This document shows positions 1-64,000 of a stretch of 64,000 bases of DNA, piece after piece. The notes under the pieces are model-generated. The model was not told the origin of the DNA, made no database searches, and worked only from the letters and a program-made list of their open reading frames with translations. This DNA comes from Marsupella aquatica. Taxonomy: Eukaryota > Plantae > Marchantiophyta. Numbering within the stretch: the first letter of the stretch is position 1; every line of letters begins with the position of its first letter. Location: assembly GCA_973895155.1 (NCBI GenBank), contig OZ316898.1:15406330-15470329 (forward strand), written 5' to 3'. Made by a program: the position numbers and the translations under genes.

Positions 1-238
1 GGATCTCTTATTTCGGAATGAAATTCAGCCTTTGACTTTGTATTTATTCATATCAATCTAAAATACTTCTCGGTCTCACAGAATGCGCTCAAGAATTACA
101 GTCTCCATATTCGTCTACACATTGTGAGGCTTCTAAAAACGGTATGTAGGTTAATTTTCTTTTTTGTCAGCCATTGTCTTGTATTTTTGGATTGAGACAA
201 TCCTAATCCAAAGTTCACTTTTGGTCTTTTCTCTGAGA

Positions 239-278
239 ATGGTGTTTGGTGCACTTGCAAAATCGAGACCTGGTCCCC
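239..278 (+). pseudogene. 5' end of FCP1/NIF-like phosphatase gene cut off by the Gypsy insertion
   Basis: ATG at 239. Removing the element and one TSD gives an in-frame join: MVFGALAKSRPGP-LKRKLLILDLNKILWDS. Confidence 0.7.
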
Positions 279-3200
279 TGTGATGCCTAGACAGGAATCA
301 CTCGGCCGGTTAAGTGGGTAAAGCAGGAAGGCACCCTAGGAACACCTTAGTATAGGGACAAAACAAGGAAAATATAAACAATTAGGGGCAACCATGGAAC
401 CCGGGCAGAGGCCGGAGGTAAGGCTGAGGGTGAAAACCCGATTAGGGTTAGGGCGCGTTAAGCGTCGGCGGCTAGGAAGGATCAACGGGAAGAAGGACCG
501 ACAGAGGAGAGGGGTAAGGAGCGCTTGCAGGAGATGGTGGCTCATTTGCGAGCACGAACTAGGCAGACGACTACGGGAGGCCAACTACTGTCAACTGCTT
601 AGGCAAGCACTCGGGGAGAGAATAGATACCGACGATCGACCTAAGGAGGGTATGAGCAACGTCAATCAAGCGGCACATTTCTGGGGATGCTTGTTCGAAC
701 GGGCAACTGAGTACATCAAGACTTACGAGGACGAGGAGTCAGAAAGGGCAGCTCGAGAACGGCAGGAGCTCGCTCGATTGTGGGAGCTGCAGAAGACGGC
801 TTTCTTAGGAGGCGAACTCATCAAGGACGAGTTCCTGTGGACGCCTACTTCCAATCAACTCGACGATCTTCTGTTTTGCAAAGACAGCGTCGTCGGCATC
901 CAAGAGGCCATCAAGAACTGCAACGACATACACTGGGAATTAAAGGGTAGCACAGAAAGGTGGACCCAGGCAACGGTGCTAGGAGAAACCTCCACGGCAG
1001 CAGAGATGAAGAGGAAGGGGGCCGTCAACGATGAAGCCACCCCGGCAAAAAGAACGAGGTCGGCGGCACCAAAGAGGCCAGCCGAGCAGCAGAGCAGGAG
1101 GCAGGGAGAAGCCGAAGAGGAGGAGGTCGATCCCATCAAGGCCATTCCAACCAGGGATGACACCTGGAAGGGCTGGGCGGCAACCCTACCGGTGGAGGTG
1201 CAACTACATTTTGCACGGGAGGAGGATGCATGCTTTACGGCCATGCAGACCAAGAAGTACCAAGGCTTCATGGCCGGATCCGGCTTAGAGGCCTTTGTAA
1301 GATTACCATGGCTGAAGCCGGAGGTACCGGAGTCAGACCTATTAGAATTCGTGGGGTCATGGGAACCCGAGACCAATTGCACGAGGATATATGGGAAGGA
1401 TTTCTATCTTACTCCCAAGGTAATTGCCGAAGTGTTTGGCTTGCCGATAGGCAATAAGACCAAAGTTGATACCAGGAAGACCTTGCCTGACAAGGAGTTC
1501 CGGTCGTTCCCCGGGCCATCAACGAAGAATGGCTTCTTCCGGAACACCTGCACCAACCCGCACATAGGAGAGATGATCGACTTCTTGCGGTTGACCATGC
1601 ATTGTAACTTGCCGAGGGCAGAGATCGGCAAGGCACAGGTATATCTGGCAGAAAGGCCAGACCCAAGCCGGGACTACAACGGGTACCTCCTCAACCAATT
1701 GAAGAAGATCTTAAAGGAGGAGCAGTAGGTAATCGGCATGGGGAGCGTGTCGCGGCTTGGCTATCACATGCCGCTGTTGTGCCGGTATGCCAGAGGTCAG
1801 ACTTTTGCCCCGGTACTTCCCCTGCAGGTAAGGGCACCCGAGGAAGCTCCAACGCCGAGGCCGTTGGCTGAGAAGCCTCAACCACCTGTTAGTCCTACGA
1901 TCGAGCAGGTGTTTAGGCCCAGGAAGGAAGACTTGCCGATGCAGCAACCAGGCATGCAGAGTCTACTGAAACTACTGGAGAAAGAAAAGAAATCGGCATC
2001 GGCAACAACAACGGCAACGGCAACAATGTAGGACACTACTACAGAGGTAGGCCTACACCGGCTCACAAGAGAAAACCCCTTTGCTGGAGACAAGGAGAGA
2101 ATCAGGCCGGAATCCAAGCCAGGTGTTCGAATGTACGTGGGAACCTCAAGCTCCGAATCTGAGGCAGAATTGCCTGAAGCTCCTACCGACGAAGAGGAGA
2201 GGGAGAAGCCGGACGTCCAAGAGGTAGAGGAGGCAGTGGAGGACTGCAGCCATGATAATTCCGGCTATGGGTCGGACCATCACGTTCCAGGAGTAAGGAC
2301 CTGTGGCCGGTTTGTCCCCACACTTCCAAGGGTAGTGCGAGGGGACCCCAACCAGCAGATTTGCCCTGAGTCTCCCCCACCAGATGTTGCTCCCCCGAGC
2401 TTCGACGGCATAAAACAGACGGTGCAGGAATTTCAGGAGCGAATCAAGCAGGAGGAGGAGGCCGCCCTGGCTAAGGAAAAGGATTTACCAGGAGGAGATT
2501 GGCCGGAGGACATCAGGCGGCTAGCCGAAAAAGGAAGCAAACCTCTAGCCACGATTGAAGAGATCCGCAGGACGGCTTGGGAGCAGAGGCCACGATGGGC
2601 GATGCCGATCACTTCTACTTACTCCACCTACGCTAAGAATAGAGCCATGGAGTATGGTGAGATGTGTGGGGAACTTGCGCTCGGCATCTTTGGAGAGGAG
2701 TTGGAGGTAGGACCCTTTTTCCATAGGGAGCAGTTGGAGAAGCACCAATTAGAAGAAGCGGTGGCTTTAGAGAGAAGCAAGAAGGACGAGGTCATTCGAC
2801 GGCTTAGGAGGATGGAAGCCGAGATTGAAGATCTAAGGGCGGCCAAGAAAGCCCAAGATGAACTGCGGATTAAACGACATGAGCTGAACATCATGCAGGG
2901 GCAGTTGGACACCGCGCAGGCTGATAATCAGAATATCAAGGATAAACTGACTCAGACGCAGGAAGAGTTGGCCGACACGATCAAAGAGAGGGAGAAGTGG
3001 AAGCAAGAGCTGAAGAATACAGAGGAGGCCCACATAACAGCCAACAGCCGGGCCATGGCGGAGACCCAAAGAAAGGAATGGGCGTTGAAAGGGGAGCTCG
3101 AGAAAATCCGCGGAGCCCTTGAGCAGAAGGAGGTCGAGTTAGGGAAATCCTATCAAGGGATTATGGCACTGCAGCAGGAGCTTGCGTCCCTGACGGCCAG

Positions 3201-4903
3201 CTTCAAGGCCGACCTAAGGGAGAAGGACGAGATGCTCGAACAGACTTACGCCAAGATGAACCAGATGGAGTCTGTCATCATTGCAGAGCTCGACAAGGAG
3301 CTAAGAGCAACCCAGGAGGAGAGGGCTACCTTGAAGAAGGAATTGGAGGAAGCCCACAGGGAGCAGGAGGAGGCCAAAAACGAGCTGGAGGGGGCACGTA
3401 AGGACCTGGATGAAACCCAAGAGGAGTTGGAGGAAATCACGAGGAAGATGGAGGACCTACAGCGGCGGGCCGACAACCAAACAGAGTGGCTGAAGAAACA
3501 AGCCGCAGTATTTAAATGCTTAGCTGCAGCAGGTCCATCTCCCGTTGGGACAAACCAGTTACCAGGGGTGGTAATTGCCGAAGGACAAGCCGCGCCACCT
3601 GCACCAGTGCCGGAAGTAAGTGGGAAGGGGAAGGGACCAGCTGCCGAGCCACCAACGAAGAAGAAGCGGAAACCTTCAGGGTCAAGGAGTAATACGACTT
3701 CACAGGCCGTGGTGATCAAGGAGGTAGACCCAGCACCGACCCCAGACAGGGTCACGGCTAGGGATCCAACTACCCTAGGGGAAGGGGAGGCCGAAGCCGA
3801 GGGAGTGGTTGAGGCCGAAGCCGTGGGTATTGCCAAGGCCGGTGTCGAGGCTGAAGCCGAAGGTGGACCCAGTCAGGCCGATGGAGAGTTGACTCAGTCA
3901 AGGGCAGGTAATCTGTCAGAGAATGAACCTACGGCAGTGGCTGAGGAGGAAGCGTTGGGGGCGTCCATGAAGGATCCACCACCGGTGTCGTGACGGTGCA
4001 AGGGCGCCGTTCCTTTTAGGGAGGGCGGATGTGGAGGGAGGAGGCGTGAGTGGGCAGGGCGGGCGCGGATCTCCACGTTTAGGATTAGGATCAGAACCAG
4101 GAGCGGCCCTGACACTTAGCTTAGTGGGATTGCGGTCCCACTGGTAGGAGCAACACTTGTGCTCCTGCCTTGCTGTACATAGGTAGATTCGGGCAAGTAG
4201 ATTACTGTTAAGTAGATTAGGCTTACGATGCAAAGAATGGCGGATCCACTACCAGGATAAGTACCTGGGCAGCGGGGAGCTCAGTAGCAAGTTTTTAGTT
4301 TGCACCAGCCGGGCTGGGATCAAGTAGTACGAGAAGCTCTCGGTTAGTCATACAGTGACCCTTGTGTATATTCATGTTTCCTCATGCCTAAGAGCTGAAT
4401 AGAGTTGGCCTCACGGCTTAGTTCGCAGAACTTGTGTATGAAATGTACTGTTTGTATGGCAAGTGCATGGTATGACTCAGTCAGAATGAGTCATTTTGCT
4501 ATTTGTGTGTCGCATTAACTTGTGTGAAGAGTGCCCACATCAACAGAAGGAAGGAAAGTAAGCAGGGGAGTGAGAGTTGGATGTGTCGAGCTGAGAGAGG
4601 TCTTAGCGGCTTAACCAAGCCTATTGGGGATCATTCCGGCGGCGGAATCCAAACATACCTAACAAGACGGAGGGGAAGACAGGGGAAGACAGGGGAAGGC
4701 CTATATTAGGCCGGCTACGTATCTCATGACCCGATGAAGGATCTGTCCAGTATATGTGTGTAAAATGTTAATAGTAGTAGTAGAAAGTTAGCAGCGTCCC
4801 ATGCCGCTAAGCCGCGGAAACGGCCTCGCCAAGCACGAAACCTGCGGGAATCGGCTTGAGCTGGGGGGTTTCTTGGGTTTAGGGAGCCATGGGACGCACC
4901 ACA
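279..4903 (+). repeat. 5' LTR (~4.6 kb)
   Basis: Starts TGTGATGCC right after the TSD, ends GCACCACA before TTTT-TGGCGCTAG (PBS). Matches 11128-15751 with roughly 25-30 differences counted by eye. Confidence 0.96.
394..3993 (+). pseudogene. LTR-encoded protein, 5' LTR copy (ancestral ~1,199 aa; plant-transposon-protein/Transposase_32-like domain plus long coiled coil), two in-frame TAG stops
   Basis: ORFs 394-1728, 1738-2031 and 2131-3993 share one frame. TAG at 1726-1728 is CAG in the 3' LTR, and TAG at 2029-2031 is CAG in the copy at 17114-19255. Motif GLEAFVRLPW...LLEFV...IYGKDFYLTPKVIAEVFGLP and an E/K/Q-rich heptad region. Start context ACCATGG. Confidence 0.85.
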
Positions 4904-4907
4904 TTTT

Positions 4908-4924
4908 TGGCGCTAGATGGAGGG
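4908..4924 (+). promoter_or_regulatory. Primer-binding site, probably tRNA-Asn(GUU)
   Basis: TGGCGCTAGATGGAGGG lies 4 nt after the LTR. It is complementary, with one mismatch, to the plant tRNA-Asn 3' end CCCTCCTTCTAGCG-CCA as I recall it. Confidence 0.75.
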
Positions 4925-4972
4925 GGCATTTCTTAAGCCGTGAGATATGAAGTTAGAACGGAAGCGTAGGTA

Positions 4973-7966
4973 ATGACTGACCTTACGCCGAGGGAAGAAA
5001 GAGTGATTCAACGGGAGAGAGCTCGACTGCAGCAGCTCGCCGGGTGGCATGATACACAGCGACTGAGAGGGGCAGAAAGAGCTGGTAGCTCCGAAACTGG
5101 AAGTGGCGTCGAAGAAGACATACCAGAAGAAGAGTCGGTAAGGAGAAGTGAGTCTCCAACCGACATGGGGGAACCAGAGGCACGGCCAGACGAGAGGCCA
5201 GGGACCAGATTGAGCCAGCGGTCGCGCATACATTACAAGGCATTTCATGGGAGAGGAGATGAGGATCCGGACGAATGGTTGGATGATTTCGAGGGAACCG
5301 CTGCAGCAAATGGAGAATCGGCCATCAAGATGCAGATTCTTCCCGGCCTGTTCAAGGGTGAGGCTAGGCCTTGGTACAGAGCATTAGATGTGGAAGATCA
5401 AGCCATCTGGGATATCTTCAAAACACTCTTTGTTAAGGAGTTTCGACCCATTGGAACTTCAGAACTAGCAGTGCTGAAGTTGGGACAACTTCGGTTCAAG
5501 GAGAACAAATCCTTCAGGAAGTTCTTGCAACGCTTTCAGAAACTGGTAAGACGTACAAAGACCAATGCATCTGAAGGTATGCAACTTCAATGGTTGGTGA
5601 ATGCTTTGCCACAGAAGATGAGTTTTGCAATTAGGAAGGAGAACCCGGAGACTTTAGCCGAAGCAATTAAGGATATTCAATTATACATTAATGCAGATAT
5701 CACAAGCCGGAAGAAACAGCTTAAGTCTGAGAGTTCCTCATCAGAGGAGGGATCACCCCATAAGAAAAAAGATAAGAAGAAGAAACATCCCAAGAAGTCT
5801 AGAAGTGATAAGTCAAGCTCGGATAGTGGGAGTAGCAAGAGTGAGTCATCTTCTAGTTCTGAAGAAGAAAAAACTAGGAAAAGGAAGGGCAGAAGGAGAG
5901 GGAAGACGAAAGTCAAGATGGAGGCTAAGCCACCAGATAACATCGTAGCCCTTACCGAGCAACTTAAGGCTATCATTGCAGAGGTAAAACCAAAGAAGAA
6001 GGTAGTACAGGAGGATAGCTCTGTATGGTGTGCCTTATGTTATAAAACCGGACACCATAAAGATGCGTGTCCTAAGCTTAATACTAATCATGTTCGGCAT
6101 GTGGCCGAGATCAGACCATGTCAGGGAGAAGTAGAGTACTTTTTGGGAGATGCCGCTGATAGTGTTTTCGGCATCAGTGAGACTGGAGCACGAGACCTAT
6201 CCAACAGACCTGCATCTCTGTGGTCAGGGTTAAGGAACAATCCAGGAGAGATGTATCCTCGGATTATTCAGAACCCGTCAGTACCTCCTAGGCCGAATGT
6301 GCAAAGATTTGCGGCGTGCTATAATTGTGGTCAACCTGGCCATTTTGCTAGAGAATGCCCGAATGCACGCAAACAGGGTGATGGACAACCAGCTCAGCTA
6401 TGTATGGGATGCCGACAGGAAGGTCATATGCTAGGGCAATGTCCTACTTGGTTGGCAGGCCTGGCCGCAAATCATAAGCTTTTGCCGATCAAGATCTTAC
6501 CGCCAGGTACTACCCCCGGAGGAGTTCAAATCAACCACATCGAACTAGGATGGCAAGAGGATGCCAAGGCAGAGTTCGTACCATCTGATGATGAGGCCGA
6601 AGCCCTATCAACCTTCTCAGAGGAGGATTTAGATCATGATTGCTACCGGGTCTCTACTCGATCTACCAGAAGGAAGGAAAGGTGGGATGGGCTGGCCAAA
6701 AATAAAGGGAAGGTTACGGAGGAAAGGATCGACTCTTCGTCAACATCAACAGAAGGAGAAGGGAGGGCTCCGGCAATACAGGTAAGCCATGAGCCCACCA
6801 GTGAAACCAATCCTTCACAAGATAGCGACTTCAATCGAGATCATCCTAAGTTGTTCTACCCCTCTGTTACGGCTAGTGTTAAGGAACAACTAAGAGAATT
6901 AGAAACCCTGGAGAATACCGAAGCCATTGCCAAGGATGTAAAACGAGCAAAAGCATTGTTTGCTTCGGAAGACCCAACAGCTGTGGAGACTAGCGTGGCA
7001 AAACTGGCCGAATCCAAGACGGAAACACCACCAGAAGAGAAGCCGATTGTTCCCTATGACCTGGCTAAAGATGTACTAGAATCTAGAGTCTCGGCAACAG
7101 TAGGTCAACTATTGAAAAATAGCCCGTACTTCCGGAAGCAATTAAGGAAGGCTATTCTCGGCAAGCCGAGATTACCCAAGGTAGCAACCAGATCCGACCT
7201 ACTAATGATAGAAGAAGATCAAGGAGCCCCAGCATTACCATTAATGATTCAAGGAGAATTATTACTACGGGTACCCATCGATGGAGGATCAGGGGTATGT
7301 ATTATGATTGATTCAACAGCAAAAGGGTGGGGTCTAACATCGGAGATGACTGGAAGAGTGTTGAACATGGCCAATGGATATCAGGTCATTCCAACGGGAG
7401 TGTTAACCGGCATCAAGACAGAGATAGGAGGTATCTTCTTTAGCATTAACTATGTAGTAATGAAGCCGGTAAATCCTACGTCATTCCGGCTATTGATTGG
7501 TAGGCCATGGCTGTACCTAGCCGAGGTAATAGAAGATTGGGGTAAAAAGTAGTTCACTTTCGGGACCCCCTCTATCACGGTATCCTGGGACACTAAGGAT
7601 GACCGTAGGAAAAGCATAAGGGAAGTAGATGGGTACGACAGTGGACTGGAGTCAGCCGATGAAGTACGTTGGTTAGAATGCCTCACTAACCTAACCGAAG
7701 AAGGTGTCTTTGGACCAGAGGTACCCCCCAGCGGATTATGGCAAGAACCAATGGAAGGTGACTTGGAAGAAGAAGACGAAGAGGTCGAGGACTGCTTTAC
7801 AATAGAATCCACCTTTTTAGCTACAATTCCGGAGGAAGTAAAGGATGTAGACCAATTGGATGAAACGGCTAAGTGGGGAGCAGTAGCAGGGACAGTGGAT
7901 TTTCTGCAGGCGTTGTGGCAGAGCCGACGGGGTCCACAACGCCATCGATCATCGGCAAGGAATTAA
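4973..7966 (+). CDS. gag: Gag-protease ORF (capsid, three CCHC zinc knuckles, aspartic protease), one in-frame TAG at 7550-7552
   Basis: FHGRGDEDPDEWL...GEARPWY gag motif. Knuckles CALCYKTGHHKDAC, CYNCGQPGHFAREC, CMGCRQEGHMLGQC. Protease IDGGSG...LLIGRPWL. The frame continues past the TAG into ORF 7751-7966. Confidence 0.9.
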
Positions 7967-10900
7967 ATACCAAGGGATCGGCATACAAGCCGATTACGAG
8001 GGCAGAACAAATTGAGGCCCTATTAGAAGCCGAGAGAGCACAACGGCCTAACTCTCAGGAGCAAGAAGTGGATGAGATGGATAGACACGATCCAGAGCCA
8101 AGGCAGGAAGGGGAGCCGACCACTAATTCAAAACCGAATAGACCAGTAAGGGGACAATCTATGGACACCAAGGAAGGGACCGACTCGGCTAGTCCAGCCG
8201 AGATCCCAGTTTATGGAGGTATGAGATTAGAGAGACTGGAAGCCGAACTGGACCCGAATTTGAAGAAGCAGATTAATATGATCCAAGCACGGCAATATCG
8301 GAAGCTCGACTTAGGAGAGGGAAGAGAACTGAACTTAGGGAGAAACCTAGCACCTGAGCTCGAGAAAGAGATCAGTGACTTATTGATTGAATTTCAGGAT
8401 GTGTTTGCATGGAGTCACCAAGATCTAAAGGGAGTAGATCCAACACTAGGGGAACATCGAATTGATCTCATGTTAGGAGCCAAATCATTTCGACAACCAA
8501 TTCGAAGGATGAACCCGAAGTATTCCCTGCTGGTCAAAACAGAAATCGACAAACTAGTGGAAGCTGGATTCATCACTCCAGTCCTGCATTCAGACTGGGT
8601 GTCTCCAATTGTGATAGTTCCCAAGAAAGCTGGACCCGATGGTAAACCCAAGATCCGGGTTTGTCAGGATTACAGGAAGCTGAATGAAGCAACATTAAAA
8701 GACCATTTTCCTTTACCGTTTACTGATATGGTACTAGACATGGTAGCCAGTCATGAACTATATTCATTCATGGATGGATACTCTGGTTATAACCAAATCA
8801 GGATTCGGCAGGAAGACCAAATCAAGACGGCCTTCATCACGGAATGGGGGATCTATGTCTTCAATCGTATGCCGTTTGGACTCTGCAACGCACCAGCTAT
8901 GTTCCAACGATTAATGGTGAACATTTTTCATGATTACTTGAGAAAGTTCATGGAAATCTTCATTGATGACTTTGCAGTATTCGGGAAGGCATCGAAACAT
9001 GCTAAATACCTCAGGAAAACCTTCATGAGATGTAGGGAGGTGGGTCTCAAGTTACACCCAGATAAATGTTTTTTTGCAGTAACCGAGGGGGTGCTACTAG
9101 GTCACAAGGTATCAAGGAAGGGCATTGAGATTGACAAAGGTAAGCTAGCAGTATGGCTAGATATCATGCAACCTAAGAACATAAAGGATGTAAGATCCTT
9201 CTTGGGATGCATTGGTTACTATCGCCGGTTCATCAAGGATTTTGCCAAGCTGGCTTTACCATTAACCAATATGCTCAAGGCAGGAGCAGACTTCGAACCC
9301 ACACCCGAACGAGTCACAGCGGTGGTAGAATTGAAGCAGATGTTAGTAGAGGCCCCAGTCATGATAGCACCGGACTGGAACAAAGATTTTCATGTTTTTG
9401 TAGATGTCTCGGGCTTCTGTATTGGCTCAGTACTAAGTCAGTTGGATGAGAAAGGAAGGGACCATCCCATATACTTCGCAAGCCGTCAGCTTGCCGATGC
9501 CGAACGGAACTACTCTACCACGGAAAGAGAAGCATTAGGAGTCATTTATTCTTGTAAAAAGTTTAGGCATTATTTACTAGGGTACAAGGTAATCTTTCAT
9601 ACTGATCATGAAAGTTTAAAGTACCTAGTCAATAAGCCGGACCTTACAGGCAGAGTAGCAAGATGGATTTTGCTATTACAGGAGTTTGACTATGAGCTGA
9701 GGATCAAGCCGGGAAAGTTACATGCCAATGCCGACTTCTTTTCAAGGATCACAGGTAAACCTGCCACGGATTGCATCGATGATCGATTCCCCGACGAGGA
9801 GCTATTCGTTGTGGAAATAGCTGGTACATGGTACCCTGAGATTTTACAATTTCTCAGCACTTCCAGATTACAGCCAGGATTAAGCCGAGAGCAAGCCGCA
9901 GTCTTTGTGCGGAAGGTCAGACAGTATCAGTGCATTAAAGGCATACTGCACAAGCATGGAATCAACGACACGATTCAAAGATGTTTGGAAAAGATAGAGG
10001 TAAAACGAGTCCTACGGGCCATGCATGGAGAGGAGGCCGGAGGACATTTTGCCCCAGTAACCACGTCTAAGAAGATATTAAATGTCGGTTACTGGTGGCC
10101 CACCTTGCACAAAGATGTCTATCAGTTTATCAAACAATGCGATCCTTGTCAACGAGCGGGAGGACCAAGGGCGTCCACCAGGCATCCACTGCACCCTATT
10201 CTACCTCTGGCACCATTCGAGAAGTGGGGTATTGATTACATTGGACCTCTGAAACCACTGACCCACCCTCGACGGAACAAGTACATAATCCTGGCTACGG
10301 ATTATGCAACTAAATGGGTAGAGGCCAGACCAACAACGAAGGATGATGCAATTACTACGGCTAGATTCATGTATGAGCAGATCTTCACCAGGTATGGAGC
10401 ACCCCTAGAATTAGTTAGTGATAGAGGAACCCATTTTTTGAATGATATAATTAGTCGTTTAAATGAGCAGTATTTAGTTAAACATAGGCCTACTACTCCC
10501 TACCATCCAAAGGCAAACGGGTTGACAGAACGAGCAAACGGAATCATAGGAAAGATATTGAACAAGACAGTAGCTCAGAACAAACTCGATTGGGATGATA
10601 AATTGTTTGCTGCTGTTTTTGCTTACAATCTTGCCTATAAATCCACTACCGGTCATACACCCTTCTTCTTAACCTTTGAACAAGAAGCCCTGGTACCCAT
10701 GCAACTTGAGATACCGACATTTCAAGTTACAATTGAGGAAAGAGCCTCAGCGGAGGAGAGCCTAAAGGAGCGAGAATATAGGTTAGAAGCTTTAGAGGAA
10801 GCGAGAATGATTTCAGCCGAGAGAGTAGAATATAGACAGAATATCATGAAGCAGCAGTATGATAAAAGGTTAAAAGTAGTTAGTATTCATACCGGTGATC

Positions 10901-11139
10901 TTGTGCTACTTTATGACAGTAGGTATAGTAGGTTTCCAGGAAAGCTTTACACTCGCTGGTTAGGACCCTTTAGAGTAACCATGATGTTCCCCAATGGCTC
11001 CGTACAATTGGCCAACATTACGGGAGAGGTATATCCAGTTCGCATCCATTATGACCGCCTCAAGAAATACTATATGGACGAAGATAAAGTTGTTCGCAAG
11101 GACGCTTCACAATTAAGTGGGGAGCTATGTGATGCCTAG
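7873..11139 (+). CDS. pol: Pol: reverse transcriptase, RNase H, integrase (open frame)
   Basis: RT: RVCQDYRKLN, DGYSGYNQI, MPFGLCNAP, FIDD. RH: DVS...EREAL...TDH...ADFFSR. INT: HHCC, GIDYIGP, SDRGTHF, NGLTER, WLGPF. The stop codon lies inside the 3' LTR. Confidence 0.97.
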   Translation: MGSSSRDSGFSAGVVAEPTGSTTPSIIGKELNTKGSAYKPITRAEQIEALLEAERAQRPNSQEQEVDEMDRHDPEPRQEGEPTTNSKPNRPVRGQSMDTKEGTDSASPAEIPVYGGMRLERLEAELDPNLKKQINMIQARQYRKLDLGEGRELNLGRNLAPELEKEISDLLIEFQDVFAWSHQDLKGVDPTLGEHRIDLMLGAKSFRQPIRRMNPKYSLLVKTEIDKLVEAGFITPVLHSDWVSPIVIVPKKAGPDGKPKIRVCQDYRKLNEATLKDHFPLPFTDMVLDMVASHELYSFMDGYSGYNQIRIRQEDQIKTAFITEWGIYVFNRMPFGLCNAPAMFQRLMVNIFHDYLRKFMEIFIDDFAVFGKASKHAKYLRKTFMRCREVGLKLHPDKCFFAVTEGVLLGHKVSRKGIEIDKGKLAVWLDIMQPKNIKDVRSFLGCIGYYRRFIKDFAKLALPLTNMLKAGADFEPTPERVTAVVELKQMLVEAPVMIAPDWNKDFHVFVDVSGFCIGSVLSQLDEKGRDHPIYFASRQLADAERNYSTTEREALGVIYSCKKFRHYLLGYKVIFHTDHESLKYLVNKPDLTGRVARWILLLQEFDYELRIKPGKLHANADFFSRITGKPATDCIDDRFPDEELFVVEIAGTWYPEILQFLSTSRLQPGLSREQAAVFVRKVRQYQCIKGILHKHGINDTIQRCLEKIEVKRVLRAMHGEEAGGHFAPVTTSKKILNVGYWWPTLHKDVYQFIKQCDPCQRAGGPRASTRHPLHPILPLAPFEKWGIDYIGPLKPLTHPRRNKYIILATDYATKWVEARPTTKDDAITTARFMYEQIFTRYGAPLELVSDRGTHFLNDIISRLNEQYLVKHRPTTPYHPKANGLTERANGIIGKILNKTVAQNKLDWDDKLFAAVFAYNLAYKSTTGHTPFFLTFEQEALVPMQLEIPTFQVTIEERASAEESLKEREYRLEALEEARMISAERVEYRQNIMKQQYDKRLKVVSIHTGDLVLLYDSRYSRFPGKLYTRWLGPFRVTMMFPNGSVQLANITGEVYPVRIHYDRLKKYYMDEDKVVRKDASQLSGELCDA
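7897..7956 (+). promoter_or_regulatory. Putative programmed -1 ribosomal frameshift signal
   Basis: G GAT TTT (7897-7903) is in the gag-PR frame within the overlap with the -1 pol frame. After a 5-nt spacer comes a perfect 10-bp stem, GGCGTTGTGG (7909-7918) / CCACAACGCC (7934-7943). Loop GCCGA can pair with TCGGC (7952-7956). Confidence 0.75.
11115..11127 (+). promoter_or_regulatory. Polypurine tract
   Basis: AAGTGGGGAG(CTA) directly before the TG of the 3' LTR, inside the last pol codons. Confidence 0.8.
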
Positions 11140-14100
11140 ACAGGAATCACTCGGCCGGTTAAGTGGGTAAAGCAGGGAGGCACCCTAGGAACACCTTAGT
11201 ATAGGGACAAAACAAGGAAAATATAAACAATTAGGGGCAACCATGGAACCCGGGCAGAGGCCGGAGGTAAGGCTGAGGGTGAAAACCCGATTAGGGTTAG
11301 GGCGCGTTAAGCGTCGGCGGCTAGGAAGGATCAACGGGAAGAAGGACCGGCAGAGGAGAGGGGTAAGGAGCGCTTGCAGGAGATGGTGGCTCATTTGCGA
11401 GCACGAACTAGGCACACGACCACGGGAGGCCAACTACTGTCAGCTGCTTAGGCAAGCACTCGGGGAGAGAATAGATACCGACGATCGACCTAAGGAGGGT
11501 ATGAGCAACGTCAATCAAGCGGCACATTTTTGGGGATGCCTGTTCGAACGGGCAACTGAGTACATCAAGACTTACGAGGACGAGGAGTCAGAAAGGGCAG
11601 CTCGAGAATGGCAGGAGCTCGCTCGATTGTGGGAGCTGCAGAAGACGGCTTTCTTAGGAGGCGAACTCATCAAGGACGAGTTCCTGTGGACGCCTACTTC
11701 CAATCAACTCGACGATCTTCTGTTTTGCAAAGACAGCGTCGTCGGCATCCGAGAGGCCATCAAGAACTGCAACGACATACACTGGGAATTAAAGGGTAGC
11801 ACGGAAAGGTGGACCCAGGCAACGGTGCTAGGAGAAACCTCCACGGCAGCAGAGATGAAGAGGAAGGGGGCCGTCAACGATGAAGCCACCCCGGCAAAAA
11901 GAACGAGGTCGGCGGCACCAAAGAGGCCAGCCGAGCAGCAGAGCAGGAGGCAGGGAGAAGCCGAAGAGGAGGAGGTCGATCCCATCAAGGCCATTCCAAC
12001 CAGGGATGACACCTGGAAGGGCTGGGCGGCAACCCTACCGGTGGAGGTGCAACTACATTTTGCACGGGAGGAGGATGCATGCTTTACGGCCATGCAGACC
12101 AAGAAGTACCAAGGCTTCATGGCCGGATCCGGCTTAGAGGCCTTTGTAAGATTACCATGGCTGAAGCCGGAGGTACCGGAGTCAGACCTATTAGAATTCG
12201 TGGGGTCATGGGAACCCGAGACCAATTGCACGAGGATATATGGGAAGGATTTCTATCTTACTCCCAAGGTAATTGCCGAAGTGTTTGGCTTGCCGATAGG
12301 CAATAAGACCAAAGTTGATACCAGGAAGACCTTGCCTGACAAGGAGTTCCGGTCGTTCCCCGGGCCATCAACGAAGAATGGCTTCTTCCGGAACACCTGC
12401 ACCAACCCGCACATAGGAGAGATGATCGACTTCTTGCGGGTGACCATGCATTGTAACTTGCCGAGGGCAGAGATCGGCAAGGCACAGGTATATCTGGCAG
12501 AAAGGCCAGACCCAAGCCGGGACTACAACGGGTACCTCCTCAACCAATTGAAGAAGATCTTAAAGGAGGAGCAGCAGGTAATCGGCATGGGGAGCGTGTC
12601 GCGGCTTGGCTATCACATGCCGCTGTTGTGCCGGTATGCCAGAGGTCAGACTTTTGCCCCGGTACTTCCCCTGCAGGTAAGGGCACCCGAGGAAGCTCCA
12701 ACGCCGAGGCCGTTGGCTGAGAAGCCTCAACCACCTATTAGTCCTACGATCGAGCAGGTGTTTAGGCCCAGGAAGGAAGACTTGCCGATGCAGCAACCAG
12801 GCATGCAGAGTCTGCTGAAACTACTGGAGAAAGAAAAGAAATCGGCATCGGCAACAACAACGGCAACGGCAACAATGTAGGACACTACTACAGAGGTAGG
12901 CCTACACCGGCTCACAAGAGAAAACCCCTTTGCTGGAGACAAGGAGAGAATCAGGCCGGAATCCAAGCCAGGTGTTCGAATGTACGTGGGAACCTCAAGC
13001 TCCGAATCTGAGGCAGAATTGCCTGAAGCTCCTACCGACGAAGAGGAGAGGGAGAAGCCGGACGTCCAAGAGGTAGAGGAGGCAGTGGAGGACTGCAGCC
13101 ATGATAATTCCGGCTATGGGTCGGACCATCACGTTCCAGGAGTAAGGACCTGTGGCCGGTTTGTCCCCACACTTCCAAGGGTAGTGCGAGGGGACCCCAA
13201 CCAGCAAAGTAGCCCTGAGTCTCCCCCACCAGATGTTGCTCCCCCGAGCTTCGACGGCATAAAACAGACGGTGCAGGAATTTCAGGAGCGAATCAAGCAG
13301 GAGGAGGAGGCCGCCCTGGCTAAGGAAAAGGATTTACCACGAGGAGATTGGCCGGAGGACATCAGGCGGCTAGCCGAAAAAGGAAGCAAACCTCTAGCCA
13401 CGATTGAAGAGATCCGCAGGACGGCTTGGGAGCAGAGGCCACGATGGGCGATGCCGATCACTTCTACTTACTCCACCTACGCTAAGAATAGAGCCATGGA
13501 GTATGGTGAGATGTGTGGGGAACTTGCGCTCGGCATCTTTGGAGAGGAGTTGGAGGTAGGACCCTTTTTCCATAGGGAGCAGTTGGAGAAGCACCAATTA
13601 GAAGAAGCGGTGGCTTTAGAGAGAAGCAAGAAGGACGAGGTCATTCGACGGCTTAGGAGGATGGAAGCCGAGATTGAAGATCTAAGGGCGGCCAAGAAAG
13701 CCCAAGATGAACTGCGGATTAAACGACATGAGCTGAACATCATGCAGGGGCAGTTGGACACCGCGCAGGCTGATAATCAGAATATCAAGGATAAACTGAC
13801 TCAGACGCAGGAAGAGTTGGCCGACACGATCAAAGAGAGGGAGAAGTGGAAGCAAGAGCTGAAGAATACAGAGGAGGCCCACATAACAGCCAACAGCCGG
13901 GCCATGGCGGAGACCCAAAGAAAAGAATGGGCGTTGAAAGGGGAGCTCGAGAAAATCCGCGGAGCCCTTGAGCAGAAGGAGGTCGAGTTAGGGAAATCCT
14001 ATCAAGGGATTATGGCACTGCAGCAGGAGCTTGCGTCCCTGACGGCCAGCTTCAAGGCCGACCTAAGGGAGAAGGACGAGATGCTCGAACAGACTTACGC

Positions 14101-15751
14101 CAAGATGAACCAGATGGAGTCTGTCATCATTGCAGAGCTCGACAAGGAGCTAAGAGCAACCCAGGAGGAGAGGGCTACCTTGAAGAAGGAATTGGAAGAA
14201 GCCCACAGGGAGCAGGAGGAGGCCAAAAACGAGCTGGAGGGGGCACGTAAGGACCTGGATGAAACCCAAGAGGAGTTGGAGGAAATCACGAGGAAGATGG
14301 AGAACCTACAGCGGCGGGCCGACAACCAAACAGAGTGGCTGAAGAAACAAGCCGCAGTATTTAAATGCTTAGCTGCAGCAGGTCCATCTCCCGTTGGGAC
14401 AAACCAGTTACCAGGGGTGGTAATTGCCGAAGGAAAGCCGCGCCACCTGCACCAGTGCCGGAAGTAAGTGGGAAGGGGAAGGGACCAGCTGCCGAGCCAC
14501 CAACGAAGAAGAAGCGGAAACCTTCAGGGTCAAGGAGTAATACGACTTCACAGGCCGTGGTGATCAAGGAGGTAGACCCAGCACCGACCCCAGACAGGGT
14601 CACGGCTAGGGATCCAACTACCCTAGGGGAAGGGGAGGCCGAAGCCGAGGGAGTGGCTGAGGCCGAAGCCGTGGGTATTGCCGAGGCCGGTGTCGAGGCT
14701 GAAGCCGAAGGTGGACCCAGTCAGGCCGATGGAGAGTTGACTCAGTCAAGGGCAGGTAATCTGTCAGAGAATGAACCTACGGCAGTGGCTGAGGAGGAAG
14801 CGTTGGGGGCGTCCATTAAGGATCCACCACCGGTGTCGTGACGGTGCAAGGGCGTCGTTCCTTTTAGGGAGGGCGGACGTGGAGGGAGGAGGCGTGAGTG
14901 GGCAGGGCGGGCGCGGATCTCCACGTTTAGGATTAGGATCAGAACCAGGAGCGGCCCTGACACTTAGCTTAGTGGGATTGCGGTCCCACTGGTAGGAGCA
15001 ACACTTGTGCTCCTGCCTTGCTGTACATAGGTAGATTCGGGCAAGTAGATTACTGTTAAGTAGATTAGGCTTACGATGCAAAGAATGGCGGATCCACTAC
15101 CAGGATAAGTACCTGGGCAGCGGGGAGCTCAGTAGCAAGTTTTTAGTTTGCACCAGCCGGGCTGGGATCAAGTAGTACGAGAAGCTCTCGGTTAGTCATA
15201 CAGTGACCCTTGTGTATATTCATGTTTCCTCATGCCTAAGAGCTGAATAGAGTTGGCCTCACGGCTTAGTTCGCAGAACTTGTGTATGAAATGTACTGTT
15301 TGTATGGCAAGTGCATGGTATGACTCAGTCAGAATGAGTCATTTTGCTATTTGTGTGTCGCATTAACTTGTGTGAAGAGTGCCCACATCAACAGAAGGAA
15401 GGAAAGTAAGCAGGGGAGTGAGAGTTGGATGTGTCGAGCTGAGAGAGGTCTTAGCGGCTTAACCAAGCCTATTGGGGATCATTCCGGCGGCGGAATCCAA
15501 ACATACCTAACAAGACGGAGGGGAAGACAGGGGAAGACAGGGGAAGGCCTATATTAGGCCGGCTACGTATCTCATGACCCGATGAAGGATCTGTCCAGTA
15601 TATGTGTGTAAAATGTTAATAGTAGTAGTAGAAAGTTAGCAGCGTCCCATGCCGCTAAGCCGCGGAAACGGCCTCGCCAAGCACGAAACCTGCGGGAATC
15701 GGCTTGAGCTGGGGGGTTTCTTGGGTTTAGGGAGCCATGGGACGCACCACA
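11128..15751 (+). repeat. 3' LTR (~4.6 kb)
   Basis: TGTGATGCC...GCACCACA, followed by TSD TCCCC. Confidence 0.96.
11243..14841 (+). pseudogene. LTR-encoded protein, 3' LTR copy (TAG at 12878-12880; 1-nt deletion near 14434)
   Basis: ORFs 11243-12880, 12980-14467 and 14365-14841 reproduce the 5' copy. GGACAAGCC versus GGAAAGCC shows the frameshifting deletion. Confidence 0.85.
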
Positions 15752-15756
15752 TCCCC

Positions 15757-16775
15757 TCAAGCGGAAGTTGCTGATTTTGGACCTTAATAAAATACTTTGG
15801 GATTCTATTGAATTCCAAAGCAAGGGCACATCCAGGAATATTGTCACCTCAAGTGGAGTGCATTGGGATAGATCAAATGGAACTAGTCGCATGTATACAG
15901 AGAGGCCACGGCTCCATGAGTTTCTAAAGTTGGTTTTTGACCGGTTTGACGTTGCAATTTGGACATGTGCTGGGATGCCGCGAACAGTGAAAATGTTGAA
16001 CATGATGTTCACAATTGAGGAGCGGTTGAAACTGAAGTTTGTATTCACACAGGTGGAAGCCTTTGACACAGGCATTCAAAGGCGTGACGTTACAAATGGA
16101 AAGGCAAATGTGCTATTGAAGGATTTTCGGGTGGTATGGAGTGCATTTGGAAATCTATATGATGAAACCAACACACTCCTTGTGGATGACTCCCCCTTGA
16201 AGGCATTTGCCAACCCAGACATGACCGCACTATTTCCAGTGCCCTACACGCATGCCAATCGTGGAGACAATTTTCTTCTAACAATTCTTTGGCCATGTCT
16301 TGAGAAACTGTCACATGCAAGTGACATTCGTTGTTATCTTCTCCTAAACTCTCCAAAGTGGTCTCTATTGCACATTAAGAGAGACAAGGCAAAAAATGAG
16401 ATTACTTATGATCAACTTAGTAAGAGATGTGCAGCAAAAATTTGGAAGTCACAGTATAGGCATAGTGTGCTGGACCTCAATAGCAATGAGATTCCTTGGG
16501 CTGTGAAGCACCGTATATGTAGCTTACGTCCTGAGGTGGAACTTGACAATGCACTTGTCACCTCACTTGCTAGATCATTTGTAGGACGGGAATATTCAGG
16601 TCTGTATAGAGAAAATCCCAGACACTTTTTGCGGGAGATTATAGCAGTTAGGAACAACACCACCAAATTTCATCTCCCTGAAGATAAAGGGAGTTGCAAC
16701 CGTGACATTAGGGTAGATAGTAAAGGAGACAAAGGCACGTGCTCAAATAAATATTGTAAGGAGCACTTTGTTTAG
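15757..16775 (+). pseudogene. FCP1/NIF (NLI-interacting factor) homology HAD-phosphatase-like gene, main body, insertionally disrupted
   Basis: KLLILDLNKIL, RPRLHEFL...FDVAIWT, LLKDFRVVW and NTLLVDDSPLKAFANP are FCP1-homology motifs. The DxD motif reads DLN. Confidence 0.8.
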
Positions 16776-17035
16776 AGATCTGACTCATGTTAAGCGCATT
16801 AGATAGTGAAAATGGGTGCCAGCCCTGGATATTCATTGTAAGTTTGGACACAATTGTATATAATTATTTTCACACATTATCAATCAATGGTCCTTGCCTG
16901 GGCTTCTTTGTGCGGAAATGTTTTTACAAGTATGATCTCTATCCCATGGTTCTTTGTGAACTAATAAATAATATAATATTATTATAATTAATATATTATA
17001 TTATATTAATATAATACTAATAAGATTTGGCCTAT

Positions 17036-17150
17036 AAAGTGTACATTTAGGTATCAAAAAGTGTATATTTGGGCTTCGTAAAGTGTACATTTGGGGACAT
17101 AAAAGTGTACATTTCAGGACTGATTTGTGAACAAAAGAAAATACACTTTT
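17036..17150. repeat. Short tandem array of AAAGTGTACATTT motifs at the break point of a truncated LTR
   Basis: About 4 direct copies of aaagtgtaYattt at ~20-23 nt spacing, plus one inverted copy near 17140. Confidence 0.7.
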
Positions 17151-19255
17151 AATGAATAGGCTGATAAATCCTTTTCCCTGGCCAGGGCTGCCTTCTCTTC
17201 CTGCCTGATTCGCTCCTGAAATTCTTGCGCCATCTGTTTTATGCCGTCGAAGCTCGGGGGAGCAACATCTGGCGGGGGAGACTCAGGGCTACTCTGCTGG
17301 TTGGGGTCCCCTCGTACTACCCTTGGAAGTGTGGGGACAAACCGGCCACAGGTCCTTACTCCTGGAACGTGATGGTCCGACCCATAGCCGGAGTTATCAT
17401 GGCTGAAGTCCTCCACTGCCTCCTCTACTTCTTGGACGTCCGGCTTCTCCCTCTCCTCTTCGTCGGTAGGAGCTTCAGGCAATTCTGCCTCAGATTCAGA
17501 GCTTGAGACTCCCACGTACATTCGAACACCTGGCTTGGATTCCGGCCTGATTCTCTCCTTGTCTCCAGCAAAGGGGTTTTCTCTTGTGAGCCGGTGTAGG
17601 CCTACCTCTGGAGTAGTGTCCTGCATTGTTGCCGTTGCCGTTGTCATTGCCAATCTCTTTTCTTTCTCCAGTAGTTTCAGCAGACTCTGCATGCCTGGTT
17701 GCTGCATCGGCAAGTCCTCCTTCCTGGGCCTAAACACCTGCTCGATCGTAGGGCTAACAGGTGGTTGAGGCTTCTCTGCTACCGGCCTCGGTGCTGGAGC
17801 TTCCTCGGGTGCCCTTACCTGTAGGGGAAGTACTGGGGCAAAAGTCTGACCTCTGGCATACCGGCACAACAGCGGCATGTGATAGCCAAGCCGCGACACG
17901 CTCCCCATGCCGATTACCTGCTGCTCCTCCTTTAAGATCTTCTTCAATTGGTTGAGGAGGTACCCGTTGTAGTCCCGGCTTGGGTCTGGCCTCTCTGCCA
18001 GATAGACCTGTGCCTTGCCGATCTCTGCCCTCGGCAAGTTACAATGCATGGTCACCCGCAAGAAGTCGATCATCTCTCCTATGTGCGGGTTGGTGCAGGT
18101 GTTCTGGAAGAAGCCATTCTTCGTTGATGGCCCGGGGAACGACCGGAACTCCTTGTCAGGCAAGGTCTTCCTGGTATCAACTTTGGTCTTATTGCCTATC
18201 GGCAAGCCAAACACTTCGGCAATCACTTTGGGAGTAAGATAGAAATCCTTCCCATATATCCTCGTGCAATTGGTCTCGGGTTCCCATGACCCCACGAATT
18301 CTAATAGGTCTGACTCCGGTACCTCCGGCTTCAGCCATGGTAATCTTACAAAGGCCTCTAAGCCGGATCCGGCCATGAAGCCTTGGTACTTCTTGGTCTG
18401 CATGGCCGTAAAGCATGCATCCTCCTCCCGTGCAAAATGTAGTTGCACCTCCACCGGTAGGGTTGCCGCCCAGCCCTTCCAGGTGTCATCCCTGGTTGGA
18501 ATGGCCTTGATGGGATCAACCTCCTCCTCTTCGACTTCTCCCTGCCTCCTGCTCTGCTGCTCGGCTGGCTTCTTTGGTGCCGCCGACCTCGTTCTTTTTG
18601 CCGGGGTGGCTTCATCGTTGACGGCTCCCTTCCTCTTCATCTCTGCTGCCGTGGAGGTTTTTCCTGGAACCGTTGCCTGGGTCCACCTTTCCGTGCTACC
18701 CTTCAATTCCCAGTGTATGTCGTTGCAGTTCTTGATGGCCTCTCGAATGCCGATGACGCTGTCTTTGCAAAACAGAAGATCGTCGAGCTGATTGGAAGTA
18801 GGAGTCCACAAGAACTCGTCCTTGATGAGTTCGCCTCCTAAGAAAGCCGTCGTCTGCAGCTCCCACAATCGAGCGAGCTCCTGCCATTCTCGAGTTGCCC
18901 TTTCTGATTCCTCGTCCTCGTTAGTCTTGATGTACTCAGTTGCCCATTCGAACAGGCATCCCCAGAAATGTGCCGCTTGATTGACGTTGCTCATACCCTC
19001 CTTAGATCGCTCGTTGGTATCTACTCTCTCCCCGAGTGCTTGCCTAAGCAACTGACAGTAGTTGGCCTCCCATAGTCGTCTGCCTAGTTCGTGCTCGCAA
19101 ATGAGCCACCATCTCCTACAAGCGCTCCTTACCCGTTCGGCCTTCCGGTCCTTCCTCCCGTTGATCCTTCCTAGCCGCCGACGCTTAACGCGCCCTAACC
19201 CTAATCGAGTTTTCACCCCCAGCGTCCTTACCTCCGGCCTCGGCCCGGGTTCCAT
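17114..19255 (-). CDS. LTR-encoded protein, uninterrupted N-terminal ~700 aa, 3'-truncated
   Basis: The 713-aa ORF reads through both positions that are stops in the intact element's LTRs. Its indels relative to those copies preserve frame. Confidence 0.85.
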   Translation of the reverse strand: MEPGPRPEVRTLGVKTRLGLGRVKRRRLGRINGRKDRKAERVRSACRRWWLICEHELGRRLWEANYCQLLRQALGERVDTNERSKEGMSNVNQAAHFWGCLFEWATEYIKTNEDEESERATREWQELARLWELQTTAFLGGELIKDEFLWTPTSNQLDDLLFCKDSVIGIREAIKNCNDIHWELKGSTERWTQATVPGKTSTAAEMKRKGAVNDEATPAKRTRSAAPKKPAEQQSRRQGEVEEEEVDPIKAIPTRDDTWKGWAATLPVEVQLHFAREEDACFTAMQTKKYQGFMAGSGLEAFVRLPWLKPEVPESDLLEFVGSWEPETNCTRIYGKDFYLTPKVIAEVFGLPIGNKTKVDTRKTLPDKEFRSFPGPSTKNGFFQNTCTNPHIGEMIDFLRVTMHCNLPRAEIGKAQVYLAERPDPSRDYNGYLLNQLKKILKEEQQVIGMGSVSRLGYHMPLLCRYARGQTFAPVLPLQVRAPEEAPAPRPVAEKPQPPVSPTIEQVFRPRKEDLPMQQPGMQSLLKLLEKEKRLAMTTATATMQDTTPEVGLHRLTRENPFAGDKERIRPESKPGVRMYVGVSSSESEAELPEAPTDEEEREKPDVQEVEEAVEDFSHDNSGYGSDHHVPGVRTCGRFVPTLPRVVRGDPNQQSSPESPPPDVAPPSFDGIKQMAQEFQERIRQEEKAALAREKDLSAYSLKVYFLLFTNQS

Positions 19256-19370
19256 GGTCGCCCCTAATTGTTTATATTTTCCTTGTTTTGTCCCTATACT
19301 AAGGTATTTCTAGGGTGCCTTCCTGCTCTACCCCCTTAACTGGCCGAGTGATTCCTGTCTAGGCATCACA
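17162..19370 (-). mobile_element. Truncated LTR (5' ~2.2 kb) of the same Gypsy family, inserted into the first exon of the CACTA gene
   Basis: Reverse complement of TGTGATGCCTAGACAGG ends at 19370. Homology stops near 17162. Confidence 0.93.
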
Positions 19371-19372
19371 CT

Positions 19373-20558
19373 CCTCTAGGCCCCATTCCATGTTGGTGTG
19401 TGCGATGTAAGGGAATGGTGGTTTGTCAAGCTTGGGAGTGTATTGAGAATTATGGGCAACACCAACCTGATTTACCAGGACATTCAGCTCGCCAGGTATG
19501 CACCCCATACTCTCACCCCACACATTTTGAAGGAAACATAATTTGCCACTTACAATCATGGCCACTATCATCATATATTTATTAATTTTGGATTTTTTTT
19601 GAATGAATAGGTGCCCCGTAGGCCCCCTCCTCCATTGATCTCCAAAGAGCTATGGCTAGACACATTCTTGGCTAGTTCAAGGCGGATGCTTGCATCAACA
19701 TCTACACCCCCTCCTCCTGCCCCGCACCCCAATGGTGAGGGTGGGAGTATACCTGTAGCAAGGGTGGAGGACATTGAGCAAGGTGACCTGGAGGTACCTC
19801 CATCTAGGGTTTTACGCACCCACCCACGCTGGAGACATTACAAACCATTGGGCACTCGTGAGTCTCAAGACCCAAACTTGGTAGGTCCGCCTATGATGAA
19901 GCCAGGTGAGGGTTATGTGGTAGTGGAGGGTAGGTTGGGATTGTCATATCTCACTGGAAAGGCGTTGTCTCTTGTGAAGGACTTCTCATCTGAGATATTC
20001 AAAATCCCTCAAGGCATACCCACTAATGCCCCTATAGAGATATGGGGCCGTCATTGGATAGTGCAGTCATCTTCCCTTGGTGTTGATGTAGGATTTGGGT
20101 TATTTGCTTTGGAGGACATTGTGGTCCATCCAAAGCCATGGCGAAGAGGTTATGATGGGGAACACTTATTTCCTTACATTGGCCCTATATACATTGCCAA
20201 GAATTGGAACATTATTTTGCGGCAACAACCATCATGGGGAGTGTATGCATTGCAAATGGATTCCAATCCGGATGAGGTCCTCAAGAGGCCTTGGCATTGT
20301 AGGATGATTGATGGTGATCCTGTGCAATGTGATAACATCGCTGGGTATATCAATAGTACCAAAGGGAGAGGACGAGGACTTCAACCAAATGTAGAGTGGG
20401 TTCAGATTTTTGGGGCACCGCCACCACCTTACTATGTCAAGCATATGGATGACCATGTTATGACTATAGCCATTAGGACTATTAGGGCTGGTGAGGAACT
20501 CTTTTGTGACTATGATTGGAACGCGCCTAAGATGGCCATACGGTGTTGTCCTTCATAG
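19373..20558 (+). CDS. SET-domain (putative lysine methyltransferase) gene: exon ~19373-19495 (CxCxxC zinc-ribbon-like) plus exon 19611-20558; start lost to the LTR insertion
   Basis: SET motifs GFGLFALEDI, PYIGPIY, NIAGYINST, PNVEW, IRTIRAGEELFCDY. Donor CAG|GTATGC at 19495/6 and acceptor TAG|GTG at 19610/1, both phase 0. Upstream exon reads PIPCWCVRCKG...ENYGQH. Confidence 0.85.
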
Positions 20559-20749
20559 CACATACAAACATGTGTATATGTTCACTTTTATAAAAATATT
20601 ACTTGAGTCATTCTCTAATTGGTTTCAAGAGCTATGGATGGAGTCTTTTGACTCATTCATATATGGATGTCTCAATTGTTGGTTGAGAGACCTGGACTTA
20701 TATCATTCTCATTGTTTTCTTTTGTGTATGATAGAATGTATTTGTTCAG

Positions 20750-23700
20750 CCAGATATTGAGGTATTATCACGAGCTGTGCGACAACATCTCCTTCAGGCC
20801 ATGGATGGTAGGCAAGGGGGTCAACCTTTTGAGGATATGGACATTCCACATGAACTACCTAATGCTACCCAAGAAAGAGTGGATGAGGACCGGGCTATGG
20901 ATGAGTTGATGCACCAATTCATGGATGCAGATGAGGGTGATCCCCGGGGTGATCATGACCCAGGTGACTGGGAGGACATTGACTTACCTCCTCCTCATAG
21001 GCATACTCCTTCACAAAATCCACACTCGCACCAGTGGGAGGAGGCTCAAGAGCATGCACGGACTCGTCTTTTTGAGGGGTCTAGATTATCTCGTCTTTCA
21101 GCAATCATGTTATTACTGAACTTGCAGCAAAGACATGGAGCAAGCAACTTGCTTCTTGATGATATTTTCAGGACATTGCATGATCGTATGTTACCAGAGG
21201 GGAACAACTTGCCAGCATCATGGAAAGAGGCGAAGAAAGTGTTGAAGTCCATAGGCCTCAAGTATGAGGTCATACATGCTTGTGTGAATGATTGTGTTTT
21301 GTTCAGGAAGGAGCACTCAAATGCTCTTACATGTCCTGTGTGCAATGCGCCAAGATATCGTGAGGATATGTTGATAGGAAGAGTACCTCAAAAGGTTATG
21401 AGGTACTTTCCCCTTATTCCTCGTCTGCGTCACCAGTTTCGATGCGCAGAGTTGGCTAAGTATATGGTATGGCATTCCCAACACCGTTCAGACACTACTC
21501 AGGATCCAACCATGCGCATGATGGTTACTCTCATGCAAACAGATTTGTGGAAGAGCGTTGGGGTGAGTTCAAGACTGACCCTCGTCATGTTTGCCTTGAT
21601 TTGGCATCATACGGCATTAGCCCATTTGCACTGGCCGGCAAGGCCAAACCATACTCTGTATGGCCAGTAGTCCGAGGTCACTAACTACAACATCCCACCA
21701 TGGATGGCCATGAAGAAGGGTCATTTGCTCCTATCTATGATTATTCCTGGCCCTAAGCAAGTGAAGAAGATTGATGTATACTTGCAACCGTTGATTGAGG
21801 AGCTACAGAAACTTTGGGGGGGAGTGGATTGCTATGATGGTCGAGTGCATACAGGAGGCTTACCCCGTGAGTTTCAGCTCAAAGCCATTCTTATGTGGAC
21901 CATGCATGATCTTCCAGGTACCCAACTCTTTATAAATTAAGTATGGCTTGTGCAGCTACCCATATATATATATCGTTCTGTTTATTTTGTTCCCTTTGGT
22001 TTGGTTTCAAAACTTAATGGGTTTTAATTTGTGACCATTGTTTGTGAAGGGTTTGGATATATTTCTGGCTTGCAAACTTCTGGATATCGTGCTTGCCCGA
22101 CTTGTGGACTAGACTTGGAGGGAGTGGCGCGCCCAAAGTACCCTGCGGAAGATAGTTTACATTGGTCACACAAAGTATCTTCCTGAGGGGCGTGACTGGA
22201 GGTATGATCCATTTTTGTATGACACGGATGAGGGCCAGCCAGACACAAGACCTCAGCCTTTACCGAAGGACCCAATATATTGGAAGGAGGTATGGGAGAG
22301 GGTGACTGATCCAGATGACCCATTACCCTTGGCTAGATGTGGCATGACCCGTTTGTCTACATTGGCACAACTTCCATATTGGGAACACATGCCGATAAAT
22401 CATCTATTGGACCCTATGCATATTGAGGGGAATGTTGGGAGGTCATTGATTCGCCATCTATATGGAGAGAAAAACAACAATTGGAGGGAGAGTTGTGAGG
22501 AGATGGGGATGCATGGCCTTCATGGTTGGCCATCTATGGACCCTGACCCTCCCCTTACTATCCATCCCCCATGGGTTTTCACAAGGAGTGAGCGAATAAA
22601 GTTTCGCGGATAGGGTCAATGCGGTTTCCTACAGGGTATGGTGCCAATCTTCGCAAGACATTTGGTGGAGATGACTCTCCAAAATGGCCAGCTTTCTTGA
22701 AGACCCACGATTATCATTGTCTATTGCAGCACGTTATTCCAGTTGCTATTATTGGATTGGGCAGCGAGGATCTTCGGGATGCACTTTGGTCATTGGGTAG
22801 ATTGTTGAGATGGGTTTGTCAAAAGGAGGTCAACAAGGGAGAGATTGCTGCCATTGAGGTATTTGGAGTGGAGGTTGTGTGCAAGTTGGAGCGAGCACTC
22901 CCTCCTTCCTTCTTTGATGGTCAAGTTCATTTTCTTGTCACTAGTGCATGAAGTAGCCATTGCAGGCCCAGTACATTGTCGTTGGATGTATTGGGTAGAG
23001 CGATTCATGGGAGTCATGAAATCATATGTATCAAACCGTGCTAGGGTGGAAGGTAGCATTGCCGAACGTCACCTTGGAGCAGAGAGTATGTTCTATTGTA
23101 CGAACATTGTGGCTACACTTGATCCAAATGCTCCAAGGGGTTGGATAGATGAGTCAGCACGAGAGGCAGATTATGAGGAGGATAGACTCACTGGAGCAAA
23201 GGGAGAACGACTACTAGGCTCTGCTGAACGTCTGCAACTCACCACATTCATGTTGTATAACTCACCAGAGATTGCAGGGGAGTGGACTGCATTTTATGAG
23301 GAGGAGAAGAGTAATAGTCGTCGGCCACGCCTCTTCCCCAAGTTTCTCCCATATATGAAGGAGAAGTTGACAGAGATTGATGCCTTGTTGGGTCAGGGTG
23401 AGTGTTTTGCACTTTCCGAAGGTCACCAATGACATGCTCACCCTTGTTCATGGTCCATTACTCACGGTCACGACTCGAACAGCCATGTGGTCAAAGGGGA
23501 GGCATTTTCAAATCCAACATCTTGATATGAAGAGAGCAACAACACAAGATTGTGCGGTGATGGGGTGGTTCACCCAAGAGTCACAAAGTAGCACTTCTGA
23601 CCGGAATCCAATACGTTCAACTGTGGCCCACGTACTATGGGAAGATAGAGGAGATTCTTATCGTAAATTATCATGCCCATACAACCTTGGAGGAGGTGGT

Positions 23701-23990
23701 GTTCAAGTGCAAATGGTTTCGGATGAATCTTGTTGGCCATAATCGGACCTGTGAGGAAGATGCATGTGGGTTCACATGATTGAAGACCAGTGCAACTAGT
23801 GTCATTAGTTCCAATTGGAGAACCTCAGATCCATTTGCATTTCCCCATCATTTGGAGCAATCTTTCTATCTTCCTTATCCGAATGACCCAGAGTGGTCCA
23901 TTGTTATGCCTTACATCCCTCGCTCACGATCCATTCGTTCAAGACAAGCCAAGTGTAGTTGTAGTAGAGGATTTGGACCCCTCATTATAA
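20750..23990 (+). pseudogene. CACTA (En/Spm) TnpD-type transposase, several frameshifts
   Basis: IHACVNDCVLF...CPVCNAPRY, MRYFPLIPRL, YSVWPV...YNIPPW, IDVYLQPLIEEL, WTMHDLPG, LDPMHIEGNV, LKTHDYH, GPVHCRWMYWVERFM (DUF4218-like), DPFAFP...WSIV (DUF4216-like). Confidence 0.95.
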
Positions 23991-24179
23991 TAGATGCGAC
24001 CTAGGTAAAACCCCTATATGTTTTATCTTCATGGATAGTATATACATTTTGTCATGTCATTTCACACGTGCCCAAAGATTCATTGGTTGGATATAATTTG
24101 GATACAACTGTATATAGTCCCTTGACACAATCCAAATTGCAATCCCTAAGTAATATATGCATTTGAGTCACGTCCATTT

Positions 24180-24687
24180 ATTCCCGATACCATTTCCCAT
24201 GCTTAAAACAATGGAAGCCCATCAGAAGACCTCCTTGTTCAAATCTTGACCTCGAACCACATATATCCGATTTAAACCCTTTCGGACTCCATTTCTGATA
24301 CTTGTAGCATCAAAATTATTTGTGATAAACACTACTTCGGAAAACATTTGCGATACCCAACCTATCGGAAGCACTAAGCGATACATTTTTCATCGCAATA
24401 TTTCCGTTCTTTACTAAATCGGACATTGAATGCGATACTTCAGGGATTGGAAACTTAGTAACAATTTTTAGAAGAGGGGTCCGATAGTCAAGACATCGGA
24501 TATGTTCCTATATTAGGAGTATCGCAAATGATGTCCGATGTTTTGGGAATCGGACAAAGGGTTTCCGAAGCTGTGGGGATCGCAAGTTCCGATACTTTTG
24601 TAAACGAAAGTTTGCATAACTCCGGCCATCGGACGCCTGTTTCATGTTTCAGCGGGAGCATCGGAAAATGAGCAAAATGTACTAGTG
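24180..24687 (+). mobile_element. CACTA right end: subterminal repeats and terminal inverted repeat
   Basis: Dense direct and inverted CCGATA/ATCGGA/CGATAC motifs ending ...GAGCAAAATGTACTAGTG at 24687 (CACTAGTACA... on the minus strand). I found no left end in the window. Confidence 0.8.
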
Positions 24688-26553
24688 TATAGTGTGGCTG
24701 ACCAGGTTGTGTACATGTAAGTGGATTCCTTGAAGCACAAGGTTCATTGGGCTTGACAAACATGTGTGATCGCGTCAGACGGGATTGTTGTTGGATTAGC
24801 ACCGATTGTTGTTGGATTTTCACCATTGAAGATTACATTGAAAGATCAACTTTGAACTCTGGTGTGCAGACGGATTGTGCAAATAGAAGTTTGATTTCAT
24901 CGTGGTTTTGTTGTTGAAAATTTGTGGTATCTCGGATCGGGTTTTGTTGTTGAACGGATCACTGGTATCTCCCCTGGGCCCTCACTCTTACTATATTAAG
25001 TGAACCCCCCTGAGAACAAACACCCCCCGTGTACCCCTTCTTAATATTTTTGTTCACAAAAAAAAATCCCTTGTTAATGTAAAAACATTATTCCTATAAA
25101 AATTTATCCTTTTGTAAATTATAACAGAGTTTTTCAAGGAATTAAAAAACCCTTGAATTTTTAAAAATTGTAAATATCATACTGAAACATAAAAGATTCT
25201 ATTTTTCATAGGGGAATATTATGTTACGCTGATGTTCACGGTACATATTTTATATAGATCATAACAAAATTAGTACTAAAGATTAGTTCTTCCTAGAGTA
25301 TATGACTATAACTTAGGCAACTTGTAGACCTCATAGAAATAAACTGAACTAGTACAAAGGCATTATTATGCTATGCATATATCCTTGGAGGAATAATTGC
25401 ATATATACTACTTATGTAAACTCCAATTGCTAAATTATTCTATCTTGACTAAGAATGGTATGACATCAACCATTAACACCAAATGATAAGTAGAGTTTTT
25501 GGCAACTTCTTTCATGCAACCTGATACATCAAACCACACATTAATCATATATATTCTAGACACAAAGTACTAATACCATCAAATCTCCTTTGGCTGAAAT
25601 TGTTACTTAGACATGGTGGGTAATTTTCCTGCCATCTCTGCAATCAAACAACTGTGAGCACCGGGTACCCCCCCCAACCCAATGATCAAGGAGTACACCA
25701 CCCCACACACAAACACACCTGGCCTCATACCTGGCCATTTGATTTGAGGGAATTTAAAAGTAATCTTGTTTGTCTATGTGGGATTGATTCATGGGTCCCC
25801 ATCAATCCCAGAACCCCAAACGAGTTGGGCCCCCAAAATCCTGGCCCAACATTTACTTAACTCCCAACTTAACACATGCTGGTAAACAAGTCTACCATGC
25901 AAGCCCATGAAACCAAACTTGCCTTAAGAGGATAAATAATTAAATGTCTGATTTACTATATGGACATGTGTGCCAATGAAGTGATGACATGTGTGCCAAC
26001 CATATAGTGACACATGTCCTTGGCATTTTAGGTACCCTTGCCTAAGATTAATGTGACATGTATTTGATAATAGCCTTATTACTAATATTGTGATGAATGT
26101 ATATACATGGATGTTGCCTACTTTAAAAAATATTATAAAAATTAGTTTGCATTACATTAAAAATACCCTTGCGTTGTTCGCACGTCCTCCCTGCATTAGT
26201 AACGCTGAGGGCCCAAGGGGTATCTCGATCTGTTACAAGTTGTGTTGAGAAAGCTCTAGTGAATGCGGAGCTTTGAGTTGTTGAGTTGCGGTTTTGGAGT
26301 TGAAATTCCCATCCATCGACATTGCAGCATTTTGGCGGACTGATTGTGTGATTGATGATTGGAAGTTGCCGTGTCGTGACATATAGAGTCGGTAGCATAA
26401 GATATCAAGACATGTATCATGTGCATCCAAGTAATACAACAAAATAGAAAACCAGAAAGATGATACATGGTTGTCCATTAACACCAAGATGAAGAAATGT
26501 TGGGGCATGAAAGTAAACCCCTGTATCCTCCCCAGACATGAGCATGGAAATGG

Positions 26554-26745
26554 TCAACGGGCTGAGGATGAGTTTGGTGAAGGAGAACAAAAAGGACAGA
26601 ACCATAGCCCTTCCAGAACTTGTGGAAGCTCAGGTTGCAAACAAAAGAGATGGTAACCACCATTGCAATGGTCACACAACAACATCTGGTCAGCATCATC
26701 AATCCTGTGACACACCTTACAGGGATAATCATCCTTCTTCCCCAA
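26554..26745 (-). pseudogene. Isolated PHD-finger remnant, probably from a retroelement
   Basis: CKVC...MLLCDHCNGGYHLFCLQPELPQVLEGLWFCPFC is a C4HC3 PHD pattern. The upstream frame has stops. A purine tract GGGGAGGA follows the stop. Confidence 0.8.
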
Positions 26746-27289
26746 ACTTCTATGTAAGAACCTACATAATATCTACCTTCTTCTTTACTATCAGCTTAAT
26801 GCTCATCGTAGAACGCAAATTCAGAATCTGCGGACTCTCATCTAAATCAATATTGACATTCATACTTCCTATATGCTTTCTAATTAAGAGAGGTTTGGTG
26901 GCAGAGCCGTCCCTACTTGATCACAGGTTTGTAGACATTATATCTATGGTATTGGCGGCATAGCCAACCTTGCCAGATTCAAAGCTTCATCTTCAAGGTA
27001 CTTGAGTGATGGCAATGTCTTCCATGATCAAGAATCAAGAAACTTAGAACCCTTCCACCATAGAAACCGGTGGCATAACCATTCTGTTAGTCCTAGAACC
27101 GATGTTCAAGCATTCCTCCAATGCAAATGCACACAATATGCACTCTATGCACTCTATATCGTCACACTCATATGCTTGAAATTAATGCTAGAAAAATGGA
27201 CTTCCTTGGGAGGGCGAGCCTCCCTCTTACTTATAGTTAGAGCCAGGCCACGGTGGTCCCTTTACAAGAGTATCCCAGATGATACTAGG

Positions 27290-27480
27290 AATTACTAGAA
27301 CTTACTAGAGTTAACTTTTTTACCACAATAAATTCTAGAACTTATTTTTTATCATGGTAAATTCTAGAAGTTACCGGAATTTACCTTTTTACTATGGTAG
27401 ATTCAAGAAATTACTATTTAATATGGTAGATTCTAGAAGTTACCAGAATTTACTTTTTTACTATGGTAAATTCTAGAATT
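27290..27480. repeat. Degenerate tandem repeats with TTCTAGAA cores (LTR U3-like)
   Basis: Repeated ttctagaa(g/c)ttacc...tttttactatggta units. Confidence 0.6.
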
Positions 27481-27509
27481 TATTAAAGTTATTCTTCATA
27501 TATTTTAAT

Positions 27510-29020
27510 TTCCTTATGACACCGGCATCTCTTTCGACCCCCCCAAGGTGCTCTGGTCTATAAGAGAAGTATGGGTGCAAAAGTTTGACTCTGGGCATGC
27601 CGGCACAACAACAGCATGTGATAAGCAAGCCCGGTAGACACTCCCTTGGCCTATCACCTGTTGTTCCTCCTTCAAGATCTTCTTCAATTGGGTGAGGAGG
27701 TACCTGTTGTAGTCTCGACTTGGGTTTGGTCTTTGGCAAGGTAGACAAGTTTGCACCTTGCCAATCTTTGGCCTTGGCAAATTGTAATGCAAGGTCATCC
27801 GCAGGAAGTCAATGATCTCTCCTATATGCAGGTTGGTGCAAGTGTTCTAGAGGAAACCATTCTTTGTTGATGGTCCTAGGAATAATCTAAACTTCTTATT
27901 TGGCAGGTTCTTCTAGGAGTCCACCTTGGTCTTATCGTCCATATGCAATCCAAATACTACTTCAATCACCTTGGGAGTGAGATGGAATACCCTCCCATGC
28001 ACCTTGGTTGCATCCAAATTGTGGTCCCATGATCCCACAAATTCCAACAGGTCTGTATCCGACACCTCTTGCTTCATCCAGGTAACCTCACAAAGGTCTC
28101 CAAGCCATCCTGGCCATGCAGCCTTGGTATTTTAGGGATTGCATGGCTGTAAGATAGACATCCTTGTCTCATGCAAAATATAACTGCACCTCCTTTCGTA
28201 GAACCTCCGCTAGCCCCTCCATGTGTCATCCTTCGTGGGGATGGCATTGACTAGGTCAACCTCTAGTTCTTTGGCCTCCTCCTGCCTCTTTCTCCCCTGT
28301 TTGGCAGTCTTTCTTGGTGATGCTGACCTCATTCTTTTTGCCAGGGTGGCCTTGTCAGTGATCGCTCACTTCCTCGTCATGGTGGCCGCTCTTGATGACT
28401 CCAAGCACAATCGCTTTTGTCCACGCCGCTGAGCACCCTTTCAGGTCCCAATGTTTGTTGTTGCCATGGTTGAGGCCTCACAAATGCCCAGGATCCTGTC
28501 CTGGCTTGTGAAACAACAAGTTGTCAAGTTGATCAGTAGAGGGCATCCATAGGAACTCATCCACTAATGAATGTAGTCCTCTAGAGCTCCCACAACCTAG
28601 CAAGCTCTTGTCTCTTTGACTGCTCTCTTTGACTGCTTGTCCTCGTAAGTTCCAATGAACTCAGTTGCCCGTTCAAACAGGCACCCCCAAAAATGTGCAA
28701 CTTGGTTGATGTTGCCTATCCCCACTTAGTGTCAATGCTTGGTGTCTGCTTCCGCCCAATGTGCTTGCCTAAGCTGTTGACATTGTGTTGGCCTCTCTTG
28801 TTCCTCTGGCGATTGTCATTTGCAAATGAGCCGCCGATCCTAGTGAAGAGTCCTAACCTCCCCCCACACTACTTTCGCTTGAATGCCTGTCAATCACTTA
28901 CTATCAACGGTGCTTAGCATGCCCTAACCCTAATTGTACCTCCTTGTTGCCGTTATGCCCTCACTTTTGGCCTTGGCTCAGATTCCATGGTTACACTTAA
29001 TTGTTTAAGTTTTTTCCCCT
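27510..29020 (-). pseudogene. Old, decayed copy of the LTR-encoded gene (N-terminal ~500 codons)
   Basis: Fragments such as HYNLPRPKIGKVQ and RPNPSRDYNRYLLTQLKKILKEEQQVIG, plus the start context AAACAATTAAGTGTAACCATGGAA, match LTR positions ~370-1800. Confidence 0.88.
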
Positions 29021-29029
29021 TTTCTTCAT

Positions 29030-31122
29030 GGGTGGGCTGTCTGGGAGCAGATGGAGTCAATTTCTTCTTCACTTATGTCTGAAATTGTTTCCAAGGTGAT
29101 TCCTACAGTCCCAAATGAAGGATCCAGACTTCTCTAGAAAAGACAAACCCTTCACTGATCCTTGACATTGAAGAGGATTTTGAAGATTGCCAATCTAGAG
29201 TGAAAACTCGTTTTTTAAAGTTGATTTGGCCACCAAAGACAGGTGAGAAGATTGATATCTCACTGTTTTGGAGGAGGGCCAAGAGATACACCTACCATTT
29301 TTTTGTGGATAGAGAAGTGGTCGACAAAAACTATTGGTGATTGTATCCTTCTTGCTTCTTGCCTTGGATAGCCGGGTGAAAGAGGATCCAACTGCTGAAA
29401 TTTGGAGATAACTCAATGTATCCATGTGAGGGGAAGAAGCTCCAAGGAAGATGAGTGAGTGGGCAAATCATTCAGTGTCCATGGTACTTGGAATTGGACA
29501 AACAGGCAGTGACTTTTGATAGACCAGGAAGACATTGTTTCACATGATTAATCGAGGTTTGATGCTCAAGGCTTACATTTCAGAGTCTAAATTAGCTCCA
29601 ATATCAGCAGAAGTAAGCGGCTGCAAGCAATGGAGAAGGCTTGTTTGGGTGTGTTTGTCACTGTCAATCGTAGTCGGGCTAGGAGACCTTGAAAGGTGCC
29701 TGCAAAGGATACATCTAAAGATGGGTCTGTGTTGTTTGGCAAGCAAAGTAAGTACTTTGCCCATCTTTCCTTGGTAATGAATTTCATGAATTTATTTTGA
29801 GTTTGAGAAAATCTGACGTTTGGTTTTATACAGAGAAAAGAAAATCTACAATGTCTGGGAGTTGGAAGAGTGGAGCGGACAATATATGGCGAGGAGCCCC
29901 CAAGTCTCCCAATGTTGAGATCACAACAAAGTCTGTTGTGGATCTTGGGTCAATCAAGCATTTGAAGAGGAAGCAAAATGTCCAAATTCTCTTAGACTCT
30001 GATGAGGAAGAAGCCTTTGTTGCTCAAGGAGTAGCAAAAATGTGTGGATTGAAGAAGGATGGGGACTGAAAGACACTTCTTGGCTAAGAGCAATCTGAAC
30101 AAACTGCAAACTCTATCAGTCAAAAGAAAGTGAGACCTCCGTGGATGGAGATGCAAAACAATGGTTGTTAATGATTACCAAATTGGCTGTTCACCCAAAT
30201 CCTATCAATGATTATTAACATGAAACCATACATTGGAATTGGTGCTCACTTAGGTTTTGTTTCCTTCCGACAAGTCATAGAACGAGTCTCACAGACCGGG
30301 AAGTCCTAAGTGGACATGTGCAGTGAGAAGTTACCATATTATTTCTTTGAGGTGATGCATGCCGATGATGGTTATGTTGCAGTTCTTCATAGCTCCGACT
30401 ACAACCACATGAGACAAAAAAATTGGCGGTTGGGCAGAAGAATAAATTTAAACATGTTTGGCAGTATTCAATTTTGCTAGCATCTCCTTTGTTCCAGGGA
30501 TATGAATATTGAGGTAAACACCATGCTTAACAGTCCTCATTTAAAGCATGATTTTGGCTAGCGAGATTGCTAACCAAATGTCTCAATTTTCTGACAAAGT
30601 TTTATGTTGCATTCAGGTTATCACTCTCATCATGGATGTCTTCTGCAAAGTAGAATGTTCTGCAAAAATACCAAAACACACTGGCTACATTCTGTTGACA
30701 TCTTTTGAGGATGCCAGACATAAGTTAATGCTTAGTCTTTGCTACCCAAAAACTGATCTTAGTCCAAGAGCAGCTTTTGCTGGATCTAATAGATTGTCTA
30801 TTGGGTTCATGCAAGCCGTCATGGAGATCCTTACCTTGCCTTAGGACATGGTCATAGATTGGACCATACGAGATGGGAGCGCTTTTGCCGCTGGAGAGTA
30901 TTCCTGTAGATTTGTTGTTGGTGTAGAGGATAGATACATTCTTTGTCCCTGTACTCAAAAAGGACCGATGAACTTGTTGAAAGACATGCGCGGAATTTGA
31001 AATTGACTGCGGACCAGAAAAAGGAGGACCTCAAGGATGACGGATCAGATGATGAGTTCATGATCCTAGGAGATGATCAGGCCAGACCTTCTGACAAGGA
31101 GGATGAATTTGACCTTGAGTAA
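29030..31122 (+). pseudogene. Decayed intron-containing gene with a C-terminal SAM-binding motif of N6/N4 DNA-methyltransferase type
   Basis: Reading through TAG 30842-30844 gives IGFMQAVMEILTLP*DMVIDWTIRDGSAFAAGEYSCRFVVGVED, resembling the S/T-xxGDxVLDPFxGSGTTxxAAxxxGRxxIGxE pattern. Acidic tail. The 5' boundary is uncertain. Confidence 0.5.
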
Positions 31123-32537
31123 AGTACTTGGCCTTTGATGTCAAACTCCCATTTTGGTGTTTTTTAGTTCTTTCTACAATTTTTGGGTGCGTGTTATTGA
31201 TCCCATGCTGGTGATTTCTTCAGTGATAGGCATGTCGATTGGTTTTCCAAGGAGAGATTCCATCATTGAAAAGAAATCAAGGGAAAATCTACTTGTGACT
31301 CTCGAGAAGGGAACCATCTTCCTTGCTATGATAAAAAGTATGCAAAGGAGGTTGACGAAGCACCCACCATTTTGACTTGGGAGGGGAAAGGCCTACAGTT
31401 GGAGAGGGGAATTTGGAAAGCTCTTTACTGCCCAAAATGTATAATTAATAATGAGGCCAGTAGTGTTCAGCAGTTGTAGACGAGTCAGCTGAGTTGACTG
31501 ATAGGGAGTCCAGCAGCGGCCCTAGTACTAGCTCTGTTGATTTGGAGTCAAAGGATTCTCAGTGACTGGACGCCATGTTTGGGTGGGATTGCATTTCTGA
31601 CCACCTTTGTCAGAACACATTTTTATTGAAGGTGTATTTTGCAAACGTTTTGGGTAAATCTTCTATTTCATGATTCAGAAATTTTCCTCATTCATGACAA
31701 AAAGTTGACTATTCTGCTATGTTATGGATGAAATGGTCACTGGTTTCCAATTTGTACAAGGAATGAAGCATGAAATGCCACACTGTGTTCTTGTGACGAC
31801 ATCTACAACCTGGTAGTTTGAACCGACAAATATGCCTTGCTAGCCTGTTTACCTTGCTAGGAAAACTCCTGTTTGCTTGCAATATACAACACTCGCTTCT
31901 GATACTCCAAAGAAGAAATGTCTTGTCGAAACAAGGAAGAAAGTTCTTGCCTGTGGTTACTTCTGTGTATGCCCTGGAATCAATCGTGTCATTGTTGGTG
32001 GACTTGCTGCAGCTGACAAAAGTAAGAAAATGCTGAAGGATCATCAGACTGAACATCATATCAGCAAGATCTTGAATTGACTTCCAAGTTCCCTCTTGGG
32101 TGGGTATCAAGTTTAAGAATCTTTCGATAATTTTCTCTGAACTACGAGGTATATCAACAGTGAGGTCAGATAAGGAAAGAGAATGCACATCAGATGGTAG
32201 ACACTCATAGTGGAGAACACCCACAACACTAGGAGATAACCATCATTGGTGTGGACGCTTTGTATTTCAGCAATCTCAAAAACATTGACTAGAAGGTCAT
32301 GTCCTTTGAATGTGATTGGTTAGACTATTTTGCCCGAAGTCTCAGTTGTTTCTTGTTACCACTTTGTCGTGCACCCTAAGTCATAGGAATCACGGATGTG
32401 GTGGAACCTGATGAGAATTCTTCACTCTAAATCTTAATTCAACATATGCCTCTATGAATTGAGCCGACTAGGCTACAAGGAAGACTGGCGATACATCATA
32501 TTTCCCGGGAATTGAAGGAGGTTTTTTACACCGTTCC

Positions 32538-32676
32538 TGAAAGGTATGTGTTTTTCTTCATAGACTGTTGGTTTGGCGTAATTAAAGGCAAGACTCTCCC
32601 TAAATGTGAAAGGTATGTGTTTTTTTTCAGACTGTTATTTTGGCGTAATTAAAGGCAAGATTCTCCCCAAATGTGA
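32538..32676. repeat. ~69-bp tandem duplication
   Basis: tgaaaggtatgtgtttttt...ggcgtaattaaaggcaaga...aaatg occurs twice. Confidence 0.85.
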
Positions 32677-34081
32677 AGGAAAGAATCTCTTAACTTGCTT
32701 CCAGGAGATGGGTTCCTATTTCCATAGACATGACATAATACAAGAGGAGAATGATTCTACTGAGACGTGGAAAGGAAGAGTCAATGAACTTGCCTCAAGG
32801 AGAAGCCACTTCAGTGGGCATGGGTTAAAATATTAATGGTATGTACTTCATTTATATCTTCGTTGGATTCAATTCACGTAACACCCCGTCTTTAGCCCAT
32901 ATGTTGAACTCAATCCGGATCGAGTCCCGACAGGGAGGTGGGTGGATACCTTTGTGACTTTCTTATCTTGGCACAGCTGGGAAGGACTTCATTTCACAAA
33001 CCGACAAGGAAATAACTTCTGTCAAGGCAACCAACTACAGTTCTAAGGCAGTTCTTAATCGGGTTACAGAAAACAAGGGAGGCTGCAAAATCGTCATCAA
33101 TTGAACCGACGTCAAACAGCCCATGAAGGACCAAACCTATCGAGAATGTAAGGAATCAGTTGTGGAGACGGCCCTCATAACAATTGAGACTGAGCTTGCC
33201 CGTTAATGCCATTACAGATGCCACGGATATATGGATTCAGTCTGCGATAAGTAATGGGGGCCAAGAACCCAATTACAGTACCCACCATTGCAGTGCGGTT
33301 GGGTGTCTCGCCTAATTTAAACGATCCCCGAAAATCCTTAGGCACTAACTTGCTCTGTGAGTTGAAAGTTCTGTGCCAACTGAAAAGTTGCACATGACAG
33401 ACCAGAAAAAACTGCAGCAAATAAAGTACCTACGGCAAAAGTTATGCGATTGGGATGACAAGTAGACACCAATGTTCCCAGCCGGTATTCTCTACGGAAA
33501 ATACCCGTCCAAGGACATCAAGTCAGTACAGTCAATGCCTTAGTCTGATTCGGTTGAGAGTGCACAATTGGCTTGCGAAACTTAGTTCAAATCTGTGATT
33601 GTTCATGTGTTGTTTATCAACCAGCATAATTAAATGGAACTGACCAAAAAATTGGGTGCTGCTGGACTGCAAAATTTCCGGGGTCAAACAGCACTTTTAA
33701 GACACGGTTCGATTCATCCTTTTTCAAGAAAATGCGCCCTGCTGGTTCACGTTGCAGCCTGCATGAAAAGTTGCTACTGAAGTTCGTCGCCGTTTCTATG
33801 GTACACAGGTATGAAGCAAACTCTTCGAATCTATACTGTCACTCCTGGCCTTCATGTACAAAAAGACAACGGGATTAGGCAACTAACCCTACAAGATAGA
33901 CTAACTTCTTCCTAAACGATTCAGAAATACAGAAGGCCTGAATTTCTGACACACAAGAAGAGCTTGGCTTCGTTAGACATAATAACGACTAGTTGAAACA
34001 ATCTAGCAAGTGGAATATCTCAGTGAATCTCAAAATAGTCTAAATACGTTGGCAGACAGGATCATTAAGTTCGGGATGAAG

Positions 34082-36701
34082 TTAGAACACATACTTAATG
34101 ATGGTCTTCACTCCAAGCCGATGCACCCTTACTTTGACCGGTTGTTCGCCCTCTTGCAAAGGGAGTTTTCTTGGAAACTCTAGGGCTGCTGCAAAACGAA
34201 GTTTGGTGTGTTCTCCGAGCTGTACCAAATGCTCATCAAATTCCACTCCTACATAGACATGCGTGTAGAGATTACGACAAAATTTATAAAACTTAAATGA
34301 TTTTTCTTGCCCTGAGGCATATCAACATCAGTGAAGCAATTGATCCTGTCAGTTTAGAATAGGTGTTCTTTTTGTACCTCCTGGGGTTAAATGGAATAAA
34401 TGACTTTTCTTGCCCTGAGGCATATCCACATCAGTGAAGCAATTGATCCTGTCAGTTGAGAATAGGTGTTCTTTTTGTACCTCCTGGGGTTAAATGGAAG
34501 CCAGATCCGAGAGGATTGAAGAAGTTCACCATCAGCCTTGCCCCAGTACTAGACCACATGTCCTCCAAACCCATCGTGAGAGGGATCCTGCAACCAACAA
34601 TACCAACTCAAAGACCCATTGTAGGGAAACGCTTAGCTATTAATACATAAGCACTGGTACTCATAGAAGGCCCATGAGCGCTAACAATTGAGAGAAAATG
34701 CGCACACCTATATTTGGCATTAATTGCCAGTCTGGTGCCCCCCAAAGGCCATTTCCCACGTAGTTCAATCTCCGGTTGTGGTAGTAGGTGTAAAGCAATG
34801 TGTCTGGCCTTGAACCGGAATCTTGGTTGTAGAAGTCCTTTATCTAGCTCTACATCTAATCCAAAGCCCATATTCAGGTTCCAATGCTGCCTTGAATTCC
34901 CAAGGAGATCGGGTGGAGCATCCCACACCTAAGTAGCAACGAGAAAAATTCGTTAAGCGGTGACGCATTTAAATGATCCTACGACGTCCAAATCCTAGCA
35001 GATCGTAAAACAAAGTGTAAGATAGTCTCTGAGAACGCATTCACCAAAAAAAAGAACATTCGACTCGCATGTTTCTTTCCTCTCCCATTTTTTGTTCTAT
35101 GGAATTCTCTTCAGAAAAAAACGCAAGTATCCCCTCCCTCTTTTTGAACTACAGAAACGGAAATGTTGCAATGGAAATAAGTTGCCATGCCAAAATAATG
35201 ACATTCATCTTGGAGTACATCTGAAGTCCAATTCTCAAGCTCCTTAACCCCGGCTAATCTCGATACCCCGGCGAGGATTTAAAATTCACTTCTACGGTAA
35301 CGTTTGTCTCTGCTCTGATGAAACAGTACTTGCTCATGCTACGCCGTTCATCGCACAATTCTTAGTTTCCATGGCGGCGAATATTCTCACTCAAAGACCC
35401 ATGGAAAACCCTCGACATGCTCTTCCAAAGTCAGTCTGTAGTCTGCTGAAACTGAGCCCAATTAGCCCCCTCTTCGCGGCTCAATTGAAGGACTCGAAGA
35501 GACGTAGTCGTATATGAACTCGCAATACACCAGTAAATCTGCCGAAAATGTGATTCTTGGCTCTGATCATCTTCTACATCTGAAAGAGGAGATTAGGGGA
35601 GGCAATACCTGCATAATCTTGAGTCGTGCACCACCTCCAGATATTCCATTGAACCAGCCTCTCGAACCTTGTGTCTCTTCGTCTTCGGAATGCACATGGG
35701 ACACGCAAATTAACAAATGTAACATCAAGTAGTCTAAACCCGAAAAGCAGTACGAGCCATTGTCTACGTATCAATATGAGCAGGAAAGCAAATGAAAACC
35801 ACAGCATTGGAACAGGAAGCTCCAATGTCAGAGAGCTCAAGATGGAAGGCCATCAGGATGCTAAACCCTGCACTATGCTGTGCATTAAAGCTAATGGTTA
35901 TCAGGAAGACAGGAAGCTCCGATTCCAGACAGCTCAATATGCCAGCCCAATACCATGCTAAACCCTGCATTGCGGTAACAATGCATTTTAATCTACATGC
36001 AAGCCGTTTGTGATCATGCAGCTGTGATGCATTCCGAAACATCTAATCGGATAACCAGGGGCATTCCTCTAGCACCAAGAAAGCGAGCCACATACGAGAA
36101 TACTGTCGATGACCAAAGCAATATTTCCACAAGAGACCCTAGTTATACGGGTGACATCGCATTATTTTCCACGCACTGTTGGTGCGCAAAGTAATGCAAG
36201 ATGATCTGTTTCAAAAAATGTGAGCTCACCATCGAAGTATTCCGGACCCCCGGAGGAAGAGACTGCGCCAGAGGGAACTGACCGATGCCGCCTTCCCTTG
36301 TTCAGAACTGGGCTATCGTAGGCTAGTGCCCGTCTCAAATCAATCCTCAGGACAGTGTGCGAACCACGCCATAACGGGCGAACCATCCTTGAAAACAGGT
36401 ATCCCCCAAGTGTCTCGTCTTTCTCCGGCTGTCCCATGAATGGCTCCCTGGGCCCCGGCGGCTCTCCGTACTCCGTGGGAAGATCTTCTCCATGCCTTCT
36501 GGGGTATGGAAATTCATCGAATTGATCGAGAGACGGAGGCGGAGGGGCGGACGATGGTTGGTGAAACCTATCCTGCAGCTGCTGCTGCCTCTCGTAGTAG
36601 TAAGAAGGTGGAGCTGATGGTTCATACCCTGACTTGTACTCGTTTCTGAAAGGATCATTCTGCTCGTAACTTCGACTGGAACGCGGATACGACTCCGCCA
36701 T
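34082..36701 (-). CDS. Spliced host gene of unknown function: Pro/Tyr-rich disordered N-terminus, beta-strand-rich C-terminal domain
   Basis: Phase-compatible GT-AG exons 36701-36230, ~35683 (or 35734)-35609, 34928-34708, 34587-34481, 34248-34082, ending VHRLGVKTIIKYVF*. Confidence 0.8.
34294..34499. repeat. 103-bp tandem duplication spanning an exon-intron junction
   Basis: 34294-34396 is nearly identical to 34397-34499. Both include the minus-strand donor CCAGGAG|GTACAA. Confidence 0.9.
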
Positions 36702-37331
36702 CGCTCACCACGACAGCTCTGCCATCCAATTCCTCAATTCAGATACACATGCACATCAATCGTGAACACAGTGGATCCAGGCCCGCTTCCCTCCTCTTGC
36801 TATCCACCGTTAACGGCGCACCGTTGTCCGCAGTCGCCAAATCTAATGTCGATCATCGGTTTGAACGAAGCGCCTTTCGAGTTCTGACACTTGTCCCTCA
36901 GAAGATTGGAGCGACTCGTCCAGTCACTTCCCACCATTTTGGTCTAGCCATTCACCCAATCTGATCGAGGTTCGAAATCACACCTCCGAGCTGCGGGATA
37001 TATCACAAATACCACATAATCTGAACGGACCCTTCTCTCACCTGCTCCCACAATCTCGTGTTTCTAATTTGCAATCACCAACTTGATGAGGTCACTGGCC
37101 TAGAAGAGTGGGTGGGTCACCTAGTGGTGAAAGTACCGAATTCTCCTCAACCCTGGCTGGTCGGCTTTGGGCTCTGGTATAAGTGAGTTGTGGAATTCAA
37201 CTCCTTTTAACATGTAGTTCCACTCTGGTTGACTTCAATTCCAAGTTCTTCTATGGCCAGCCCCCGGAACGCCATCCGGTTAGGATTAAGTATGGGGAGA
37301 ATAGTGGGCAAGGCGTTCAGCTGATGACGCA

Positions 37332-37753
37332 CACTAAAGACTTAAACTAGCTTGGGGTTGGTTGGGTCAGACGATGGGGCCGGGCTCAAAGTAGACCATT
37401 CGGACCCCCGGACGGACTTTGAATTTATGTGGGTTTGAATGAGAGCTCCTCTTGGGCCCAAGGCTAACATACGCTTGGCGCATGAGATACGGCGCGACCC
37501 AAATGCCGTCATTTGGGACACCTAAGTGACAACGGGTTCTGAGAACCTAGGCATGAGCACTGCGTCAGCCTGATCACAACAGGCTATGGACATCTAGTTA
37601 GAAAGTTATGGGCATAGCAAGGTAGTTGCGTGCCCATGTGTGCGGGTTGGAGTCCATGTTAGGGGCCAAATATAGGGGACCAAAGCCGGTACGGGGGTGG
37701 CAGGTCTCCATAAGCATATACGAGGGGAGTGATGTCTCCTTGGGGGCCAAGGG
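37332..37753 (+). repeat. Dispersed TE-derived repeat, copy 1 (related copy at ~58970-59404)
   Basis: Shared blocks ggacggactttga...gagagctc...gggcccaaggc, ctaggcatgagca, tagaaagttatgggcat, ggggtggcaggtctcca. Confidence 0.75.
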
Positions 37754-38029
37754 CTAGTACCGTCTTCCCCTGAACACAACGCCCACGCATTGTTTTCGAA
37801 AGTTGAAAATTTAGTGTCCTTATACAAAAAAGCATGTTTTCTTCGAACGCAACGCCACTTTTACACAGCGCCCGAGCGCTGTGTTTGAATTTGGCATTGT
37901 GTTTGGGGATGACGTTGTGTTCAAACTTGGGCATTATGTTCAAGTGAGGGGTTTGCTGTCGTGTCTTCCGTTACAATGAAGTGTTCGAAGTTGACAGTAT
38001 GTTGGAGTGAGGACATTGTGAAAGCAAAC

Positions 38030-39745
38030 AACCCAGTTTGCTGTGGGCTGATGATTTTATGCAGGATGGGCTTCAGCCTTAAAGCTAGGATCTTAGCAAT
38101 TACCTTATAGACTGTGTTCGACATTGTGAGTGGGCGCCAGTCTTTTAGATAGCGCTTATCCGGTTTCTTAGGGATGAGCTTGATGATTCCGTTGCAGATG
38201 TCAAGGTCAAGCTCTCCCGTGAGCCAAAAGGCCTGGATCATATCCACGAGATCCCCGCCAAGGAAATCCCAGCATGTCCTATACACTTATGCTGTCAATC
38301 CATCTGGTCCAAGGGACTTGTCCTTGGGGAGGAGCCATAGGACCTCCTTCACCTCCAGCGCGGTTGGAAGTGCATCCATCTTCTCAATCTCTGAGGCTGA
38401 TAGCGCAAAGTGGGTGTGGCGCAGTAGCTGCTCCCGGGCATGTAGCTGCTCCTCATTCTCAGCTTAGGATAGCTTGGGGGCGAGTAGAGTGTTGCGCAGA
38501 AGGTTTCCACTTCATCCAGAATTTTTGGGGGTCCGTAATAGAGCTTCCGTCACTCTTTGTCAGAGAGGATATTGACTCCCTAGAGCGCTTCACCTTCACA
38601 GTGGCAAAAACAAATCTGGTTGATTCATCTCCTTCCCCCAGCCACTTAACCCAAGCTAGACGCCGACCCCTATGCGCTTCTTCTATCTCTGATGCATGTA
38701 GTGAGTCTTCTACTTCCATATATTCCACCAGATGGCTCTCTGAATGTGAGTCAAGAATAGACGTCTTAAGAGTCCTCAAATGCGCCCTTAAGAATGCCAT
38801 CTCCTCCTCAGAATCTCTGGTCTTGGCTTGCAATTTCATGTAGGTCCTCCTTAGCCTGCTGCTAGCCTGTGCAAATTGGATGTGTGGGTCCATATAGATC
38901 TTTCCCATTCCTCCATCCAAGCAGCCTCCAACATCTGCACGTTCTCCACTCTCCTCAAAAGAGCCGGGTTAGCCATGAAAAATCTGAAGTGACCTCTTCC
39001 TTCTGCCAGAGGCCTCTCAGTGAGTGATCACAGGATCATGATGCGACAAGGCAGAGCCCCCATCATGAATAAGCTTTGTAATTTCTCCAATCCACCATCC
39101 TTGTTCACTTACATAGAATCTGTCCAGTCAGGATTGCATCCATTCCCCATTCCGAGTCCTCCTCTAGGTGAACATAGGTCCCGCTGCTGCACCTTTAACA
39201 TCGCACACATCCGCCAGGTTGAATCGCATCTTGAGAAATCTCCAAAATTCTGCTTCTCTGCCACAAATTAAAGGGGAAGCCCCTGTAGAATCACCTTGGC
39301 GTTCTGTCATATTGAAGTCTCCGCAAATGACCCACTGTTCCTGTGGTAGCCCCGTCTTGAGATTGTTCCACAGCAATGCCCTTAGTCGTGGCGAGTTAGG
39401 AGCGTAGATGCCAGCGACCCCAAATCTCCTTGATGCCCCCTCCACAATTACCCAGACAGCCCTGCCCAAGTGCAGCTTGCCCGATCCTACAACCTTCAGA
39501 GTAGGATGAACAAGCAATGCTATGCTGCCTCTCCCTTTGTCAAGCTCCGATGAGAAGTGTTGGTAATCGGGAAGAATTTCTCTCATTGCCAAATCCAGTC
39601 AAAATTGGTCCGTCTTAACCTCTTGAAGTGCCATAATACCTAGAGGTGATCTTAAAGATTGCACCCAATTTTTGACTACGTGTTTCCTATTTGCTTCAAA
39701 CAGCCCGCATACATCCTATGAAGCAATTCTATACAAATCTGCCAT
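38030..39745 (-). mobile_element. L1/Tx1-like LINE ORF2 fragment (AP endonuclease plus start of RT), pseudogenised and 3'-truncated
   Basis: IMALQEVK, IYAPN, ICGDFN, SDH, WLGEGDESTRF, KSLGPDG, IKLIPK...DWRPLT...YKVIAKILALRL...QTG. Confidence 0.92.
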
Positions 39746-39907
39746 TCCCCTGTTATGAAGATGAGATAGAACACGTCACATATCACATAACATCCCCCCC
39801 GCCAAGGGTCTAAAGGTGGATGCGTCCTCTTGGGGACAGCCCACTGACCCCAACGCTCCTCAGTCTGCTGGCCGTTAGAGAAGGTGAATCCCCCATCGGG
39901 GAGTCAG

Positions 39908-41372
39908 TGTGGTACCTCCCATGGCTCCCTAAACCCAAGAAACCCCCTGCACAAGCCGATTCCCGTAGGTTTCGCTCTCGGCGAGGCCGGTTCCGCGACT
40001 TATCGACATGGGATGCTGCTAATTCTTCTACTAACATTTTACACACATATACTGGACAGATCCTTCATCGGGTCATGAGATAAGTAGCCGGCCTATTCTA
40101 TGCCTTCCCTTGTTTTCCTCTCCTGGTCTCCCTTTAGGTATGTTTGGATTCCGCCGTCGGAATGATCCCCAATTGGCTTGGGTTAGCCGCTAAGACCTCT
40201 CTCAACTCAACACATCCAACTCTTACTACCTTGCTTACTTCCCTTCTCTCTTGGTTGATGTGGGCCAATCTTCAAACAAGTTAATGCGACACACAAATAG
40301 CAAAATAACTCCTTCTGATTGAGTTATACCATGCACTTGCCATACAAACAGTACTTCTCATACACAAGATCTGTGAACTAAGCCGTGAGGCCAACTCTAT
40401 TCAGCTCTTAGGCATGAGGAACATGAATATACACAAGGGTCACTGTATAACTAACCGAGAGCTTCTTTTAATATTTGATCCCAGCCTTGCTGGTGCACTA
40501 AAAACTTGCTAAAGAAGAAGGCCCTCAACTCCCCGCTGCCCAGGTACTTATCCTGACAGTGGATCCGCCTAAGTCCTTGTAGCGTAAGCCTAATCTATCC
40601 TAACTATAATCTACTTATGTACAACAAGGCAAGAGCACCAGTGTTGCTCTTACCAATGGATCCACAATTCCACTAATCTAAGTGTCAGGGCCGCCTCTTG
40701 GTCCTGATCCTAATTCTAAACTTGGAGATTTGTGCTCGCCCTGCCCACTCACGCCTCCTCCCTCCACGTCCGCCCTCCCTAAAAGGAGCGACCCTCCACC
40801 ACTGTCATGGTAGCGGTGGCTGATCCTCAATGGACGCCCCCAATGCTTCCTCCGCAGCCACTGCCGTAGGTCCGTCCTCTCACAGATTACCTGCCCCAGA
40901 CCGAGTCAACTCTCCCACGGCCTGACCGGGTCCACCCTCGGCTTCGGCCTCAGCTTTGGCTACGGCCTCCTTGGCCTACTCTTGTGATAGATCCGCTACC
41001 ACGGCTTCATCAATGATTTTCCCGGCCTCGGCCTTGCCATCCCCGCCTTCTAGGACAACCAAATCCTCTGCCGTGACCTTGCCTGATGCCGGTGCCGTGT
41101 TCTCCTCTTTGGTCATGGTGGCCTGAGAAGCCGCGTTGCTCCCTGACCCGGAAGGTTTCCGCTTCTTCTTCTTTCCTTGTTTGGCAGCTGGTCCCTTCCC
41201 CTTGCCGATTACCTCTGGCATTGGTGCAAGTGCCGCGGCTTGTCCCTTGGTCAGTACTACCCCTGGCAACCTTGTTGCCACAATTGGTGATTGAACTGAT
41301 GAGGCCAAACACTTAAATACTACGGCTTGTTTCTTCAGCCGCTCCGTTGGGTTGTCGGCCCGTCTTTGGATA
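39908..41372 (-). mobile_element. Diverged 3' part (~1.45 kb) of the giant LTR, including the end of the LTR gene and the CA terminus
   Basis: Reverse-complement homology to ~3460-4903. Peptide RRADNPTERLKKQAVVFKCL...GKGKGPAA...KKKRKPSGS. The LTR end ...ACCACA is at 39908. Confidence 0.92.
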
Positions 41373-42199
41373 CAACACGGTTGCAGCCGTATCACATCTG
41401 GCTCATGATTGGCATGCCGTGGGGGCTGCCTCTGGTGCAGGCCTCTGATATTGTTTTGGGCTTTTTCACATAGTTGCTTTGGCTTCCATGCACATTTTTG
41501 TGTTGTGTGCCGTTTTTTGGGTCCTCGGGAGTTCTCGGGGTGGCCTTCTGGGCTGGTTGTTGGTTGGGGGTTCCCCTCTGTAGTTTGGGGTCCTGGTTTT
41601 GTGTGCTTGTTTGGCTGTCTATTTGCCCTGGCCGTGGGGCTTTTTGCGGCCGCCATATTATTTTATTAAAAAATCATTTCAAGGAAAAATGCAACAGGCT
41701 GATTTGAAGATAAAATCACTTGAAAAGATGCACATCGAGTTGGCGGCCAATTGGAAGTGAAGGAGTATAAGGTTCAATTATATGATAAGATGGAAGAAAT
41801 CAAGAAGCTGAAAAATGGCTTGGTGAACAAGAAGGCTAATCAAATACAGTGGCAGAACCTGAGGAGAAGGACAGAGTCATCAACAATCTTAAGAATCAAC
41901 TTGCATTGCTCGGCATTGCCCTTGCTAAACTTCATTGCCCCCTACTCTCCCCATACTTAGTCCCCACCAGATGACGGTTTTGAAGGCCTGGACCATAGAG
42001 GAGCTCAGCGTCGGACTCAGTGACGCTAGAGCTAAGTGTTAGGGAAGTCAAGTTCAGGGATTGAATGCCTGTCCGGTACCATTGCCCATCTTCTACTCTT
42101 TCTTGGGCACACACCTCCTTCCCCCCAAACTGAAAATTACAGACCTTGCGTCTATGCTTCTTTTGCTCAGATTTCCTTGGGCACACACATTGTGCCTTG

Positions 42200-43690
42200 A
42201 AAACTCAAAAACAGTAGCTTCTTCACAACTACATCTTTTACAAAACGACAATTTTTTGCAATGACAACAACAATATATAATTTTTGCAATGACCTTTTTT
42301 GTCACAACAACATATTTTACGCATCACATACTTTATGCATCAACATACTTTATGTAAATAAATATATTTTTTGCAAATAATATCTTTTACAGAAAGACAG
42401 TTTTCATGCGAACAAATTCTTTTGCGTAACAACATCTATCAGCATACCCTATGTAACATCTTTACACAATGACATTCTTTCATGCAAACACAATCTATTG
42501 CACGACAACATCTTTTGTGCAACACAGTGGTATTGTGCTATTTTAAATGATAACTTTTCCACAAATATCACCTTTACACAATATCATCGTTTCACAATGA
42601 CATCTTCTCTACAACCCAACATCTTTTACAAAACATCATTTTTGCAATGACATTTTTGCACAACGTTGTATTTATCAAAATGTCATCTTTTTGGCAAACA
42701 ACCAGGCAAACAACATCACTTGAACTGCATCTTTTTTGCAATGACATATTTTCTACAATTAAATCATTTATACAAAAATATATTTCTGCAAATATACAAC
42801 ATCTTTTACGTATAGACAACTTTTGCACAATGATACCATTGTTGCATACAACATCTCTGATAGAACAACTCTTTTTTCACAAATGACATCTTTTCCACAA
42901 ACAACATCTGTTACACAACATCTTTTTTGAAACATTATCTTTTTCACAAATGACACCTTTTGTGTAATGTCATCTTTTCTGCAGAGGATATCTTTTCCGC
43001 AACAGTATGTTCTACGCAATGACATCTTTTCCACATACAACATCTTTTACGCATATGACATCTTTTACATATTGACATTTTTGTGTAGTAATATAGTTTG
43101 TGCAATGCACATAACGACATCATTTTTATAAAGACATCTTGGGTGACACTACATTTGTTTTTTGTTGCCTTGAAAACCGAAAGCAGGGCCCATCCAACAG
43201 AGGATGGACGTCCTGCTTTGGAGCATGCTTTTTATGTAGGGCAGCCACAAGGGGACAATACCCAGGGATCCAACAGGGACCCAAACCAGGAAGGAGAGAG
43301 TATTCAACCAGAACCCAAAGTGGACAACCAGGGCTGAGGAGATAATCAATACTCCCACCACTACATCCCACCCACACACACATACCCTCCACACCCCTTA
43401 TGTGTGGAGGGAGGATTGAACCTGGGGACTCTCGGTTCTAGGTTCATCCTCTGGCCAACTGACCAAAGCGAGTTGGTTTGGACACACTACATCTTTTTGT
43501 GTTAACAATATCTTGGACAACATAACATTTTTTTGTAAATGACATCTTAGGCAAGTTGACAACATCTTTTTTTGCAACCACATCTTGCGTTACATGACAT
43601 ATTTTTTCTTAAGTATATCTTGGGTCACACGTCATTTTGTTCACTCCATATGTATTTTTAACTACATTTTTTGTGCAACACAGATTTATC
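42200..43690. repeat. AT-rich degenerate satellite-like array (ACAACATCTTTT / ATGACATCTTTT motifs)
   Basis: Dozens of imperfect acatcttttt-type units. Confidence 0.75.
43155..43483 (-). mobile_element. tRNA-derived SINE
   Basis: Minus-strand A-box TGGTCAGTTGG (43465-43455) and B-box GGTTCAATCC (43422-43413), A-rich tail, TSD ACACTACAT at 43146-43154 and 43484-43492. Confidence 0.78.
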
Positions 43691-44769
43691 GAACTAGTAT
43701 TTTCATATTTTGATGTGTACCTGCGGGTCAGGTTGCTACGGTAAAAACCCCTCCTTACGAAACAGAATGGGTTGGGTACTGGGTTGCCGACTTGCCGACT
43801 TGCCGACTTGCCGACTCTTGGCTACCGCGGTACGTAAGTTGCCTTGGGCTTTGAAATGCCCTGCCGGTCATGTCGTGCATTCCTACCCTCCCGGAGGTCA
43901 TATGCAAGCGATTGTAGATCCTCCTAACATTGATGGGATACCTCACTGGATCTCGAGAACCGCGAAAGTCTCGTGGTTGGAAAGTACTGTTGTAGACATT
44001 CGCTGACTTTCCGGAGAACCGCACCTACACAGGTTCCGCCCATTCGCTACAGACACCACTGATCAGATGCTAGATGGACGGTCATAACTCAGCCCTCAAC
44101 GTTGGAGCATTACTTCACCATCGATCGATCGAAGGTGATGGGAGGGCTGAGATGGGGGACAACTTATTAGCGGTTTCTTGCGGAGATTGGCTACGAGGGA
44201 CACCATGCGGCCGCCTCAGAGCAGTCAAGGCCCTTAATGGTGAGCGCCTGTTTTGTGGCACAGTGACAAGACGGTCCGCCCCAAAATACCTTGTTACAGC
44301 TGCGCGGGGCTACTAATCATGCGCAGGTCCATCTGATGATTCGGTAGTTTAGAATCTTTCAAAAGTTTTGTACGCGAGTTTTTTGTGCGCGAGTTTTTTG
44401 TGCATTTGGTCGTTCAAGCCTGGGTCTGGGAGAATGTTGATATGGTACCGGACCGACGGGTGCTCGAAGAGTTGCGCGTGTTGAGCGCTCGTTGATCAGT
44501 GCAACTGCCAAGGGTGGATACTTCAAAAGGTAAATGTAGCCACTTTCTTCCGCCCGCGGGCAGGTGGAGTGCGCGCCTTCGGGAGTGCGCGGTGCCCAAG
44601 GAGGGAGAGAAAACATGCTCACAAACGAAGGCGTTGAAAGGCTCTACTCCTCACTTGTGCCTAATTTACTAATCAGTAAAGTTAATATTATATTACGAGC
44701 CCTATGCCAGTGCGTTGCACTGTGCAAGGAGGGCCGGTCCCATAGGGAGAATTCAATCAATCGCATGTT

Positions 44770-44985
44770 ATGGGGGGGCGAGCAAAGCAGGAGGGCGCGA
44801 AGCCCTATGGAGGGGGGCGAGCGAGGCTGGAGGGCACGAAGCCCTATGGAGGGGGGCGAGCGAGGTAAGAGGGCGCGAAGCCCTATGGAGGGGGGCGAGC
44901 GAGGCTCATGCCTCCTTCATTCGCCACGGACGGGGGAGCAGGGGTGTCGGGGCCAGGAGGGGCGCGAAGCCCTATGGAGGGGGCT
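44770..44985. repeat. GC-rich minisatellite, 39-bp unit
   Basis: agggcgcgaagccctatggaggggggcgagcgagg repeated ~3.5 times, plus a partial copy. Confidence 0.9.
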
Positions 44986-47356
44986 GCGCATGCCTGAGTG
45001 CCTCATTCAATCTGGTGCATGCCTCGTTTCACAATCGGACAGCTACGAAAAATGAGATGCTTGTATCTGACGGTTAAGACTGATTCCCGCTGAAATTTGA
45101 ATTCGTAACGGGACGACGGACGAAAGTGGCCAAATGGGCGGGATTGTGTATTATAGTGTTAGATTTGTCGTTTGAGACCGAAATGAATAAATGCACGGGC
45201 CGTGCTAAAAGCCAAAATTGCACGTAGACTTGAGCTCACTGGGGTAATAATTATATGTTACTTCCATGTCGTCGGAAGTCAGAGTTACCGGATTCACGGG
45301 AGTGCACAAGTTCGGCGGGAGTGGAGCAGTAGCAGAACAGAGAGAGCCTTTTCCGAAGGAAATTACGGATTCTCCGGTAGGGTTGACCGACAAGCCTGTG
45401 CAAGTGTGCACTTTCCCCCCTGCCTCTTTTCTCCTCACCGCCTCAGCCCTCAGAGCTCGTAGCTCTCGTTCATAATTATGCGGTCGGCGGGTCACGGCAA
45501 AGGGACGGGCAGGGGCAGGACACAGGATCTGACGAGAGACGACGCTTGCTCATGACTCCTTTGCAAACACAGTACAGGACAGTACAGTACACCCGAGGGC
45601 GAGGAGTAAGTTGCACAGGCAGGAGGACAAAAGCAGGAAGGCAGCTTCTCCTTGCTTGTGTTTTACTCTGCACTCCTCCCGCATCCGGGGGCGGGCGGGG
45701 CGGAGCAAGGCAATGCGCGGGACAAGACAGAAGGGGCAGACAACGAACTTATCTCTGCGTGTATTCTCTCGCATCCATCCTCCGGCATTGGGGGGCGAGG
45801 CGAGAGCGGGGCAAGGGCAGCAGGGCACGAGTAGAGAAAGAAGACAGGGTAGGACGGGTTGCAATGCTTGCGGCAGTGATATTGAAGTATAGGAAGTCGT
45901 CCTCATTTGCTAGTTTCGATACGGTTGGCGTGGCTTCATTTGAAGTTCTACGCCGGGACTTCTCGTTCATCGCCTCTCCCTTCGTGAACGGCCTCCGCAG
46001 CGACTAATGTTTTGTCATTTTCGTTGCGACTGAGCTTGTCATTTCACTTGAAGGAAGCTCCAGCTCCCGGCCATCAGCACGAAGGATCAGTCGTCTTAGT
46101 GCTTGTGCTTGCGTCTCGACCGACCCCTACGCCTACGGTGCTTCCTACTATGGCTGCGTTTGCACTACGCCAGGTCATTGACGAGACATTTCAAACCGCG
46201 TCTCGCTGTCCTCGCATGTGAGGTACTTGGCTCTGTCGCGGCCCTCCGCCTTCTCTTTGCCATTCCTCCCCTCCGTGCGGACGATAGACTGGATAGTACG
46301 GTGGCCACACTCGTCCCAAAATCTCACCGTTTCAGTTCGGTGTTTTGCTCCTTGTTTCTCGAGGTTTGTTTGAAGAATCTCACTGGTCGTACCTATTACA
46401 TTGTTTCTCTCAGACAAATGCTACCTGTTCTCCTGGTATGTGATTGAACTGTCGGTCGTCCATTTCCGTAGTGACTTCCCCAGGAGCTGTTACTGTGGAA
46501 TGGATCATCTGGATTTTTGTGTTCTGCACAGTCACGCCGCTTTTGATCTCATGGTGGCTGCAGGGAGCTTGTCAACCCTCGGCTCTGTGGGGCTACTTCT
46601 GCTTTAATGCGCGTCCCCCTCATTCGAGTGAAAGGCAGGTGCATCCACGTGCATCAAGGGAGAAGGAGAAGGGAGTCCGATTGTGATGCAGGTGCCGACT
46701 TGTGGAGTATGTACTGCGGACATCGTTCTCTTCAGCGCACGAGCTAGCCTGGACCCTTTGTTGTGGATAATGATACGAGGAATGCGTACTTATGGTTCCT
46801 GAAGTTGTGTTCGTGATGGAATCGCCCCAAGGTATAGTTGCCTCCGAATTCGTATCGGACTTCTGTTATCCTGCGAGTTTGAGGGAATTGCAAACGAAAA
46901 GATGGTGCCTTACCCCAAGCGTGACCAGCACTTATTCCTGGGGTGTCGCAAGGCGCACATCTTCATTCTGTCTGGCGCCTCATGTCGGACTGCATTGCCT
47001 TGTAGATCGGACAATGGCTGAGGTTTCGGCTCCCAATTCTCTTCTATAACTTAAGAACCGTTTCTCAGTAGTGAATGAAACGCTGGAGTACGCAACTAAG
47101 TCCAAGCACCGAATAAATCTTCTCATTCAACTGCCTGAACAAATGGTTTGACACGACCAAATCATTTACTGCTCCCAGAACAGGGTTTGTTATTACCGGA
47201 GCGTCAGATCGTGAGCTGAAAACTTGCAGCGGATCCTCCGTCTGATATCCTCGTTTCCATTTTCACCCCAAGTCTACTTCGTGGGACTCCTCGACTTCCC
47301 CTCCCCTTAACACAATCATTGAGAAGCTTTCTTCCTCGCAAGAGGAAAAGGCAGAG

Positions 47357-50300
47357 ATGCCCGCCTCGGCAGCATGGGCTCGTCCGGAAGAACTTGTAGA
47401 AAGTCTGAGCTCATTGGACAATACTGCACGCTTGAAGGCTCTGAGAGACGTAAAGAATCAAATTATTGGAAACAAGACGAAAAAGCTCTCTTATATCAAG
47501 CTTGGAGCCGTGCCAAGGGTTGTGGAGATTCTTTCGAGTGATACAGAAGTTCCTCTTCTCGTCCAGTCGGCAGCAGCTGTGGGGAGCTTCGCATGTGGTA
47601 TTGAGGCAGGCGTGCAAGCTGTCCTAGACAGTGGAGTTCTTCCCCAGCTTCTTAAGATGTTATCTTATGGTGACACAAAGGTATGTGTTTATTTTTCCAC
47701 AACATTTCTCTACTGAATGTCACGTTCTTGTCTCGTTAAGAAATAACCGACTGCCTTGATACTTGCCCAAGCACCGGTTAGAAGTTATAAAAGTGTGCGT
47801 GAGAAGAACCGTAAACTGTCTGCAGTGAGGGGCGTTTTTATATCGAGGGACAATCTTCACTGTCGTGTTAGACAAATTTATCACTACATCAAGTTGAGTT
47901 AGAAGTGGAGAGACCGAGGTGAATTCTGTCATGGGCAGGATCATTCATTTGTTCTACTAGAAATGCACCTTCATGCATTGAATCTTCGATCTATTTCTTG
48001 CATTTCAATTTTCTAACATGGGTATTATTAGAACATTAGGTTTTCGTGAGTCATGAGCAGTCTTCGTTTCCTATCTGTTGAGTTTTTAGGGTACCGAGGG
48101 TGCCAGCGGACGGAGAATTTAACTGGTGCAGCGCTCAGCTTCTTGGACTGTGTTACCAAAGCTACTGTTTGTCGTCTGAATGTTGTCTGTGGCGGTCTAT
48201 TATTCTGATAGTATTTTGGATCCTAAGCCGACAGATGTGGGATGGCCGCTTTGATTTTGCAATATCTGGTTCGCACTCATTTGTAGCTCTTTTCTGATTT
48301 TTAATTTTCCAGTTGATTATGGGTGCAATAAGTTTGCCGCTCCTTGACCGTTCCGTCTTTTGGACAGGTGGTGGAAGCATGTGCCCGCTCTTTGAAGATG
48401 ATATTCCAATCCACTTTGGCTCCGAAAAGCGATATGTTGCAGGGCCAGAGGATGGAGTTAATACTTGAGCTACTAAACAGCGACAATGACAGTGTGGCAG
48501 AAGTTGCCGCTAGTGTTCTGGCGAGGTGCTGTGAAACAATTGACCATCAACAGGCTCTAGGTGAAGCAGGGGGGTTGCAGAGCCTTGTGGGTCTTCTTTC
48601 AGGATCGTTGAAGAAGCGGGAAGCAGCATTGGATGCATTGGCTGCTATCACCAGGGGTAATAAGCAGCTGTCCTTGGCTTTGATAAGCATGGATCATGGG
48701 AGGTCTTTGGGCACTATTATCAAGCTCGTGAAAGATAAGTCTCCTCGGACAAGGTTACTTGCTTGCATGTGTCTATCGAATATAGGAAAGGTATCCCCTT
48801 CAAGCTACCAGCAAGAGTGGGACATGAGAGCAAGTATGCTCGCCACTCTAGTGAAGCTTTTTGATGAACCTGGGCAAGTTGGGGAGGAGGCGCCCGGTGT
48901 TCTAGCGGATCTAGTTAGTAACAACGAAGAACTTCAAAAGAAGGCTTTTGAAGTCAATGCTATTGAGAAGTTGGCTGAGTTTTTACAGAAAGACCCGGTG
49001 TCACCAAAGCAGCTAGAGGGTGTTCTCATGGCTTTGGCAGAGCTCTGTTCACGATTGGAAGACAGCAGAAGGCAGCTCTTGAATTTACAGGTGTGTTGTG
49101 ATACGAGTGGTACTTGTAGGGTATGCAATTTACGCTAGCACCTCTCTTGAAGTTTTCTCAGAGTGTCAAATCATTCGCAGAGTCCAACAAATCAAAATTT
49201 GAAGGCACTGTAACACGATGTCTGTGGCAGGCTGAGGTTTCCTCGGTGTTCGCTCATACTGGGTACGAGCGGATGTTCTAGATTGGAATAGAGTAATCTG
49301 GTGGTCATATGCATATTTGTATCTTGGCTGGGTGTGAATTAGTATTTTGGCTGACCTTTTTCCTTCTTAGTAGTCACGCACCGGGCACATGTGCTTAGAA
49401 GTGAACCTGCGCTTACAGGCTTTCAAAATTCCTGTGTATGCATCTTTTGGCTCAATCTAGGCTTTAGACCAACTCTTTAAAGTATGTTGACCTAGAAGGT
49501 CCTCCCTTAGTTTTCTGTACTCATGGTAAGGTTTCGCTACAACTCTCCTCTCCTCTCCTCTCCTCTCCTCTCCTCTCCTCTCCTCTCCTCTCCTCTCCTC
49601 TCCTCTCCTCTCCTCTCCTCTCCTCTCCTCTCCTCTCCTCTCCTCTCCTCTCCTCTCCTCTCCTCTCCTCTCCTCTCCTTAAAGATTGGAATCACGTGTA
49701 GAGCTGCTGAAAATGTTGTTCTCTGTGATGACCACTGTGGGACAGGTACAAACCCATATCATTGCAGCTTTGGAACATTGTTCTGTTGGAGTGCGGGGTG
49801 CTGCATGTTCTTGCCTTAAAAGTCTCTCACGTTCAGTCAAGGTTTGTTGTATTTCTTCTCCCACCCTGGCTTGGTCGACATGGGCGTTCGATCTACTAAT
49901 CTGCCATGCTATTGAAAGCAGCCGTTGATGGTGTGAATCTTAGAGAATGCAGTATTACTTATGTGTTCTTCAACTGTGCTCCAAAATGCAGAACCTTCGG
50001 ACAAGCTTGACAGATGAACGTTTAGTACTTCCACTTTTGAAGTTATTGGATGACCCATGTTCAGATATACAGGTACTAGTTCATATTGTCCTGCTTGGTT
50101 TGTTTTAGCAAGACTACTAGTCTAATTTGTGTGAGGCCGATCTGTGTGCAGCCTTGGACTGCTATCGAGGACAAGCGTGCCATTTATTGTCTGTAGGATT
50201 GGATACTAGGTCAGCTTTTGAGATCCAGTTTGGTATTTTATTTCTAATCATTAGCCTTGACGTTTAAGATCTCCATGCCGCTTTTTGCGCAGGCATTGGC

Positions 50301-51674
50301 TTTATCTGCAGTGAGCAACATTGTGCTGGACTTCACACCCCACAAAGCAGTTGTGTTCAGGTGTGGTGGTGTGAGTCAACTCATACAGTTGTCGCAGTCC
50401 ATGGATCCAATTCTGCGGCTAAATGCTGTTTGGGCTCTGAAGAATCTTATCTACATGTCTGATAAAACTGTGAAAGAGCGGGTCATGGGGGAGCTTACAT
50501 TCAGCTCGTTGGTGGACTTAATCTTCGGTAATGCCATAGACAAGATCTGGACTTTGAACTGCTTCTCTGTTTCTCGAGAATTTGATTCAAATGAGGCATA
50601 GTCGGTTAGGTTTACTGAGAATCGAAATCGTACATATTGTCCTTACAGATTCCGAGGAAAGGGTTCGGGAGCAAGCAATGGCATTAGTTCGAAATCTTGT
50701 TTATGGTGATGAAGATTCTGTGAATCTTGCTTTTGTTCAAGATGCAGTTTTGCTTGAAGCTGTTGTAAAACAGCTTGGCACTGCCTCACAACCTGAAATT
50801 TGCATCCAGGTTTTTTTCTAACTGAACTTTGTTGTGCTACGCGGAAGTCCTTCATTGTGGGTGTTCAGGAGTTAGGACAGGTTCTGGCTATCAATGGGTT
50901 CTGGCCATATCGTTGGATCAGCTTCATCACAGAGTGAGAATTTTGCTTTTCCATGAAGTTTTGAAGAGTCAATTCTAAATCCCCTTACTCTAACTGGATT
51001 TTGCAGGGGCTTTATGCTTTAAGCAATGTAGCAGCTGGCAATGACACTCACAAGGAGGCCGTGATGAACATCATGTTTTCATCATTGGCCTCCCCGAGTA
51101 TTGGCAAGAGCCCATGCTCATCATTGACTAATGGCCGGAGCTCATCATCGCTGCTCATGAAATATTTACAAGATATGAGCAACCCCCAGCTTCGTGTGGT
51201 GGCTGTGTGGTGTATTATCAACCTCACTTATCCTAAAAGTCCTGGTGCCTTTGATCGTATTCTAAGGCTTCGAGAAAACGGTGTGGAGGCTTATTTGCAA
51301 AAGATGGCCGATGATCCCTGTTTAGATGTGAAGGTTCGTAACGATTGACAATAGCCTCCATCTTCTATTCCAAATTTCAACCTTTAAACCAATCTCCGCT
51401 AATGGCTTACGGGATGAGTTTTTTTTTGTTTTAGGTCGTGTTAGTCGATGATATTTTAAAGATTCTTTACTCGGTATGGATTGCATTTTCCTTCCTCTGG
51501 TTTGCAAATTTCTCAGTATTGGGCGCAGAATAATAAATGTTTCAGAATGCCTATGAGAGTCGGGCAGTGACACTAGGCATACCAGTAACATATTCCTGTA
51601 TTCTGGTTTTGCAGGATCGTGTGAAAACAGCTTTGGAGCACTTTTTAAATGTTGGAGATGGCCCTACAAACTAG
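47357..51674 (+). CDS. ARMC8: Armadillo repeat-containing protein 8 homolog (GID/CTLH complex subunit), ~668 aa, 8 coding exons
   Basis: LKALRDVKNQIIGNKTKKLSYIKLGAVP, AAVGSFACG, LSRSVK|NL, SNIVLDF, LRLNAVWALKN, EQAMALVRNL. Phase-consistent exons 47357-47680, 48368-49090, 49746-49841, 49992-50072, 50293-50527, 50649-50809, 51007-51333, 51615-51674. Confidence 0.93.
49543..49678. repeat. (CTCCT)n microsatellite in ARMC8 intron 2
   Basis: Perfect pentanucleotide run of ~27 units. Confidence 0.98.
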
Positions 51675-54110
51675 ATGAATCCCTGATAAGAGCCCTGCTT
51701 CCTCATTATGTAGACGTGGTTGGGACTGTACAGCAGAGATCCCTTTGATGTTGGCATCAATTATCAACAAGCTTCTCATGGATTTGACGGAGTTGGAATC
51801 TTATGAGAGAAGCTTTGCGTGGTTCTCGGCAACTGATATTACTCTGGGCTGTGGAAATATCGTGAAATCAAAACACTCGGATGGAGCAAACGCGGATGTG
51901 ATTACGGAAATTGGCAGTTATTTGGCATCTGCTAATCAAGCTTCTGGTAAGCTCGAGGGCATTGTCTCTCATCTCTGTAGTTCTGATTGCAGTAGGAGAA
52001 ATATGTCATGTCGGGCAGGAGAGATGTTAGGTTTCAACTGATTTTCAGGACGCCAGAGTCTGCTATTTTTGGAAAGGAATTTTTACAAAGTTGGTTCGGA
52101 TAGTGGCAGTGACGTGCAGCGTAAGATTGGGAAGATTTACTTGACATTTAAATTTGAGATCTCCCGGCCTGAATGTTGGATGATATAGATTGGAAACTCG
52201 CACTGTTAAGTATCGTGGGTCATGAAACAGATTTGTACTGTCCTGTCCGAGCTTGTCCTGATCCTCACTTGCTCGGTGATTCAGGGGCACTGGGTAGTTG
52301 TGGATCGAAATCTTTGACAGATCACTTATCGCTTGGCTTAATCAGTCGACTTCATGAAAATAGTGAGTTTTCTCTGTTGGTAGTTTGTGAGATCTGGCTG
52401 TGGTCTCTTGTGTCATCACAGTTACTCTGTGCGGTATATTCATCCAGAACTTCTGCAGCAATTAGGTCACTTTCGATTGCAGTTCTCCATCTACTAGAAT
52501 AAGGAATATATCCAAACGTCATAGCGTCCTTCATTTCTGAAATCAAGTCAGGTTATTTCTCCATAAGACTCTCAGGAGCTGTCTGGTCCGTACCAACTCT
52601 CGTCTTGTATCACTCGACTCTGGTTTTTCCACATCCCGTTTCACGTTTCACGTGTGGAAATTGATTTCACCCGTTTCATGGTACGTAGAGTCTGTCAGAT
52701 TATTCTTGGTTCTAACCTTGGTTCAGAAGAGCATACTGTTGGTGCATAGTGTGTGGAATTGCATAGATAGCTTGGCATAGTCTTGCCCTTGCATGCAATC
52801 ACCTTCTGCATGCAGCACAATCCGGTTCTCTTTTGCCAATTTTGTTATCGACGAATAGAGTAGGTCTGCTCCTTATGCTGAGAATGCGAATCATTACCAT
52901 TACCATTACCATAATCATCCATGTTATGTGTGGACGACGTAGTAAACAGGAAGAAAGGACATTATTAATTTGAAAACAACGGAAATGACTAGTGGGACAG
53001 AGTTTCAATGGCTTACTTTTAGACCCTTCAAGCTCTAGATCTGTATGTCCAGTATGCGATAGGAGTAATTTGTAGAATGCAAAAGTCAAATCCAAATCGG
53101 TTGGAATTGATTCATCCTTTACTCTAAAGGTGCACGGTAGTTTGTCTTTTGGGCCGTTCTTGTGGACTGGTCTTCTTTGTGGCCGTTTATAAAGGAAAGG
53201 TCGCAAGCCTCGTTTATATTTTCCTTTTTGGTCCGGACGAGACTGCATGCTGTACACTTCGGTTCGGTTAGTTTTCTACATACACCACCCGTCGTTCTGA
53301 AAAGGAAGCACGTGGCAAACTCTTATTTCAAGCATAAGCATGGTTCGCTTGTCATAGATAAAAATAGCTAGTTGTTGGATCTGTGATCTGTTAGTAAGGA
53401 CGATTGGAGCTCACACCTCATGCTCAGGTGAAAGTCAAACATTTCGTATCAAGTCAATTTTCCAACATTGCTCAATCAGATCTGGACACAGTGTGGATGA
53501 CGATGGTTTTTCTCCTCACATTTCTGAAGAAGCATGAAGTGGTTTGCTCAAGAACGCATTTCTTGCTCACAAAAGTTCTTGCATCTCCGTTGGCGCTCCT
53601 TCTGACATCATGGCCCTCTCATGCCAGTTCCGAAGGGCATAAAATGTTCCGAAAGTGGTCATGCAAGTGTCTCATCGGAGAAATCACTGCGCCATTTCCA
53701 CGTTGGTAGGATTTAGGATTTTGTTGTATTGTTCTAGTTGGAAAACTAGGTTAATTTGGTGATTCCCAACATTAATGTCGAATGCACTAATTCGTATGGA
53801 GTGATGAATCATCCATTAGAATTTCTAGCCATCTCAACCTACCCAATGAAATAGCGAGGTCATAACATTTTTGACTCTCATTCTCCATGTAAGCTAACAT
53901 CAACAATCCAGACTCTTTGGCCTCAATACCAAGGCTTTCATACGCACCGTCGAACCTATCGAATCAAAATCCTCAAGATCAAAACCCTCCGCAAACTAAA
54001 GCTTGAATGAAAATAGTTTTCCATCACTGTCTAAAGTTGCCAAAGTTAGCTCGAGAAAATTGTATGAACCTGACTTGAGGAGTTGAGGTACAGTGTAGAA
54101 CGAAAAATTT

Positions 54111-54372
54111 AAAAAATTGAGAATACTCATTACTGAGCGGCAGCAAATTCACTCTTCATTCACGCGGGCTCAAACGATAGCGATGCAGTTCCTGCGTTTG
54201 AGATTTCTCTGGTGCAAGAGAACTTAAAATGAGCTTGGCATGAAAAATTGGAGAATACACATTACTGAGCGGGAACAAATTCATACTTCATTCACGCGGG
54301 CTTAAACGAGAGCGGCTCCTGCGTTTGAGATTTCTCTGGTGCAAGAAAACTTAAGATGAGCTGGGCATGAAG
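54111..54372. repeat. ~130-bp tandem duplication, intergenic
   Basis: gagaatac.cattactgagcgg...ttcattcacgcgggct...cctgcgtttgagatttctctggtgcaaga...ggcatgaa occurs twice. Confidence 0.88.
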
Positions 54373-55266
54373 TATTGGCTCCAACCTTTCTTCGCGTACC
54401 CGTACAGTCTTTGGTCTGGTGGTAAGAAGCCCATGTAGATACTTAGTGGGACAAGTGACGGCATAAATAATCCAATAGAATTTGTCACTTATAAGAAGAC
54501 AAAGAACTTTTTGTAACCAGGGATGTTGATTAGAGGTGACCAGAGGGAAAAGGTAGGTGGGTCTGGTTATGTTTAGGGTTAGGCGAAATGAGCAGACGCA
54601 GAGAGCGTAGGATGGATAAACATTCAACTGTGAAATCCTGGACAAGGTAAGTATCCTCCTCGAGTGAGTGGGACACTTGATCGGGAAGGGTTGATTGATT
54701 CTAAATAATGGGAGTGTTTGCTTCAGTTCTTGTGCCTGAGAAGGATTGTTGGAAAAACTCGCCTTCGTCTCGGACTGAAAGCTGAAAAGTCTCCTGAGGA
54801 CGAAGCTTTCCGGAAGTTCAGAGAGCTGGATGGCGAGGGAAAAGACTATGTGAGGTTGATGACGGAGCTGGTTATTACGTTACTTATTGTGTAATAGTGG
54901 CGTATCCGTAGACGATCAGAGTTGTAGTGAGTTGAATGACAGGCCCTGCCCTAATTCCAGTCCAACGTGCACTTATGGCGTTGAAAGAATGATTACGGCC
55001 CATTTGCAAAGACTTGGTCACAGGGGAAAGACAACGGAGTGAATGATAAGCAGAACATGGGATGCAGAGAACTGGAAAACGTGTAGTGTGTAGGTGTCGA
55101 TTTATAAGTTAGATACATGACCTAAGTCGGGAGCTGACGAGTTTGTCGATCGTTGAGCATCATTCTGTCCAAGCTACCCACGTTGTACTGTCTCTTCTAT
55201 GTGCCAAGTGGGGACTCTTGGACCACAAAAGTATTCCTTCACCCATTCGCGTTGGGTCGTGCTGCA

Positions 55267-57693
55267 ATGTCGTCGTCGGTGGATCCAGAAAATCATGAAG
55301 GCAAGTCCGACGGAATTGTTGAAGAGGAGGAGGCCGAAAAGGAGCTTGCCGCACAGATGCTCAAAGCTGGTGCTGTGCGTTTAAAGGGACAGCCAGAAGT
55401 GCGCGTTGCCGGTTGGACCATCCGGACGAAGAAATGCACCATTCTGAAAATGGATGAAGTTGAACGGTGAACTTCCTGTTGCCGTTGGAGGCGCCGGGGT
55501 TTTTGCATGTGTATTGTTAAGGCAGCTTTGCATCCCTGTGATTGGTGATTGGAAAGTAATTCACAATTTCTAGAGTATAATTGGATAGTTTGGCCACTCT
55601 CTTGCAGACATATCCTATGGGACTCTGGAGAATGGCCTATTTTCTTCCCCTCTTAAGACTTGAACCATCTTGATTGCCGCTAACTTTTTTTTTCGAATCC
55701 CGAATTTGCGAAGAACGTTGTGTCAGTGCCCGATTCTTTAGTTTATGAAATTCTAGTCAGGCAATCATTATGCTCGGCCGTTCTTGCCGTCATGCCACAT
55801 TTTGTCCCAAGAGTCCTGTGGTTCCAAAGGTGAAAATTGGCCACACATGGATTAAGGCAATGCAAGGGATGGTTGGGAATAGGTGGGAGAAGAAATTGCA
55901 AACCACTCATCTACCAGAAATGGTATTTGGAGACAGCGCTTTGGAGCTACTGCACGAAGCCACTGGGCTAAAAATCCATTTCAACCCTTTTGACGCGCTC
56001 CTTGGTTGGAAGAAAGAGAGTTTACCTCCTGTCGAAGTCCCAGCTGCCGTCAAGTGGAAGTTTCGTAGGTAGTGTCCTCGATCTTATTTTACCCTGCTAA
56101 ATCTTCACACTGGGCTTTTTTTGGCATTGAATTTTCTGGTTCAATGTAGCTAACCTAGTTGTTTTGATATATGCTGGTTGACTGCAGCAGGCCAAGTCAA
56201 CAAGTGATTTTAGATTACGACTACACATTTACCACTCCTTATTGCGGGAGTGAGACCATTGAACAGAATATGCAGGTCTGATTTCAGCTGCCACAGAGTC
56301 TGATATTTTGCTTATAAGCTGTTTGAAGCCTGATGAATCTCGTTTTCTTTTTCCTTCTAACTTTGCCTTTGTTACTATTATCCAATGACGCTCTCTCTTC
56401 CAGCTGTATATCTTGCTGATTGAAAGCTGTCTTGCGTAGCTGAACGACGATTTCAGCTGGAGATTCTCTTGAAGTACTGACCAAGGTGTTTTATTTTAAA
56501 ACAGACTTCCTTAGTGAATGAGCGGCTCTCTGATACTTTGGAGAGAAATATTGTAGTTGGTGCGGCAACCAGTCTGGCCTGGGTAGAATGTGAAGAGCGA
56601 ATTGATATGGTTGCTCTGCAAGCAAAGGATCCTATCTTGTTTTATGACGAGGTAAGTTTCTGTGTAATCTGTTGCCCCTGGAGAAAGCTTTTGGTGGTGC
56701 AGCAGACAATCATGATCTCTTAGGATGACTCTAGGAAGGCTTTTTGCTGTAAGATCGACTGACCATCTGACTTTAGTGTTAATCATGTCGCCACCTGGCC
56801 TACGTCCTCGCTATGCCCAACTATTACCTCTGTGCCAAGCCTGTAAGCGTGACACTTTAGGAACACAAGGCATACCAACGATTCAAATCACGCCATGAGT
56901 GTCGAATTACGCCTTCTCATTCTTTCTCCAACTGTTGACAGGTTGTTTTGTATGAAGATGAACTAGCAGATAATGGGATATCCCTTCTGACAGTGAAAGT
57001 GGTAAGAGTCGTTTGTACGTTCAATCCTTTTTGTTTTCTGTGTAATAGTTTTCTGCATGGGTTCGCCTTCCTTTGGGTAGGTCTGAGCTTAATTACCGTG
57101 CCCCACGTCCCGGTGCAGTAAGGGGATTTAGAAGTCTAGTTGATGTGTAAAATGTCAGTATGCCATTTACCCAATGTACTTTGGTAGCTCACCTATGCAG
57201 CTGACTTTTGCAGAGAGTCATGCCCACGTGTTGGTTTCTTCTGCTCAGATACTGGGTAAGCTTTTGAAACGGCAACAATAGTTGCTCTTGAAGTCGAGTT
57301 ATTCGTTTTGACCCTTTGAACAGAGGAGTTAGGTGAACATCGTTATTGTGGCAGCGGAGTTTGCTATCGAAGGTAGATTACATATGGCACCCCAGAGTAG
57401 CCAAAGACGACAAAGAAACTAACATTGTCTCTTGTATTGTTTATTAGCTGCGTGTGGATGGAGTGTTGATGAGGTTGAGGGATACTCGAATGTTTTCAGC
57501 TTTCAGTAGTGATCCAAACGTGTTCCCAGTTATTCTGAGGGAACGATGGATAAAGGAGGACACTTTCCAGGCTTTGGTTTCCAGGGGTTGTCCTAGCGAT
57601 TCAGCTGCTTATGCAGAGCCCAGTGCTATCGCGGACTATTTACAAATTAAGAGTCATGTTCAGGAAAAACTGATTTTGACACAAAAGATCTAG
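55267..57693 (+). CDS. TIP41: TIP41-like protein (TAP42-interacting PP2A regulator), 7 exons
   Basis: [73 protein letters not shown]. Exons 55267-55466, 55883-56068, 56188-56275, 56505-56651, 56942-57001, 57214-57255, 57448-57693. Confidence 0.96.
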
Positions 57694-58969
57694 AAAGAGC
57701 GGAGCCCTGACGTTGACCATCACATTCAGGCGAAGCTGATCAGATGCCAAGGAGAATTCCTTACATCATGTAAAGGACCAAGTTCTACCAAATCTAGCGT
57801 GTCTGCTGTCAGTGGATTGTGATGCGCAACCACATTTTCAATTACAACTAGCGGTGTATGTTCTCCTAAAACATAAATGGGTAGCATAATGCTTTGAAAG
57901 CGGACATTTTGAGGGTCCCGAAGTACCAATTCAGGTCTTGACATCTTGATTTTCACACTTCCCAACAAAATAATTATCTCCTTCTTCTGGGAAAGAGGCT
58001 ATGACTTCTTTTTTGTAGAGTTTTTTAAAACTGGTAACTGTCCTGATATTGGACAAAGTTGATGTTGTATACTTACTGCTCTGTGGCCTTTGTAAATGAG
58101 GTATGTCCTGTTCGGGAGTTGGGCTTGAGATCTCAAGCCATAACTGCACTCGACACCTGTTTTGCAAAGAGGCTTTTATCTCAAACATTTTGAATTCAGC
58201 TGGTTTGTCCCGGGATTAAGTGTGGTTTGAGACGCTACCAGTTGTAGCCTCTGTTTGAGGACATACGTAAGTTTGTTTAAGACTGAAAATTACCAAGATC
58301 TTTAAACATAATGCCCAATATGTACGCCCGGGCCAATTGCACCCTCTGCTTGAGGATGTACTTAAATTATAGTCAACTTGCAAAATCTCCAACCCAGGTG
58401 ACATTATTCCAATGGCAAAATAACCCAATGAAGGGGAGGAAAAGAGGGGAAAGACATGGCCCTCAAACCAACTGCCTCAGCTCTAGGAAGGAGAGTGAAA
58501 TTCTGGGCCCGCTTAAGAGCCACAGACAACCCCTGCCAAAAAAAGGTGCTGATGACATAAACAAGGGGGAAAGGTCTCCTCTCAATACAAAACTCTGCAT
58601 AGGCCTGAAGAAATTGGTCGAAGGTAGGGTGGAGAGCACCAAAAATCTCAAGGGCAAAGGGGTACAAAAGATCCCTCAAACTGTATAGGCCTCCTCCTTG
58701 AGTCGGACCGCCTTGGCAATAGCATGGCCAGGCACATGGGCGGCAATTGCAACATGGCTCCCCCTGATAGGATAACCACATCCCCAAGAGCACGAACTAG
58801 TCGCGGAACTCGACTACCTTAACACTTAGCTCTGGCGTCGCTGACTCTAACGCCGAGCTCCCTTATGGTCCAGGCTCGGATAGGCCATCCGGGGAGGACT
58901 TAGCATAAGGAGACTTGTGGGCAATGAGACGTGGCACTGGCAAAGGCAAGGCGCTAAGCTCGTGACACA

Positions 58970-59404
58970 CACTAAGGACTTAGACTAGCAGAGGGCTGGT
59001 CGGGTCAAGGGGAAAAGGGGTCGTCCTCAAGGTTGACCGTCCGGACTCTTGGACGGACTTTGAGTTATGAGGGCTTGAGTGAGAGCTCATCTCGGGCCCA
59101 AGGCCAATGGAGTTGACTCCATGGGCAATGAACGCTTGGGGCGCGAGTTATGGCCCAATCCAGGTTTGGCTGATCGGGGGCCCCGGGCGACGATGCAATC
59201 TGAGGGCCTAGGCATGAGCATTGGGTCGGCCCGATCACAACGGGCTAAGGCACTCCGCTTGCGGGACGCCTAACTAGAAAGTTATGGGCATTGTCAGTTG
59301 GTGGCGCGCCCATACATGCGGGTTGGGGACCAAAGTTGGTCCGGGGGTGGCAGGTCTCCAGAAACATATATGAGGGGAGTGGTGTCTTCCTAGGGGCTAA
59401 GGGC
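58970..59404 (+). repeat. Dispersed TE-derived repeat, copy 2
   Basis: Homologous to 37332-37753. Confidence 0.75.
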
Positions 59405-61750
59405 GAGCCGAAATCATGAGCTACGGCGGTCGTAGCAGTAAGGAAAAATGTAAAACGGAAATGACGATAACTTCCCAAAGGGGAGTCCGTTGGAGGATTT
59501 CTTGGATGTGTTGGAAAGCTCTCAAGGAGGGCTACATCCTCCTGGGCTCAGTTGGGTCTAGGGATGCCATAGGTTCTCAAAGATTGCGGGGGCTATCTCG
59601 CCCGCTTGCCAAATCCTGCCGAAACAGCAGCCAAGCCGCGTTCAGTCTCTCAATGGAGCTTGCATTGGGGAGGCAAGGCCAAGTAGGCATGGAGGTTGAG
59701 TTCCAAGGGCACTTGGCCCCTAGACCATCAGTGAGGTGAGAACCGGGAGTTGGTTGCTAGAGTTAGGGCCATTCCGGTCCCGGCGTGTTGGGACAAGCTT
59801 TAGGACAAGCTACGTTATTTGGGCCATGAGCTTGTCCGGGGCAGGGCGGTCAGTTGGTGAAATGGATAGGTACAAGGGGGGACCCGGGCTGCACCCAAGG
59901 AAAGAGCTATTTTGGATGAACAGTGGGTGTCAGTTCTAGTTTCGGCTTGTGGCATCGGGAGAACCTATTGTTGACCTACTTACCAATGTCTGTTGAGCTT
60001 GAGTTTGGATGCTAGACTTGCGAGATCTAGATCCTGAGGGGTTACTTATCGAGATGCTTGGTTGCTTGTGCAGATAGTGAGGACCATTGAGTAGCAGTCA
60101 TGTTGGAGAGCAAGAGCGGTAGGCAAGGGGCACTAGGTTGCTTGCTCAAGGTATTCCGTGGAAGCGTTCGGGCACCAGGGGCACTTAGGTGTGGGTGCTG
60201 GGATTGGTGAGGGTGTTGGGTGGCAAGGTCCACCATTAACCCCAACCCTAGAAAAGACCACATCCACCCACCGCCAATCAGGAAGACCATCCCAAGGGGG
60301 AAGACCATGGCGACATGATGGTAACCAAAGTCTCGAACAATGGCAGCCACCACGCCTCAAATGTCATCATGGGTGGCAGCCCTCTCGCTCCCATGGTTGC
60401 ACGTGGGGATATGAACTCCCAACAAATCCAACAACACCCCACAAACACACGTGGATTGGCCAAGAAGGCAAGGGTGAGGAAGTCCTAACTGTGGAATGGC
60501 AAAAAGAAGCATTGGAGTGGAAATGGCAGATTTTCAAACATTTAAACCTTACTTGAAGCTTCTTTTGGTCTATCCGTCACCCTTTAACCCATTTAAAGCC
60601 TCAAAGGAACGTTATGGAAGAAAGTTAAGAAGTTTGAGTTTGGAAGGAAGAATCGCTTTGGACAAATAATTGCTTGAACACTACAGAATCGGTTTAGACT
60701 TTCGGCAACAACTTTGACAGAACAAAGACTACATAGTTTTGGCCCTTGACTCATAAATTGTTTTACCTCTTACTTGAGCTTTATTTTAGTTAATTAGGAT
60801 CAGATTTAGAATGACATCACTTGTCACTTATGGAGTCTCAGATTTAGATTTGTAAGGGTCTTACCTTTACCTTGTCTCTTAGAGTCTAGAATTCCTTTTA
60901 GATAGGAATAACCACACTAACCTAAGTCGTAATGAAGTGGTAAAGAGAAATGAGCTCATACAAAAAGGGGCCCACAAAAGACTAGCAGACAACCAAGCTC
61001 TAGAACCCATTCCTGCACAAAATAGGAAGTGAACCCAAACCAAGTTGGAAGGTGCGTCCAAGAGCATGCTTGAAAGGTGTGATGGTGCATGCAATCAAAA
61101 ATCACTTGTTGGACATGGTCCAGATTGTCTAGAACCACCTCCATGAAGTTAGGAACAACGGCTTGCATAATCTCGGGTAGGAGTGAACGGGACTGGCAAA
61201 GGCAAACCTGGAAAGGGAGGGCCCCCTCCTCAACCCCCATGATGTGGTCAAAGAGGATGGGCTGGAGATCCACAATGAAATGAGAAGCAAGGGCAGGGGC
61301 CACCTGCGCCTACCAAGGAACCCATGCCACCGCCAGAAGGCGGCAAGCCAGCCTGCCAAGCAGCAAAATAACCATCATCTCCATCAAGGGTTCCAAGGCC
61401 GATAAGGTGTCCAAAGGTCCCCATCACAGTGGTGTCAACATATGAGAGCAAAGACAAAAACAAGGGCTTCGGACAAAGTTGCATTGGACCAAACTCATGA
61501 AGGCAATCTGAACGTTGCCAAGGGCCACCAACTGGTTGATGTGAAAATATCTTGAGATAATGCCACCTGCAAAAACTCACAAACAAGAGCATTCTCCTCG
61601 GATGGAAGCCCCACGACCCGAATGCCCTCCTCACAAAGGGGGACACCAAGGGGAGGGGAGAAAGAATCCAGGAGAGGATGTTGAGACCAGACCCGCACTT
61701 CCGAGACTGCACCGAAAGGCCAAGAAGCGCAAACTGGTCAACAAAGTGGA

Positions 61751-62099
61751 CGTTGAGCATAGACGACAATTGCAACGACAAGCCCATGAACCATCCAACG
61801 CACAAGAGTCAACACAGAGAGATACGGGGTTCACCTCCACATGAGGCTACGTCCACGGGAACACACAAGAGCTTTACTGCACTCTAGGTCGACCATCCAT
61901 ACCAATCATCCACAGCAAAAGCTGTCCCTATCTCTCAACTAGTTGCGTAACAATGAGCCTGAGTTCCTTCTCTCCAAACAAACACCGCTTTGGTATATAT
62001 AGTGTGTGCACAACATGACTAATCTAACCTATTTTGTGACTAAGGTTAGCCCTAACTACGGTATAGTCGCTACTCTAGACCTAAGAGTACATCCTAACA
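61751..62099 (-). mobile_element. Solo LTR (~350 bp, Copia-like) inserted in the CRE-like RT
   Basis: Minus-strand TGTTAGG...CTATGCTCAACG (CA mutated). TSD GTGGA at 61746-61750 and 62100-62104. Confidence 0.85.
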
Positions 62100-62975
62100 G
62101 TGGAGATAAGCATCAAGGATTGAGATGGGCCCCACCAGATGAGTATCATCAGCAATGAACAAAAACATGCACCCGGAAAGGCAAGCGACAAGGCCCAGAG
62201 AGCACTAGTGTGCCATGGCAAACAAAGCCCCACCAATGGGATCCCCCTGTCGAGTACTTGACTCAGAAAGAATAGTCATGTAGGACCCATGACTGAGGCA
62301 GTCAGGATAGAACAAAAGGGCAAGGGTCCCATACAGGGCCCGAACAAAAGGAATGAGGGAGACAATCTCACCACCCGCCTCTCGCAACTCCTCAAAAATA
62401 TGATATTGGGATTACCAAGCTCTTTTATTAGTAGATCTGAGCAAATCATTTTACTGTAGGTCGAATGATTTGCTTCTCTATAAATACTTTAGAGCAAGAA
62501 TGCTGGATGTTGAAGTATTATCTTGGTGACTATGGCATTGACTTGGGCAGGTGAGATCTCACGATCAAGGCTTGAGACTCCCCTTTGAGTGCATGAGGGT
62601 TGTGATGGTGCTTATTTGCAGGGGTATGTGGGTGTATCGTGTGCATACACATCGCTACACAACATACATCACTTGTCACACACATCTAAGCATAGTCACA
62701 ATCAACATCACAAACATAAGAGAATGGAGTACAAGTGGAACTCCTATCCACACATGTCCAAAACCCACTTTGAATCCACGTTACGTACACACAACCTAGA
62801 CAGCCACACCATAGCCGCTAGAGCTTGTCCTCGAAAGGCTCAACATCAACAGATGAGACCTTTGAGCCAACACAAAGAGACATATAAGTATCCCTCACAA
62901 ACATACACTAACCCTAAAACACTTAGATAACACACATATGAAAGCCTCAAACCTACATAGTTTGATATCCTATAC

Positions 62976-63322
62976 TGTTAGGTATTTACTCATGGTCTAG
63001 GGTTATGACATGTAATCGTAGTTAGGCTAACCATAGTCGGAGACGTGGTTAGGTTAACTAGGATGCACACTATATGCCAAACGGTGTTTGCTTGGATAAG
63101 TGGAACTTAGGCTCATTGTTATGGAGCCACTTTAGAGATGAGGAGAGCTTACACTGTGGAGACTTGGTATGGCCAACAGGCTTAGAGTTCAATAAAGCTC
63201 TCTAACTTGTGTGTTCCCATGGACGTAGCCTCGAGAAGGTGAACCACGTATCTCTTGTGTCGACTACTTGTGCATTGGATGTGTCATGTGCTTACCGTTA
63301 CAAGTGTCGTCTATGCTCAACA
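62976..63322 (+). mobile_element. Solo LTR, same family as 61751-62099 (a third partial copy at ~63512-63604)
   Basis: TGTTAGG...CTATGCTCAACA, TSD TATAC on both sides, GGTGAACCACGTA motif. Confidence 0.9.
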
Positions 63323-64000
63323 TATACTACCACTCATAATGGTGTGACAGGTGTAATATGTGGTCGTAGTACATATTGTATATTGTGATAGATATTGCTC
63401 TTAGTCTTGTTGACTCATGAGCTAACTACAGTTAGTCCAACTTGGGTTATGACTTAGCTAATGTTAGTGGTAGTGCTGTTGTGCATATAGCCAGGGCTGA
63501 TGCCAGACCCTGGTGGAACTTAGGCTCATTGTTACAGAGCTAGTTGAGAGATAGGGAGAGCTTGTGTTGTGGATGCTTGGTATGGCCGGTCGGCCTAGAG
63601 TGCAGCGCCGGCCGGCAGCTGCCCTTACAAACGCCTGGCCTTTTTTTGCCCGTGCCCCCGCGCTCGCCCTCTGGACAACCCCCGTCGTGACCTGGCGCCC
63701 TGCCGGTCGCCTCGCCCTCCCCCTCCCTAGACGTGCCTCAAGCGTCTGCAGCCCGTATTCTCCCCCCTTTCGCCCGCGTACTCCCGTCTTTTTCCCGCCT
63801 TGATGCCCTGACGCCTTGTACACCCTCTGGCCCGCCTCGCATCGCCTATACGACGCAGATGCGCCTTTTCTTTATATACTTGTATTTTTGTGATAACGGG
63901 CTTTGCACACCATTCAGTTAGGGCCTCATTTCTGCCTCTTTTTCCTCCTTATTGGTTTAACCTTGGTGTCGGGACCTATCGCTCTCCGTTTTAACCTCTC

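Follow-up and report, generated by a model that had tools for sequence, protein, structure and literature searches.

A slippery heptamer and the stem that follows it, placed after the protease of a Ty3/gypsy LTR retrotransposon, probably constitute a programmed -1 ribosomal frameshift signal that is conserved throughout the element's family, judging from the sequences of its copies. The element lies in a 64,000-nt stretch of DNA from the liverwort Marsupella aquatica, called here the window, whose positions are used throughout, with features on the plus strand unless stated otherwise. Gag and protease (PR) occupy one reading frame, reverse transcriptase (RT), RNase H (RH) and integrase (INT) follow in the -1 frame, and the coding constraint changes frame at the site itself. 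We infer from this arrangement that ribosomes translating Gag-protease would stall at the stem, a minority slipping back by one base at G_GAU_UUU into the RT-RNase H-integrase frame and producing a Gag-PR-RT-RH-IN polyprotein of about 2050 amino acids. The majority would terminate at 7964 and release Gag-PR of about 1000 amino acids, leaving the copying enzymes as the minor product.

A long Ty3/gypsy element and its two reading frames

The element is complete and 15.5 kb long (279-15751), presenting the LTRs with TG...CA ends, the target-site duplication (TSD) and the domain order gag-PR-RT-RH-INT of a Ty3/gypsy retrotransposon. Its 5' LTR (279-4903, 4625 bp) pairs with the 3' LTR (11128-15751) at 99.4% identity, the two copies of 4.6 kb each differing by 26 substitutions and one gap, and the same 5 bp stand immediately outside them at 274-278 and 15752-15756. 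The LTR identity, the TG...CA ends and the 5-bp TSD together point to a young insertion. A TGG motif directly after the 5' LTR (4908-4925) is a candidate primer-binding site, and no second internal copy of the element occurs within the 64-kb window. Among named proteins, those of the liverwort Calypogeia fissa are nearest, followed by those of Riccia, Marchantia, Adiantum and Selaginella, which points to a seedless plant as the likely host.

Large ORFs within LTRs are out of the ordinary, and both LTRs of this element carry two long in-frame ORFs of 563 and 653 codons (340-3993 and 11189-14467, plus strand). The stop between the two ORFs is common to both LTRs, each of which has one further private break. 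No Pfam family passes for these ORFs, and a feature search pointed weakly (scores 0.84-0.87) to the ATHILA, Transposase_32 and Transposase_28 clusters. A partial LTR copy on the minus strand (17114-19370, 95.5% identical) holds a 731-codon frame that crosses the place of the shared stop, and thus the two LTR ORFs may be a single gene of ~1200 codons in other copies. Older LTR fragments, from the same or a sister family, are found at 27547-28835 (72% identical) and 39908-41362 (80% identical). Immediately past the 3' LTR, a 355-codon frame (15708-16775, plus strand) encodes an NLI-interacting-factor phosphatase domain, into or beside which the element may have inserted; a 315-codon frame with a SET domain (19611-20558, plus strand) adjoins the partial LTR. 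The window also contains short tandem or dispersed repeat arrays (44773-45012, 42259-43158 and 27290-27496), with units of 39 nt, ~41-47 nt and 69 nt.

The Gag-protease ORF (4973-7966), which defines the 0 frame and has Retrotrans_gag and zf-CCHC matches, comprises 997 codons in the family layout and ends at the stop 7964-7966. In the -1 frame, the Pol ORF (7873-11139) is closed upstream by a stop at 7870-7872 and runs open to 11139, with domain matches identifying RT, RNase H and integrase after a linker, and its first AUG lies at 8077. The two ORFs overlap by 94 nt (7873-7966), in agreement with the ~90 nt of the original prediction, and the positions of the two stops dictate that any change of frame must fall between them.

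The location of the site between protease and RT, as first proposed, is borne out on both sides. Upstream, a retropepsin-type protease spans 7230-7520, with the codon for the catalytic-position Asp at 7280-7282 in a DGG motif. Pfam matches to this region are weak and occur in 6 of 14 aligned members, and a sequence search of solved structures gave no identification; fold comparison succeeded, the AlphaFold model (pLDDT 78.6) having Ddi1 and HIV-1 protease as its best Foldseek matches (E 1.7e-5 to 2.8e-5). From the protease, an acidic linker of about 115 codons leads to the slip site, and RT lies downstream.

The proposed slip site and its conservation among family copies

The heptamer GGATTTT occupies 7897-7903, divided by the gag-PR frame into G GAT TTT, and is followed by a 5-nt spacer (7904-7908) and a perfect 10-bp stem, stem 1 (7909-7918 paired with 7934-7943), whose pair probabilities range from 0.89 to 1.0; in all of this the original prediction was accurate. 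A stimulatory structure is expected 5-9 nt downstream of a slip site, and the -1 overlap, an X_XXY_YYZ heptamer (G_GA being allowed) in 0-frame phase and a stem beginning 5 nt past it are all present here. G_GAU_UUU is the sole in-phase slippery-type heptamer in the overlap 7873-7966, and of the 291 slippery-type heptamers on the plus strand of the window no other precedes a perfect stem of at least 10 bp. When 7873-8010 was shuffled 5000 times with dinucleotides preserved, the heptamer alone arose in 388 shuffles and the heptamer with a perfect stem of at least 10 bp in none. Folding z-scores lie between -1.3 and -3.8 across four folding windows, and stem 1 is well supported. A pattern scan of metagenome and viral contigs returned 150 loci that were rejected as chance matches, with 0 relatives by tblastn and 0 carrying the second stem arm, and a related-locus search found no relatives of the element in viral contigs or prokaryotic genomes.

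We sampled the family as assembled contigs from six runs, which carry four organism labels and derive from four studies; run X4 holds a contig identical to the window stretch and may be the window DNA's own source, and contig depth is not equivalent to copy number. These contigs bear on the claim that the gag-PR frame is open to 7966, which holds for the family and fails for the window copy, where a premature stop at 7550-7552 lies just past the protease core and upstream of the slip site. This stop is near-private to the window copy, since contigs of 4 of 4 runs carry a sense codon at 7550-7552, at 96.7-100% of depth. The window copy itself is thus likely unable to reach the slip site, which the family can reach, and it would depend on intact copies for Pol.

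The -1 offset is kept in the family contigs, so that PR and RT sharing one frame in other copies, the first of the findings by which the original prediction would have fallen, was not encountered. Among 349 contigs of 4 runs, no indel at 1% or more is listed in 7866-7990. One contig of 765 nt covers 7519-8283 gap-free, and another crosses the slip site gap-free despite 24 differences in 125 nt. Between 7400 and 8300, the listed rows contain no indels other than three deletions of one letter each, at 7846, 7848 and 7850, which occur at like depth in run X5 and sum to one codon; one of the three also occurs alone, at low depth, in run X3.

The heptamer shows no variant at 1% or more in the 4 runs. 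Invariance of this kind is not unique to it in the table, as 7866-7896 is also without a listed variant, partly since divergent contigs are clipped there. For the distribution of codon positions, we used 40 of the 149 difference rows (minus two rows at the 7550 stop) and all 13 rows of a second variant table. Of the 31 variable places listed upstream of the heptamer, 21 fall on the third codon position in the 0 frame and 2 on that in the -1 frame. Downstream, where 19 are listed, 13 fall on the third position in the -1 frame, as opposed to 5 on that in the 0 frame; among these listed places, the switch across the heptamer has a Fisher p of 4.3e-5. All but 2 of the 19 downstream places precede the first Pol AUG at 8077. 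Because the -1-frame bias begins ahead of this AUG, the Pol frame appears to be translated from just after the heptamer, which requires a fusion of the two frames by frameshift or by splice. The signal is kept across copies and the coding constraint changes frame at the site, findings that together support the -1 recoding first proposed.

The downstream structure and alternative routes to Pol

Within the loop of stem 1, GCCGA (7923-7927) is complementary to TCGGC (7952-7956), as predicted, and the two pentamers would form the arms of a stem 2, separated from stem 1 by a variable interstem loop of 6 nt (7928-7933) and a loop 3 of 8 nt (7944-7951) whose letters vary at constant length. The two stems of a classical H-type pseudoknot are separated by 0-1 nt, a near-adjacency that the 6-nt interstem loop does not provide. 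The H-type pseudoknot of the original prediction therefore stands in part: stem 1 is perfect and the loop complementarity is present, while stem 2 is suggested by the data and lies 6 nt away. We lean slightly towards such a pseudoknot, with its 6-nt interstem loop, over stem 1 alone as the stimulator. The latter reading, according to which frameshifting is real, stem 1 acts by itself or perhaps with the aid of a downstream hairpin or of a partner further away, and the encoded protein is what preserves the stem-2 match, is plausible if less probable, and it contests the pseudoknot and not the frameshifting.

Variation among the copies speaks to both readings. Counting variable places at 1% or more, we found 0 of 7 in the heptamer, 3 of 5 in the spacer, 1 of 20 in stem 1, 2 of 10 in stem 2 and 4 of 18 in the loops. 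In the -1 frame the stems are coding sequence as well, so that coding can mimic structural conservation; when the comparison was restricted to -1-frame third positions, a choice meant to lessen the influence of the protein, 1 of 10 stem places varied, with a G-U pair kept, compared with 4 of 6 in the loops (p=0.036). The two listed stem-2 variants, at 7927 (21-58% of depth) and 7953 (up to 2%), both leave G-U pairs, and the former does so although it alters the amino acid, which argues against conservation through the protein alone. In divergent loose contig ends, loops 2 and 3 differ in sequence yet hold their length, and 3 of the 4 homologous ends in which the 3' arm of stem 2 can be read have kept it. 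In one further end, the 3' arm of stem 1 is unchanged in all 10 of its places, and 5 of 7 letters differ in loop 3.

For stem 1 acting alone speak the interstem distance, the one of four loose ends that breaks stem 2, and the frequency of a 5-bp match between loop and downstream sequence by chance, which reached 6.2% of 5000 shuffles. A second hairpin (7976-7995, 7 bp, -10.6 kcal/mol) repeats both stem-2 pentamers and could sequester them. These repeats also make alternative pairings with 7923-7927 and 7951-7956 possible. Single-strand folding favours a nested helix of 3 bp within the loop over stem 2. For the window copy, nested folds gain 4.8-5.3 kcal/mol over stem 1 by itself and are competitors of stem 2, the stacking of which amounts to -11.5 kcal/mol with the pseudoknot penalty excluded. 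Against this, the nested helix is broken in many copies by a frequent change at 7932 (15-69% of depth), which stem 2 survives.

Of the conservation and covariation expected from the original prediction, the first was found, with the heptamer invariant in 4 runs and the stems mostly kept, and no compensatory double change on one molecule was seen in stem 1 or stem 2 among the family contigs. At 7912, a variant with 1-3% of depth disrupts pairing in stem 1 if the opposite base stays the same, and the opposite place has no listed row; a change there, whether on the same molecule or another, is present in one loose end of 2 contigs. One loose end alters three stem-1 places whose partners lie outside the sequence seen.

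Whichever structure stimulates it, frameshifting has its main competitor in splicing. In an Ogre-like partial splice, a 152-nt intron would run from a donor-like site (7758-7763) to an acceptor-like AG at 7908-7909 and fuse the 0 frame with the -1 frame, with the U run as pyrimidine tract, thereby accounting for the frame switch nearly as well. Heptamer and spacer can indeed be read as a pyrimidine run ending in CAG/G at 7909, the donor-like site is in the right phase and is one of three matches of at least 8/9 in the 6.2 kb between 4970 and 11130, and Ogre elements splice at the same PR/RT junction (PMC6317226). We nevertheless regard splicing as unlikely. The putative intron contains 22% U, like coding region, with 6 AG within the 45 nt preceding the acceptor, and 21 of the 224 YAG sites in the element are equally pyrimidine-rich. 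In divergent loose ends, the stretch is open and in register in the 0 frame up to the heptamer, the listed deletions summing to one codon, and the two letters on the exon side of the donor are altered in divergent contigs from 3 runs. Besides, stem 1 would bury the acceptor, splicing leaves unexplained a 10-bp stem 5 letters past an in-phase heptamer, and the Ogre ORFs are separated by a spacer rather than overlapping (PMC6317226). No joint ending at 7909/7910 is listed in the six runs, an observation given no weight because contigs drop rare forms. Skips of 7485-7572, 7786-7976 and 8057-8182, each in single contigs, were rejected as introns for want of GT..AG ends.

The two routes might also share their sequence, the 13 letters of 7897-7909 serving as a dual-use switch in which a -1 slip site coincides with a 3' splice acceptor, the AG is buried by stem 1 and RNA folding picks the route to Pol. 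We consider this improbable, more so than splicing by itself. If true, the family would represent an extant transitional stage at the protease/RT junction, with retrovirus-style frameshifting on one side and Ogre-style splicing on the other.

It is very unlikely that Pol is made separately, by ribosomes that reinitiate or initiate internally, be it near 8077 or from a codon other than AUG. The AUG at 8077, 113 nt past the 0-frame stop, does have a fair context, but the -1-frame third-position bias at 7929-8067 lies ahead of it, and the heptamer and stem would be left unexplained. Even less probable is polymerase slippage on the U run, adding a base in some transcripts and fusing the frames at the RNA level: the same fusion would be expected, yet the run has only 4 letters, and the DNA copies, to which such transcripts would give rise, have no listed indel at the site. 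The absence of a listed indel and the third-position switch upstream of the first AUG together weigh against both AUG reinitiation and a private indel. The least credible account is this private indel, arising in a dead copy with the motif a matter of chance, given that, for all that the window copy has another near-private lesion at 7550 and that PR and RT share a frame in distant relatives, the offset is common to contigs of 6 runs and 4 organism labels, the frame switch is recorded in substitutions and the motif arose in 0 of 5000 shuffles.

Relatives and known recoding systems

Programmed -1 frameshifting thus remains our preferred reading, and the relatives of the element suggest how its layout came about. 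In a quick, unrooted RT tree of 46 rows (45 of the 105 RT matches plus the window), the element groups with P0001 and the Calypogeia fissa protein P0158 (SH-aLRT 99), and its RT is 63-71% identical to the nearest rows. Its close counterparts include non-chromovirus Ty3/gypsy elements of seedless plants, namely Phygy, Selgy, P0001-P0005 and P0158. P0001 has gag, PR and RT all in one frame, and in 17 neighbouring rows a single ORF without gag begins before PR and covers PR and RT, labels that are rough insofar as gene-caller protein records can start late or be cut. Annotated Calypogeia proteins were left out when frame layouts were compared, as they may be spliced models. With PR and RT in one frame in the nearest relatives, the PR/RT split looks derived in the window family, and the recoding point would move within one lineage, its layouts being one ORF, gag / PR-pol and gag-PR / pol. 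A further lead comes from 5 of 105 protease-motif proteins (P0009, P0156, P0019, P0157 and P0117, in three clusters), which end in GS[KR]ELK after an acidic linker, 132-169 residues past the protease motif, possibly a conserved recoding end in a second family split after PR.

Among 15 Ty3/gypsy groups, none is listed with an overlapping GAG-PROT:o:RT as the prevailing layout; splits at this place are by spacer or stop only, and ORF overlaps are listed only between GAG and PROT, in Tcn1 and Selgy (Neumann 2019 Additional file 5, PMC6317226). In the available part of a 2025 review, frameshifting is treated in general terms and the plant cases are splicing only (PMC12786077); the accessible text of PMC5580714 likewise gives splicing cases only for plants. 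Our literature search found no report of a post-protease -1 frameshift in plant retrotransposons, although Neumann's per-element table may hold single elements with such a layout. The mechanism itself is textbook; its place after the protease in a plant retrotransposon is unusual, and the signal is probably functional. An excess of Gag over Pol in plant LTR retrotransposons is known mainly from splicing; a -1 site after the protease, built on a heptamer of plant viruses, would be a further mechanism, and one open to experiment. The element is also a warning for repeat annotation, in which such frameshifts get scored as decay.

The slip site of red clover necrotic mosaic virus, a dianthovirus, is G_GAU_UUU. 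The same heptamer, likewise decoded by plant ribosomes, belongs to pea enation mosaic virus RNA2, an umbravirus, and the available part of the source gives dianthoviruses as G_GA (PMC5009743). The umbra- and dianthovirus structure is described there as a bulged stem-loop with a partner kilobases away (PMC5009743, available part), whereas a local stem or pseudoknot is predicted in the window element. A long interstem loop has a parallel in Visna-Maedi virus, where one of 7 nt was shown by experiment (same source, PMC5009743, in the part available), against the 6 nt predicted here.

Among plant retrotransposons, the element resembles Ogre/Retand (Tat) in its split of GAG-PROT from RT-RH-INT, its length, its very long LTRs, its extra ORFs and its 5-bp TSD (PMC6317226). 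At the split, however, Ogre has a spacer intron or a single stop and Retand a single stop (PMC6317226), unlike the 94-nt ORF overlap of the window element. The second (archaeal) RNase H of Ogre/Tat was not found, a single RNase H region appearing among Pfam matches to E 0.1 with generic profiles, none of them aRH-specific. The overlapping ORFs and the lack of a second RNase H thus set the element apart from Ogre/Tat. Phygy and Selgy are short and have a 4-bp TSD (PMC6317226), so that the 5-bp TSD and 15.5 kb of the window element, which also has ORFs in its LTRs, do not make a typical member of either.

The arrangement has a parallel among the retroviruses of birds. Alpharetroviruses such as Rous sarcoma virus use a -1 shift between gag-pro and pol, so that protease is made with Gag (PMC4276931, available part), and the frameshift of beta- and deltaretroviruses includes one at pro-pol (PMC5009743, in the excerpt available). 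The layout would represent a convergence both on the alpharetrovirus arrangement and on the Ogre/Retand split. As in alpharetroviruses, protease would be produced with Gag, and RT and integrase through a -1 shift with a structure downstream (PMC4276931 and PMC5009743, as far as their available parts describe it). Unlike the retroviruses, this is a plant-type Ty3/gypsy element without env, with another heptamer, an acidic linker of ~115 codons and one shift rather than two.
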